A stretch of 64,000 nt of DNA from Anolis carolinensis (taxonomy: Eukaryota). Positions 1 to 64,000 of this stretch are shown piece by piece (position 1 is the stretch's first letter; every line of letters begins with the position of its first letter). The DNA lies in NCBI RefSeq assembly GCF_035594765.1, contig NC_085846.1, positions 21,563,190 to 21,627,189 on the forward strand, written 5' to 3'. Both the position numbers and the translations under genes were made by a program. The notes under the pieces are model-generated. The model was not told the origin of the DNA and ran no database searches. It saw only the letters and a list, made by a program, of their open reading frames with translations.

Positions 1-11000: not shown

Positions 11001-14000
11001 TGCAGAGAGCCATAGGCAATGGCATGCGGATAGAGGTCTGGAAGGAATTCCTCCGTCGATTTGGATTCCTGCAAATCTATGAGTTCTATGGAGCGACTGA
11101 GGGGAATGTTGGGTTCATTAACTACACTGGGAAAGTTGGAGCTGTGGGAAGAACTCACTTCCTTCACAAGGTAATGAAGTGGAAGATGATTCATGATTGG
11201 AGATGTGATTGGTTAGGAGGAATCCTGCTATTATCTGCATTCCGTGAACAAAATCCTGCAGATATTGGCGTTTGAGTGTATAAATCGATAAGAGACTTGA
11301 GAGGAATCTTCTGAAGGTTGTATAGAAAAATTGTGGCAGCATTAATATGGGATTATGAAGTTACTTTTCCTGCTTTAAGGATTTGCTGTAATTCCTATAC
11401 TAGAATAATAAACTCACAGGTCATGTGAGTCGTTCATAAAATACATTCTGCTGCTTGCACAGGAACTTCTGCCTTTGGACTGACATTTCCATTTCATGTT
11501 TGTTCCATTTCAGAAAATGACAATGTTTGAAATTGTTAAATACGATGTTGACCAGGATGAGCCAGTAAGAAACGAGAAAGGGCACTGCATCCCAGTAGCT
11601 GCAGGTAAGTTTGCAAAATCAGCATGCATATATAGATTGGAGTTATACTAAATATAGTATTATTTTTAGATGTCCTCTTCCTCTATACAAATGATTCTGT
11701 ACATTAAGTGCAAACTCATTCTTTTAATGACAGCCCCTATGGAAAAAGATGGAAAGCCATGAGGATGCTAAATAGTTTGTACCAGAACTACATATCCATA
11801 CACACACACACATACCTTAGTGGCCCAGGTAAAGTCATTCTGATTGGTCTGAGAAAATTTAAATGTCAATTGATTAAAAGTTTTACTCATTTAAAAAATA
11901 TCCATTTTTCATTTTTTGGCAGTTGAGAGGGAATTTAGTTAGAAAGTTCAGTTAAGAAGTGAGAAGGGTAGTGAGTTGGGGTGCATCCACACTGTAGAAT
12001 TAATGCAGTTTGACACCTCTTTAACTGCCATGGCCTAATGCTATTTTTAATTGTGTCAGAAACAACTTGAAAACATACTGCAAGTTGCTTCTGATGTGAG
12101 AGAATTGGCCATCTACAGAGATGATGTCCAGGGGATGCCCGGATGTGTTACCATCCTGCTGGGAGGCTTCTCTCATGTCCTCACAAGCTAAAGCTGACAG
12201 ACGGGAGCTCATCCCATCTTGTAGATTCGAACCCGCAACCTTCAGGCCCAGTGTTATGAAATCATAGGAGTCATAGATTTACAAAGTCTTGAGCATTCTC
12301 TGTCAATAGTATCAAGGATCTCATTTATAAGTATAGACTAGAGCAACATATCTTCAGGAGACATTAAACAAATTATAGCCACAGAAATGGGACAAGGTAA
12401 CCAATCCTGGGAGAAACTGGCAGCGAAGCCTACAGACTCAAAGGAGAAAGCTGTTTAAACTACTTTTATCCCACCTAGTTTTGTTCTTACATGATTTTAA
12501 TCAAGCACATTACAACCCAGCAGGGAATCAGTGCTGCCGTTTTCTGTTTGAATGTATATGTTGAACAGGAAAACCTTTTCAGTGATCTGTTTTCATATTG
12601 TGATATTTTGCTATCTGAGATGGAACACTAAATTTGCACCTATGTTACTAAACCATGCCCTATGTTAAGGCATGTTATATCCAACATTGGACAGGTTTTG
12701 GTGTCAGTAGCAGAAAATTCCATAAGCACCTATCTTTACCTTTTCCCAGCAATAAAAGCACAAGGGACAGTAAGATAGTACAAAAGGTGCTGTCCTTTGG
12801 TCACATCCAATTGCCTGATTTGACAGCAGGTAAGAAACTGTATAGGTTTTTAATGGATTCTTAGATTAGGCATATATGCTAAATAACATTATGTAACAAA
12901 ATTTGAAATAAATTCTGTTTCTGGTTTGAAAGTGTTATTTCTGTTTAATTGTGTGATACTCACTTTGAAAGTAGTTGTTATACTCCAGAAACTTCATTTT
13001 TGTGGCTGCCACAAATTATGTTGAATTGGTTGAGACTCAACGAGATATTTATTGAAAAACTATTGCAAAATGTGCTGCAGGATGTCTTGCAAAAACAAAG
13101 TTTTTGCAGTTTGATAAACTTTTTTCCATGTATTTGTGATAGAACCAATTAGGAAATGACATTTATAACCCAGGAACAAAAACTGTGTTACATAGTGTAA
13201 TGTAAAAGAAATTCTGTTTCAGCTCACAACCCCTGAAAAAAGAAAATTTCAGCAATGTTCTGCTGAGCAATAATAATAAGGAATGGAACTGATCAATTCA
13301 GACCACTTCCAGTTTTGGTCACATCATTGTCATGATACATGGAATCTATTGTTAATATAATATTTTTCCAGATTATTTGCTAACAAGGCCAGAAAATTAC
13401 AAATGATTGACTAGCTCTTGGCGTAATTGCAAGAGAATGAATGGCCAAGTGTATGGTATTACATTTAGGCAGAAAAAAAGGAATGCACAGATATAGGATG
13501 GATGATATCCATCTTGAAAACAGTCCATATGAAAGAGATCTAGGAGACTTAGCCTCCTTCTACACTGCTATATCCAGATTATCTGCTTTGAACTGGATTA
13601 TATGGCAGTGTAGACTCATATAATTCAGTTCAAAGCAGGTAATGTGGATTATCTGATTTGATAATCTGGGTTATATGGCAGGGTAGAAGGGGCCTCAGTA
13701 GACCATAAACTGACCGTAGGTCAACAATGTGATGTGGCAGCTAAGAAAACCAAAGTGATTCCAGGTTGCATCAATAGGAGCATAGTATCTAGATCGAGGG
13801 AAAGAATATTACGACCTCATTTTGCTTTAGTAACCTGAATACTGTGTCCAGTTATGGGCACCACAGTTTTTGGAGAAGGTACTGACAATGTTTCCAGACA
13901 AGGGTGACCAGTCCACTACATTAAAGGACTGGAATGGCTTAGGGAACAAGGTATGTTTAGCCTAGAGAAGAGAAGGCTAAGAGGAGACATGATCACCATC

Positions 14001-17000
14001 TTTAGATATTTGAAAGGACAATATAGTGAGGAGGAAATAGCTTGTTTTCTGCTGTCCAAAGACTAGGACATGAAACAATGGATTCAAACTACAGGAAAAG
14101 AGATTCCTCCTCAACATTAGGAAGAGTTTGTTCAACTATGGAATACACTGCCTTGGAGTGTGGTAAAGTTTCTTTCTTTGGAGGTGTTTAAGTAGAGGCT
14201 GGCTAGCTATCTGTGAAGAGTGATTTAATGTTATATTCCTGTATGGCAGGGGGCTGGACTGGATAGCCATTGTGATGTCTTCCAACACTATGATTCTTTA
14301 GCTTATTCCTCCGGTTCTTTTTTACTCTGCAGGCGAAACAGGCTTACTAGTGTCCAAGATCACTGAGGTCACCCCGTTTTCAGGCTATGCAGGAGACCGC
14401 AAGAAGACAGAGAAGAAGATTCTTCGGGATGTCCTAAGAAAGGGAGACAGCTTTTTAAATAGTGGTGACCTTCTGATGCAAGACCATGAAGGTTTTATAT
14501 ATTTCCAGGATCGAGTGGGAGACACTTTCCGGTAAGCAACAGAAAACATCTATGGCATGGGTAGAATTTTCTCTTTTGCCTGTATTCACTGTGGTTAAGG
14601 ACTCAGAACCCTGCAGAAGTGGAAATATATTTTTAAAAAGCTACTTTTTTTAACCTGGGAGAATATCTGTCTAGGAGGTATTCTAATGGAGACTGATCAT
14701 AGACTCTTGCCGCAAGAACTAAAGGTGCATGGAAATGTATTCATTTTAGGAATCTTTAGTTTTTCCAGGACAGGATTATGGTCAGCATCATTCTGATGGA
14801 CCTAGAAATTCTGAAAGAGAATGTATCAATCAGATCTGTGAATAATTAAATATGCACAGGTCAAACATGCAAATGTAGAGGGCTGTCCGCATTTCTGTAC
14901 AGCTTTCCAATGCATAAGGATTCCTTAGGCAAAGAAATAATAAAAAAACAAGAAAAAACAAAACAAGAAAAACTAAAGAAAACATATTAAATACTCTTTA
15001 AGAATTCCTAAAAATAAGACTAGAATGCAGTTTTGAAACAATTAAAGCATTACTTTCAAACATTGAATGCCATCACATTTAAAATAATGATGTTGTGTTG
15101 GTGGCGGATGTACCATTGACTATGCTTGAGGATTGCTGTAACCAATGTACACTGCAATAATATACATATGTATATGCCAGTAAGTTAGCCTACCTTTGTC
15201 CAAATGGACTAATTTTCATACACCTGTGTTTATGGTCCCATCTACACAGACACTATAATCCATCTTGAAGCTGGATTGAGGCTGTGATGTCTACAAAATG
15301 TTCACCTCCAATGCAACCTCCAACAAGCATCCAGCCAGAAACTGTACTTTAAAAAACCTCACTGAAAAGCCCAAAATCTGCCACAATATTTGCTATAGAC
15401 AATCACTGTATGGCTGCTATAGAACAGAGATCTACATGTGGAATACACATGAGGGCAAGGCTAGTGCTGGAACATTTGGATAAAAGAACCAGATACATAG
15501 GAAGGTAAACAAACTCCTTCGCCTAGAAAGGAAGTTGTTTTTCTTTCTTGCTTGCTTTGCTTTGAATTGCTGTATTGTAGATCCTTATCAGATAGGATGA
15601 TTCTTTGCACTACATCTTGTCGGATGAGATAGGGAGAAAAATATTTCTTTCAATGGGTTAATCTGCAATCTGTGAATTTGTGTGGACTCCACTCCAGCTT
15701 CAATCTGGTTTCCAGGGTGTCTATGTAGGATCTTTGTATTTAGTGCCTATGTATAAAAACGAATCTGTTTTTCAACATCCTGAATTAGATTAAATCGCTG
15801 TGTGGAAGCACGCTGTCTACATGTATATACATGCAGAATATGTGCATCACCCAGGCAGGTGATGATGTGAATTGGCAAACAAAAAGCAAACCTTTGAGAT
15901 GAATCTCCCATGACTTCTCCCTTGAGTAAGGTGTTATTATTAGCATAAAAGACACAATATTAACAACTCCTCTCTCATTGCAGCTGGAAAGGGGAGAATG
16001 TTGCTACTACAGAGGTTGAGAGGACCTTGGCAGCATTGGACTTCATTGAGGAAGTCAATGTATATGGGGTGCCAGTGCCAGGTGGGTCTCAAATGCAGTT
16101 ATTTTTATCACATCTTCGTGATGCCCTATTTAATGTCCAAATGTATGACATGGGAAAGCTGTGACATCAGTACCTGATATCATAGTTAGGAATTTTTATT
16201 CCAAGTATTTTTATTATTATTCCAAGAACGTTATTATTCTAGCTGTTAAATATACTGATGTACTATTGTTTTTGGAACAGTGATCATTAGGCGCATCTAT
16301 AAGTTACTATTCAAAATTACCTTCTCCCACTCAGTCTTGTACAAAGTAGACCACTTTCTTTAATGCAGGGCTAGACAAATGCTGACAGTCTGGGGAAGCA
16401 TTTATAATGTATTTATTTATTTATTTATTTATTTACAGTATTTATATTCCGCCCTTCTCACCCTGAAGGGGACACAGGGCGGATCACATTGCACATATAA
16501 GGCAAACATTCAATGCCATAACATAGAACAGAGACAGAGACAGACGCAGGCATGGGCGGGACTCGAACAAATCACTCTGACCTCTTGGTCAGAGTGATTT
16601 GTTTCAGCTGGCTGCTAACCAGCCTGCGCCACATATTTAAAGAAATAGAAAAGTGGGAAGGCAAACTGTTTTGATACAAAGTGCCCCTGAACTGGCTCTG
16701 TTTTCCCACCATGGCATTTTAGCTATTTGTCTCGTAATTCACATTTAGTTCCCCACAGGATAAAGGTGCAGTGTGTAGGAAAAAAAAGGGAGGAGGGAAC
16801 CATCCCTTCCTCTTGTAGAAGAAGCAACCCTTGGAGATTTTTCACATTTTTTGTGTGTAATATGTAATCCTATGATTTAAAAAAACAACTCTGGTTTGTT
16901 TCAGGGCATGAAGGAAAGACTGGAATGGCAGCAGTACGGCTGAAAGATGGGCTCTCCTTTGATGGAAAAAAGCTGTATGCACATGCCAAGGATTACATGC

Positions 17001-17690
17001 CAAACTATGCCATACCTCGCTTTGTGCGTCTCAGGGTGAGCATAAGAAAAACATCCAGAATAACACAAAAATTTGAGGGAGACCACACTGCAGATGGAAT
17101 GATTAAATTAAGAAACACAGAGACCAGAGTTTGCAGGACTTGAGCTCATAGAGAAATCTTGGGGGTCTCTTATTCATAGAGATGTCATAAGTCGAAACTA
17201 ACAGAAGGATCAATAAACGCAAATAAGGGCAATTAAGGAGGATGTGCCGTACAATGCCTTTATGGCTCTGATTATAGGCTTCCAGATGGACTCACAGACC
17301 AGCAGGCCTCCAATATAAGCCAACAATCAAAAGATTCAGCCATGGTTCTCCTGCAGGTTTTAGTGTTTGCAACCGGACACAATGAAAATCACCAAAGAAT
17401 TAGGCAGGGAGTTCTTCCAATGTTCAGAGCCAAGTCTCATCCCTCTATTCTACTATATAATGTGACTAAATGATGTAGTCTAATTTGGGCTCCATGGGTT
17501 ATTTTTCTTGCAGGAAGCCCTGGAGATCACTGAAACATTCAAACAACGCAAAGGTCAATTGGTGAAAGAAGGGTTCGACCCAGCCATCATCAATGACCCT
17601 TTATACTTCTTAGATGACTCGGAAAAATGTTACGTGCCCATGACTCAGGAGATCTTCAGCTCCATCACAAAGAAGAAACTGAAGTTGTGA
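2034..17690 (+). CDS. SLC27A2-like: Very-long-chain acyl-CoA synthetase / fatty acid transport protein (SLC27A2/SLC27A5-type), copy 1; exons 2-10, exon 1 upstream of window
   Basis: GT/AG-bounded, phase-compatible exons: 2034-2243 (210 nt), 3938-4096 (159), 10027-10151 (125), 10976-11170 (195), 11514-11604 (91), 14333-14531 (199), 15984-16081 (98), 16905-17035 (131), 17514-17690 (177). AMP-binding motif [25 protein letters not shown] motif [31 protein letters not shown]-terminus -LKL. Orthology (A2 vs A5) not resolved. Confidence 0.95.
3032..3631. mobile_element. Non-autonomous hAT element
   Basis: 14-bp TIR CGGGCATGGGCAAA/TTTGCCCATGCCCG; 8-bp TSD CCATAGAA (3024-3031, 3632-3639). Confidence 0.9.
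4360..4820 (-). mobile_element. CR1 LINE 3' fragment
   Basis: ORF2 C-terminus [39 protein letters not shown]..; (ATTCTATG)n tail. Confidence 0.92.
4919..5241. mobile_element. Tc1/mariner-type MITE
   Basis: TIR CAGTAGAGTCTCACTTATCCAAC / GTTGGATAAGTGAGACTCTACTG with TA on both sides; adjacent (GTA)n microsatellite 4889-4918. Confidence 0.9.
5474..7625 (+). mobile_element. Ty1/Copia pol remnant (protease, integrase HHCC, start of core), interrupted by a hAT element
   Basis: [10 protein letters not shown] (protease), [16 protein letters not shown]...CGIC and [13 protein letters not shown]; the frame is restored when 5967-7499 (insert plus one TSD) is removed; one frameshift near 5680. Confidence 0.88.
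5967..7491. mobile_element. Non-autonomous hAT element filled with a GC-rich palindromic array
   Basis: 11-bp TIR CAGGGCCGGCC/GGCCGGCCCTG; 8-bp TSD TCAATGAT (5959-5966, 7492-7499). Confidence 0.9.
7738..8904 (-). mobile_element. Non-autonomous Helitron
   Basis: Minus strand starts TC(TATATATAT), ends CTAG, subterminal GCCAC..GTGGC hairpin, inserted between A and T, no TSD. Confidence 0.85.
7859..8312. repeat. 112-bp tandem repeat, 4 copies, inside the Helitron
   Basis: Unit starts (agtcag) at 7859, 7971, 8083, 8195, 8307. Confidence 0.92.
9088..9302 (+). mobile_element. Sauria SINE, 5'-truncated
   Basis: tgccaacctagcagtttgaaaacatgc..gcttagaaatggagatgagcacc..(ACCTTT) tail; TSD CTACAAGGTAATAC (9064-9077, 9303-9316). 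Confidence 0.88.
10302..10632 (+). mobile_element. Sauria SINE
   Basis: tRNA-like head (gtggcgcagtgggttaaa..ttcaaatc), same body as other copies, ACCTTT tail. Confidence 0.88.
12057..12250 (-). mobile_element. Retroelement 5' fragment with tRNA-like head (Vingi/SINE-related)
   Basis: Minus-strand B-box ggttcgaatc and gagctcccgtctgtcagct; family assignment from recall only. Confidence 0.45.
12887..13197. mobile_element. Non-autonomous DNA transposon, Chapaev3-like
   Basis: TIR CATTATGTAAC / GTTACATAGTG; 3-bp TSD TAA on both sides. Confidence 0.65.
13425..14297 (+). mobile_element. Degenerate CR1 LINE 3' portion with a nested palindromic MITE (~13552-13675)
   Basis: [19 protein letters not shown], gaagagaaggctaagaggagacatgatc, ttccaacactatgattct tail. 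Confidence 0.85.
16408..16490 (-). mobile_element. L2-type LINE 3' tail
   Basis: (ATTT)n followed by tatattccgcccttctcaccctgaagggg..cagggcggatcaca. Confidence 0.6.
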
Positions 17691-18584
17691 AAGATCTTCC
17701 ACAGGGAAACCAGGAGGAGGTGTAACTGGGAGACTCTTGACCTCTACCTGGGAAAGTGGAAGCTGCCAAACCAGATGATTAAAATCTGCCAACCCGGGGA
17801 ACATGTTCTGATGTATGACAAACCTGTGTACATGAATGGCAGCTGGTGGTTCTCACATGATTGGGATGATGAATGTGCTCTACATTTTACTATGAACTCT
17901 AAAAGAGTTATCTGGCGCCTTATTTGCAGATCATGGATAGCTCATTTTAAAGTTCAAACTAAAACTCAGGGCAGATTTATCATCCTGTTGGCTGCCTCTC
18001 ACTATGTATGTGTGCATGTCTGTGAAATAATCCCTTTGCTTTTTCCTGATGTGTCCACATGGGTTGTTGGTTCTGCATTGTACAGTATATATTGGAAACT
18101 ATGTAGAAGATGCAGTGAGAAGGGTCTGGTGCTCTTCACTGTCTGGAATGCTTTTTCTTCCTATGATTCACATGTGTGTGCTGCACCAACTGATACAAAT
18201 ATAATCATAGGCCAAGTGTGCGACAGCAGATACTTATGGGGAAGTTCGATTTTGCCTACAGGAAGAAGATATCTTTCTCCATTGCCACATTCATATTTAT
18301 TGTGGAGACCCACCTCTGTAACAGATAGAACCATTCTTTTAAATATGGTCACTGAAACTTAGGTGAAGTCACTCTCTGCCTCAGAAGACACAGCAAGATT
18401 TAATTCCCCTTAAATGGCTACACTATGAGTTTCTAGTTTACCTTACCCTAGAAACAATATCACACTATATTATAGAAGCTTTTATGTAGTCAGATTATTT
18501 ACACAGGTAAAATATCAGAAGACCTAGAATAATAATTTGAATAATTACTTCATCACATGCAATAAAATCAGCTTTTCTACTCCT

Positions 18585-18857
18585 CCCCCACCAAACTCTG
18601 CCGCTTGCGTCCTGAACGCAGCGTTTTGGTGACGATGCAAAGCTGCAGGAAGGGATGACCGGCTGGTTGAGGCAGAGTCTGGTGGGGGAGGAGTTGCCAA
18701 GCTCATTCCTCGCTATGATAAGTGCCTAGATTTGAATGATGACTATGTTGAGAAGTAGTATTTGGGTGTGGCTTTCAACAGCATATGGTAAATGTTTTCT
18801 CCTATACTTTGTTCATTTTTAATTCAAAAACGCAATCTACTTTCTGGATAACCCTCG
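18585..18857. mobile_element. Mariner-type element fragment
   Basis: Ends ..ctttctggataaccctcg|TA; homologous to the TIR of 50728-51156. Confidence 0.7.
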
Positions 18858-20258
18858 TATATCTAGCAAGGAAAGCAAATTTGGTGTCCATGAAGGAAAA
18901 CCATGGTGGCAGTCTGAGAAGGGAGGGAGAAGCACTGCACCACTAGTGCTTGCCATTAATTTTTAAATCCCGTCCTCTTCCAAAATGTGAAATTTGTAAA
19001 ATGACTGATTGTTGTGTAAGATGAGAGAGGAAAATGTATTCCAAACCTGGGCATTTTGTTTTCAAAGAGCATCAAACACAATTCCACCTGTTTGCTTGAA
19101 AGAATGTGCTCACTGTTTATGTTTTTGGTGCGATGTGAATTAGCAGAATAGAAAAAAAAAATTAAAATGTTGGAAAAAAATCATAAAATGCTGTGGATGG
19201 CAGAAACTGGATTTCTTAATTGTTACAGTTGCAGTGCTAATCAATAGCTGGTACTTGGTATGTTTCTATAATCTTTTTAGATGTTTCAAAATGTAATGGG
19301 ATATTCAATTTGGGATTGCAAACTCCTAACATCCCCCCATTTTGGGATGTCAGCTAGAAGCTACTGGGATTTGAAGACCAGTAATATTCGGAGAACCAAT
19401 TGATATTGAAATAAAGCATGTAGGGAGCATTCATATTACAGTATTGCTTCCGTATCCATGGGGAATATGTCCCTGGACTTACTATGGAAACATGAAACTA
19501 CCGATAATAGCAACCTGTGTTGAAATGAATGACTATTGGTGGACACTTACTAGGGAATTTCTCTGGAGGACTTGGCAGATGTCTAGAGAGTACACTCTAG
19601 GGTTTTCAGGTCCTCCAGCACAACTCTAGCCTGCTGTTGGCAGACACATATCATATAATTGTACTGGATGACCTAGAAAACACCGCTTTAGTATTTCTAG
19701 TCCTTAAACTTCTGTGGTAGAATGTCTCTTTTTAGGACTTGATGAAGATAGATGGCAATGCGTTCTCTTTGTAAGAACTCTTCACCAGTGGAAGAGATGG
19801 CCACAGAAGGTGGCGGTTCTTTTTCTTTGGAGATCTTTAAACAGAGGTTGGGTGGTTATCTTTCAGGAGGGCTTTAGTTGTGTACAGTACAACCTACTTC
19901 ACTCGTTCAAATTGCGTACAGGGAAGATCCCCATCTGAAATCAGGAGGAACTGTTGACACTGATAAAGGGTTGTACCTAGTTGGCTCATTGTAAGGCATT
20001 CCTGTTCCATGCCAAAGAAGGCATGGGTAGGACTGGTAGGGAGCAAAGAACACAGTACTGATTAGATAAATTAAAGTAACTTGACTGGGATCCAAGTGTG
20101 TTATCGAATCAATCTTCGGGAAGCGAGGGGAGGTGAATGAATTCCATCTCATCCACACTTGCTCGTTTGCTTTTGCCTTCCACGCAAGAGGACAGAGCTT
20201 ACAGTGAGCGAGCGATTGAAGGCTTCTGGTTCACTGGCTCCAACTCCTAATCCTAGCC

Positions 20259-23200
20259 ATGGGGAGCCTGTTTACAGTTGTGGTGGGACTCCTGATCCTT
20301 ATGCCCCTCCTGGGGAATATTTTCTTTCCTTACCTTTGGTTGGATTTATCTTTTCTCTTCACCATGCTACGTGTGGGATATAGGTGGCAGAAACGTATCA
20401 AAAGCAACCCACCCCTTACCGTGCTGGACATCTTCTTGGAGAAAGTCCAGAAACAACCAGAAAAGCCTCTGGTTCTCTTTGAAGAAGAAGTCTACTCCTA
20501 CAGGGACATCGACAACTGGAGCAGTAAAGTGGCCAGAGTGCTACAAAGCCATGTGGGCCTGAAAGAAGGGGAAACAGTGGGTGTTTTCTTGAAGAATGTC
20601 CCTGCCTATCTTTGGATCTGGATGGGCCTGGAGAAGATTGGCTGCACCATGGCCTGCGTCAACTATAACATCCGATCCAAGTCCTTGTTACATGTGATCA
20701 GCTCCTGTGAAGCCAAGGTGCTACTGACAACGCCAGGTGAGGGCTGCCTAGGTATAAGAAATGGTTACAGCAGGAGGGATATGTCTATTCTGTGCTAGTC
20801 ACATGATCACACCTAGCACATACATATCAGGACAAACACCTTTGTTATTGCATATCTCTTCATTTGGGCAATTGTGCTGATTTGCCAAACCAAGGTCCTG
20901 CAATCATCCTTCCACATACCCATGTAACTCATACTTCCTTGGCTTCATATATTTTTTACAGCACTTTCTCAGTGTCAGCAATAATTATTACCAACATTAT
21001 AGAGTTAAATAGTAAGGGAGGGGAAGGGGGGTGGGGAGAATGCCACATACTGATACCTGTCAGCTCTATATGGGGCATTTTTTTCTAACCCCAGTTGAGG
21101 AAGTTAGTGACCCTACTTTGGTACCATCTTAAGAATTCTGGTAACACCTTCATGAATGGCCATTGTTAATCCAGTTTTACAAGATCTTTAGCCTTCTCTG
21201 CCAGAGTGCTGGTTCATCAACAAACTACAACTTCACAGGGTTATATAGCACTGAGCCATGGCAGTTGTAGTGGTGTCAAACTGTATTACTTCTACAGTAT
21301 AGATGCACTCGTAGTAACTTGACCATTTTAACATGTATTTAGCAATTGCATGTGATGGGATTTCTGGGACTTGAAAGCCAAAAACATCTAGGGACCCCAG
21401 GTTGAGAACCACTGCCCTATATGCAAAAGTTACATTGGTGGAAATGGTTCATAAACAATATACTACATAATTTCTAAGTGGGAATTTATATTTTGACCTT
21501 CCAAGACAGGAGAAATTTGTTGGGATTCATCCTGGACTACTCAAGTCTAAATGTAGTCAGATAGATGATAGAGTTAGATTGAGGGAATCCTTCCCCCCCC
21601 CCCTTTCCAAAGCATGCCTAGATAGGATTCACCATTGTTTCCTGGTTCCCATCCTATTTAGGTCAGCCCACCCTTTGATGTTCCTAGAAATGTAATCTCT
21701 CCTAGGGCTTTGACGTAACTTCCCCAATTTGATCCTTTGGAATGTTTATGGCCCTAGAGAAGAAGTGACCAGACCCACGAGGCTGACCGCCATTCCAGCT
21801 TCCTGCTTTGTTCCAGAGAGGACGCACCTCTGTCCTCTATTAGTCAAGATGTAGCCTATCTATAGAGTTTTTTATTTTAATCCGTCTATGTGTATTAGAA
21901 CAGGATAGATCAGTTAGTTAGATCCAAACCTTTTCTATCCATCAATGGATTTCTTTTTACCTCAATAAATGCTTTTAATCTTTAAAGCTAACTTTGCATC
22001 CCTTTTGCCTTCCTGATGACACAGAGGCCTTCCGAAACTCACACTCGCGTAAGTCTCAAGTCTCACCCTGCTGCAATTCTTTACTCTGCTATTTTAATGG
22101 GAATTTGCCTCATAAAAGAGGGTGATTAGAGCTTAACGGCTCTTCCATTCCCAACAAAGGGTTACGGGCCCAGAACACTTGTGAGCAGACAAAGGGTTTT
22201 AATGCCCAGGAGGACGCGGAAGTGCTGAGTAAGGATTTTTAAAGGATTGGCATGAAAAAGGAGCAAAGATTATTTGGAGGTAATTTTTTGGATTTTATTT
22301 GTTGATTTTTGGAGCATCTTAATTTTTGGAAGCTGAAGATGGAAAGGAGACAAGATCCTTTTGTTGCATAATTTCTAAGTGGGAATTTATATTTTGACCT
22401 TCCAAGACAGGAGAAATTTCAAAAAGGAGTGCCTAAAAAGTCAATTCAGATTTCAGTTCTTTTTCTCTTTAAGACTTTCAGGGTGCAATTGAAGACGTCC
22501 TGCCTACTCTAAACAATAAAGGGGTACGCGTTTTCTACCTGAGTGATGACTCTCCAACTGAAGGTGTGGAAGCTTTGCAGGGACAGATCAAAACCAGCTC
22601 AACTGAACCAGTTCCTGCTTCTTTCCGAGCCAACATAACTTCCAAATCAACATCCTTGTATATTTTCACATCTGGAACCACAGGTGAGGACAAAGGATGT
22701 AACCTCAATGACAGACCATGTTGTTGGACTTCAAAATATTTTCCTGATTTTTTATGGCATGCCTTTGCAATGGCCAGTGAGTGGTTTACACCATGCTTTG
22801 CAATTCTTGGTACTTCCAGCTAGAAAAATCAAAGTTTTCAACGCCTTGAAGACTTATCACCAGGCACAGAATTGGGTTGAATGAATGTGTGGTTTGATTC
22901 AGTGGAAGGGAGTTTCAAATTAAATTTGACCCAATCCTCACAGTACATGCAAGCGTATTTTAACCAATGATGTTTCCCAGCCTATTCTCCACTCAAGTGC
23001 ACTTCTGCAAATTTTCCCCTAACATTAAGTCCAGTCGTGTCCGACTCTGGGGGCTGGTGCTCATCTCCATTTCTAAGCTGAAGAGCCGGTGTTGTCTGTA
23101 GACGCCTCCATGGTCATGTGGTTAGAATGACTGCATGGAGCGCCGTTACCTTCCTGCCAGAGTGGTACTTATTGATCTACTCACATTCATATGTTTTCGA

Positions 23201-26200
23201 ACTGCTAGGTTGACAGAAGCTGGGGCTAACAGTGGGAGCTCACCCAGATCCCTGAACTTCTGGTCAGCTAGTTCAGCAGTTCAGCAATTTAACCTACTGT
23301 ACCACTGGGGGCTCCTTTATAACTTGATTATAACTGTGAGATAATCAAATGGTACAGTTAATCCTCTTCTCCATGATTTCTGCATCCACAGATTCAACCA
23401 TCCACAGATAGATAGATAGAGATAGATAATTTAAAAAGCCAGCCCTAATTTGACAATTTTATGGGACACCATTTTGCTCAACCACTGTATAATGGAACTT
23501 GAGCATCCACAGATCTAGATATCCATGAAGGGTCCTGGAATCAAATTCCAGCAGATACCAAGGGTAAAGTGTATATATTTAGTCTGCAACCCAACCATAC
23601 ATAGTTACTGTTTATATGCCTGGAGCTCTTAGAGTGAGTTCTTCATTCATGAAAGTTCATGCTTAAATGTGTCTGTTGGTCTTCTTCTCTTGTTCTGCCT
23701 GCAATTAAATGTTTCTGCTTTCAACGCAGTCGCCACATGATATTGGATGTGTTACCTCTAATACAGAAAAAGTTTAGGAACCACAATGTTGGTTGATCTG
23801 AGATACAGAACAAAATAATATCTTATAGCTGGTGTTTCTACTCTTGACTATTCAGAGAAAGAGTGTGTGGATATTGTTAAGATTTGTGAGCATGGAAAGG
23901 CAAGTTGTGTGTTTGGAAGTATTTGTTTTTTGATTGAGGCAATCACTTCAGGTTGTGAAATGAGCCCCTTCTTTGCCTACCTCAGGGCTACCAAAAGCCG
24001 CTATCATCACCCACCGAAAAGTGTTATCAGCAGCTAATCTATTCGGCCTGTGTGGTGTCCATCCAGATGATATCATCTACATCCCACTCCCACTGTACCA
24101 TGCATCTGCATTAAGTGGGATTGCATCATGCATCGACATTGGTATGTATAGGAAGTCTATGGGGACTGACCATACTGTAGGGGTGTGATAGGCAAGAATG
24201 GATGACGTGCGGAACCATTATGCATATAAAGGCGAATAGAGTAAAAAAAGATGTGGAAGCTATCAGAGGATGTTCAAGATGCTTTACTTACACCACATGC
24301 TCAGAAACATTTACCATCAAATTGCTCCATAAGCTACATTTCTTGAGAAATAAGAGTATGTAAACAAGGAAAATAGCCAGCCCTGGTCCCATGGCAGCTA
24401 AATTCTCTACTCCCTCAACAGAGACTAGCCAAAAGGGTCTAGGTCAGTGGTTCTCAACCTGCGGATCCCCAGATGTTTTGGCCTACAACTCCCAGAAATC
24501 CCACTCAGTTTACCAGTTGTTAGGATTTCGGGGAGTTGAAGGCCAAAACATCTGGGGACTCACGGGTTGAGAACCACTGGTCTAGGTGAACTTAAAAAAA
24601 CCCAACAATTTGTACTCACCTTGTAGCTGCTTTACTACACAAAGTTTGTTATTATTTCTTTAGAATGCAGTTCTTTTGGGTTTAATCTGCATCAGAAACC
24701 TTGCCTTTAACCCCATCATTTTCCAGAAAATCTAGATTTTCGGGCATGTGGACAATACTCCATTGTTGTGGAGTTGGGGGACAAATTAGTGGTGGATGGG
24801 ACAGGTTGATGGGAGGCCAGATGGTAACCTGATCACCCACATCAGGAAATTACTCTTTCACAGTGTTACATTTTTTAATGCTTAAGAAAATGTGTGCTTG
24901 TACTTGGATCTCAATATATCAGTATGAGTGCATGCATGCTTAAAGGAAATGTGTATATTTGCATGCATGATGGCAGGGGAAACGGAGTGGTTACGGCGAT
25001 GTGGCTAAAAATATTCACCTATATCCCCTAGTTGTTGTCTTTACGGCGGGTGGGGACGAGAGATAGGGCCTTCTCGGTGGTGGCTCCCCAGCTGTGGAAC
25101 TCCCTCCCCAGTGACATTCAGCAGGCCCCATCCCTTTTGGGGTTCAGAAAAAAACTGAAGACCTGGCTATGTACGCAGGCATTTGAAGAATAAGCATGTG
25201 TTGGCTTCGACGCGGTCTGAATTACGGCTCTTGTATAAGGTCTGGTGGATGAATGGCATAAGCACTTTGCATTGTTTTAAACTTCGTATATTGTATTTTA
25301 TGACTATTTTATGACTGTTTTAACTGTTTTAATCATTTTAGTTTATTGTATATTGGTGTAACGGCATCAATTGCCACTTGTAAGCCGCCCTGAGTCCCCT
25401 CGGGTGAGAAGGGCGGGGTATAAATAATTGAAATAAATAAAATAAATAAATTTCTTTTGGAACTGGAAAATGTTTTGGAAATTGTTGACCACATGCTTTC
25501 ACTAAGTTCACCGGGGGAAATATGTGGTTGATTATTATGATCTCTCCACAAAAATGGACCCATCCTCTTTTCTGAGTAGAGTGGTGAAAGGGAAAAACTG
25601 AAAGACACATCAGTTCCTTCTATTCTCTCTGCTGTGGTGCCATTTCTGACCCTTTTGAATGCTCGATTGGAAAAATGACAAAGGCAGTCAGGGACAGCTG
25701 CCCCCCCCCCCCCCCCCCCGAGGCATGAATAATATTTTCCTCTCCATTGAATGACTCTTGACTTTTTCCTAGGTTATATCAAAGTCCATAATTTTGACCA
25801 CAAAACCTGCCCAAGATGTATACATGAAGTTGACTTATACATAAGTATATAAGGTACCTTTAGTTGCTAAATGCAACCACGTGTATCTGCGTGCTGGAGC
25901 CCCCAAATCAAACATTTACCAGCCTTAATTATCATTAATCTCTCCATGGCTAAGCTGAAACTAAATAAATAGTCAAACAGACAAATAGACAGAAGTTGTA
26001 CAAGGCCACATTGTTTGCACATAGAACAGATTAGCTGGTCACATATCATTGATCCAAAAGAAGCCTTCACCCTCTGTGCAATGTTGTATTTTGAAGCTGC
26101 AAGCCGATACCTACTTGCCTGAGAAAATGCAGGCATAATAAGTTCAGAGTACAACAGGGCTCTATAAAGATAAAATTAATACACCTTAATGATTTCCTAT

Positions 26201-29200
26201 AGTGCTAAGAACTATAAAAACCAATAATTAGGAGACAAATCCCCCCAAAAGTAGGGCAGAATATAAATGCTGTAAATAAATAAATAAAAAAAAGTAGGAT
26301 CTGTATACAGTTCTGTCTATCTGTTGCACTGGTAGAAATGTCTAAATATTGCAATAATTTATTGTGCATTGCATTTAGAAAAGAGCATCCTTCTTTACTT
26401 AACTCATAAATACCCTCTCTGTCTTTTCTACAAGGCGCAACATGTGTCCTGACACCTAAATTTTCTGTTACAAAGTACTGGGATGACTGCAGAAAATACC
26501 GTGCCACTGTAGTCCAGTATGTAGGAGAAATTATGCGCTATGTGTGCAATGCACCAAAGGTAATCAATGAGATAGGTCAAGTATTTTGGAATAGTGTCTT
26601 GTGAAGAGTAGAACTGGATTGTCCTACAGAATCTCACACTTGAGCCCATGGAACAGATGTAAGAGCAAAGTCAGTGTGATCCTATGAAGACTGTTTGAAA
26701 TATTGTTGGGGATTTAAACTTGTGCAATCAAGTCAGGCTAGCAGTTGGACTTCTTCATGGCTTGTGTAACCAAAGTAAGATCTCTTTGTGAAGGTTGGGC
26801 AACAGTATGTGCTATTCCTGGAAACACCATTTATGGTGTTCCTAGTACAGTTGTATTTCCTCACCCACAGCTTCCAAAGAATTGTACCAGTCTAGTGCTC
26901 TCAAAAGAATTGTGAGCATAGCCGCAGATTCAAACATCGTTATGAAAGTGATTCATGTTTATATACTTCTTTCTCCCCTCCTATTCCTCTTCATGAAAAC
27001 TGATTCATAAGGACTCTGGGTTTCTGTGCTGTCCAAAGAAAGAAGATCTAGTTCCATTACTGGTAGTCATTGAAATTATGGTGTCTCCCTCAAAGATTTG
27101 CGAGAACACATCAAGAGAGGCCCTTGACACATTTGTATTGGGAGTTATTTCTATCCCACTACAATGCCCAGAAAAAGCTAATACAGCTTCTAGTGAATGA
27201 GGGGAAGGGGAAGGGAAGAGTGAATAATTGTTGATGCAACACATGTTGATCACCATGTTTTTGTAATCAGACCCTCGGATTCCCTGCCTGGTTTTCTGGA
27301 GTAGCTATTAATTTAACTATTCTATGTAGTCCAATAATTATTCTTTTGACTTGTTGCCTTGCAGAAAGACAACGACCGTGACCACAGTGTCCGACTAGCA
27401 GTAGGTAATGGCATGCGAATGGAGGTCTGGAAGGAATTCCTGGACCGCTTTGGACCCATACGTATCTATGAGCTGTATGGAGCTACTGAGGGGAATGCTG
27501 GTTTTGTTAACTACACAGGGAAAGTTGGAGCTGTGGGAAGGACCAACTTTTTAATCAAGGTAATAAGATCACACTGAAAGGTTTCAGGATTTCCATGGGG
27601 TGCTAAAGCTTTGATTAGAGAAAGAGTGGAAGATTTTTTTTGTACCGTGCACTGATTGTTGCATTGGCTATAGGGAAACATGATAAGAAGATTGTTTCTG
27701 CATCTACAGCTTAACCATATTCTGATTTTGGAAAGGATCCAGATGTGTACAAGGCTGATTGCCCAGGATTCTTCCAGTCATAAAGTGACCATTCAGTACT
27801 TTTCATAGCAAGGCTGTATTCCACAGCCAATGAGTTGACTCTTGGGCCCATGACAAAGCCATTTTATGGCTCTCCCTAGATCTTGGATAAGAATCGACTC
27901 TACTCCAGCTAGCTAGAAGATAGTTGTTTTGCTGCTCTCAATGCCATCAAGTAATTTCTAACTTAGGGTGGTTTTATGTGCAGTGGTTCTCAACCTGTGG
28001 GTCCCCAGGTGTTTTGGGCTACAACTCCTAGAAATCTCAGCCAGTTTACTAGCTGTTAGGATTTCGGGGAGTTGAAGGCCAAAACATCTTGAGATCTACA
28101 GGTTGACAACCACTAGGTTATGGGGTTTTCTTGGCAAGGTTTGTTCAGAAAGGATTTTGCCTTTGCCTTCCTCTGAGATTGAAAGAGTTTGGCTTTCCCA
28201 AGTGGCTTTTCATGGCTGATTTGAATGCTCTTCTCCAGGGGTTTAGTCTAATGCTCAAACCAGTCCACTCTCACTGGCTCATTAAGAAGCAAGTATGTAG
28301 CTAGTTCCAACATCTCTAACCCTGTCTCTTTAAGTAAATCTGAGAAATAATTACTCATTTCATCTGAATCTGGGAATAGCCCCTTTAACTGAGGTTTCTG
28401 TCTTATTTACAAAGGGGAAAATATGTTCTATCTGTATGTATCTAGTTTAATGACAAACTGTAAGAAGCTGTGGTCAGTACTGAATGCATAACATATAACA
28501 TATAAAGCCATAAACATGTAACAGACCCACACAGTATATAGAATATATAAAATACTGTATTTACAAATGGGTGCAATCCACATAACACTACAATTTATCA
28601 AATTTTAAACTACAGGAATTAATAATACTTCATGGGGACATAATTCAGTTGACCATGTACCGTACATCTATTTAGACCTCATGGGGTCATGTTGCCATTT
28701 CTCATCTGTTCTGTTTCAGAAACTGATACAGTTTGAATTTATTCAGTATGATATTGAGAAGGATGAGCCTGTGAGGGACGAGAAAGGATACTGCATCCCA
28801 GTGGCTATAGGTAAGCGTATGAAACAAGTACTTAAACACAGACTGGGATAGGGGTGTGTAGTCCTTTAAAGCTTATGCTGAATTGCACTGGTTGCTATTT
28901 GAGGTCACACAAGACTCCTTTTTGTATTGAAACAGACAGATATAACTAGCTGTCTGAAAATTATGGAAGTATATTATGGGGATTTCTGAAGTACCTTTCA
29001 TGACAGGTGCAAATGTATCTGAGGAGAATCATAGTGAAGGTTGACTTCAGTAACATTTGTTGATGCATTCGTGGAAGGCAGCCTTATGCCTGGTTCTGTG
29101 GGAAAATAGGTCTTTGCAAATTCTATTGGGCTCCCTTTTCTTTTCAAGGTAAAACTGGTTTAATGGTAACCAAGATCACTGAGAATGCCCCATTTGAAGG

Positions 29201-32200
29201 CTATGCGGGAGACGTGCAAAAGACAGAAAAGAAAATGCTTCGGGATGTCTTGAAGAAAGGAGACTGCTACTTTAATAGTGGTGATCTTCTGATGCAAGAC
29301 CACGAAGGCTTCATATATTTCCAGGACCGGGTAGGAGATACCTTCCGGTGAGTCTCAAAGCATACTCCTTAATGTGGATAGGTTCTTCTTATTGTTGAGA
29401 AGATGGTGCTGGGGTGGTGTCTGTTGAATCCTTGGGTCTTGTTGGCACCATCATGCCTATGATGCATGCACTGTACACACCAGTGGCCCATGGACCAAGT
29501 AAGGGAACATTACACACAAAACAGCAGAATAAGGCACCCCATTTTTCTCACATCAAGAGACTTCTATAGCATAGAGCAATTCTGTGCATGTTCATATGGA
29601 AATGAATCCCACTGTGTTCATCTGGGTCAACACCCATGCAAAATCTAGATGGCACATGCACAAATGTAAAAAAAAAGAAGTCAGGGAGGGAAACTATGAA
29701 TTAGGAAAACTTTGGTTTGATTCCCAGAGGGATCTGCGGGATGGCATCAGGAATCAACGCTATCAAGCCCCCGATGAGACCTGAACCTTCATTGTATTAA
29801 AAGAGAGAGTGTAGCATAGACATTTCAGAGAGTTAGACTAGGCTTAGAAGTTTCAAGTTCTAGCTAATGATCAGCCATGAAACCCATACATGGATCAGTC
29901 AGCAGGGAGCCATGTGTGCCATGCTAATACAATTAGAAAAAAGGTGGAATGTGGCTGATTTAGCTATCTGGTCAGCTAGACAGACTATTAAAAAACTCAT
30001 AAACGTTCACTTCTAATCCACTAATATTAACCCACCCTCTCATTGCAGCTGGAAAGGGGAGAATGTGGCCACTACAGAGGTTGAAGCGACCCTGGTAGAA
30101 GTTGACTTTATTCAGGAAGTTAATGTATACGGGGTACCAGTGCCAGGTGAGTCTGAAATGTGATTAAAAGCACCTTACTGATGTTTTGTTTCATATCCAG
30201 TAATATGTGATCATGGTCTACTCTTCAGAAATGTGTTGAAGCAGAGCTGGTTAGAATCCACATTTGTACCCATTTTGGGTATCTTACTATTTTTTTGCTT
30301 TTTTTGTTTTTGATTCTTTGAAATGATTTCCAGAAGCTTGTGGATGTATAAGATCATATTAGATGGGGTTAACACAAACAGGCCCAAAGTTCCTTTGTTG
30401 CCCTTTACTAAAATTTCAAAACAGGCTTCGTGTTGCCTTGAGATACTTTGTGTTAGAGCGTGAAAACATGTGCGGGGTGAGAAAATGCTACAGTTTGCCC
30501 TGACCTTTTCTATCTTCAGCAAACCTATAACCTTCATTCATGTATTTGGTCAGTGTGTTAATAGATAACATGGAGAAGCCATATACATGTATTGTCAGCC
30601 TTTCATAGTTGCTGGAGTAAGGGTCACATAAACGTGTGTGTGTGTGTGTGGGGGGGGGGGATGACATATTAAAACCTCATTTTTTACCTAAAAGAACATC
30701 TCCAGTGGCTCAGTGTGTTAAAATGCTGAGCTGCTGAACTTGAAGACAGAAAGGTCCCAGGTTCAAATCCGGGGAGTAGAGTGAGTGCCCACTGTTAGCT
30801 CCAGCTTCTGCCAACCTAGCAGTTCGAAAACATGCAAATGTGAGTAGATCAATAGGTACCGCTCCAGCGGGAAGGTAACGGCGCTCCATGCAGTCATGCC
30901 GGCCACATGACCTCGGAGGTGTCTACGGACAACACCGGCTCTTCGGCTTAGAAATGGAGATGAGCACCAACTCCCAGAGTCGGACACGATTGGACTTAAC
31001 GTCAGGGGAAACCTTTACCTTTACTAGGTCTTCCAGGATGACTTTGTGGTCAATTTCCACTGGAAGCTGACCTTAGAATTATACTGAGTGACTCAAAGAT
31101 TCCTAGAGAGGTGTTTAGAAGTTGATGATAGAGTTGAACTAAGGAGTCCAGCATTTCATAGAGATAACATTTTAAATCTCTGATAGTCAAATCTGCAAAT
31201 GTAGAGGGCTGGCTGTATATTCATGTGTGGAAACTCTTCATATGCCTGCCAAGCAGACCAGTGANNNNNNNNNNNNNNNNNNNNNNNNNNNNNNNNNNNN
31301 NNNNNNNNNNNNNNNNNNNNNNNNNNNNNNNNNNNNNNNNNNNNNNNNNNNNNNNNNNNNNNNNNNNNNNNNNNNNNNNNNNNNNNNNNNNNNNNNNNNN
31401 NNNNNNNNNNNNNNNNNNNNNNNNNNNNNNNNNNNNNNNNNNNNNNNNNNNNNNNNNNNNNNNNNNGAACATATGATCTTATCACCATATGTTCTTTCAG
31501 CATATGAGGTCATTTGAACTTCTCCTTGCTTCTTCTAATCTTCTAACACCACTGACCACTCCACAATGTTTTTGCCTCCCCAAATTGGCTGTGGAATTTC
31601 AAATGGGGGAGAAATGGAATTAATGAAGAGGTATACGCAAGAGATACAACTGGATGAAGTTTATGGTCTTATTACTATAGAACTGCAAATCACCCTCTCT
31701 CACACTTGCTCAAACATTCACTCGAGGCAGAATTTACTCCCTCATTCAATATACAAGTCCACACGCAATGCCTACTACCTTCTGCCATACATTGTAGTTG
31801 TGTGTTGTTCATCACTGCCCTAGTAGCAGCTAAAAGTGAGTGTTGTTTGTAACATCCAGCTCTTTCCCTTAACCACACTTTTCTTATTTGTTTCAGGGCA
31901 TGAAGGAAAGATTGGGATGGCTGCCATACGGCTCAAGGAAGGACTTCCCTTTGATGGAAAGAAGCTATATCTCTATTCCAAAGATTATTTACCAAATTAT
32001 GCCATACCTCGCTTTATTCGTATCCAGGTGTGGAAACTTTGTGTTGCTTTACTCCCTAATGTGGATTTGTAACTGTGCAACTTGTAAAGAAATCTCTACA
32101 GATATATGACTTTGAAGTTGCCAAAGAAAACTCTGGATGCTTGCTGATAGGAAGGGCAACTGCAGCAAGGAAAGCAATAACAATAGGACAGGCAGGCCAG

Positions 32201-33076
32201 TAATTGTCGATCTCTGAGAGGGTGATGTGATTTGAGACGTCTACCAATGACATTAACATAAAAACTCAAGTCATGGTCCAGAAACCAGTTCAATACTAAA
32301 ATAGCATGGGAAACTGGGTATTTTAGGTAGAATAATTAAAGAAGAGGCTGACAACTTCCTGGTGTGTCTCCCACCAAGTACTCCCAATTCCATTGGAGAC
32401 TCCAGGGTTGGTTCTGATGCTTCTACTTCTGCTGAAATTTGGTGGTACAAATGGAATATCACTTATATGTATTTCAGAAATACAAAATACTAAAAAAATC
32501 AAAAATTCTACCTATGGGCAGCTGAATTTTTTTTCCTGATACTCCAGTGTATACCAATTTTGTTTCATGAGCAAGAATATTGAAAATATTGCATATAACA
32601 TTCTCTTCAGGTTGTGTGTATAAGGTGTATATGGAACATAAATGGATTTCATGCTTACATCTGGGTCTCATCTCCAAGATACCTCTTTATGTACTGTATA
32701 TGCAAACATTTCGGACAAGGAATGATCAATGTGTAGCTGCCAAGGTTCATTCCAAGGGTGTGTCAAGATTACAGGACCGTGGCAGGGCATTCACCACCCT
32801 ACTTCTATACCTATCTTGCTGCTCTGTCTGTTGTTCTTGGCCTGCTGTAGCTCTGATGTGATTAAATTGACTCAAGTTCATTTCTTATGTTTCTTGCAGG
32901 ACTTCCTGGAGCTCACTGAGACATTCAAACAACGCAAAGGTCAATTGGTGAAGGAAGGATTTGACCCCACCGTCATCAATGACCCCTTGTACTTCTTAGA
33001 TGACTCAGAAAAATGTTATGTGCCCATGACTCAGGAGATTTTCAGCTCCATCACAGAGAAGAAACTGAAATTGTGA
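20259..33076 (+). CDS. SLC27A2-like: Very-long-chain acyl-CoA synthetase / FATP (SLC27A2/SLC27A5-type), copy 2, complete, 619 aa
   Basis: Exons 20259-20736 (478), 22474-22683 (210), 23986-24141 (156), 26435-26559 (125), 27365-27559 (195), 28720-28810 (91), 29149-29347 (199), 30049-30146 (98), 31897-32027 (131), 32900-33076 (177); total 1860 nt, open frame. Hydrophobic N-terminus, [35 protein letters not shown], ends -LKL. Confidence 0.96.
21518..22366 (+). mobile_element. Ty1/Copia 5' LTR (21518-22156) + PBS + truncated leader
   Basis: TGTTGGGA..TCCCAACA termini; AATAAA 21964-21969; GGTTACGGGCCCAG at 22160-22173 resembles the copia half-tRNA-iMet PBS (GGTTATGGGCCCAG). Confidence 0.82.
23015..23315 (-). 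mobile_element. Sauria SINE
   Basis: Reverse complement of the SINE body and tail. Confidence 0.85.
24445..24579. mobile_element. hAT MITE with SPIN-type TIR
   Basis: TIR CAGTGGTTCTCAACC; 8-bp TSD GTCTAGGT; related copy 27981-28115 and partial copy ~21355-21414. Confidence 0.88.
25030..25450 (+). mobile_element. L2 LINE 3' end
   Basis: agggccttctcggtggtggctccccagctgtggaactccctccc..taagccgccctgagtccc..(AAAT)n tail. Confidence 0.8.
30700..31025 (+). mobile_element. Sauria SINE
   Basis: Full head (A/B boxes), body and ACCTTT tail. Confidence 0.88.
31265..31466. other. Assembly gap
   Basis: Run of N. Confidence 1.
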
Positions 33077-34196
33077 AAAGAACTCTCATCATGTGGTGGT
33101 CTCCTCCATGTTCCAAATAAGACAGGGAACCTAGGAAGAACTGCATGTGTGACCTCTTGGTTTCTATCCCATTTTGATACTGTGAGAGAGTTTGGAATGG
33201 GTCATATAGATGTAGGTTCACTTTTTTGGCATCCATATGAGGTATTTGATTTGGCAAAAAACATATGAGAAGCAGTAAAAACAAAAATGTTCAGGAGTTG
33301 GTGGTGAAAAGGAAGAGATTAATATATATATTTTCCCAGTGTAAGTGCCATCTTTTTTTTTTTCAATACCCTGATAGATCAAAGACCAACATAGGGTAGT
33401 AGAGTGGTCAATGATGAAAAGTTAATCTTTGGATAATATAATACCCAGAATACTCTACCCAATTTTTCAAGCTCTGACTAGAGATTAACCACTTCATCAC
33501 ACAGACTTTTTTACCTGCCATAGGATGCATCCAGTACAGTTTGGGGTTGGAGCCCACTATATCCTATCAAATGGTGTAGAGCTACTCCTGGCAGGGCTCC
33601 ATCCCCAAACTGAGCTGAATGTGTCCTAAGAAAAGTAGCACACAGGAGGCTTCTTGTGTTCTCATTGCCAGCAACTGGGCAAAAGCAGGGGAAAGCTGGG
33701 CAGCCACACTTTCCCCATGTGATGAGGAAGGAATCCCTGCGGGTATTGCGAGGTGCTGGGCGACGGATTCCCCCTGCAATTGTCCACGTTAGATGACTTC
33801 CTGTGATGATGTCCTTAAAGCAATTTGACACCACTTTAACTGTGATGGCTAAATGCTATGGAATCCTGGGATTTGTAGTTTGGTGAGGCATCAGCACTCT
33901 TTGGCAGAGAAAGCTAAAGATCTTACAAACCTATAACTTTCATGATTCTATAGCATTGAGCCATGATACATAGCAGAAGATGAGAGAAACTGACAGTTTT
34001 CGATTGCTTATTTTTGAGGCCATGGATTTGAGTGTTGTGGCATGCAACTGATGAAGGACATTAAGCAAAGGGAGTGAACCTGACCTCCACAGCAACAACC
34101 ACCAAGTACATTTATGTTCATTTAATAACAAATTGAACAGTACAGAATATATTAAAATTGGCAGGTAACACATGGGATTTGATTACTAAGCTGGCA

Positions 34197-35135
34197 TTAG
34201 AGGAAGAATGGCATTTGAAGTTTGAGTATATGCTTCAGACCTTCTTTCATTTCTTTATTCCGCAGGGAAAAGATGATTGGGTTTAGTGCTGGGGTCACAA
34301 CATTGTAGAGCACAGATGCCAAGGTGTCTATCTTTACCGAATGGCAAGAGCTGGGTCGGTTGTAATTGAACATGCAGGTGCTGTAGAAGATGGTGACCAC
34401 TATGAGATGTGAGGAACAAGTGGAGAATGCTTTGTGGCGGCCCTGGGTGGTGCGGATCCTCAGAATTGCCCTCACAATGTGGCTGTAGAAAGCCATGATG
34501 CATAGAAAAGGACTAACGCCAAGCAGCAAGGTGACTACAAACAATGTGATTTGGTTCAAGAACGTGTCCTGGCAAGACAGTTTGAGAAGCTGTGGAACAT
34601 CACAGAATACATTTTCAATTTCATGAGAAGCACAGAAAGGCACCTGAGCAGTCATGGCAGTGTGTAGCATGGCATTGAGGAAGCCACAGACCCAGGAGGT
34701 TGCCACCAAACCTGTGCACAGCTTTCTGTTCATGAAGAGAACGTATGTAAGAGGGTGGCAGATAGCAACATAGCGGTCATATGCCATTACAGCCAAAAGG
34801 AGACACTCAATGCCCAGAAAGGCCACTAGGAAGTAAAGTTGGACTAGACAGCCCTGAATAGATATTGTCTTTATCTCAGTCACTAGATACTTTAGCATGT
34901 GGAGCAGCGTGACTGAAGTGTAGCAGATGTCCAGGAAAGACAGGTGTCGGATGAAGTAGTACATGGGTGAGTGTAGCCCAGAGTTCAGGGATGCTGTGGC
35001 CAAGATAAGCCCATTGCCAAGCAAAGCAGTGAGATATATCATGAGAAATATGAGAAAGAACAATAGGTGGGGCTCAGGGAAGCTGGAGAAACCCAGGAAG
35101 ACAAAAGTCACCGTTTGATTTTGGACCAGCTCCAT
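34197..35135 (-). CDS. Olfactory receptor, class II-type, intact 312 aa
   Basis: Single-exon ORF with N-glycosylation site NQT and motifs GN, LHSPMYYF, MAYDRYVAICHPLTY, FCDVP, KAFSTCSSHL, PALNPIIFSLRN; splice acceptor (ttccccatttcag) 9 nt upstream of the ATG. Confidence 0.97.
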   Translation of the reverse strand: MELVQNQTVTFVFLGFSSFPEPHLLFFLIFLMIYLTALLGNGLILATASLNSGLHSPMYYFIRHLSFLDICYTSVTLLHMLKYLVTEIKTISIQGCLVQLYFLVAFLGIECLLLAVMAYDRYVAICHPLTYVLFMNRKLCTGLVATSWVCGFLNAMLHTAMTAQVPFCASHEIENVFCDVPQLLKLSCQDTFLNQITLFVVTLLLGVSPFLCIMAFYSHIVRAILRIRTTQGRHKAFSTCSSHLIVVTIFYSTCMFNYNRPSSCHSVKIDTLASVLYNVVTPALNPIIFSLRNKEMKEGLKHILKLQMPFFL

Positions 35136-36373
35136 GTCTCATATCTGAAATGGGGAAGAGGTTTAAAGAAGGAAAAACACAAAAATAGGTCAAAATTAGG
35201 CTTCTTTAAGTCCTTGCGATCATTTTCCAACTCTACTATTCTATGATTCTATGATTCTATGATTTGTTTCCCACTTTATTTCGTATAACTTTCATGTTTG
35301 ATGTGATTTGTTGACATGACCTCTACAGTCGGGCATCCCATGGGCAACGTTTCTTGTAAATGGCTAATCTTTCCAACCCAAAAGCATTGCTTTGTAACAT
35401 TTATGCAATATTTTTGACACTAAATAAATAAATTACATAATTTCTACTATTAAATGTTTTAATGACACAGTTGTCTCTAATTTCCAACAAATACATCATC
35501 TACATTATAGGACTAAGACTATATCCATAACACATAGTATAGCTTTGCTTTACCACTTTGAGCCCCATGGCTCCAACTTCTGGGATCCTATGATTTGTAG
35601 GTTGGTGAAGTCCTTAGAATTCCACATTAGAGAGTCCTAATATGGGATTCTATGTACTTCTATATTAGGATTTCAGCAAAACCGACTACAACTTCTATGG
35701 TAAAAAAAAATCTAAGTACCTCAACTAAATTTCAGGCTTTCATAAGATGAAGCTGTGGAACTTTAAGCAGTATTATGTACCTATGCACCCCGAATCCATC
35801 ACAATTGATGTATTTGCATATTTTACTCCTGGTAATTGTATAAAGCTGCTCAGACAAATACTAAAACTTGGGCAGCTAAATAAAAAAAGAGGTATCTTGT
35901 ACTTCTAATAGTTGTGTGGACAAAGGAAATTTCAAACAGTAGGTAAAGCTTGAATGACAAATTGTAAAAGTTAGAATCCTGTGCAAAAGTTAGAACTCTG
36001 TGCAACTATCACAAATACAGGAGTGTTGTCCTTCAAAAACAACAATCAAGCAACCAACTTCTTTAGGAGGGTGAGGGCACTTCATCACTGAAGATACTTT
36101 ACACAAGGAGGTACTGAATAGCCATTTGCTAGGATTGCTGCACTTGCCATTTGTATTGCCAATCTTCCATTGATCTGGGCACTATACATGATGGAAATAG
36201 ACATTCCTAATGTATATTTCCATGCACAAAATTATGATCTGTACATGGGTAGTCTAGCCAAGAATTTATTTGGTTAAGCTGCATCTATAATGTAGCACCC
36301 CAATATGCTATTCTAGCTTATTTGGAGACAACAAACTGAAGTGGGACACTAAGAGAAGAGAGGAGAGATTGGA

Positions 36374-36700
36374 TACATGATGAGCATCCCTTATCTGGAA
36401 CTCTGAGATCCAAAATGCTCCATAACTACATAGTTGCCTAAGATATTGTTTGCTTTTTGATAGTTCATTGAACACAAACTTCATTAAATGCATGAAATTA
36501 TTAAAAAATATTGTACATGACATTACCTTCAGGTTATATACATAGAGGGTAAATGAAGCATGGCTTTAATTTGTGTAAAATATGGAACCCATTGCCAAGA
36601 TATCTCATTATGCAAACACAGGGATTCCAATATCTAAAAGAAACTAATATATCTGAAATCCGAAACATTTCTGGTCCCAAGAATTTTGGAGAAAGGTGCC
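36374..36700. mobile_element. Tigger/pogo-type MITE resembling MER46C
   Basis: gagcatcccttatctgg..caaaatgctcc..ttaccttcagg..ccaagatatctcattatg..tctggtcccaag; related copies ~32470-32720, ~55780-56390 (split by a SINE), ~60486-60800 (across the gap) and ends at 5252/7650. Confidence 0.65.
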
Positions 36701-37538
36701 TGTGACATTTAATATCAAATCCTAGATAGATGGCTCTGGAGAAGGGGAACACATGGGTCAATGTAAATAAAAGAGGGGGGAAATTATAGAATATGTTTAT
36801 AAAACTGTAACATTTTCTCAAATAATAATAATAAATTAGTAAGAAAAAAAATCCTAGATAGATGAATAGAAAATTATGTATATAAAATATATTTACCAGA
36901 AATCTCATACCACTGAAGATTTCTTTTCATATTTTCATCAGAAGATGCCAGTTGTATTACAGGACAATATCCCATGAATATTTCAGCTTTGTTTATAAGA
37001 TACAACACTTCATTTTAAAAATATTGTGCCTTTGTTGTAGATCCAAGGGGATGATATAAATGTATCCTGTGCCACTGGGACTGATTCACAGGAGGAAGTG
37101 TTACTCTTTGAGATATTCCAACCCAATGTAAACACAATTTATTGTAACTTGGGAGTCCATGTTCCTTGATTGGACCCAGAAGACATCTAGATTGGTCCTA
37201 CACATACTTTTCTTCAAGAGTACCTGGATCAATGTGGATAACAGCTAGACAGCACTATCTCTTCAGAATGCTTTTTAAAAAGTAATACTCATTTTAGCTG
37301 AATTTCAGCCCCATCTTCTGGTTTACACCAGATCTAAATCTTGGGGCTAACTAATAAAAATATAAAGCCAATGGTACATATATTGAGAAAAAATGCAGAG
37401 CTTTTACCAAGTCCACCTTCAGGCCAAAACACAACTAGTTGGGACAGTTCTTCATGGTATATATCACAAGTTTTAATATCCCAAGTTAACTTATGGTTCT
37501 TCAGAATGGACCTCTCAAGAATCACACATTTATCTCTG

Positions 37539-37677
37539 GGGCCCCATCTACACTGCCATATAATGCAGTTTAACTGCACTGAATTGCATTATATGAGTCC
37601 ATACTGCCATATAATGCAGTTCAATAAAGTTAAACTGCATCATAAGACTGCATTATATGCCAGTGTAGATGGGGCCT
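37539..37677. mobile_element. Palindromic PIF/Harbinger-like MITE
   Basis: GGCCCCATCTACACTG..CAGTGTAGATGGGGCC; related copies 38161-38248, 42893-43029, 60933-61053, 42144-42296. Confidence 0.7.
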
Positions 37678-39543
37678 GGGTGTCATATTCTCCTTATGAG
37701 AGAAGAATTTGTGTGAAATGTCCATTTGTTGTCCCTTACTTTGGATCAGTACTTTTGTTGCTTTTGTTTTTAATGGCTTGCTTTGAGATGACACCAATAT
37801 TCACACAAAGTTACTTACCCACACTCTTGGTGTTGTATTCCTGAGATAGTTCCTGCAATGTATATTTGAAATTGCTTTCCTGAGTTTTTCTTGGACCTGC
37901 TCATGGTGCCTCTTCCGGCTTTTCCATTGGGTACCCACTACCACTAATTAATGTGAATAGGTGGTCTTCATTTGCACCTATAATACGTTGTGTCAGTTCA
38001 TTAACAAAGAGAACTTTTTTGAGATATGAAACAAAATCTAGCTTATCTGAACTCTATCCAATCCATCCTCCAAGAAGATCAGTGCAGGGTCCATGTTTCT
38101 TCAATGGCCTCACCAACAAATCATTTCTGATAGCAGCAGTATAGAAGTTGGGCAAGATTTGGCCCCATCTGCACTGCAGTTTAATAATGCAGTTCAATGC
38201 ATTTAAACTGCATTATGAAGCTACATCATATAGCAGTGTAGATGGGGTCTTTATTCTCTTCTCTATTGAAATAACATATATATTCACGGATGGCTTTTAT
38301 ATGCACTCAGCAATAGTATTATTTGGCAGCAAGCTTTAGGACAGTCCTTAGTGACAATGTAATTCTGTGAATGTGTAAAATTTATAGCTATGAGCCAAGC
38401 CCCATTCTTTGATTTAAATTAGTCTTATGTTCTGTTATGTTGAACCTAGGCAATAAAAAGTGGTGTCAAATTGCATTAATTCTAAAGTGTAAATGAGCTC
38501 TTAGTAGTTCCATTGCTGCTGCAGAGACTACAATACAAACCGAGGACTGAAATGTCAAGAAAGCGATTCCATCTAAGAACATTAGTAAGAAATTATTTAT
38601 TTAAGAGCAGCTTAACAGTGGAATGGACTACTGCAAAGATTGGTGGAAAGGAATGGAATAGGCATGGTGTAGCAGAAAAAGAACTATTTATTGTAATATA
38701 CACTTTACATAATTCATAACAGAGGTATAAATCTTTATTACCTATTCACGGGAGAGTATGAAGTATTGTAAAAGTTTAGGGTTAGACTGATTTTAACTCA
38801 TTTTAATGATTTTTTCACAAACTGCATTAATTTACGCAGTGTAGATGCAATCAAAAGTAGAATTTCTTGGCTCTACCTCTTCCCTGACTTACTAGACACT
38901 CACAACTGTGAGTGATCGGAGTCTGTCTCCTAACCTTTGGGATGTAGTATATTGATATTTCTATTCTCAGAGTCTCTCATCAAACAGGAATACAATCCAT
39001 CACAATTCCTATTCAACTGAGATCACATATAGGATGTGTATGTAAACATAAGTCTGCTCTGCCCTAATCAACAGCATTGCAGACTGTCACTCACAGTGGC
39101 TGATGCCTGGTAAATCAGAATTGGGGATCCCACTGACACCTTTCAGTGTTGGTGGGATTGCATGCTTCTGTAAGAGGATGTGCTGCTGGCAATGTCTCCC
39201 ATGTCAGACAGGTTTTGTGGAGGAGTCAGACGAAATGTGCTAAACAGCTACAGGCAACAGTGATAGTAGGGAATGACATTAGGGCCGGATCTCTCATAGA
39301 CTATGGCAGTGGCACCTTAACTAACACTTGTTAGTACTGTGCAGAAGGAGGTATGGTAAACCTCTTTGGAATGACGTGATGAGATATTATCAGATAATCC
39401 AAAATGAAACAAGAGATCAAGCCATAGGATTACTATGTGGTCCTATGATTACTCGGAAGTATGTTCCCTGAACTTTAATTAGAGCAACCCCAAACTAAGC
39501 AGGGTGTGTATAAGACTGCAGTGCATATCTTGAGAATGAGCCC

Positions 39544-42500
39544 CTATGAATCACAAGGACAGATTTTCAGGGGGATCTCTTTGTCCCAGACCTGGAAAAA
39601 AGGAAACACAGCCTCGGAGAAAGGATAGTTGAAGGTGAAGAGATGCTCCATGGAGTCACCATCATAAAAGGAAAGAATGTCAAAATCATACTCCAGGTGT
39701 ACCTTGATCCTTTTTGGAGATTTCCACAGTATTAGAATGGTGGAAGGCGTGGTGGAAGCTGCATATTCTCCCCCGTTCAAGTTCAGCACCCAATAGCCTT
39801 TGGTAGCAGTGACGTACGGCTGCCACTTTCTCTCTGCTGATTTCCGGGCAACACCAATGGCCCATCCCTTGGCCTTGCCCACTTCCACCATCCATTCCAC
39901 AGTCCCAGAGTCAATTCCTTCGGCTCCCAGGACACACGGAGAAAAATTGAAGCGCTCAGGGTTGTCAGGAAGAGACTGGGCATGGGTGCCCATATGCACA
40001 CTTTTCCGATCTTCAGAAAGGACGAGGGCAGGGTAGGCAGTCTTAGGATCCAACACAATCTCCACTGGCGATCAAAAACAGAGAGAAGGTTAGTGTGATC
40101 CTTTCCAAAGTCATCAGGACACTGGCCTGAATCCAAACACAGTCAACCTGTTGAAATTAAGTTATGACTAATATAAATCTCATTTATTTCAATTGCTCTT
40201 CCAACTAGTACAGGGGTCCCCAAACTAAGGCCCGGGAACCAGATGCATTCCCCAAAGTCATTTACCTGGCCCCTGTCCTAAACTTTAGACTTAGGGTTGG
40301 CCTAAGTCTACCTGATCTTTGGAGGTCTCTTTGCTTAGCTACAGCCGTATGAGACCATCTAGATGGCTTTTGGAGGTCACTTTCATTACCTTTGGTCCTA
40401 TGAGGCCATCTAGATGGCCTTTGATGTTGCCTTTACTTAGCTATGGTTTTATGAGATTGTCTTGATGGCCTTTGGGGGCCCCTTTCCTTACCTATGGTCT
40501 TATGAAACCATCTAGATGGTCTTTGAGGATACCTTTCCTTATCTATAGTCTTATGAGACCATCTAGATGGCTTTTAGAGGTCACTTTCCTTACCTATGGT
40601 CCTATGGGACCATCTAGATGGTCTTTGAGGATCCCTTTCCTTATCTATGGTCTTATGAGACCATCTAGATGGCTTTTGGAGGTCACTTTCATTACCTATG
40701 GTCCTATGAAACCATCTAGACGGTCTTTGAGGATCCCTTTCCTTATCTATGGTCTTATGAGACCATCTAGATGGCTTTTGGAGGTCACTTTCATTACCTA
40801 TGGTCCTATGAGACCATCTAGATGGTCTTTGGAGGTCTCTTTGCTTACCTATGGTCTTATGTAATCGTCTAGATCAGGGGTTCCCAAACTAAGGCCCTCT
40901 AAGGTCATTGACCTGGCCTCTGTCCTAAACTTTAGACTTAGGGTTGACCTAGGTCTGAAATGACTTGAAGGCACACAACAACAACAATCCTAATTTTGGA
41001 CTATTTCATCATAGTCCGGCCTCCGCAACAGTCTGAGGGACTGTGAATCGGCCCTTCACTTAAAAGGTTTGGGGACCCCTGAACTAGTATGACTAACTTT
41101 AGACCCACAGATTTAGAAAAAAATAAAGAACAGGGTAATTCCAAGGTAAAGATCAAGATATTCTGTCATTTGAAGAGCAGTGGAGATTTAATAGTGCCTG
41201 TACTCAAACGGACAATGTGTTGGTAATCTCACATCAGAACAACATATTTTATGTGTGGCCAAGACCCAAAAATAACATATAAAACAGCTCTGTATGTAAG
41301 CAAAACAATACGTTTGAGAACCACATATGTGGGCCTGATCGAGGTAAATTGTACAGGTGATAAGGAAATATACACACACATACACACACACACACACACA
41401 CAGTTTTATTATATTTATTTACTATATTGTTATAAGTGTCTTACTTTAACTTATTGCATAGAGTGTAATCAAGTCATATCAAGGCTTGTTGTTTGGTATG
41501 ATATTGTGACATGGCCTAAGGGCTAATCAATAAAAAAAAATATTCAGTACCTGAGATATTCTCTGCATTGTCCAGTGTTTTGCCAATCCATCAGCCCCTA
41601 AAATCCATCTGCCGGTAACTCACCTTTCTTCTGAGTCCCACAAAACCTGTCAACAAGATTTGCTTGTATTTTTTCATCCTTCTTCCTTTTTTCCTCCTTG
41701 GTCAAAGGTTTTTTAACTTGACGAAAATCTATTAGCAAAAAAAAAAGTTGGGGGTGAGAGCACTTTTGCTTCTCTTATTTCTAGAATCAATACAAGATCA
41801 ATTAGGATCATTTTCTAAGTAGCATCATCACGGTGCTATAATTATGGATGGTTGAATTAAATCGAGTGCATGTAAATTGGTCAATAAATCTTTTATCACA
41901 GAGATGCCTTATGGCTCCAGCTACTTCTTCTTAGGAAACTGGATTCTAGGAGAAAGCTGGAAACCCTAAAATCTCTTGCCTCTCTGAAATGGCATGGACA
42001 TGCACCAAGCAATATAAATGGTGGATTTGGTCATGTAATCTGAATTTGAAATAGATGGGCAGATCTATATACCAATCAAAGATCTGCATGACTTTCTCAA
42101 GCATATATAGTATGACTTTCCAATCTGTGGGGGATACATTCTTAGGGCCCTTCCACACAGCCATATAACCCAGAATATCAAGGCAGAAAATCCCACAGTA
42201 TCTGCTTTGAACTGGGTTATCTTAGTCCACACTGCCATATATTCCAGTTCAAAGCAGACAATGTGGGATTTTATTCCAGCTATGTGGAAGGAGCCTAAGA
42301 TACACATACAGATATCTGAAATATGGATTAAAAACATATCCTACATTTTGACTACACTTGGGTTGCAAGCATAACATAGACTTGCATTGGAGGATCTACA
42401 GAGTTCAAAAACTCTTCCATGGGGGTATATTTTTTGGAGCATGAATAAGTAAATCTGTTGTTATAAAATTCATGGATAATAGGGTTGTACTATTGGAGCT

Positions 42501-43342
42501 CCCGTGGCGCAGCGGATTAAACCGCCGAGCTGCTGAACTTGTTGGCAGTTAAAATCTGGGGAGCGGGGTGAGCTCCTACTGTTAGCCCCAGCTCCTGCCA
42601 ACCTAGCAGTTCAAAAACATGAAAATGTGAGTAGATCAATAGGTACTGGTCCGGTGGAAAGGTAACAGCACTCCATGCAGTCATGCCAGCCAAATGACCT
42701 TGCAGGTGTCTACAGACAACGCTGGCTCTTTAGCTTAGAAATGGAGATGAGCACCAACCCCCAGAGTCGGACACGACTAGAATTAATGTCAGGGGAAAAC
42801 CTTTACCTTACTATTGACCAGAACACTGAAAGCAATTAGAATTAGTTACTATAGAAAAGGAAAGCTCCTTCAAATACTTGGGTGGTGCCTGTGGCCCCAT
42901 CTATACTGCCATATAATGCAATTTGACTGCACTGAACTAAGTTATATGAATCTATACTGCCATATAATCCAGTTCAATGCAGTTAAACTGCATTCTAATT
43001 CTGCATTATTTGGCAGTGTAGATGGGGCTTGAGTCCAGCATTTCTTTTTTCTTTCTTTCACTTACATGATGGCATCTCGTTTCTAACTTTTGCCGACAGA
43101 TCCTTCCTGTTTATTCGGTCAAAGATGTTGGCGGCCACCTCGACTGCCTTGTCCTCATCAAATGTCGTGACCATGAGACGTGACAGCTCAGTGGCGTCTG
43201 CCTTCTCGGTCTTACTGTGCCGAATGGGCTTGAAGCCCTCCTCGACTGGGTATTCTTCAAGGTGCATCTTAAATGTCTTCATTTCCACATCTCGCAGATC
43301 TTCAATATAGTGAAACAGCTTGCAGCGGACGCTATCGGACAT
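39544..43342 (-). CDS. PYD (pyrin domain) - PRY/SPRY (B30.2) fusion protein, ~300 aa, 3 coding exons
   Basis: Exon A 43342-43066 (277 nt, PYD MSDSVRCKLFHYIEDL..FKMHLEEYP..TEKAD..INRKDL; in-frame TAA upstream; donor gtaagt). Exon B 41728-41624 (105 nt, YFRQVKKPLTKEEKRKKDEKIQANLVDRFCGTQKK; donor gtgagt). Exon C 40064-39544 (521 nt, VEIVLDPKTA..PERF..WMVEV..LEYD..FPFF). All junctions phase 1; total 903 nt, open. Joining of the exons is inferred. Confidence 0.82.
40211..41081 (+). mobile_element. Composite non-autonomous hAT (OposCharlie1/OC1-like) with two 5' ends
   Basis: TIR CAGGGGTCCCCAAAC/GTTTGGGGACCCCTG; TSD AACTAGTA (40203-40210, 41082-41089); second 5' end at 40876. Confidence 0.88.
40310..40875. 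repeat. 51-bp minisatellite (~11 copies, alternating A/B variants)
   Basis: CCATCTAGATGG-type palindrome at 40355, 40406, 40508, 40559, 40610, 40661, 40712, 40763, 40814. Confidence 0.92.
42495..42812 (+). mobile_element. Sauria SINE
   Basis: Head, body and ACCTTT tail. Confidence 0.88.
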
Positions 43343-43694
43343 CTTAGCTCCCAGTTAGGATGTATCTGGGGAAAGAGGGGAAAAGATGTTATGAAGAGCC
43401 CAATAGAAGAAAAACTGGGGAGCAGGAAACATTGAAAGAAGGAGGAGGCTCCTGACTAACCTCAATAAAAGTACTTTTAAGGGGTTAGTGCTGTATTTTA
43501 AATGATTAATTGGATCTTTAAATATTCAATTGGCATTGAATATTATATCTTCTTTAATTGTGGTTTTACTTCACGACATCTTGACTTTTTTTTCGAAAAA
43601 AGTACTTTTTTGGATCTTATTGTGATTTGTCTTGAGCTCCAGGTCTGAAGAAAGGTAGAATAGAAATCCAATGGATAAAAGTTGTTGTAGTTCA

Positions 43695-43930
43695 TATAAT
43701 TATAAAATCACATAGTTGGAAAAGACCACAAGGGTCACCCCCTGCCATGCAGGAACACACAATCCAAGCATTCCTGGCAGATGGCCATCTATCTTCTGCT
43801 TTAAAAGCCTCCAGTGAGGGACTCTGAGGAAGCATAGACTACTGCTGATCAGCTCTTATGGTCAGTAATGTTTGGGTGGAATATCCTTTACTGCAGTTTC
43901 AATCCATTTTCAGAAGAAAATAAACTTGCT
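43695..43930 (-). mobile_element. CR1 3' fragment
   Basis: tagttggaaaagacc..cagatggccatc..aaagcctcc, homologous to 4360-4820. Confidence 0.7.
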
Positions 43931-43954
43931 CTGTCTTTAATAGGACATCTTCTT

Positions 43955-44525
43955 AACCTTTCTTGGAAGAAGTACTGCCTGACTATCAAGCAAAACGCAG
44001 GTGCTAGAAATAATATCATACGAAAGCTGACCGGCACAACCTGGGGATCACAACCAGATACAGTGAAGACATCAGTCCTTGCACTTTGCTGCTCTGCTGC
44101 TGAAAATGCATGCCCAGTGTGGAATACATTTTCACCAAGCTAAAACAGTAGATGTGGCTCTTAATGAGACATGTTGCATTATGACAGGATGGCCACACTC
44201 CACACCACTGGAGAAATTATACTGCTTAGCCAGCATTGCACCACCTGACATCCGTTGGGAAGTAACAGCCAATAATGAAAGGACCAAGTCATTAACATCC
44301 TCTGTTCAAACATCAGCCAGCAAGCCAACACCTTAAATCAAGAAATAGCTTTCTAAGATCTACAGAGAAACTTGCAGGAATACATCAGCAAATAAGAGTC
44401 CAAAAATGGCAGGATAAAACCTGGAACCTCAATCAGTGGCCGAAACGAGATGAGAAACTCCCCCCTGGGCACACAGAAGACTGGACGACTTGGAAGGCGC
44501 TGAACAGACTGTGCTCTGGCACCAC
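43955..44525 (+). mobile_element. Vingi/Ingi-type LINE fragment, degenerate
   Basis: KQNAGARNNIIRKLTGTTWGSQPDTVKTS..CPVW and DWTTWKALNRL with frameshifts. Confidence 0.7.
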
Positions 44526-45210
44526 CTGTTTTCTGAGTAGATCACCAAACACAGTGACCAAACACGAATCAAGGAATATTAAAGGCACTGCAGACTAGTC
44601 CAGCCAGAGAAGTCAGCCATAGCAGAGCACTTCATGAACCAACCTGGACACAGCATATTATTTGAGAACACAGAAGTGCTGAACCACTCAAACAGCCATC
44701 ATGTCAGACTACATGGAGAAGCCATTGAAATACACAAGCATGTGGACAATTTCAACAGAAAGGAGGAAGCCACAAACATGAACAAAATCTGGCTACCAGT
44801 ATTTTAAAAACTGTAAAATCAGGAAAGTAAGTAAAAAGCAACACTCAAAACACAGAGGAATTCCAGACATGAAACAATCAGGGACAGTTGACAACTCTCA
44901 ACAAAGGATTCCCTCAGGCAGAAATCAGCCAGGCTTTGAATCTGCAAGGCCATTCAATGCTAATCAAAATGGCCAATTGCACCATTCACACTTGCCTCAA
45001 GCAGACAAGAGTACTTTCTCCCACCCTGGACCTTCCACAGATATATAAACCCCACTTGCATAGTTTTCCAACAGACCTCACACCTCTGAGGATGCCTGCC
45101 ATAGATGTGGGTGAAACGTCAAGAGAGAATGCTTCTGGAACATGGCCATATATAGTCCGAAAACTCAGAGCAACCCAGTGATTCCGGCCATGAAAGGCTT
45201 CGACAGCACA
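44525..45210 (+). mobile_element. Penelope-like element 3' end (GIY-YIG endonuclease remnant + pLTR)
   Basis: RIKE.*RHCRLVQPEKSAIAEHFMNQPGHSILFENTEVL..EAIEIHKHVDNFNRKEE, then a terminal repeat with a CTGAGGA..GAAAC hammerhead-like core. Confidence 0.85.
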
Positions 45211-45459
45211 TTGAAAATCTCCCTATCTTCTAATCTCTCCACTATCCTCCTTCTGGAAACATTTGCAGACCAGGGGTGTTTGTATGGGTTTGTATGTGTA
45301 AAACAGCCAGATTTATACCCCTCCTCTCCCCCTCTTGCACACATATAGAAGAGAGAGATTTTCATTATAATGCTGCCAAACCTCTGAGTCAGATGGGACC
45401 CAGAGAACAAAATGAATATGGGACATCTCCAAAAATGTATACACCTATAGTGGTGTATA

Positions 45460-45772
45460 GGTAAAGGTTTTCCCCTGACTTAATGTCCAGTCATGTCCGA
45501 CTCTGGGGGTTGGTGCTCATCTCAATTTCTAAGCCGAAGAACCGGCATTGTCCGTAGACACCTCCAAGGTCATGTGGCCATGTGGCCAGCCGTTACCTTC
45601 TTGCCGGAGCGGTACCTATTGTTCTACTCACATTTGCAAGTTTTCTAACTGCTAGGTTGTCAAAAGCTGGGGCTAACAGCGGGCGCTCACTTCACTCCCC
45701 AGATTCAAACATGTGACCTTTAGGTCCGTAAGTTCAGCAGCTCAGCACTTTAATACGCTGCACTACCGGGGG
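45460..45772 (-). mobile_element. Sauria SINE
   Basis: Reverse complement of the SINE. Confidence 0.85.
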
Positions 45773-46458
45773 TGTATACTTCTGGATTTCTTAGATTTAT
45801 TTATTATTATTTTTTGCAATCCCCTGCCCTATAAACAACAACAACAACAACTCTATACATCTCTAACAGGATTAAAGACTCCAATAGTAGAAAAGTGTGG
45901 CGTACTGCCAAGAGAAACGTCAAAACAGTGGTGACTGTGCATGGTTGCCAAGAAAACACTGGACCTTGATGATCACTTGAACTGCACCTTGATGATCACT
46001 TGAACCCCTTACATACAATTGCATTTGAAAACAGAATCTATAATTTTATTGAATGAATTATTATGGTAACATTCTTCTCCAACAGAAAGGCAGTCACTTG
46101 GCCTTCAAAGATGTCATAGCTATTCTTAGCTGGTAAAAGATATACACATTTTGGGGGGACACTTAACAGGTGCCGATCTAGGAGTGAAGACTCTCCTTCA
46201 TGCAATTTGGCATCACTTGAATTGCCATGGCTCACTGCTATGGAATCATAGCTTTTCCACGCTATTAGCCTTCTCTGTCTAAGAATGCGGGTGCCTCACA
46301 AAACTACAACTTCCAGGAGTCCGTAGCATGAGTCATGGGCATTCAAGTGCATTAATTCAACAGCCTAGATGTGCCCCAAGCGCCCTTTCTGCCCCACTGA
46401 GCCACCCCAAAGGGGAAAACCTACCACTTCTTTCTCCTCTTGCTCCGTCGCCTCCCCT

Positions 46459-46474
46459 GAAAGTGAAAGCGAAA
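46459..46474. promoter_or_regulatory. IRF-binding element / ISRE-like GAAAGTGAAAGCGAAA
   Basis: Three GAAA cores with 2-nt spacing in a non-repetitive, mildly CpG-containing patch; candidate minus-strand donor gtaggt at 46424 just downstream; ~3.1 kb 5' of the PYD-B30.2 ATG. Confidence 0.5.
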
Positions 46475-46908
46475 TAAGGGAGGGCTCCTTCTTTCAGCCC
46501 TTTCTTTCTCTCCGCGAGTTTTATGGCTCCAGACAAGCAGCCCTTCCTTGTCATCCACCCTCTTATCCACCCACAGAAGTACACAAATACAAGCTATGGT
46601 CCTGAGACAAGAGTTTTGCCTCTTCCCAAGCAACCAGCCAAGCCAAAAGGGTGGTGGGGGTGTAAGTGGAACGTTTCTTTGCAAGGAGATTTAAATGTAC
46701 CCTTCTCCAAACCCATTAGATTACAGGTTGACACTGCTTCAACTATCATAGTTCAATGTTATGGAATCATTGCAGTTTTCCAACCTTTCTTCTCTGCTGA
46801 AGATTGCTGATACCACCCAGGATTCCCTTGCATTTCACCCCAAAGTGGGGTCAAACTACATTCATTCTACAGTAGATGCACCCGTAGACTTGTCACTATG
46901 TGATAACC

Positions 46909-47649
46909 CAGTGGTTCTCAACCTTCCTAGTGCCACAACCGCTTAATACAGTTCCTCATGTTGCGGTAACCCATAACCATAAAATTATTTTCGTTGCTGC
47001 TTCATAACTGTAATTTTCATACTGTTAAGGATTGTACATTTCTGATATGCAGGATGTATTTTCATTCACTGGACCAAATTTGGCACAAATACCCAATACG
47101 CCCAAATTTGAATACTGGTGGGATTGGGTGGGGGATTTTGTCATTTGGGAGCTGTAGTTGTTGGGATTTATAGTTCACCTACAATCAAAGAGCATTCTGA
47201 ACTCCACCAATAATGGAATTGAACCAAACTTGGCACACAGAACTCCCATGACCAACAGAAAATACTTGGTGGGTATTCACTTTGAGTTTGGGAGTTGTAG
47301 TTCTAAATCTAGAGAGCACTGTGGACTCAAACAATGATGAATCTGGGCCAAACTTGGCATGAATAATCAATATGCCCAAATGTGAACACTGGTGGAGTTT
47401 GGGGAAAATAGACTTTGACATTTGGGAGTTGTAGTTGGTGGGATTTGCAGTTTACCCACAATAAAAGAGCCCCTTGAACCCCACCAATGATAGAATAGGG
47501 CCAAAGGGCAGGCAGAGAGATCTTCAGCCTTCTCTGCCGAAGGGGTTGCCTAAGAGCATCAGAAATATTTTCTGATGGTCTTTGGCAACCCCTCTGAAGC
47601 CCCTTCGTGACCCACCCACGGGTCCCGACCCCCAGGTTGAAAAACGCTG
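46909..47649. mobile_element. SPIN-type non-autonomous hAT
   Basis: CAGTGGTTCTCAACCT..AGGTTGAAAAACGCTG; TSD TGATAACC/TGCTAACC; left end ..ttaatacagttcctcatgttg..cataaaattattttcgttgct resembles the SPIN/URR1 end; internal degenerate gggagttgtagt repeats. Confidence 0.8.
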
Positions 47650-48985
47650 TGCTAACCTATGGTGTCCCCATCCAGTGTTTTCTTGGCAAGCATAATTCAG
47701 AAGAGGGTAACTCTTACCTTTGTCTGAGGTGGAGAGTGTGACTTGCCAAACGTGTCATGGCAGAATAGGGATTTGAAGCCTGGTTTCCAGAGCCATAGTC
47801 CAGTACCTAGACCACTACACTGTAATCTTAGACTAAATGATCCAATTATCCATAATATTAAGTTTGATGGGGACAACGAAGGATGCAGAGATTTTCCAGA
47901 ATTTGGTCTAGCTTTCATGCCGCTTGCATTGTCACTCACTTACTCTTCCTCCCCTCACACACACTGCACAAAAATACTTTTGCTTTTTGTTCTTCCTTGC
48001 CTTGCCAGTACATACCAAGGTAAAAGACATCCAGCATTGTGTAGTGGCTGGAGTGCTGGACTACTTGGAAATCCAGGGTTTGAATGCGTTTAGCCATGGA
48101 AAGCCACAGGATGGCCTTGGGAAAGTCATAGAAATCATACTTGGAAGAAACCATGAGGACCATCCAGTCTGATCCCCACCATGCAGGGACACACAAAGTT
48201 CTTAGCAAATTACTATTTACTTAAAGAGATAGTTTTGTTACTTTTTCCAAATTCTGCACTGATAAATGCCAGTTAGGTTCTAAGGAAATTCAACACGTAC
48301 AGCCCTCAGGTCCCTCCCAAGACACTTTGTGATCCAGATATGTTATTTCAAGCAATCCCATGTAACAGCACAGATCACACTTCATTTTGTATCCTGGTTA
48401 GTTTACTAAAATCAAGAGATTTTAATAAATCAGTTCATGATGGGACTGCCACTTTTTCAGGCTAACACAACATCTCTTCTGTGTGATGCAAATTAATCAG
48501 CTGAAGTAATAATATATATGTGTGGATCAGTCATAACCAGATGTAGATACATATATAAAATGTAGAGGTGTAGGAGTTAAGCAGTTCTATGGGATATTAA
48601 GGACCCATGTTTCGAAGGAAAATTGCAAGGCTTTTTTCTCAGCCAATAGCAATAGCAAGACTCATGAGGAAGGCTGAGCAGCCACATAATAATAAACTAT
48701 ATAATTCTGCTTGCTTATGGCTTAACAGCTTTCCTCCATTTGTCCACCAACAATCACATACTTTTCAGTTGAGCTGGGAGCATCACCTCACTCATACAAA
48801 ACAATCTTTATTTACAAATACAGAGTAAACATGAGTGGTCAAATGGAAGGAAGAAAGAGCCCACTGGCCCACTAGTTCACACAACCTCACGTTCGGACAC
48901 ATTGCTTGGCTTAGGAAGGTATCCTATATAGCCAAAGCCGCAGCTGAGCCAATAGGGGAAATGTTGGGTTTGGCCCATCCCAAAA

Positions 48986-51900
48986 TCACTCCAAGTCATT
49001 GAGTAGCTGTAGTTCGAAGACCTGCAGATGTTCCTTAAGCCGCCGCTGTGCATCAGCACCATGTGGCTGCCGTTCCCGCTGCAGCTCACAGATCCGCAGG
49101 CGGAGTCGCTGCTCCCGGCGCCGACAGGCTTGCAGTTGCCGCTGTGCTTTCCCCAAAGCATTGAGCGCAGCTTCTGCCCGTCTTTTCCACAGCAAGGCAC
49201 TACCCACCTGGTAGCTGTGCTCATTCTGGATGTAGGCACCAGCGGGAGGAGGGAGGCGTAGCATGTAGAGAGAAAGGGACACGGGGTGGGATGGATCGCC
49301 CACCGGTTCTGGGAGAGCGGGAGAAGGAGATGCTTCCTCCTGAGCCGTAGCAGCTGGCGACTGTTCTAGGGGAATGGCTGACAAAGTCGCCAAGGGCTCC
49401 GGTTCTGGCTCAGGAAGGATGGGCTGGCTTCGAGGCTCACCACTAGTGGGAGCAGCTCCAGGACTCGGTAGTTCTTGGGCTGGGAAGCAGGAGATATCTG
49501 TGCACAATGGAGCAGGCTCCTCCTCTGGACATGGATTGCAGCTGTGAGAAAGGAAGAGAATCGGGGTCAGGTGGGAAAGCAGTAGGAAAGATCATCTACC
49601 ACAGAAGTAGGTCATGAAAAGGAATTAAGCATTAAGATGCTAAGGACCCACTGAATGCATGTTCTTGCATATACAGCCTTCACAATACCAAGGCTTCAGC
49701 AGGCCAGCTTGGATCATCACATAAAGTGTCACACTTGGACATGGAAAACAGGGAAACTCTCTAGGCAGTATTGTAAAGATTGTAAAGATAAAAAGAGACG
49801 TATTGTAAAGATAAAAAAATAGCAAGGGCTATTGTAAAGATAAAAAGAGACGAAGGTGCGAAAGAGACCAATGGACACTAGTTACAATAAAGGTAAAAGT
49901 TTTCCCCTTGACATTAAGTCTAGTCGTGTCCGACTCTGGGGGTTGTTGCTCATCTCCATTTCTAGGCCGAAGAGCCGGTGTTGTCCGTAGACACCTCCAA
50001 GGTCATGTGGCCGGCATGACTGCATGGAGCACCGTTACCTTCCTGCTGGAGCAGTACCTATAGATCTACTCACATTTGCATTTTTTTCCAACTGCTAGGT
50101 TGGCAGAAGCTGGGGCTATAGCGGGAGCTCACCCAGCTCCCCGGATTTGAATTGCCAACCTTTTGGTCAGCAAGTTCAGCAGCTCAGCGGTTTAATCTGC
50201 TGTGCCACCAGGGGCTCCACTAGTGATAATAGCCATGTCCAAATTTAGTCCATAAACTATAATCCAAGTTCTATTTCTTCCCAGAATTAACTATGCCGAA
50301 GCCTAGTGTCTACCCCTTCTCCCCTTCTCCCACTTCCCAACCTGCTTATTTTGCCATGTTCTTAATTTCATGCTCCATAATAGCATCCTATAATGCTGCT
50401 TGAAAAATGCCTCTATACAAAGTCTAGTATCCCTGATCCAAAAGTCAGCTTAAGAGTGAATTCTTACCTAAGTTCCTCTTAATACGGTGACAATTCCTTC
50501 AGAGAAAACCTCCACAGGATGTAAGATGAGAGTTAGAAGGCCAGTACTCACCTCTGCTTCTGCTGCCGTTTTGCAAGTCTGGAGTTGCTTAGCTTTGATT
50601 TTTGGCGTGGTTTGGCATGAAACTCAAATATAGTAGGAACAGCACCCTCCTTGAGCCGATGGTAACCGCTAGAAGGGAAACAGTGGCATTTATAAGGCAT
50701 GAATGGCTACAGTAGCCTGGCATAATACGAGTGTTATCCAGAAAGTTCATTACGTTTTGGAATTAAAAATAAACGAGGTATAGGAGAAAACATTTACCAT
50801 ATTCAGTTGAAAGCCAGACCCAAATACTAGTTATCACCATAGTCCCCACTGAAATCTAGGTAGTTATCATAGCGATAAAAGTGTTTGAAAAGCCCTCCCC
50901 CCCCCAAGATTCCCGCCTGGCTTGCGTCCTGAACCAGGCTGGCTTCCCTTCCCTCAGCTGTCAAGTGGTGCGCTCAGCTTTCCGCACGATCTTCCTAGAT
51001 CGCTCTTTTGTTTTGCAGATGCTTGCAAGGAAGGTTTTTTGGGACAGGAAAGGTGTGCTTCTTGCAAAACCTTTCAACTGAATATGGTAAATGTTTTCTC
51101 CTATACTTCGTTTATTTTTAATTCCAAAACGTAATGAACATTCTGGATAGCCCTCGTACTTTTTGAATTATGGACCTCTGGGCAGAAAAATGAGTTTCTG
51201 AAAGCGTCAAGATTCTAGAAGCTGTTAGCATCATTTCTGCTTCACAGTATTATCTCTGCAACCCCATGAATCTAAGGGAAACACTCCTGTGTGACTCTAA
51301 ATACTATGATTTATGCTCCCGGCCCCACCAACAAAGCCAAGGAAGTCCATCTTGATATCTCACTACAGCTTTCTCCTTTCCCTCTCACATGCAGATCTGA
51401 CATTGCTTCTACTGTGTCAGTCTGTCATCCAGTATCGTCTACTGTGAACTGTAATGATTCTACAGATATAAAGCAAAGCCAGTCCCTGTGCTCTAACTCC
51501 CTTTTCTCTCACCTCTTCACCACACACAAGTACCAAACTGATTAACCCATGTGTGGTGAGTATCTAGTCACTTTGTAGAGCACAAAAATGTGACACTTCT
51601 AACAACTCAAAGAAAGACACAGCTCCACTGGCTCTTGGAGGTTTTTGTTTTGTTTCATAGTGGGGTGTCTTCCAAGAGTGTTATCATACCTATTATCATA
51701 CCTATTTTGATTAATTCATGCAGTTTTTTTAACTTTAAAATTTTGCAGACTGCTGGGGCTTTCGGAATTGGTGGGGTTCTCAAAGCTTGCACTGAACTTG
51801 CCTGAAGAGTCACATGTGTCCCCTGAACCACATTAATCTCAAGCCAAAATAACCTGTCCTAAATGCCCAGAGATGTTAAATGTAATTTGGATTTGGGAAG

Positions 51901-52802
51901 GGTACTCATCTGATTTTGGAAGCTAAGCACATTAGTACTTAGATGAGGGCCTAGCAAAAACAACTAGGAGCAGCAGGCTAAATTTCAGAAAAAGGCAATA
52001 TCCAAGAAAATCCTATGAAATTCATGAGGCTGCAATTAGTGAACAGGAAACTTGAAAGCATATGCATAGGTACACATATTTTCCTATGATGGCATTTCTC
52101 CGTCACAGAGAAAAAGTAACTGAAAATTGAATAAATGGGAGTCGACCTCTTTGCTTTTCTTCTTCAAGTCATTTTTACTTCTCTTCCCTACAGTTTCTCT
52201 GTATGAAGGCTTCAAAACATAGAAGCTAAGCTACAGTTGGAATCTACTTGCCAGCCACATCACAACCAGCGCCCAATGTACCATCTAAGGTACTGCTGAA
52301 CTGTAACTGCATGCGGCCTTTTGAACTTTGTTCAACCCTTGATGACCTACCTGGTGCCTACCAATTCGAAGCAACTCTTCTCAAAGTGCTTGGAGCAAAA
52401 GTAAACATACTTAGAGGCAGGGTCCCAGAGACCTTGGCCGCTCAAGTCCTTTCTCCGACAGTTCTCCAACCATGTCGCTCGGCGTGGATTGTCCTTCGGT
52501 AGTCTGTGAGAAGACATACAGAGTGGAACTGAGTTAGCCTGGGAGACAGCATGCAACACAATCCCCGGCTCATCTTTGGAGTGCAGTTCCCATCCTGTCA
52601 CTGACAGCTGGGCTGATAAATTCCCTGCAATAACGGAAAAAGATTCAATCCAGCCTGCGCTCAATTCAACATGGTCATTGAATGGGAGGCTGGGAAGGGG
52701 CCCAAGTGGGATGAGCTCTCACCGATGGAAGGAAATGCCTCGGTTACGTGTCTCAGGTGTGTCACGGGTGCAGCAGCCAGTCGCAGAGCAGTGACGGGGC
52801 AT
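48986..52802 (-). CDS. THAP7: THAP domain-containing protein 7, 301 aa
   Basis: Exons 52802-52723 (80), 52503-52351 (153), 50668-50552 (117), 49541-48986 (556), canonical splice sites, total 906 nt. [45 protein letters not shown] (C2CH THAP domain plus AVPTIF box), then [21 protein letters not shown] (EHSY HCF-1-binding motif and coiled coil) matching THAP7. AATAAA on - at 48807-48812. Confidence 0.97.
49889..50218 (-). mobile_element. Sauria SINE (THAP7 intron 3)
   Basis: Full-length reverse-complement copy. Confidence 0.88.
50728..51156. mobile_element. Mariner-type MITE with ~85-bp TIRs
   Basis: TA|CGAGTGTTATCCAGAAAG..CAGTTGAAAG and CTTTCAACTG..TTCTGGATAGCCCTCG|TA. Confidence 0.88.
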
Positions 52803-53339
52803 CTGAAAGTAGTAAAAAAAACATATTTACAGTGCACACTCTCTTGGACAGATTATACAAATGACAGAATATTTTATTTAAATGTTGCATTAAAAGAAAA
52901 GATGAATAGCGTATACATAAGCCACAAAAACTGGGTTGTGTATATTAAGAATGCCTCAAAATTGTACACTTTAAGTAAACAGTGTTTACAGAAACCAAGT
53001 TCTATAATCTGGTTACATTATAATAACCTGCATAGTTTGCTGGGCTTGCACATTTTTGAACCTAGTTAAAAGATTACGCAAGGAGCTATGCAGGTCAATG
53101 AGGTGTCATCCCATAACATTACAATTGGTGATGTTGCCCACTTATTTAGCCATGCAGTCTCACCAAAACTGCACCAAATAACTGTTGTAGACAGTTATTT
53201 AGACGCCCCCCTTCTGATGGTATTGACTGCACTGATTTGGAAAACACAGGAATACAGTAGAAGGGAAAGGCAGAATCATTGTGGACCGTACCAAAGGAAA
53301 AGGTAATGGGGACCCCCTATGGTTGGTATGAGCCAATCC

Positions 53340-53800
53340 AAGGTGCCCAAAAGGCGTAGGGGGCGGGGCTAAACGAGACCCCGCCCCCTAGAGCTCTCTC
53401 GGTAACTGCCCTTCCCCCTTCCTCTCTCCCTCCCTCCGGAATCTCCGCTGAGAGGACAAAGCCCCCATGGGCCTGAGAGGGCACCTCAGCGCCCGCCTTG
53501 GGAAGGAGCGGAGGGCGGGCAACCCCTCAGCGGATGCGCCCCAGAGAATCTGTGTTTTTTTCCTTCCTCACCTCCCCACTCCCATTGCTCGGAGCACCGC
53601 CGGCGCGGCTCTTCCAGTCTGACGGGGAGGGGGGGAGGAAATCGCGCTTTCTCTCGCGAGAAGTGACGGCAAGCGAGACCTAGGAGGATAGAAATGCATA
53701 GAATGTCAAGGTTCACCCAAGCGAGCATGCGTGGTGTAGTGGTTAGAGCGCGGGGCAGCGAACTCGGAAGCCGAGAGTTCGAATCCTGCCTGGAACCCTC
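53340..53800 (-). promoter_or_regulatory. CpG island / probable THAP7 promoter and non-coding first exon
   Basis: CpG-rich; GC box GGGGCGGGGC ~53360; palindrome TCTCGCGAGA at 53652-53661; ETS-type CCGGAAGT at 54008-54015; the THAP7 ATG directly follows a splice acceptor, so a 5' UTR exon must exist upstream. Confidence 0.75.
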
Positions 53801-54564
53801 TCTGAAGAAAACCTCAAAAGGTCATGAAGCCACAATAACACAAGAATCCCATAGACTGTAAGTGATGGGCGGAGAAGGATAACTTTTCCTCGTGCTATTG
53901 AACGGCTGGTATGATGAGTGTTTGCAGTCCAACAGGAACAGAAGGCGCTTGTGACTGAGTTAACAGGCAATAACAAAGGCAGGAACACTAGGTGTGTCCA
54001 CGTAGTGCCGGAAGTTTAGGGCTGTGTGTCACTCATTCATACCTCTACGGAGCTAAGTCCCGGTTGCTTAGCAACCACTCTCTCTTCCCCTCCCTTCTCA
54101 TTGCTTGATGGTAGCGTTCAGACCTTCCCCTCTTTCTGATCCAGAATGGAACAGGCCTTTCTGAGTATTTTCCCCCATATGGGGTCGCCTTAAATCGACA
54201 GGAGATCCAGACACAAGGCCTGGTCTTGGCAAGAGCAGGAGGAAAGATGGGCACCATGGTCTGTCCCTCCCAGAACCCCACAACTATACTATGCAATAGG
54301 AGAATATTGTCATCGAAACACAATATGGCAGAGATGCTTGCCATTTGCTCCTTTCAGATAATATTTGAAGTATTTGAATATTTAAGGGACTCACAAAGTA
54401 CATTCAAAACTCTTACAAGATCCTAAAAGCCTATTCTGCATTATTTCCTTATTTTCAAAAATACTAATATAAGTAACACATTCAAAAAGACACTAAAATG
54501 AAAAGTATAGAAAATTAAATAGAAAAATCTGGGGTCTTTTTTGGGGGGGGGGAATATAATTTTA

Positions 54565-54878
54565 GGAGCCCCCGGAGGAGCAGCGGGTTAAACTGCTGAT
54601 CTGATGAACTGAGCTGCTGTTCGAATCCGGGGAGCGGGGTGAGCTCCTGCTGTTAGCCCCAGCGTCTGCCAACCTAGCAGTTTGAAAACATGCAAATGTG
54701 AGTAGATAAATAGGTACTGCTCTTGCGGAAGGCAACGGCACTCCATGCAGTCATGCCAGCCACATGACCTTGGAGACGTTTATGGACAACGCCGACTCTT
54801 CGGCTTAGAAAGCACCCCCCCCCCCCCCAAGAGTCAGATACAACTAGAATTAACGTCAAGGGAAAACCTTTACCTTTT
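54565..54878 (+). mobile_element. Sauria SINE
   Basis: Head, body, tail; flanked by AATATAATTTTAGG direct repeat. Confidence 0.85.
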
Positions 54879-55574
54879 CAATATAATTTTAGGCTTTCCA
54901 AAGTGATACATAAGTCTAATGAATAAAAAAAATTAACTGATAAAAATATAGAAAATCAAATAGATATTTGTGTGTGGGGGTATATATAATTTTTATTACA
55001 TTTTCCAAAGTGCTGCATAAATCCAATGAATTAAAATAAAAATTATATTAATAAAAAATGGGGGGATCCCAAATTTTGGAATATGACATTTATAATCTTT
55101 TGGAGAAGCTTACTTTGAAGATCATAACTTTTAAGAAAAGCATGACCTTTCAAAGAAGAGTCAAAAACCCTTTAGACTAGAATCTTCTCTTGTGGTATAC
55201 GACCAGATATAATTATGTTAGGCAATGGTTTCAGTTGTTAGACTGAATAACCTGCTATCTCTCATCTGTTAGGAAAACAGAGATTGGCCAGTGTATAAAA
55301 ACAGCAGTGCTTCAGAAGAGTTTTTCAGTGCTCAAAATATATACTCTCCCATAAAACAACTTGTTTCATATAATGCACTCAAGAGACAAAAATGAAGTAG
55401 ACTTTAAGAAAAATAACATATTTGGTTTACTCACAACCTTCATGTGTTCCGCATACACAGGTACAAAAACTTATTCTTCCAGTTCCAAATATCTTTGAAA
55501 ATGTTCCCTGTGCCAGGCGGCCAGGGCATCTCTCTTGTAACAAAATAGCTGTCAACATGTCACATAGTCAAAAG

Positions 55575-55609
<35 letters not shown>

Positions 55610-55910
55610 TGAGAGAGAAAGCATGTGGTCTGCAGCCCTTTTTGTGACTTCTCAAGAACCATAGAGTAAAGGAAGCTGCATACCAGAACATACATACAGG
55701 AAACAATAAGCAACAGGATCATACATAAACATTATTAGAGAAGGCTTGAAGAAGATTGTCATTTCCACCAAATACCCCCAAATCCAAAATTTTCCACAGG
55801 ATTGTCTGAGATAGTGACTTATTTGCTTTCTGATTTGCTTTCTTACTGTGTCTCATGCACAAAATTATTAAAAAATATTGTATAAAATTACTTTCAGGTA
55901 AGGTGTACAA

Positions 55911-56238
55911 AGGGGCCCCTGGTGGCACAGTGTGTTAAAGCGCTGAGCTGCAGAACTTGTGGATCAAAAGATGCCAGGTTCAAATCCCAGGAGCGGAATG
56001 AGCACTCGCTGTTAGCCCCAGCTCCTGCCAACCTAGCAGTTCGAAAACATGCCAATGTGAGTAGATAATAGGTACCGCTCAGGAAAGAAGGTAATGGTGC
56101 TCCATGCAGTCATGCCACCCACATGACCTTGGAGATGTCTATGGACAACGCCAGCTCTTCGGCCTAGAAATGGAGATGAGCACCAACTCTCAGAGTCGGT
56201 CACGACTGGACTTAACGTCAGGGGAAACCTTTACCTTT
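55911..56238 (+). mobile_element. Sauria SINE inserted in a MER46C-like MITE
   Basis: Full SINE; TAAGGTGTA repeated on both sides. Confidence 0.85.
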
Positions 56239-56814
56239 TAAGGTGTATATGAAGCCTAAATGAATCTCATGTTTAGACCTGAGTGCCATCTCTATTAGGT
56301 ATATATTTGCAGATATTCTAAAATTGGGAAGACAAAAAAAATTCAAAACACTTTTGGTCCCAAGCTTTTCAAATCAGGGATATTCAACTTATGGTGTGAT
56401 TGAAATCGATTTCAAAACCCAGAAAGCAGAAGGCAAGACTTTGCTGCCAGATCTAATGGTTTAAAATGGTGGTGTTCATGGTCACAACTTGTGCTAGGCT
56501 ACAACTAATCCTCAAGTATCTACACTTTTTCTAAATCAGTCTGGACATCATCCAAATGGAAAGGATGAAATGCCTGAGATTAAAAAAGAAGTTGCATGTT
56601 GTCCTTACATTGTATTTACTTATGGAACATCTCAGCATTACTATATTTCTAGAAGTTTGATTTTAATTGACTGATGTTAATCCTTTAGCAGCTGGAAATA
56701 TCTATTTCTTCTAGATTTCTTCTAGTTAGTTTATTTCTGCTATTCCAATAATTTCCCCAAAGTTGGTAGATCCTCTCTAATTTGTTTGAACTTGGCTGTC
56801 CTCTTTTTTCACAG

Positions 56815-57420
56815 ATATGGACAAATGTGACAAACGCCCAGAAGATCAGTATCCAAATATGACAAATCACAGTTCATTCCAAATACTTATTGGCTTTTAA
56901 AGATTCTTTGGGGATCTGTTTAGCCTCTTGTGCTTTCTCTCTCTCTCTCTCTGCTCAATGTGTTGGTCAGCTCCATAAATATATGAAGACACACCAATTC
57001 TCAAAGCCAGCAACAACATCTCAGTTGCATCCTTATCTCCCTCCTGCTTTGCTTTCTCTGCTCCTTGCTTTTCCTCATTCAACCAGCAGATGTGGCCTGC
57101 CTTCTCCAACAAATCATTTTAGGTGCCATTTTCACAGTGACAGTTTCTTATGTGTTGGCCAAAACACACCATATGTTTATGGCTTCTGCACCTGACTCCA
57201 AGATGCAGAGACGGTTGGGGGAAATGGTGGCTAGTTTCATTGTGTTTGGGTCTCCCTTGTTCCAGTCTATATGAGCACAAAGGGCAAATATGTGGTGGCT
57301 GTTGAGATTTTCTCTATCTTGGCTTCCGGTGCTGGCTTACTGATTTGCATCTTTGCCCTTAAATGCTACATTATTGCATTCAGACCTATTCTGAACAGCA
57401 AAATGCAATTCAATTGCTGA
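56815..57420 (+). pseudogene. Vomeronasal type-2 receptor (V2R, class C GPCR) terminal 7TM exon, pseudogenised
   Basis: After acceptor ttttttcacag: DMDKCDKRPEDQYPN / AFKDSLGICLAS / EDTPILKASN / SLLLCFLCSLLFLIQP..CLLQQI..VSYVLAKT..FMASAPDSKM / [37 protein letters not shown], spread over several frames with stops and a large internal deletion. Confidence 0.88.
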
Positions 57421-60199
57421 AGAAGAAACACAAATGTATCTAGTATAATTATTTTATGTCACATAAGAAAATAAGGACATTTATTGCAGTTCCTATTTAG
57501 TAGTCACTGACTAATAACATGGATCTCTTTCGTTTTAGTTTACCTGAGCGCAAAAGGAAAATACAGGGTTTCTCCATCCAGGGGTGCAGCTATATTTTAG
57601 AATGAATATAGTTTGACACCACTTTAATTGCCATAGCCCAATGCTATGGAAGCCTGGAAGTTGGAGATTTACAAGATCTTAAGTCTTCTCTGTCAAAAAG
57701 TGCTGGTATTTCACCAAACTACAACTCCAAAGATTTCATAGCATTCAGCGATGGCAGTTAGAGTGTGGCATCGAACTGCATTAATTGCACAGTGTAGATG
57801 TACCCATGGGTTCCTATGCTTCTTTACTTGATTCCATTTGGCTCTAAAAACTATTATTCTGTTTTACCCTAATCTGAATAAAAAGAAGCCATTCATATAA
57901 AGTAAATGCTGAAATATCCAAGTACTTGTGTTTTCTGACACACCAGGGCTTGTTTAATAGTTAATTTGTTTCTAATTGCAGCCTTTCATAATGTGATATA
58001 TGGTATATTAATTGGTTTATATTTGATTTCTGTAATACTGTATTCATTTTGCTGGCAGTCTCTTAAATATGATATGCTTTTTTCCTCATTCTTTCAGATG
58101 TAGAATGTCTTTGGATCACCATTTTCAACTGAATATGGCCTGGGGAAGATTTAGTTGATTAGCCCTTTAAAATAGCATATGGCTCAGATTCTGTAATTGC
58201 TCAGATAATTTTGTTACAAAGGAATCTGTCATAACCTTAATCTCAGCCACTAAATCAAGGGTAGGAAAAGTGCAGACTATGGGCCATATTTAGTTTTTTT
58301 TTATACCTGTTTACCTTGCATCCCACCTTGAGTCTTATGTTAACATAACCCAATATACTTGTTAATATGTAATATGTTCAACATGTATACATTTCTAAAT
58401 ATATGTCACTACCTGTAAGATCATGCAAAGGAAGGGAATATTCAGAAAAGAAAAGAAAAAGTAAACATAACAAAATCAATTTTATTAGGAAATACAGTAT
58501 TCAGTAACAATTATTTTCACACTCAATCTCTTCAAATGAGATCTGTAAATAAAAACTAGAATTATGAATTACAGTTCCATAATTTTGAACTCCAAGATAT
58601 TTGGATATTTTGAAGTCAGTGTTAATATCTTGGCATAAAATAATTTAGTTCATTTCCTTGTATTGCAAACTTCCATCAGGACACATAGGAAATTTACACA
58701 ATGAACTTTTAAGTGAGGAAATGTAGCCAGAAAACCATATTGGGAGGGACGGGACATTCAGCATACTGTAAAACAAACCAGAGAACTGACATTGCAAATC
58801 CAAGTATTTGATTTAGCTATGTGTCATAAAATAATAGAACTGGACAGTGAAATGACTATTCAAATCTTCAGAATAACAACAATAAAAATGTAGGGACCTG
58901 CACCCACATACCCAAATGGTCACAACCATGATGGGAAAACAGAACAAAAAAGGTCAAATCAAGCTGGTACACATATAAAAAGCTGTTTTAATACTATTAA
59001 GCAGCTCTTAACAACACAAGGCAGCTGCCTTTGTCAAGTGAAAATCGCCCATTTACTCATTCAAACACATGCAAATATCCATTTTCTCTCTGGCAAGAAA
59101 AGGAAAACCCTCAGTTGATGGCTCCCCCTGCTTCCCCATCTTCCAAAATCTTGACTCAGCCATGAAGGTCTGAAGATAGTTTAGGGACAAGTCATTGAAA
59201 TTCCATGGAAATACCCAGAAGTGGAAATTGAAGTGGGGAATTCAATTGTGGGGTGAGCTCTGCTTCTCTTCTGCCTTTTGTGTTACCAAGTACACACAAA
59301 TACACAAGCCTACCCTTCTTCCAGCACCTTATATAGATATATCATTAAATATTATCTGTACACTTCAGCTATTAGCAAAACAACACTGGTGCCGTATTTG
59401 CTTTGTTTGACTATTCAAAAATCAGCACAAGGGGAAGGGGGGGAGGAAGGCGGATTTGTGATTTAGGATATTTTCACATCATACTATAATGGTGCTATAT
59501 GCAGCTTTAATTGCCATGGAACCTTGGAATTTATAGTTTGCTCAGACATTAGACCTCTCTGGTTGAGAATTGCAAATAGCCTACCCTAGAGTATAGATTA
59601 CAGGATATGACAGGATGTTGCAACCATACAACACAGTTGCAGTACTATGATTCTGCTTTAACTACCGCTAAGTGAAATTAGAGTACTGTAACTGGGTTGT
59701 GTGTAAGGGACCTCACCGAAGGGCCAGCCAATGCTTAACTCTAAGATGGGAGGTGGAAATCTTCATGGTTGATACAAGTACCCGCCATACAGTTCTGAAT
59801 CCTAGCTTCTGATGATATCCCTAACATTCACTGAATAGGTTTCATTTCAACAGGCTGGCCATGGTAGAGCCAATTCTACATTGCATAAGTGGGAAAATAA
59901 GTGAATTAAAGGATAGATTTGGGACAGCATCAGGAGAAGAAGAAGAAAAGCAACAGTAAGAGGAGAGCAGGAGAGCAGGAGAGTTTAAGAGAGCTAACAT
60001 GGAAGTGTCAATGAACACAATTAAAGACCATTCACATTACTGTGATGTCCACTTGTGTTGCACTCAGTGTCTTCCTCCTTGCAGTGTACAGTTGACACAC
60101 AATGTTAAGTGTTCACATTTCCATTGATTTGCAATGGCATCAAAAGTCTTCTTTGTGATTGCATGTTTGCAGTTTCAAGTGTTCAAGCAACCAATTGAT

Positions 60200-60345
60200 A
60201 TGTTGTCAAAGGCTTTCATGGCTGAAATTACTGGGTTGCTGTGAGATTTCTGGGATGTATAGCCATGTTCCAGAAGCATGCTCTCCTTAAGATAGAATGC
60301 TTTTGGAACTTGGTCATACAGCCCAGAAAACTCACAGCAACCCAG
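60200..60345. mobile_element. Inverted Penelope terminal-repeat fragments
   Basis: Two arms homologous to 45125-45205 in opposite orientation. Confidence 0.65.
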
Positions 60346-60541
60346 CCAATAGATATCTGAGCACTGATACCATCATTGCACAGTGGGCAGAATGAGATCT
60401 TCAAACACAGCAGGGATGACTTTCCACATTTTGAACTGTGGCATTAAATATTACTATTACTATTGCTACATATTGCTATTTAATTACAGGTTGAGCATAT
60501 AATTTATCTGGTATTCCAAAATCTGAAATACTCCAACATTG

Positions 60542-60766
60542 NNNNNNNNNNNNNNNNNNNNNNNNNNNNNNNNNNNNNNNNNNNNNNNNNNNNNNNNNNN
60601 NNNNNNNNNNNNNNNNNNNNNNNNNNNNNNNNNNNNNNNNNNNNNNNNNNNNNNNNNNNNNNNNNNNNNNNNNNNNNNNNNNNNNNNNNNNNNNNNNNNN
60701 NNNNNNNNNNNNNNNNNNNNNNNNNNNNNNNNNNNNNNNNNNNNNNNNNNNNNNNNNNNNNNNNNN
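60542..60766. other. Assembly gap
   Basis: Run of N. Confidence 1.
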
Positions 60767-61059
60767 ATCTCAGGCATTTCAAATAAGCAATATTCAATAT
60801 GTAGTAGCAAGTACATATTCCTATTTAAATATACAAACAAATCCAGAATTCCAGATAGTCTAACTATACCTAAACGTTGTCTTTAAATTCTCCTGAAAGA
60901 AAAAGTAAATGTCCACATGGAGGCAAGACTGAGCACCCATCTACACTGCCATGTAAAATGCAGATTATGAGTCTACATATATGGCAATGTAGACTCATAT
61001 AATCCACTTCAAAGAAGATAATCTGGATTTGATATGGCAGTGTAGATGGGGCCTGAGAA

Positions 61060-62114
61060 GCGAGAAAAACTAAAAGTAATAATCAAGCGCAAGCAAAGAG
61101 AGGGCAGGCAAGGAAGCATAAATAAAAAGCAATAAAATGATTGTACAAAGACATAAAATATAGAAAGCTAGAAGCAAAGCATAGGAGCAAGAATGGAAAA
61201 AAGAAGACCAGAAGGAAGAAAAGAGGAAAAGGAGCCAGAGATAAAGAATGAAGAGCAGCAACCAAAGAAGACGAAGAAAATCAAAAGGTAGAGGAGGAGA
61301 AAAAGGGAAAGAAGAAGAGAGGGAGGAGGATGAAAACAAAAAAGAAGAACAGGAGAAGGCAGAAGAGGAGGAAAAGGAAGAGGAGGAGGAGAAAAGGAGA
61401 AGGAGAGAAAGAAAGAAAGGACGATGGGGGTGAAAGGTAGAAGAAGAGTCCAGAAAGAAGAAAAAGAACAAGAAGCAGAGGCACACAAGAAGACAGAGAA
61501 GGGGAAGAAAGAAGAAGAAGAACTAGGATCAAAAACCAGAAGGAGGATGGAAGGAAAAGTGGGAAAGAAGAAGAAGAGAAAGAGGAATAGGATCCAAGGA
61601 AGAGGAAAAGGATGAAGAAAAGGAAGAGGAGCAGGAGAGGGAAAGCATAGCAGGTTAAACCACCAGCTTCAGTAAATCTTATCAATCAAAAGGTTGACGG
61701 TTTGAAGCCTGGGTTAGGGTGAGCTCCTGGCCTTTAGCCCAGTTTCTGCCTATCAGTTCAAAAGCAAAATGTGAGTAGATAAATAGGTACCACTTAAAAG
61801 CGGGGAGGTATTAAGGCACCCATAAGGATATGCCAGAAAAATGTGATCAAGGAGGAAGTTTACGAACAAAGCTCTTTGGCTGCGAGATGTAGCAACAGCA
61901 CCCCCTCCCGCAATGGCTGAAACTGAGTACAAGCCTCCAAGATGCAAAAGATGGGAAAAGCCTATATATACCTCTATCTAAGTACAATTTTCTGTCTTGT
62001 CAGTGTATATATGTCATTGAATATTTGCTGCATATGCATGTTCTGTGATCTGCCCTGAGTCAACTTTGGGGTGAAAAGGGAGGAATATAAATATTGTAAA
62101 TAAATTTTAAAAAG

Positions 62115-62181
<67 letters not shown>

Positions 62182-63520
62182 GAAGAAGGTGGAGAGGGAG
62201 CAAAAAGATGGAGAAAGGGTGGAGAAAGGGGAAGAGAAAAAAGAACAAGAAACAGGAACACAAGAAAGGAGAGGAATAGCAAAAAGAAGATGAAGAAGTG
62301 GGAGAAAAAGAACAGAAAGAGAAGGGGGAAGAAAAAGAGCAAAGGATGATGTGGAGAAGGAGGAGGTGGAGCAACAGCAGGCAGGTAAGATGAAAAGAAT
62401 GAAGAGGAGGAGAAAAAGGGAGTATGAAGAAAAATGGAGGAAAAATAGGAATAGTAAGGAAAAAAGGAGAAGCCAAAGAAGAGGAGGAATAAGAATATGG
62501 GGAGGGAGAAAAAGTTCAAGAGGCTGAAGAAAAAAAAACAGGATAAGAATAATATGGAGATGATAGAAGAAGAACAGCAGGAGGAAGAAGAAAAGAACAG
62601 AATTAGAGGAGGAAAAAGTAGAGAATGACAAGAAGAAAGAGAGGGTGAGAATAGGAGGAGTAGGAAGAAAAGAAGGAGAGGAGGAATAAAAAGGCACCAA
62701 AGTAAATGAAGAATAAGAAGAGGAGGAAGGAGAAGAAGGAGGAGGAATGGAAATAAGGAGCAGAAGGAAATAAAGAACAAGAGGAAGAAGGAAGAAAAGT
62801 CAAGAAAAAAAGGAGAAGAGGAGGAGGAAATAAAAACAAGGAGCAAAAGGAAATGAAGTACAAGAGGAAAAGGAGGAAGGAGAAGAATCCAAGGAAGAGG
62901 AAGAAGAGAAAACAGAAGGAAAAGAAAAAATAAAAAGAAGGAGAAGAAGGAAATAGAAAACAAGAGGAAGAGGAGGAATGAAGAGAATAAAAAGTCACGA
63001 AAGAGAGAGAAGGAAAAGAAAGAATAAAAAGAAATAACAGAAAGAAATGGAGAACAAGAGAAAGAGGAGGAATGAAGAAAAAGTCACGGAAGAGTGAGAA
63101 GGAAGAAAGGTTAGAGAAGGATGAAGTGAGAAGGGAAGAGGAGAAGGAAGAAGAAGAGTAGGAGGAGAAAAGAAGAAGAAAAAAGAAAATAGGAGATTGT
63201 CAATGAAGAGTAGGGAAAGAAGAACAGAGTGGGAGTAGGAGGAGGAAGTAGAGGAGATGGCAGAACAGGAAAAAAGAGGAATAGAAGGAGAATAGAGAGG
63301 AGAAGGAGGAAGAGGAAGATGGACAGGAGAACAAGTGAAAGAAGTGGATGAGGAGAAGGCCATTGAACGAGAAGGAAGAGATGACATGAAAGTAGTAGTA
63401 GGAAAAACAGGAAGAAGAAGAGGAAATTAAAAAAGAAGAGGAGAACGAATAAAAAGAAGGAACTAAAGGAAAGGAAGAACAAGAGAAAGAAGTGAGGAAA
63501 AAGAGGAAGAATTGTTGGAA
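61060..63520 (+). repeat. Purine-rich (GA) low-complexity tract, interrupted by a SINE and a (GT)n(GA)n microsatellite (62118-62181)
   Basis: Plus strand almost all A/G, with stops in all frames. Confidence 0.9.
61645..62105 (+). mobile_element. Sauria-SINE-related element with L2-like tail
   Basis: SINE-like head and gtgagtagataaataggtacc, ending tgatctgccctgagtc..aatataaatattgtaaataaa. Confidence 0.6.
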
Positions 63521-64000
63521 ATGGCAACCTCCCAAGCCTCTCACCATTTATTTGTTAATATATATATTTGCTAGCCTGTATTCTATATGTATGTTGATTT
63601 GTCAGTTTGACTGTACCTCTTTGGTGTGGGAGGGACTATAGGCATGTGATTGTACTGAACATGTTCAGACTCAGGACTCCATTTTGTATTCACTTTTGCA
63701 TCAGACCTCAGTGGAGGTGGATGCAAGTATGTGTTTGGTCTTCAATAAAAGCAGGTGTTTCTGTCCAGACCTCAGTGGAAGTGGGTGCATGTATGTTGCT
63801 GTTTGGACTTCAATATAGAAGTATGCTTATGAACTTCAATAAGTACAAGTATACTTAAAGACTATAGGCTATTGACTAAGAATGATACCCTGTGTACTCA
63901 ACACAGAGAAACTACATCCTACATAACTGAACTTCAATAAGAAATGTGCCTGTATGATGAATGAATCCAAGATGTTGTGAGTAAACAAGATATGTTATTT

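What the first reader, a model, noticed from the sequence alone, without database searches (positions are those of the whole stretch)
39544..43342. Minimal PYD-B30.2 'mini-pyrin': candidate undescribed reptile inflammasome sensor or regulator
Seen: three phase-1-compatible exons give an open ~300-aa protein, PYD (92 aa) + 35-aa charged/basic linker + full PRY-SPRY. I found no NACHT, LRR, RING, B-box or long coiled coil between them, and the ATG has an upstream in-frame stop. Known: mammalian pyrin (MEFV) is PYD-long linker-B-box-coiled coil-B30.2; B30.2 domains act as ligand or capsid sensors (TRIM5, TRIM21, BTN3A1); PYDs nucleate ASC filaments. Inference: a one-step sensor-to-ASC adaptor that must be clustered by a multivalent ligand because it has no oligomerisation module, or a POP-like inhibitor of ASC/NLRP3 targeted by its B30.2. 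I cannot confirm it is absent from the literature.
Basis: partly seen in the sequence, partly recalled or inferred. Interest (0 to 1): 0.85.

Follow-up and report, generated by a model that had tools for sequence, protein, structure and literature searches.

The report
Reptile PYD–B30.2 gene with NLRP3-type PYD
The window holds a real, intact and widely conserved lizard gene for a small two-domain immune protein (a pyrin "death-fold" domain joined to a B30.2 ligand-binding domain); it is not a shortened copy of mammalian pyrin, its pyrin domain is the closest known relative of the one in mammalian NLRP3, and no paper in the searched library describes it.

Summary
On the minus strand, three phase-1 coding exons (43342-43066, 41728-41624, 40064-39544) have canonical AG/GT sites, an in-frame upstream stop and a TAG stop. 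They encode PYD (Pfam 1e-22), a 35-residue linker and PRY-SPRY (5e-22, 1e-16). No other domain lies in the introns.

Orthologues of about 300 aa with the same architecture and exon structure occur in many squamates, tuatara, turtles and caecilians. None was found in birds, crocodilians, mammals or frogs. Databases name them misleadingly (BTN3A1-like, TRIM39-like). An intronless transcript-like contig from a relative joins the three exons. dN/dS is 0.2-0.45 in both domains.

It is not an MEFV orthologue. Its PYD scores 82 bits to human NLRP3 PYD and 24 to pyrin PYD. Its B30.2 is of the BTN/TRIM7 type. PYD trees group reptile family PYDs with mammalian NLRP3 PYDs (100/99), apart from the ASC-like PYDs of sauropsid "NLRP3".

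The most likely function (inferred, about 0.45) is an AIM2-like sensor in which B30.2 binds a ligand and the clustered PYD nucleates ASC. A POP-like regulator remains a serious rival.

I found no paper describing it. I rate it a new variant of a known kind, interest about 0.66.

The parts
43066..43342 (-). Coding exon 1: ATG plus PYD (92 codons + 1 nt, phase 1)
   Evidence: Sequence read. Pfam PYRIN 1.1e-22. 82 bits to human NLRP3 PYD. 92% identical to the A. sagrei orthologue.
43343..43364 (-). 5' UTR part of the first coding exon, after a probable acceptor (polypyrimidine tract + CAG ending at 43365); holds the in-frame TAA at 43357-43355
   Evidence: Sequence read. The transcript-like contig L008 aligns only from window 43354 downstream and its first 108 nt do not align nearby, which suggests a separate upstream UTR exon. 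This is an inference.
41729..43065 (-). Intron 1 (GT..AG), no coding domain
41624..41728 (-). Coding exon 2: 35-residue charged/basic linker (phase 1 to phase 1)
   Evidence: Sequence read. No Pfam family. In the orthologue model residues 96-100 are disordered and 103-122 form a helix at pLDDT about 63. This is the fastest-evolving part (dN/dS 0.24-1.9).
40065..41623 (-). Intron 2 (GT..AG), contains a 51/102-bp minisatellite at 40317-40861
39544..40064 (-). Coding exon 3: PRY-SPRY (B30.2) and TAG stop
   Evidence: Sequence read. Pfam PRY 5e-22 and SPRY 1.4e-16. Best PDB matches are BTN2A2 at 147 bits, BTN3A1 at 142 and TRIM7 at 134. 91% identical to A. sagrei.

Best explanation
What it is (high confidence, about 0.95). 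It is a functional single-copy gene of an anole-like lizard. It encodes a roughly 300-aa cytosolic protein made of a PYD, a short linker with one predicted helix, and a PRY/SPRY (B30.2) domain. It belongs to an old tetrapod family kept in lepidosaurs, turtles and caecilians. It is a mosaic: its PYD exon is the reptile counterpart of the PYD of mammalian NLRP3, and its B30.2 belongs to the butyrophilin/TRIM7/TRIM39 group. It is not an orthologue of pyrin (MEFV).

How it most likely works (inferred, about 0.45). It would act as an induced-proximity inflammasome sensor with the logic of AIM2. The B30.2 domain binds a ligand, probably a protein or a multivalent or oligomeric target. Because the protein lacks a NACHT or a long coiled coil, several copies must be brought together on that ligand, perhaps helped by the linker helix. 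The clustered NLRP3-type PYDs would then nucleate ASC PYD filaments, which recruit caspase-1.

Shown: gene structure, domains, conservation, purifying selection, the origin of each domain, and retention of most NLRP3 PYD interface residues. Inferred: ASC engagement, ligand-driven clustering and the inflammasome output.
For: - Gene model and domains.
- About 35 orthologues with only PYD+PRY+SPRY, across squamates, tuatara, turtles and caecilians.
- The same three coding exons in Sceloporus, Dermochelys and Microcaecilia.
- THAP / PYD-B30.2 / OR gene order conserved with Sceloporus.
- Logan contig L008 (1672 nt) carries an uninterrupted 302-aa ORF colinear with the three window exons, and the exon 2/3 junction is exact.
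- NG86 dN/dS is 0.19-0.45 (PYD) and 0.25-0.44 (B30.2) in three independent species pairs.
- The AF2 model of the orthologue has pLDDT 84.5 with both domains folded.
- Foldseek gives BTN3A1, TRIM7 and TRIM21 B30.2 at target-normalised TM-score (TMt) 0.90-0.95.
- PYD similarity: 82 bits to human NLRP3 PYD, against NLRP12 47, ASC 24.6 and pyrin 24. In a scan of 1.84 billion proteins, eutherian NLRP3 is the best NLR (NACHT-containing) hit outside the family.
- PYD trees: the split of reptile family plus mammalian NLRP3 PYDs has support 97/98 and 100/99. The AU test rejects a clade of mammalian plus sauropsid NLRP3 PYDs at p=9e-4 and 6e-6.
- Residues shown by mutagenesis to be needed for NLRP3-PYD filaments and ASC nucleation are R7, E15, K23/K24, M27, R43, R80 and R81 (PMC9106292). 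They map to R6, E14, K22/T23, M26, H42, R79 and K80 in the window. The family majority is K, K/R, M, R and K/R at these positions.
- ASC is present in the lineages that keep the gene: skink P0090, turtle P0053, caecilian P0159. ASC is lost in birds (PMC11258412), where no orthologue was found.
Against: - There is no functional or expression data for the window's species.
- T23 and H42 in this species depart from the K and R found at two interface positions.
- Snake copies have E at the K23-equivalent position.
- No ligand is known. The BTN3A1 phosphoantigen pocket is not conserved.
- Crocodilians keep ASC, but no orthologue was found there.
- pTM 0.61 leaves the relative orientation of the domains and any autoinhibition unknown.
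- Sequence cannot tell a protein that nucleates ASC filaments from one that caps them.
Confidence: 0.45

Rival explanations
1. POP-like or decoy regulator. The NLRP3-type PYD would bind ASC or NLRP PYDs without productive nucleation and so dampen inflammasome assembly. The B30.2 would target the protein to a partner such as caspase-1, an NLRP or a cellular structure, or would make the inhibition conditional.
For: - The protein is small and has no NTPase or long coiled coil.
- Mammalian POPs also arose from copies of sensor or adaptor PYD exons (established knowledge).
- POP1 appears among the PDB hits.
- Some interface positions vary: T23 and H42 in the window, and E at the K23-equivalent in snakes.
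- dN/dS is moderately high for the PYD in the anole/Sceloporus pair (0.45).
Against: - Most of the interface residues needed for nucleation are retained across the family.
- The B30.2 is as conserved as the PYD (35 invariant positions of 173; dN/dS 0.25-0.44). That is more than a simple cap would need.
- Known POPs are PYD-only.
Confidence: 0.27
2. Adaptor in a non-ASC pathway. The PYD would pair with other reptile PYD proteins, such as the squamate multi-PYD and PYD-FIIND-CARD proteins. Alternatively the protein would act like a RING-less TRIM or BTN B30.2 module, for example as an autophagy receptor or in NF-kB or interferon regulation.
For: - Squamates encode unusual multi-PYD proteins whose PYDs are among the best hits of this PYD: Hemicordylus has 11 PYDs, Rhineura has 4 PYDs plus FIIND and CARD, and Tiliqua has PYD-CARD-PYD-FIIND-CARD.
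- The B30.2 is closest to the BTN and TRIM7 families, which have diverse functions.
Against: There is no direct evidence. PYD similarity to those proteins is 25-35% per domain, lower than to NLRP3. ASC is present in the same lineages.
Confidence: 0.18
3. A true pyrin (MEFV) orthologue that lost its B-box and coiled coil ('mini-pyrin' in the strict sense).
For: The domain order is the same, PYD at the N-terminus and B30.2 at the C-terminus. Pyrin B30.2 is among the PDB hits at 112-116 bits.
Against: - Pyrin PYD scores only 24 bits against 82 for NLRP3.
- BTN2A2, BTN3A1, TRIM7 and TRIM11 B30.2 all score above pyrin.
- The PYD trees place the family with NLRP3 PYDs.
- There is no B-box, coiled coil or long phospho-linker.
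- The literature places pyrin's origin in mammals (PMC11258412).
Confidence: 0.03
4. Artefact: the exons belong to different genes, or the locus is a decaying pseudogene.
For: There is no RNA evidence from the window's own species.
Against: - All exons are open with canonical splice sites and matching phases.
- The same structure holds in three other species (the ORF stays open across about 35 species).
- An intronless contig from a relative joins the exons.
- dN/dS is below 0.5 in both domains.
Confidence: 0.02

Closest known systems
Pyrin / TRIM20 (MEFV)
   Same: N-terminal PYD and C-terminal B30.2 in one cytosolic protein. Pyrin signals through ASC.
   Different: - No B-box, no coiled coil and no long phospho-regulated linker.
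- The PYD is only distantly similar (24 bits).
- The B30.2 is closer to BTN and TRIM7 than to pyrin.
- Pyrin is reported to appear first in mammals (PMC11258412).
PYD of eutherian NLRP3
   Same: - 44-47% identity over the whole PYD, 82 bits, best match in the PDB.
- They group together in PYD trees.
- Most filament and ASC-nucleation interface residues are shared.
- The first coding exon is 277 nt and phase 1 in both the mole NLRP3 and this gene. This feature is generic for PYD exons.
   Different: No FISNA, NACHT or LRR. The linker shows no evident similarity to the NLRP3 linker (by eye). The gene neighbourhood differs from the eutherian NLRP3 locus.
AIM2-like receptors (PYD + HIN)
   Same: The same logic: a PYD plus one ligand-binding domain with no NTPase oligomeriser, so clustering on a multivalent ligand is needed (established knowledge for AIM2).
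   Different: The ligand-binding domain here is B30.2, not HIN. The two are unrelated in sequence. AIM2-like receptors are confined to mammals.
Intracellular B30.2 of butyrophilins (BTN2A2, BTN3A1) and TRIM7
   Same: Best sequence matches (131-147 bits, 41-44% identity) and best structure matches (TMt 0.90-0.95). A helix precedes the domain, as in the BTN juxtamembrane region.
   Different: No Ig domains or transmembrane segment, and no RING, B-box or coiled coil. The BTN3A1 phosphoantigen pocket residues H351, H378, K393, R412 and R418 are S, A, Y, A and S here.
PYD-only proteins (POP1-4)
   Same: Small proteins built on a copied sensor or adaptor PYD exon.
   Different: This protein carries a conserved B30.2 domain. 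POPs are restricted to primates and other mammals.
Teleost PYD-coiled coil-PRY/SPRY proteins (e.g. P0136, P0210, P0221)
   Same: PYD and B30.2 in one protein without a RING.
   Different: They contain a TRIM-type coiled coil and are 430-480 aa long. Their PYDs fall in a fish clade. Two of the three B30.2 domains group with fish BTN/A33 and not with this family.

Membership tests
PYD (PAAD/DAPIN) death-fold domain proteins | Sequence match to the PYD profile and a helical-bundle fold | tested here: met
   Pfam PF02758 at 1.1e-22 against a cutoff of 22.9 bits. The AF2 model of the orthologue is helical over residues 5-89 at pLDDT 76-93.
B30.2 (PRY-SPRY) domain proteins | PRY and SPRY profile matches and a beta-sandwich fold | tested here: met
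   PF13765 at 5e-22 and PF00622 at 1.4e-16. Foldseek TMt 0.90-0.95 to BTN3A1, TRIM7 and TRIM21 B30.2.
Pyrin / MEFV orthologue | B-box and coiled coil between the PYD and the B30.2 | tested here: not met
   Only a 35-codon linker exon is present. There are no Pfam hits in intronic ORFs. Orthologues and transcript contig L008 have no extra exons.
Pyrin / MEFV orthologue | PYD and B30.2 most similar to those of pyrin | tested here: not met
   Pyrin PYD scores 24 bits against 82 for NLRP3. Pyrin B30.2 scores 112-116 bits, below BTN2A2, BTN3A1, TRIM7 and TRIM11.
Pyrin / MEFV orthologue | Conserved synteny with the mammalian MEFV locus | not tested
   The window neighbours are THAP, an OR and SLC27A-like genes. 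No mammalian MEFV locus was fetched.
NLRP (NLR family, PYD-containing) | NACHT NTPase and LRR domains after the PYD | tested here: not met
   No NACHT or LRR in the gene, the introns or elsewhere in the window.
NLRP3-type PYD (exon-level kinship) | PYD groups with eutherian NLRP3 PYDs to the exclusion of ASC and other PYDs | tested here: met
   Support is 97/98 and 100/99. The AU test rejects the alternative at p=9e-4 and 6e-6. The sampling of mammalian PYDs is thin: two NLRP3, one NLRP4 and two fragments.
TRIM proteins | RING, B-box and coiled coil | tested here: not met
   None detected. Database names such as TRIM39-like or TRIM7-like rest on the B30.2 alone.
Butyrophilins | Extracellular IgV/IgC domains and a transmembrane segment | tested here: not met
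   The protein starts with the PYD at the ATG, which is preceded by an in-frame stop.
BTN3A1-type phosphoantigen sensor | Basic pocket H351, H378, K393, R412, R418 | tested here: not met
   The aligned residues are S, A, Y, A and S (alignment). The residue list is from established knowledge, and the numbering was checked against W350, Y352 and W391 in the same alignment.
PYD-only proteins (POPs) | A PYD with no further domain | tested here: not met
   A conserved B30.2 domain follows.
ASC-dependent inflammasome sensor (functional class) | PYD nucleates ASC filaments on activation | not testable with these tools
   Only indirect evidence exists: interface residues are conserved and the gene co-occurs with ASC.

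The most novel reading that the evidence does not exclude
The PYD exon of this tetrapod PYD-B30.2 gene and the PYD exon of mammalian NLRP3 are orthologous. One ancestral amniote PYD exon ended up on a B30.2 in reptiles and on a NACHT-LRR body in mammals, through exon capture or gene conversion. This would help explain why 'modern' NLRP3 looks eutherian-specific and why sauropsid 'NLRP3' carries an ASC-like PYD. In reptiles the surviving gene would then work as a NACHT-independent, AIM2-style ASC-nucleating sensor of a protein ligand.
Probability: 0.2. Interest if true: 0.85.

Novelty: new variant of a known kind. Interest (0 to 1): 0.66.

Why it matters
Inflammasome sensors outside mammals are poorly mapped. 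Recent surveys state that pyrin and AIM2 arise in mammals, and they explicitly leave room for unrecognised reptile sensors (PMC11258412). This family is a candidate. It is a small, conserved protein under purifying selection that couples a ligand-binding B30.2 directly to an NLRP3-type PYD, and it occurs in lineages that keep ASC.

It offers a simple system for asking whether a B30.2 domain alone can drive ASC assembly.

Its PYD also bears on the open question of where the eutherian NLRP3 came from (preprint 10.64898/2026.04.26.720791). The nearest relative of the NLRP3 PYD found here sits on a non-NLR gene in reptiles.

On the practical side, dozens of database entries named butyrophilin-like, TRIM39-like, TRIM7-like or ERMAP-like are misnamed.

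Tried and rejected
1. Origin from a fish-type NLRP3 with a C-terminal B30.2 by loss of NACHT-LRR. Rejected: the B30.2 of a teleost NLRP3-like protein (P0114) scores only 30 bits against the family profile, while family members score 252-336.
2. BTN3A1-like phosphoantigen binding. Rejected: the pocket residues are not conserved.
3. [quoted passage not shown] Inconclusive.
4. Link to the marsupial/monotreme NLRP gene next to SLC27A5 (Williams 2026). The window has two SLC27A2/5-like genes, but the PDB holds only FATP2, so the paralogue could not be assigned. Unresolved.
5. Similarity of the linker exon to the NLRP3 PYD-NACHT linker. None evident by eye.
6. Hidden B-box or coiled-coil exons in the introns. 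None found.
7. ISRE motif near the gene. None found; the only two matches in the window are at 8.7 and 9.6 kb.
8. The region-restricted search with the alligator NLRP3 PYD found only crocodilian and turtle NLRP3, so no squamate NLRP PYD could be added to the trees.
9. The look-ups of P0097 and P0018 found no record.
10. The first AU test was unfair, because NLRP3-like fragments had been left outside the constrained group. It was redone without them.
11. TRIM7-type C-terminal-glutamine recognition was considered but not tested, because no residue-level alignment to TRIM7 was available.

No fetched contig was taken for human; the only mammalian locus is from the mole Talpa occidentalis. The two N-runs were left untouched. 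The joined spliced product of the window was not built or searched.
Full report
**1. The observation**

- Exon 1 is 43342..43066. It has its ATG at 43342, an in-frame TAA 15 nt upstream and the donor GTAAGT.
- Exon 2 is 41728..41624, 105 nt, with an AG acceptor and the donor GTGAGT.
- Exon 3 is 40064..39544, with a CAG acceptor and a TAG stop.
- All junctions are phase 1, and the sum is 903 nt.

The PYD exon matches Pfam PYRIN at 1.1e-22. The last exon matches PRY at 5e-22 and SPRY at 1.4e-16. The 35-codon middle exon matches nothing. For full-length analyses I used the annotated Anolis sagrei orthologue P0001 as a proxy.

Ten minus-strand ORFs inside the two introns have no Pfam match. No second copy of any exon exists in the window. 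The polypyrimidine tract and CAG just upstream of the ATG suggest that a non-coding 5' exon exists.

**2. It is a real and conserved gene**

The B30.2 exon alone finds about 300-aa proteins carrying only PF02758, PF13765 and PF00622. A. sagrei is 91% identical, followed by Sceloporus, Pogona, Phrynocephalus, Varanus, Podarcis, Hemicordylus, Python, Vipera, Thamnophis and others. The window is therefore from an anole or a close relative.

The two split codons of my model (Y and V) reproduce the residues at the junctions of P0001.

A profile search with 11 members (A1) extends the family to geckos, a skink, an amphisbaenian, tuatara, four turtles (about 50% identity) and two caecilians (about 40%). 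No bird, crocodilian, mammal, frog or salamander appears among hits that would have scored far above the threshold.

Database names rest on the B30.2 only and are misleading. They include butyrophilin 3A1-like, TRIM39-like, TRIM7-like and erythroid membrane-associated protein-like.

The coding-exon structure (92 codons + 1 nt, then about 35 codons, then the B30.2) is the same in Sceloporus, Dermochelys and Microcaecilia. The gene order THAP / PYD-B30.2 / olfactory receptor is the same in Sceloporus, with neighbours 82-94% identical.

A 1672-nt Logan contig (L008, run SRR12656983) carries an uninterrupted 302-aa ORF that is colinear with the three window exons. The exon 2/3 junction falls exactly at 41624>40064. 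An intronless contig with UTRs is best read as mRNA, so in a relative the PYD and SPRY exons are spliced together with nothing in between.

Pairwise Nei-Gojobori dN/dS was computed exon by exon for three independent pairs (window/Sceloporus, Dermochelys/Mauremys, Vipera/Crotalus). It is 0.19-0.45 for the PYD and 0.25-0.44 for the B30.2. The linker is relaxed.

**3. What the parts are related to**

Against all PDB sequences, the PYD exon scores as follows:

| PDB PYD | bits |
|---|---|
| human NLRP3 | 82 (E 2e-22) |
| NLRP12 | 47 |
| NLRP4 | 45 |
| POP1 | 29 |
| ASC | 24.6 |
| pyrin | 24 |

In an exhaustive scan of 1.84 billion representative proteins, family members, PYD-only fragments and proteins with several PYDs score highest; the best hit that is an NLR (a protein with a NACHT domain) is a eutherian NLRP3 at 44% identity. 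Alligator and turtle 'NLRP3' score much lower.

The B30.2 exon scores highest to BTN2A2 (147 bits), BTN3A1 (142), TRIM7 (134) and TRIM11 (122). Pyrin follows at 112-116 and TRIM21 at about 105.

An AlphaFold2 model of P0001, built with a 33-sequence family alignment, has mean pLDDT 84.5. It shows a helical PYD, a disordered stretch at 96-100, one helix at 103-122 with low confidence, and a confident beta-sandwich. Foldseek returns BTN3A1, TRIM7 and TRIM21 B30.2 at target-normalised TM-score (TMt) 0.90-0.95.

The protein is thus a mosaic and not a shortened pyrin.

**4. Trees**

In the B30.2 tree the family, caecilians included, is one clade (99/87). Its shape is roughly that of the species tree. 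Its neighbours are B30.2 domains of the TRIM39, RFP, BTN and A33 types. The architecture therefore goes back to the tetrapod ancestor.

A teleost NLRP3-like B30.2 is very distant (30 bits). This argues against descent from a fish-type NLRP3-B30.2 gene by internal deletion.

In PYD trees the reptile family groups with mammalian NLRP3 PYDs. Support is 97/98 under the mixture model with 37 rows, and 100/99 with a tetrapod-only set under LG+G4.

In the tetrapod-only tree, mammalian NLRP3 is sister to the reptile family, as expected for orthologous exons. The PYDs of crocodilian and turtle 'NLRP3' form a separate clade and are most like tetrapod ASC PYDs (50-52% identity).

AU tests reject a clade of mammalian plus sauropsid NLRP3 PYDs (p=9e-4 and 6e-6). 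They weakly reject a family-only clade that excludes mammalian NLRP3 (p=0.02).

Caveats on the trees:
- The alignment has only 92 columns.
- The groups were named after seeing a tree.
- Few mammalian PYDs were sampled, and no squamate NLRP PYD was available.
- The shared 277-nt phase-1 PYD exon is generic for PYD exons.

**5. Link to the literature**

Billman et al. 2024 (PMC11258412) report that pyrin and NLRP10 appear first in mammals. They also report that ASC is kept in crocodilians, turtles and lizards but lost in birds, and that unrecognised inflammasomes may exist in these animals.

A 2026 preprint (10.64898/2026.04.26.720791) argues that 'modern' NLRP3 and its locus are eutherian-specific. 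It also reports that a marsupial/monotreme NLRP lies next to SLC27A5.

The window has two SLC27A2/5-like genes next to the OR and the PYD-B30.2 gene. I could not decide which paralogue they are, so this lead stays open.

I found no paper describing a PYD-B30.2 protein of this kind. The library is incomplete, so this does not prove that none exists.

**6. Mechanism**

Hochheiser et al. 2022 (PMC9106292) showed by mutagenesis that R7, E15, K23/K24, M27, R43, R80 and R81 of the human NLRP3 PYD are needed for filament formation and ASC nucleation. In the window these align to R6, E14, K22/T23, M26, H42, R79 and K80. Across 33 family members the majority residues are R, E, K, K/R, M, R and K/R.

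ASC exists in a skink, a turtle and a caecilian.

I therefore favour, at about 0.45, an AIM2-like induced-proximity sensor. In this model the B30.2 binds a ligand, clustering brings the PYDs together, and the PYDs nucleate ASC and caspase-1.

The ligand is unknown. The phosphoantigen pocket of BTN3A1 is not conserved: H351, H378, K393, R412 and R418 align to S, A, Y, A and S. Surface loops of the SPRY part are the most variable B30.2 positions. Overall selection is purifying.

The rivals are as follows:

| Rival | Probability |
|---|---|
| POP-like regulator | 0.27 |
| Adaptor for other reptile PYD proteins, or a non-inflammasome role | 0.18 |
| True MEFV orthologue | 0.03 |
| Artefact | 0.02 |

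**7. Verdict**

I rate it a new variant of a known kind, with interest 0.66. The most novel reading that my evidence does not exclude is exon-level orthology with the mammalian NLRP3 PYD.

No fetched contig was taken for human. The N-runs at 31265-31466 and 60542-60766 were left as they are.

Noticed in passing
window 3880-33076 (+): There are two tandem SLC27A2/5-like (fatty-acid transport protein) genes. One is the 3' part of a gene with exons at 3880-4176, 10041-10382 and 10970-11275. The other looks complete, with its first exon at 20259-20798 and its last exon ending at 33076. The first exon scores 157 bits to human FATP2. Whether they are SLC27A5 co-orthologues matters for synteny with the marsupial NLRP locus.
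   Followed up: partly
window 34197-35135 (-): An intact 312-aa class II olfactory receptor lies directly downstream of the PYD-B30.2 gene. It is 82% identical to the syntenic Sceloporus OR and only about 41% identical to the ORs next to the mole NLRP3.
   Followed up: yes
window 48986-52664 (-): A THAP-domain gene with two ORF pieces (52664-52347 and 49507-48986) lies upstream of the PYD-B30.2 gene. It is 89-94% identical to the Sceloporus neighbour.
   Followed up: partly
window ~5900-7700: A GC-rich (67%) repeat array gives long Pro/Gly/Ala-rich ORFs on both strands. It sits inside or next to the first SLC27A-like gene.
   Followed up: no
window 5670-6011 (+); 4448-5083 (-); ~43690-43860 (-): Transposon fragments are present. 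One is a copia-type gag-pre-integrase piece (PF13976). Two are CR1-like LINE tails, and one of these lies about 350 nt upstream of the PYD exon.
   Followed up: no
window 40317-40861: A 51/102-bp minisatellite (about 10.7 or about 5 copies) lies in intron 2 of the gene. An (AC)n run is at 41372-41402.
   Followed up: yes
window ~60800-64000: A strongly purine-rich low-complexity stretch (GC skew up to 0.62, AT skew 0.48) yields long spurious Ser/Leu/Phe-rich ORFs on the minus strand.
   Followed up: no
window 31265-31466 and 60542-60766: Two runs of N (202 and 225 nt).
   Followed up: no
proteins P0034, P0036, P0052, P0042 (other squamates): Squamates encode unusual multi-PYD proteins. Hemicordylus has 11 tandem PYDs, Rhineura has 4 PYDs plus FIIND and CARD, Tiliqua has PYD-CARD-PYD-FIIND-CARD, and Lacerta has 2 PYDs. 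They are uncharacterised in the databases.
   Followed up: partly
proteins P0016/P0018 versus P0015/P0023 (snakes): Snakes have two paralogues, one of about 301 aa and one of about 286 aa with a shortened linker. They separate in the B30.2 tree, but the two Thamnophis PYDs pair together in the PYD tree. This hints at gene conversion of the PYD exon.
   Followed up: partly
proteins P0299, P0300, P0301, P0305: Crocodilian and turtle proteins annotated as NLRP3 carry a PYD that is 50-52% identical to tetrapod ASC PYDs and only 32-41% identical to mammalian NLRP3 PYDs.
   Followed up: yes

What the first reader, a model, noticed from the sequence alone, without database searches (positions are those of the whole stretch)
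41624..43342. The PYD looks NLRP3-derived, implying exon shuffling and convergence on a pyrin-like architecture
Manual alignment to human NLRP3 PYD as I recall it (RCKL..Y.EDL.DV..K.FKMHLE.YP...G..P.....TEKAD...L..LM....E.KA...A..IF..INR.DL) gives roughly 42/87 identities. The NLRP3 N-terminal S-x-R-C-K stretch is kept. The 277-nt phase-1 PYD exon followed by a short phase-1 exon ending in KK resembles the NLRP3 exon 1/2 layout as I recall it, but the next exon is a TRIM/BTN-type B30.2 exon rather than NACHT. Human NLRP3 lies among OR genes near TRIM58 (1q44), and here an OR is next door. Inference: an NLRP3-like 5' half was joined to a TRIM-type 3' exon, independently of MEFV.
Basis: partly seen in the sequence, partly recalled or inferred. 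Interest (0 to 1): 0.75.

Follow-up and report, generated by a model that had tools for sequence, protein, structure and literature searches.

The report
Ancient PYD–B30.2 "mini-pyrin" gene
This lizard window holds an expressed three-exon gene that joins an NLRP3-type pyrin domain to a TRIM-type B30.2 domain; the same gene is found in lizards, snakes, tuatara, turtles and caecilians, is hidden under wrong database names, and is a likely but untested inflammasome sensor or adaptor.

Summary
On the minus strand there are three phase-1 exons: PYD (43342-43066, 277 nt), linker (41728-41624, 105 nt) and PRY-SPRY (40064-39544). Assembled transcript contigs from three studies carry exactly these two GT..AG junctions. 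The PYD is 43/88 identical to human NLRP3 PYD (82 bits, against 47 for NLRP12 and 24 for pyrin and ASC).

This is not a squamate novelty. Proteins of about 300 aa with the same three-exon layout occur in lepidosaurs, turtles and caecilians, so the fusion dates to the tetrapod ancestor or earlier.

- **PYD tree:** sauropsid copies form a 99/99 clade with mammalian NLRP3 PYDs. It excludes turtle and alligator NLRP3-like, ASC and turtle pyrin-type PYDs (AU p=0.001 and p=0.014).
- **B30.2 tree:** the family is one clade (100/98) next to sauropsid TRIM-type and vespryn-type domains, far from a fish NLRP3-like B30.2.
- **What holds:** it is a mosaic and not MEFV-derived.
- **What does not hold:** the direction NLRP3 to this gene is unproven, the linker matches neither parent, and the OR-synteny argument is weak.

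Both domains are under purifying selection. ASC-coupled sensing is inferred, not shown. The scan had already noted this same stretch (s1-517355).

The parts
43066..43342 (-). Exon 1 (coding part): start codon plus the whole pyrin domain. 277 nt, 92 codons plus 1 base, phase 1. Donor GTAAGT follows at 43065.
   Evidence: PYRIN, 1.1e-22; NLRP3 PYD, 82 bits. RNA contigs end this exon at 43066.
43343..43418 (-). 5' untranslated sequence that runs on from exon 1 in transcript contigs. The true transcription start is not defined.
   Evidence: table 8. The X12 contig reaches 43366 with 27 further letters not placed. An X4 contig covers 43238-43418.
41729..43065 (-). Intron 1 (1337 nt, GT..AG). It is full of interspersed repeats, including a tRNA-derived SINE near 42495-42800.
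   Evidence: Joint 41728|43066 in X5, X6 and X12. Very high repeat depth at 42080-43000 (table 2). Sequence.
41624..41728 (-). Exon 2: a 105-nt, phase 1-1 linker exon. It is Lys/Glu-rich, ends in KK, and is predicted as a low-confidence helix.
   Evidence: both joints. No similarity to the NLRP3 linker or to TRIM/BTN proteins. AF2 linker pLDDT about 58.
40065..41623 (-). Intron 2 (1559 nt, GT..AG). It holds a 51/102-bp tandem repeat at 40317-40861. No B-box, coiled-coil or NACHT exon.
39544..40064 (-). Exon 3 (coding part): complete PRY-SPRY (B30.2) domain and stop codon TAG at 39546-39544.
   Evidence: PRY 5e-22, SPRY 1.4e-16. (BTN2A2 147 bits, TRIM7 134, pyrin 116). (trees).
39000..39543 (-). 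3' untranslated region. It continues below 39000 by about 180-240 nt in the contigs.
   Evidence: table 8. Contigs X12/1, X5/15 and X6/21 run unbroken from 40064 down to 39000 and beyond.
34197..35135 (-). Neighbouring intact olfactory receptor gene (312 aa). It is context only and not part of the gene.
   Evidence: 7tm_4, 3.4e-48. An OR also lies next to the gecko orthologue.

Best explanation
The stretch is a functional, transcribed three-exon gene for a protein of about 300 aa: an N-terminal pyrin domain, a 35-residue charged linker, and a C-terminal PRY-SPRY (B30.2) domain. It belongs to an old tetrapod gene family, called PB here, that is present in squamates, tuatara, turtles and caecilians. 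Databases name its members TRIM39-like, TRIM7-like or butyrophilin-like.

The protein is a mosaic.
- Its PYD belongs to the same PYD lineage as mammalian NLRP3.
- Its B30.2 belongs to the class-IV TRIM type.
- Each domain sits on its own phase-1 exon.

The simplest origin is therefore one exon-shuffling event in or before the tetrapod ancestor. It was independent of MEFV/pyrin and of the fish NLR-B30.2 fusions.

Inferred mechanism: the B30.2 domain binds a ligand, either microbial or a host 'guarded' protein. Clustering on a multivalent ligand brings the PYDs together, and they nucleate ASC filaments and caspase-1 activation. This is AIM2/pyrin logic without a built-in oligomerisation domain.

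Shown: gene structure, splicing, conservation, and the affinities of each domain. Inferred: ligand binding, ASC coupling, and the direction of the shuffle.
For: **Structure and expression**
- Exons and phases. Pfam domains.
- Spliced contigs from three studies carry both GT..AG junctions.

**Family and distribution**
- Orthologues of 284-303 aa with PYRIN+PRY+SPRY in more than 30 lepidosaur species, including Sphenodon.
- The profile search adds seven turtle and two caecilian species.
- The ESM Atlas holds a 68-member cluster with this architecture.
- Exon sizes are 277/111/521 (gecko), 277/111/518 (turtle), 265/87/509 (caecilian) and 277/105/521 (this window), all phase 1.

**Selection**
- dN/dS anole-gecko is 0.28 for the PYD and 0.15 for the B30.2.

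**PYD affinity**
- NLRP3 82 bits, NLRP12 47, pyrin 24, ASC 25.
- In the careful tree, sauropsid PB plus mammalian NLRP3 form a 99/99 clade.
- AU tests reject a PB plus pyrin-type clade (p=0.014) and a mammalian NLRP3 plus sauropsid NLRP3-like clade (p=0.001).

**B30.2 affinity**
- PB clade 100/98, and its internal order follows the species tree. Its sister (98/91) is turtle RFP-like/TRIM15-like plus squamate thaicobrin-like domains.
- The fish NLRP3-like B30.2 sits on a branch of 3.5 changes per site.

**Fold**
- AF2 mean pLDDT is 84.8: two well-folded domains and a floppy helical linker.
- Foldseek top hits are BTN3A1, BTN2A1 and TRIM7 B30.2, with target TM 0.9 or more.

**ASC coupling is plausible**
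- Anolis sagrei has ASC (P0161).
- The NLRP3 residues most needed for filament formation and ASC nucleation are K23/K24, M27 and E15, then D31, R80 and R81 (PMC9106292). Most are kept in lepidosaur PB proteins.
Against: - No experiment shows that the protein is made, binds ASC, or binds any ligand.
- The protein has no oligomerisation domain (no NACHT, coiled coil or B-box), so it could equally cap or inhibit PYD filaments.
- Turtle copies have changed several interface residues (E15 to N, K24 to M, M27 to F, D31 to N).
- The NLRP3-specific E18/R43/D60 triad is not kept.
- The caecilian PYD is only marginally NLRP3-like (53 bits, against 49.5 for ASC and 49 for pyrin).
- A single origin for the PYD part rests on an AU test that merely fails to reject PB monophyly (p=0.119).
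- The PYD alignment has only 92 columns.
- The run type is 'RNA?' by guess. The spliced contigs argue for RNA but give no level or tissue.
- No MEFV or NLRP12 sequence could be placed in the trees.
Confidence: 0.6

Rival explanations
1. One reading: within squamates, the 5' half of an NLRP3-like gene (PYD exon plus short exon) was joined to a TRIM/BTN B30.2 exon at an OR-rich locus. On this view the gene is a lineage-specific novelty that converged on pyrin.
For: - The PYD is far closer to NLRP3 than to any other human PYD.
- The layout of a PYD exon plus a short symmetric exon matches human NLRP3, where the short exon covers aa 95-134 (bioRxiv 10.64898/2026.04.17.719140).
- An OR gene is adjacent.
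Against: - The same three-exon gene, with orthologous PYD and B30.2, occurs in tuatara, turtles and caecilians.
- The linker exon shows no similarity to the NLRP3 linker.
- The neighbours are SLC27A-like genes, not the human 1q44 genes.
Confidence: 0.04
2. Internal deletion: the gene is what remains of an ancestral NLRP3 that carried a C-terminal B30.2, as zebrafish NLRP3 does, after its FISNA-NACHT-LRR exons were lost. All those exons are phase 1, so the reading frame would survive.
For: - Zebrafish NLRP3 is PYD-FISNA-NACHT-LRR-B30.2 (PMC11258412).
- A perch NLRP3-like protein (P0146) has PYD-NACHT-LRR-PRY-SPRY.
- The exon phases are compatible.
Against: - The fish NLRP3-like B30.2 is extremely distant from this one: 23 bits and a branch of 3.5.
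- CDD classes the zebrafish domain as stonustoxin-type.
- The PB B30.2 sits next to TRIM-type domains.
- The fish NLRP3-like PYD (P0146) falls outside the PB/NLRP3 clade.
- Tetrapod NLRP3 proteins described so far lack a B30.2.
Confidence: 0.07
3. MEFV derivative: the gene is the reptile and amphibian counterpart of pyrin/TRIM20 that lost its B-box and coiled-coil exons.
For: - The two end domains are the same as in pyrin.
- Against the family profile, human pyrin B30.2 scores only about 20 bits below the best butyrophilin (165 against 184 bits).
- From general knowledge, human MEFV also lies among OR genes.
Against: - Human pyrin PYD scores 24 bits, against 82 for NLRP3.
- Turtles carry a separate PYD gene whose best solved relative is human pyrin (56.7 bits), as well as PB.
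- The AU test rejects a PB plus pyrin-type PYD clade (p=0.014).
- There are no B-box or coiled-coil remnants in the introns.
Confidence: 0.05
4. Functional rival: the protein is a regulator rather than a sensor. Like PYD-only proteins, it would bind ASC or NLRP PYDs and block or cap filament growth, or tether a B30.2-bound partner to the speck, without starting signalling itself.
For: - It has no oligomerisation domain.
- The linker is flexible.
- Several filament-interface residues have drifted in turtles.
- Squamates also hold PYD-only proteins (P0108 and P0131), so PYD regulators are common there.
Against: - The strongly conserved B30.2 (dN/dS 0.15) implies a specific ligand, which a simple decoy would not need.
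- AIM2 shows that a PYD plus a ligand-binding domain is enough for sensing.
Confidence: 0.25

Closest known systems
Pyrin / TRIM20 (MEFV)
   Same: - N-terminal PYD and C-terminal B30.2 in one cytosolic protein.
- The PYD is on its own first exon and the B30.2 on a single last exon.
- It presumably signals through ASC.
   Different: - It has no bZIP/14-3-3 linker, no B-box and no coiled coil: about 300 aa against 781.
- The PYD is NLRP3-type, not pyrin-type (82 against 24 bits; AU p=0.014).
- Turtles have a separate pyrin-type PYD gene.
NLRP3 (mammalian)
   Same: - The PYD is 48-49% identical and falls in the same 99/99 clade.
- In both genes the PYD exon is followed by a short, phase-symmetric exon.
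- Key filament-interface residues are kept.
   Different: - There is no FISNA, NACHT or LRR anywhere in the window.
- A B30.2 follows instead.
- The short exon is unrelated in sequence.
Class-IV TRIM, vespryn and butyrophilin B30.2 proteins
   Same: - A complete PRY-SPRY fold: TM 0.9 or more to BTN3A1 and TRIM7, 40-44% identity.
- The B30.2 exon begins a few residues before the LDP.TA motif.
   Different: - It has no RING, B-box or coiled coil, no Ig ectodomain or transmembrane segment, and no signal peptide.
- The usual SG(R/K)HYWEVEV motif reads SGT(L/V)EW(V/M)VEVG in this family.
AIM2 (PYD plus ligand-binding domain)
   Same: The logic is the same: one PYD and one ligand-binding domain with no NACHT, so the ligand must supply the clustering.
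   Different: The ligand domain is a B30.2, not a HIN-200. There is no homology outside the PYD, and the ligand is unknown.
Fish PYD-B30.2 and PYD-coiled-coil-B30.2 proteins (for example Lates P0374, Epinephelus P0168)
   Same: The same or a similar domain order.
   Different: These are independent fusions. Their B30.2 groups with a fish butyrophilin-like clade, and their PYD groups with fish PYDs.

Membership tests
Tetrapod PYD-linker-PRY/SPRY family (about 300 aa; database names 'TRIM39-like', 'TRIM7-like', 'butyrophilin-like') | PYRIN plus PRY plus SPRY domains in that order, 284-303 aa in most members, with no other domain | tested here: met
   Pfam on each of the three exons. Orthologues are 57-90% identical in the B30.2.
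Tetrapod PYD-linker-PRY/SPRY family (about 300 aa; database names 'TRIM39-like', 'TRIM7-like', 'butyrophilin-like') | Three coding exons, all in phase 1: about 277 nt, 87-111 nt, and about 510-521 nt | tested here: met
   Window 277/105/521. Gecko, turtle and caecilian.
Tetrapod PYD-linker-PRY/SPRY family (about 300 aa; database names 'TRIM39-like', 'TRIM7-like', 'butyrophilin-like') | Both domains fall inside the family clades | tested here: met
   B30.2 clade 100/98. The PYD sits with Anolis sagrei and Sceloporus inside the sauropsid group.
Pyrin / TRIM20 (MEFV) | B-box and coiled coil between the PYD and the B30.2 | tested here: not met
   No such Pfam hit in exon 2. No further exon is present in the spliced contigs.
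Pyrin / TRIM20 (MEFV) | PYD of the pyrin lineage | tested here: not met
   24 bits to pyrin against 82 to NLRP3. AU p=0.014 against grouping with the turtle pyrin-type PYD.
Pyrin / TRIM20 (MEFV) | B30.2 orthologous to the pyrin B30.2 | tested here: inconclusive
   Human pyrin scores 116 bits against the window's B30.2 exon (BTN2A2 147) and 160-165 against the family profile (BTN2A2 184). No MEFV sequence could be fetched for the tree.
NLRP3 | FISNA-NACHT ATPase module and LRRs | tested here: not met
   tblastn with human NLRP3 finds only the PYD in the window and in the gecko, turtle and caecilian loci. No long ORF is present.
NLRP3 | PYD of the NLRP3 lineage | tested here: met
Class-IV TRIM | RING, B-box and coiled coil (the tripartite motif) | tested here: not met
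   AF2 secondary structure.
Butyrophilin | IgV/IgC ectodomain and a transmembrane segment before the B30.2 | tested here: not met
   The N-terminus is a PYD.
ASC-dependent inflammasome sensor (functional class) | The PYD nucleates ASC filaments once the sensor has clustered | not testable with these tools
   Indirect only. ASC is present in Anolis sagrei, and the interface residues are conserved (PMC9106292).

The most novel reading that the evidence does not exclude
The shuffle ran the other way. The PYD exon of mammalian NLRP3 would be the mammalian orthologue of this family's PYD exon. Stem mammals would have grafted it onto an NLRP3/12-type NACHT-LRR gene and then lost the PYD-B30.2 gene.

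Five observations fit this reading.
- The ML topology is caecilian PB, then sauropsid PB plus mammalian NLRP3/NLRP4-group PYDs, which mirrors the species tree.
- Mammalian NLRP3 PYDs are rejected from grouping with turtle and alligator NLRP3-like PYDs (p=0.001).
- The NACHT of the turtle protein is nevertheless NLRP3-like (411 bits).
- Identity between sauropsid PB and human NLRP3 PYDs is at orthologue level: 44-49%, the same as anole against turtle PB.
- No PB gene was found in mammals.
Probability: 0.2. Interest if true: 0.85.

Novelty: new variant of a known kind. Interest (0 to 1): 0.55.

Why it matters
Inflammasome sensors are usually described from mammals. This gene shows that non-mammalian tetrapods keep a minimal PYD-B30.2 protein. 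It has been conserved since at least the caecilian-amniote split and is under purifying selection. No open-access paper I could find describes it, and genome annotation mislabels it as a TRIM or butyrophilin.

It offers a simple, testable model of how a B30.2 ligand sensor can be wired to ASC without a NACHT or coiled coil.

Its PYD is the closest known relative of the mammalian NLRP3 PYD. Turtle and alligator NLRP3-like PYDs are not close to it. The family therefore bears directly on where the signalling domain of NLRP3, a major drug target, came from.

Tried and rejected
1. **PYD word search swamped by mammals.** I ran it with a squirrel NLRP3 as carrier. It returned only mammalian NLRP3 in the 120 rows shown, so it gave no sauropsid, amphibian or NLRP12 sequences.
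2. **Three high-scoring short PYD proteins (P0072, P0077, P0078).** These turned out to be unnamed exon-1 fragments on short Logan contigs. They fall inside the squamate family clade. They are not NLRP3.
3. **Naming the SLC27A-like neighbour through the ESM Atlas.** This gave only generic AMP-binding clusters, so the human counterpart of the locus is unresolved.
4. **Linker homology.** BLASTP against the human NLRP3 linker and a linker profile against all 450 fetched proteins found nothing outside the family.
5. **Butyrophilin origin of the B30.2.** PDB scores suggested it but the trees did not. Butyrophilin and TRIM39-like groups lie further away than the RFP-like/thaicobrin-like group.
6. 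**Pseudogene or mis-joined model.** Rejected because of the spliced contigs, the intact orthologues, and dN/dS of 0.15-0.28.
7. **Literature.** Searches for any named PYD-B30.2 family found nothing relevant.
8. **Joined protein of this window.** The three exons were never joined or submitted as one protein. They were searched exon by exon by reference, and whole-protein steps used natural orthologues (P0001, P0023).
Full report
**Anatomy**

The gene lies on the minus strand.
- Exon 1 runs from the ATG at 43342 to 43066. It is followed by GTAAGT and encodes 92 codons plus one base.
- Exon 2 is 41728-41624, 105 nt. An AG acceptor precedes it and GTGAGT follows it.
- Exon 3 starts at 40064, behind a polypyrimidine tract and an AG, and runs to the TAG at 39546-39544.
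- All junctions are phase 1.

Pfam finds PYRIN in exon 1 (1.1e-22), nothing in exon 2, and PRY (5e-22) plus SPRY (1.4e-16) in exon 3. Each exon was searched by reference. Every whole-protein step used natural orthologues that the tools returned.

**Is it real and expressed?**

I laid the contigs of four public runs of the same organism on 39000-43600. In three runs from three studies (X5, X6, X12) a single contig of 1.4-1.7 kb covers the following, in order.
- 39000-40064, then a skip of 1559 nt to 41624-41728.
- Then a skip of 1337 nt to 43066-43336/43366.

Both skipped pieces are bounded by CT..AC on the plus strand, which is GT..AG on the minus strand. These are exactly the predicted junctions. 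The contigs also show a 3' UTR that runs past 39000.

The run type is only guessed to be RNA. However, DNA would not produce intron-less contigs with canonical splice ends.

- tblastn of human NLRP3 against the window gives 43/88 identities (48.9%). A MAFFT alignment gives 44/92.
- Against all solved structures, the PYD scores 82 bits (E=2e-22) with human and mouse NLRP3. The other scores are NLRP12 47, NLRP4 45, NLRP14 37, pyrin 24 and ASC 25.
- The S-V-R-C-K start, the exon sizes and phases, the KK end of exon 2, the B30.2 third exon and the neighbouring OR (34197-35135) are all as described.

- A word search with the B30.2 exon found proteins of 284-303 aa carrying PYRIN+PRY+SPRY in iguanians, geckos, skinks, lacertids, an amphisbaenian, Varanus, many snakes and the tuatara.
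- A profile of 15 of them (A1) added seven turtle species, both cryptodires and pleurodires, and two caecilians.
- Nothing from mammals, birds, crocodilians, frogs or salamanders scored at family level. That is absence from predicted proteomes, not proof of absence from genomes.
- The sources call these proteins TRIM39-like, TRIM7-like, butyrophilin-like or ERMAP-like. These names come from the B30.2 alone.
- The ESM Atlas holds a 68-member cluster with this architecture.

I mapped the gecko, turtle and caecilian proteins onto their own loci. All have the same three-exon, all-phase-1 layout.

| Species | Exon 1 (nt) | Exon 2 (nt) | Exon 3 (nt) |
|---|---|---|---|
| This window | 277 | 105 | 521 |
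| Gecko | 277 | 111 | 521 |
| Turtle | 277 | 111 | 518 |
| Caecilian | 265 | 87 | 509 |

None of those loci has a NACHT exon within 10 kb. Between anole and gecko, dN/dS is 0.28 for the PYD exon and 0.15 for the B30.2 exon.

**Origin of the B30.2**

- By score, the nearest solved domains are BTN2A2/BTN3A1 (147/142 bits), then TRIM7 (134), TRIM11 (122), pyrin (116) and TRIM58 (111). With the family profile the order is the same and the gaps are small (184 to 165 to 151 bits).
- In an ML tree of 71 B30.2 domains, the caecilian, turtle and lepidosaur family members form one clade (SH-aLRT 98 in the quick tree, 100/98 in the careful tree). Its inner order follows the species tree.
- The sister of that clade (98/91) is a group of turtle RFP-like/TRIM15-like and squamate thaicobrin-like (vespryn) domains. 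Turtle butyrophilin/TRIM39-like domains and mammalian BTN2A2 lie further off.
- The B30.2 of a fish NLRP3-like protein (P0146) sits on a branch of 3.5 changes per site.
- CDD classes the zebrafish NLRP3 B30.2 as stonustoxin-type (PMC11258412).

The B30.2 is therefore TRIM-type. It entered the gene once, before caecilians and amniotes split, and it is not the fish NLRP3 B30.2. No MEFV sequence could be fetched for this tree. That is the main gap.

**Origin of the PYD**

A length-blind HMMER scan of 1.8 billion representatives ranked hits by best single domain. First came the family's own fragments, then mammalian NLRP3, then the caecilian family member, then everything else. Turtle and alligator NLRP3-like proteins were among the rest, at 43-46 bits.

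A careful tree of 54 PYDs (92 columns) gives these results.
- A 99/99 split holds all sauropsid family PYDs together with mammalian NLRP3 and a mammalian NLRP4-type group.
- The caecilian family PYDs sit just outside it.
- Further out are ASC (including Anolis sagrei ASC), NLRP1/CARD8-type PYDs, snake PYD-only proteins, turtle pyrin-like PYDs, the Pelodiscus and Alligator NLRP3-like PYDs, and fish PYDs.

AU tests:

| Constraint tested | p-AU |
|---|---|
| All family PYDs form one clade | 0.119 (not rejected) |
| Mammalian NLRP3/4 plus sauropsid NLRP3-like form one clade | 0.001 (rejected) |
| Family PYDs plus turtle pyrin-like form one clade | 0.014 (rejected) |

These groups were named after I had seen the tree, so the p-values are somewhat optimistic.

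Three further comparisons bear on this.
- The turtle pyrin-like PYD has human pyrin as its best solved relative (56.7 bits). The turtle family PYD has NLRP3 (65 bits).
- The caecilian family PYD is only marginally NLRP3-like (53 bits, against ASC 49.5 and pyrin 49).
- The NACHT of Pelodiscus NLRP3 is NLRP3-like (411 bits) but nearly tied with another NLRP chain (395 bits). So it is NLRP3/12-like rather than a secure orthologue.

**What this means for the interpretation**

The gene is a mosaic of an NLRP3-lineage PYD and a TRIM-lineage B30.2 on phase-compatible exons. It is not a trimmed MEFV, and it is not a trimmed fish-type NLRP3. Four points do not hold.

1. **Age.** The fusion dates to the tetrapod ancestor or earlier. 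It is not a squamate event.
2. **Direction.** 'NLRP3-derived' assumes NLRP3 was the donor. The data show only shared ancestry. The ML topology and the exclusion of sauropsid NLRP3-like PYDs fit a capture of the family's PYD exon by the mammalian NLRP3 lineage at least as well. I give that reading about 0.2.
3. **The short exon.** It resembles NLRP3's short exon in size and phase: human aa 95-134 form one skippable exon (bioRxiv 10.64898/2026.04.17.719140). It has no detectable similarity to that exon or to any TRIM or butyrophilin.
4. **Synteny.** An OR also neighbours the gecko gene. But ORs are ubiquitous, and the other neighbours here are SLC27A-like genes. From general knowledge, none of the human SLC27A genes lies at 1q44 or 16p13.3, and human MEFV is itself flanked by ORs.

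**Likely mechanism (inferred)**

AF2 on the Anolis sagrei orthologue, with a 28-sequence family alignment, gives a confident six-helix PYD, a low-confidence linker helix (residues 103-122, pLDDT about 58) and a confident B30.2 sandwich. Mean pLDDT is 84.8. Foldseek matches BTN3A1, BTN2A1 and TRIM7 B30.2 at target TM 0.9 or more.

In human NLRP3, the mutations E15R, K23E/K24E and M27E abolish ASC nucleation. D31V, R43E, R80E and R81E weaken it (PMC9106292).
- Lepidosaur family members mostly keep E/D15, K23, K/R24, M27, E30, D/E31, R43, K/R80, K81 and D82.
- Turtles have changed several of these positions.
- The NLRP3-specific E18/R43/D60 triad is not kept.

Anolis sagrei has ASC, and lizards keep caspase-1 (PMC11258412).

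The most economical model is an AIM2-like sensor. The B30.2 binds a multivalent target, the PYDs are brought together, and ASC polymerises. The main functional rival is a PYD-only-protein-like regulator. The family-specific change of the canonical SG(R/K)HYWEVEV strand to SGT(L/V)EW(V/M)VEVG suggests a binding surface unlike that of butyrophilins.

**Novelty**

Members of this family exist as predicted, misnamed proteins in NCBI and UniProt. I found no open-access paper that describes a tetrapod PYD-B30.2 family. Surveys of reptile inflammasomes (PMC11258412) and of sauropsid TRIMs (PMC10445537) do not mention it.

I rate it a new variant of a known kind: a pyrin-like pairing of domains with a different PYD lineage and no tripartite core. 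My results agree with that label and add the phylogenetic range and the affinities of each domain.

Noticed in passing
window 48986-49507 (-): A 173-aa ORF with a proline-rich stretch, an E-H-S-Y motif (which looks like an HCF-1-binding motif) and then a coiled-coil-like Arg/Gln/Leu-rich tail. It resembles the C-terminal exon of a THAP-type protein. It has no Pfam hit.
   Followed up: no
window 10041-10382 (+), 20259-20798 (+), 32729-33076 (+): Exons of one or two SLC27A/FATP-like acyl-CoA synthetase genes lie upstream of the OR. The 20259 ORF is an N-terminal exon with an AMP-binding hit. The 32729 ORF looks like a FATP C-terminus and ends in KKLKL. The paralogue was not identified.
   Followed up: partly
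window 40317-40861: A tandem repeat of 51/102 bp inside intron 2, about 10.7 or 5 copies at 79-88% identity. It is very abundant in transcript contigs, so it is probably part of a dispersed repeat family.
   Followed up: no
window about 42495-42800 and protein P0086: A tRNA-derived SINE sits in intron 1. A 109-aa database protein (P0086) joins the first 40 or so residues of this very PYD to SINE-derived sequence. It is either a mis-spliced transcript or a chimeric gene call from the same species.
   Followed up: no
proteins P0017/P0018/P0025-P0028 versus P0019/P0021/P0357-P0360: Snakes carry two paralogues of the family, of about 285 aa and about 301-313 aa. Thamnophis and Candoia have both on one chromosome. 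They form separate clades in the B30.2 tree, which points to a duplication within snakes.
   Followed up: partly
proteins P0374 (Lates, 318 aa) and P0168 (Epinephelus, 476 aa): Teleosts have their own PYD-PRY-SPRY and PYD-TRIM coiled-coil-PRY-SPRY proteins. Both domains group with fish sequences, so PYD-B30.2 fusions arose more than once.
   Followed up: partly
proteins P0084, P0114, P0145, P0067: Squamates and other taxa show unusual PYD architectures: PYD-CARD-FIIND-UPA (Tiliqua), FIIND-UPA-PYD, and a PYD/CARD-RING-B-box-FIIND protein with several PYDs and CARDs (P0114). P0067 carries 11 tandem PYDs.
   Followed up: no
window 61000-63550 (-): A long CT-rich low-complexity tract gives overlapping Ser/Leu/Phe/Pro-rich pseudo-ORFs of up to 329 aa. 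It also contains a (CA)n run. It is not a gene.
   Followed up: no
window 4448-5083 (-) and 5670-7733: A LINE reverse-transcriptase tail ORF lies next to a GC-rich tandem array that is open in several frames, probably satellite or retroelement debris.
   Followed up: no
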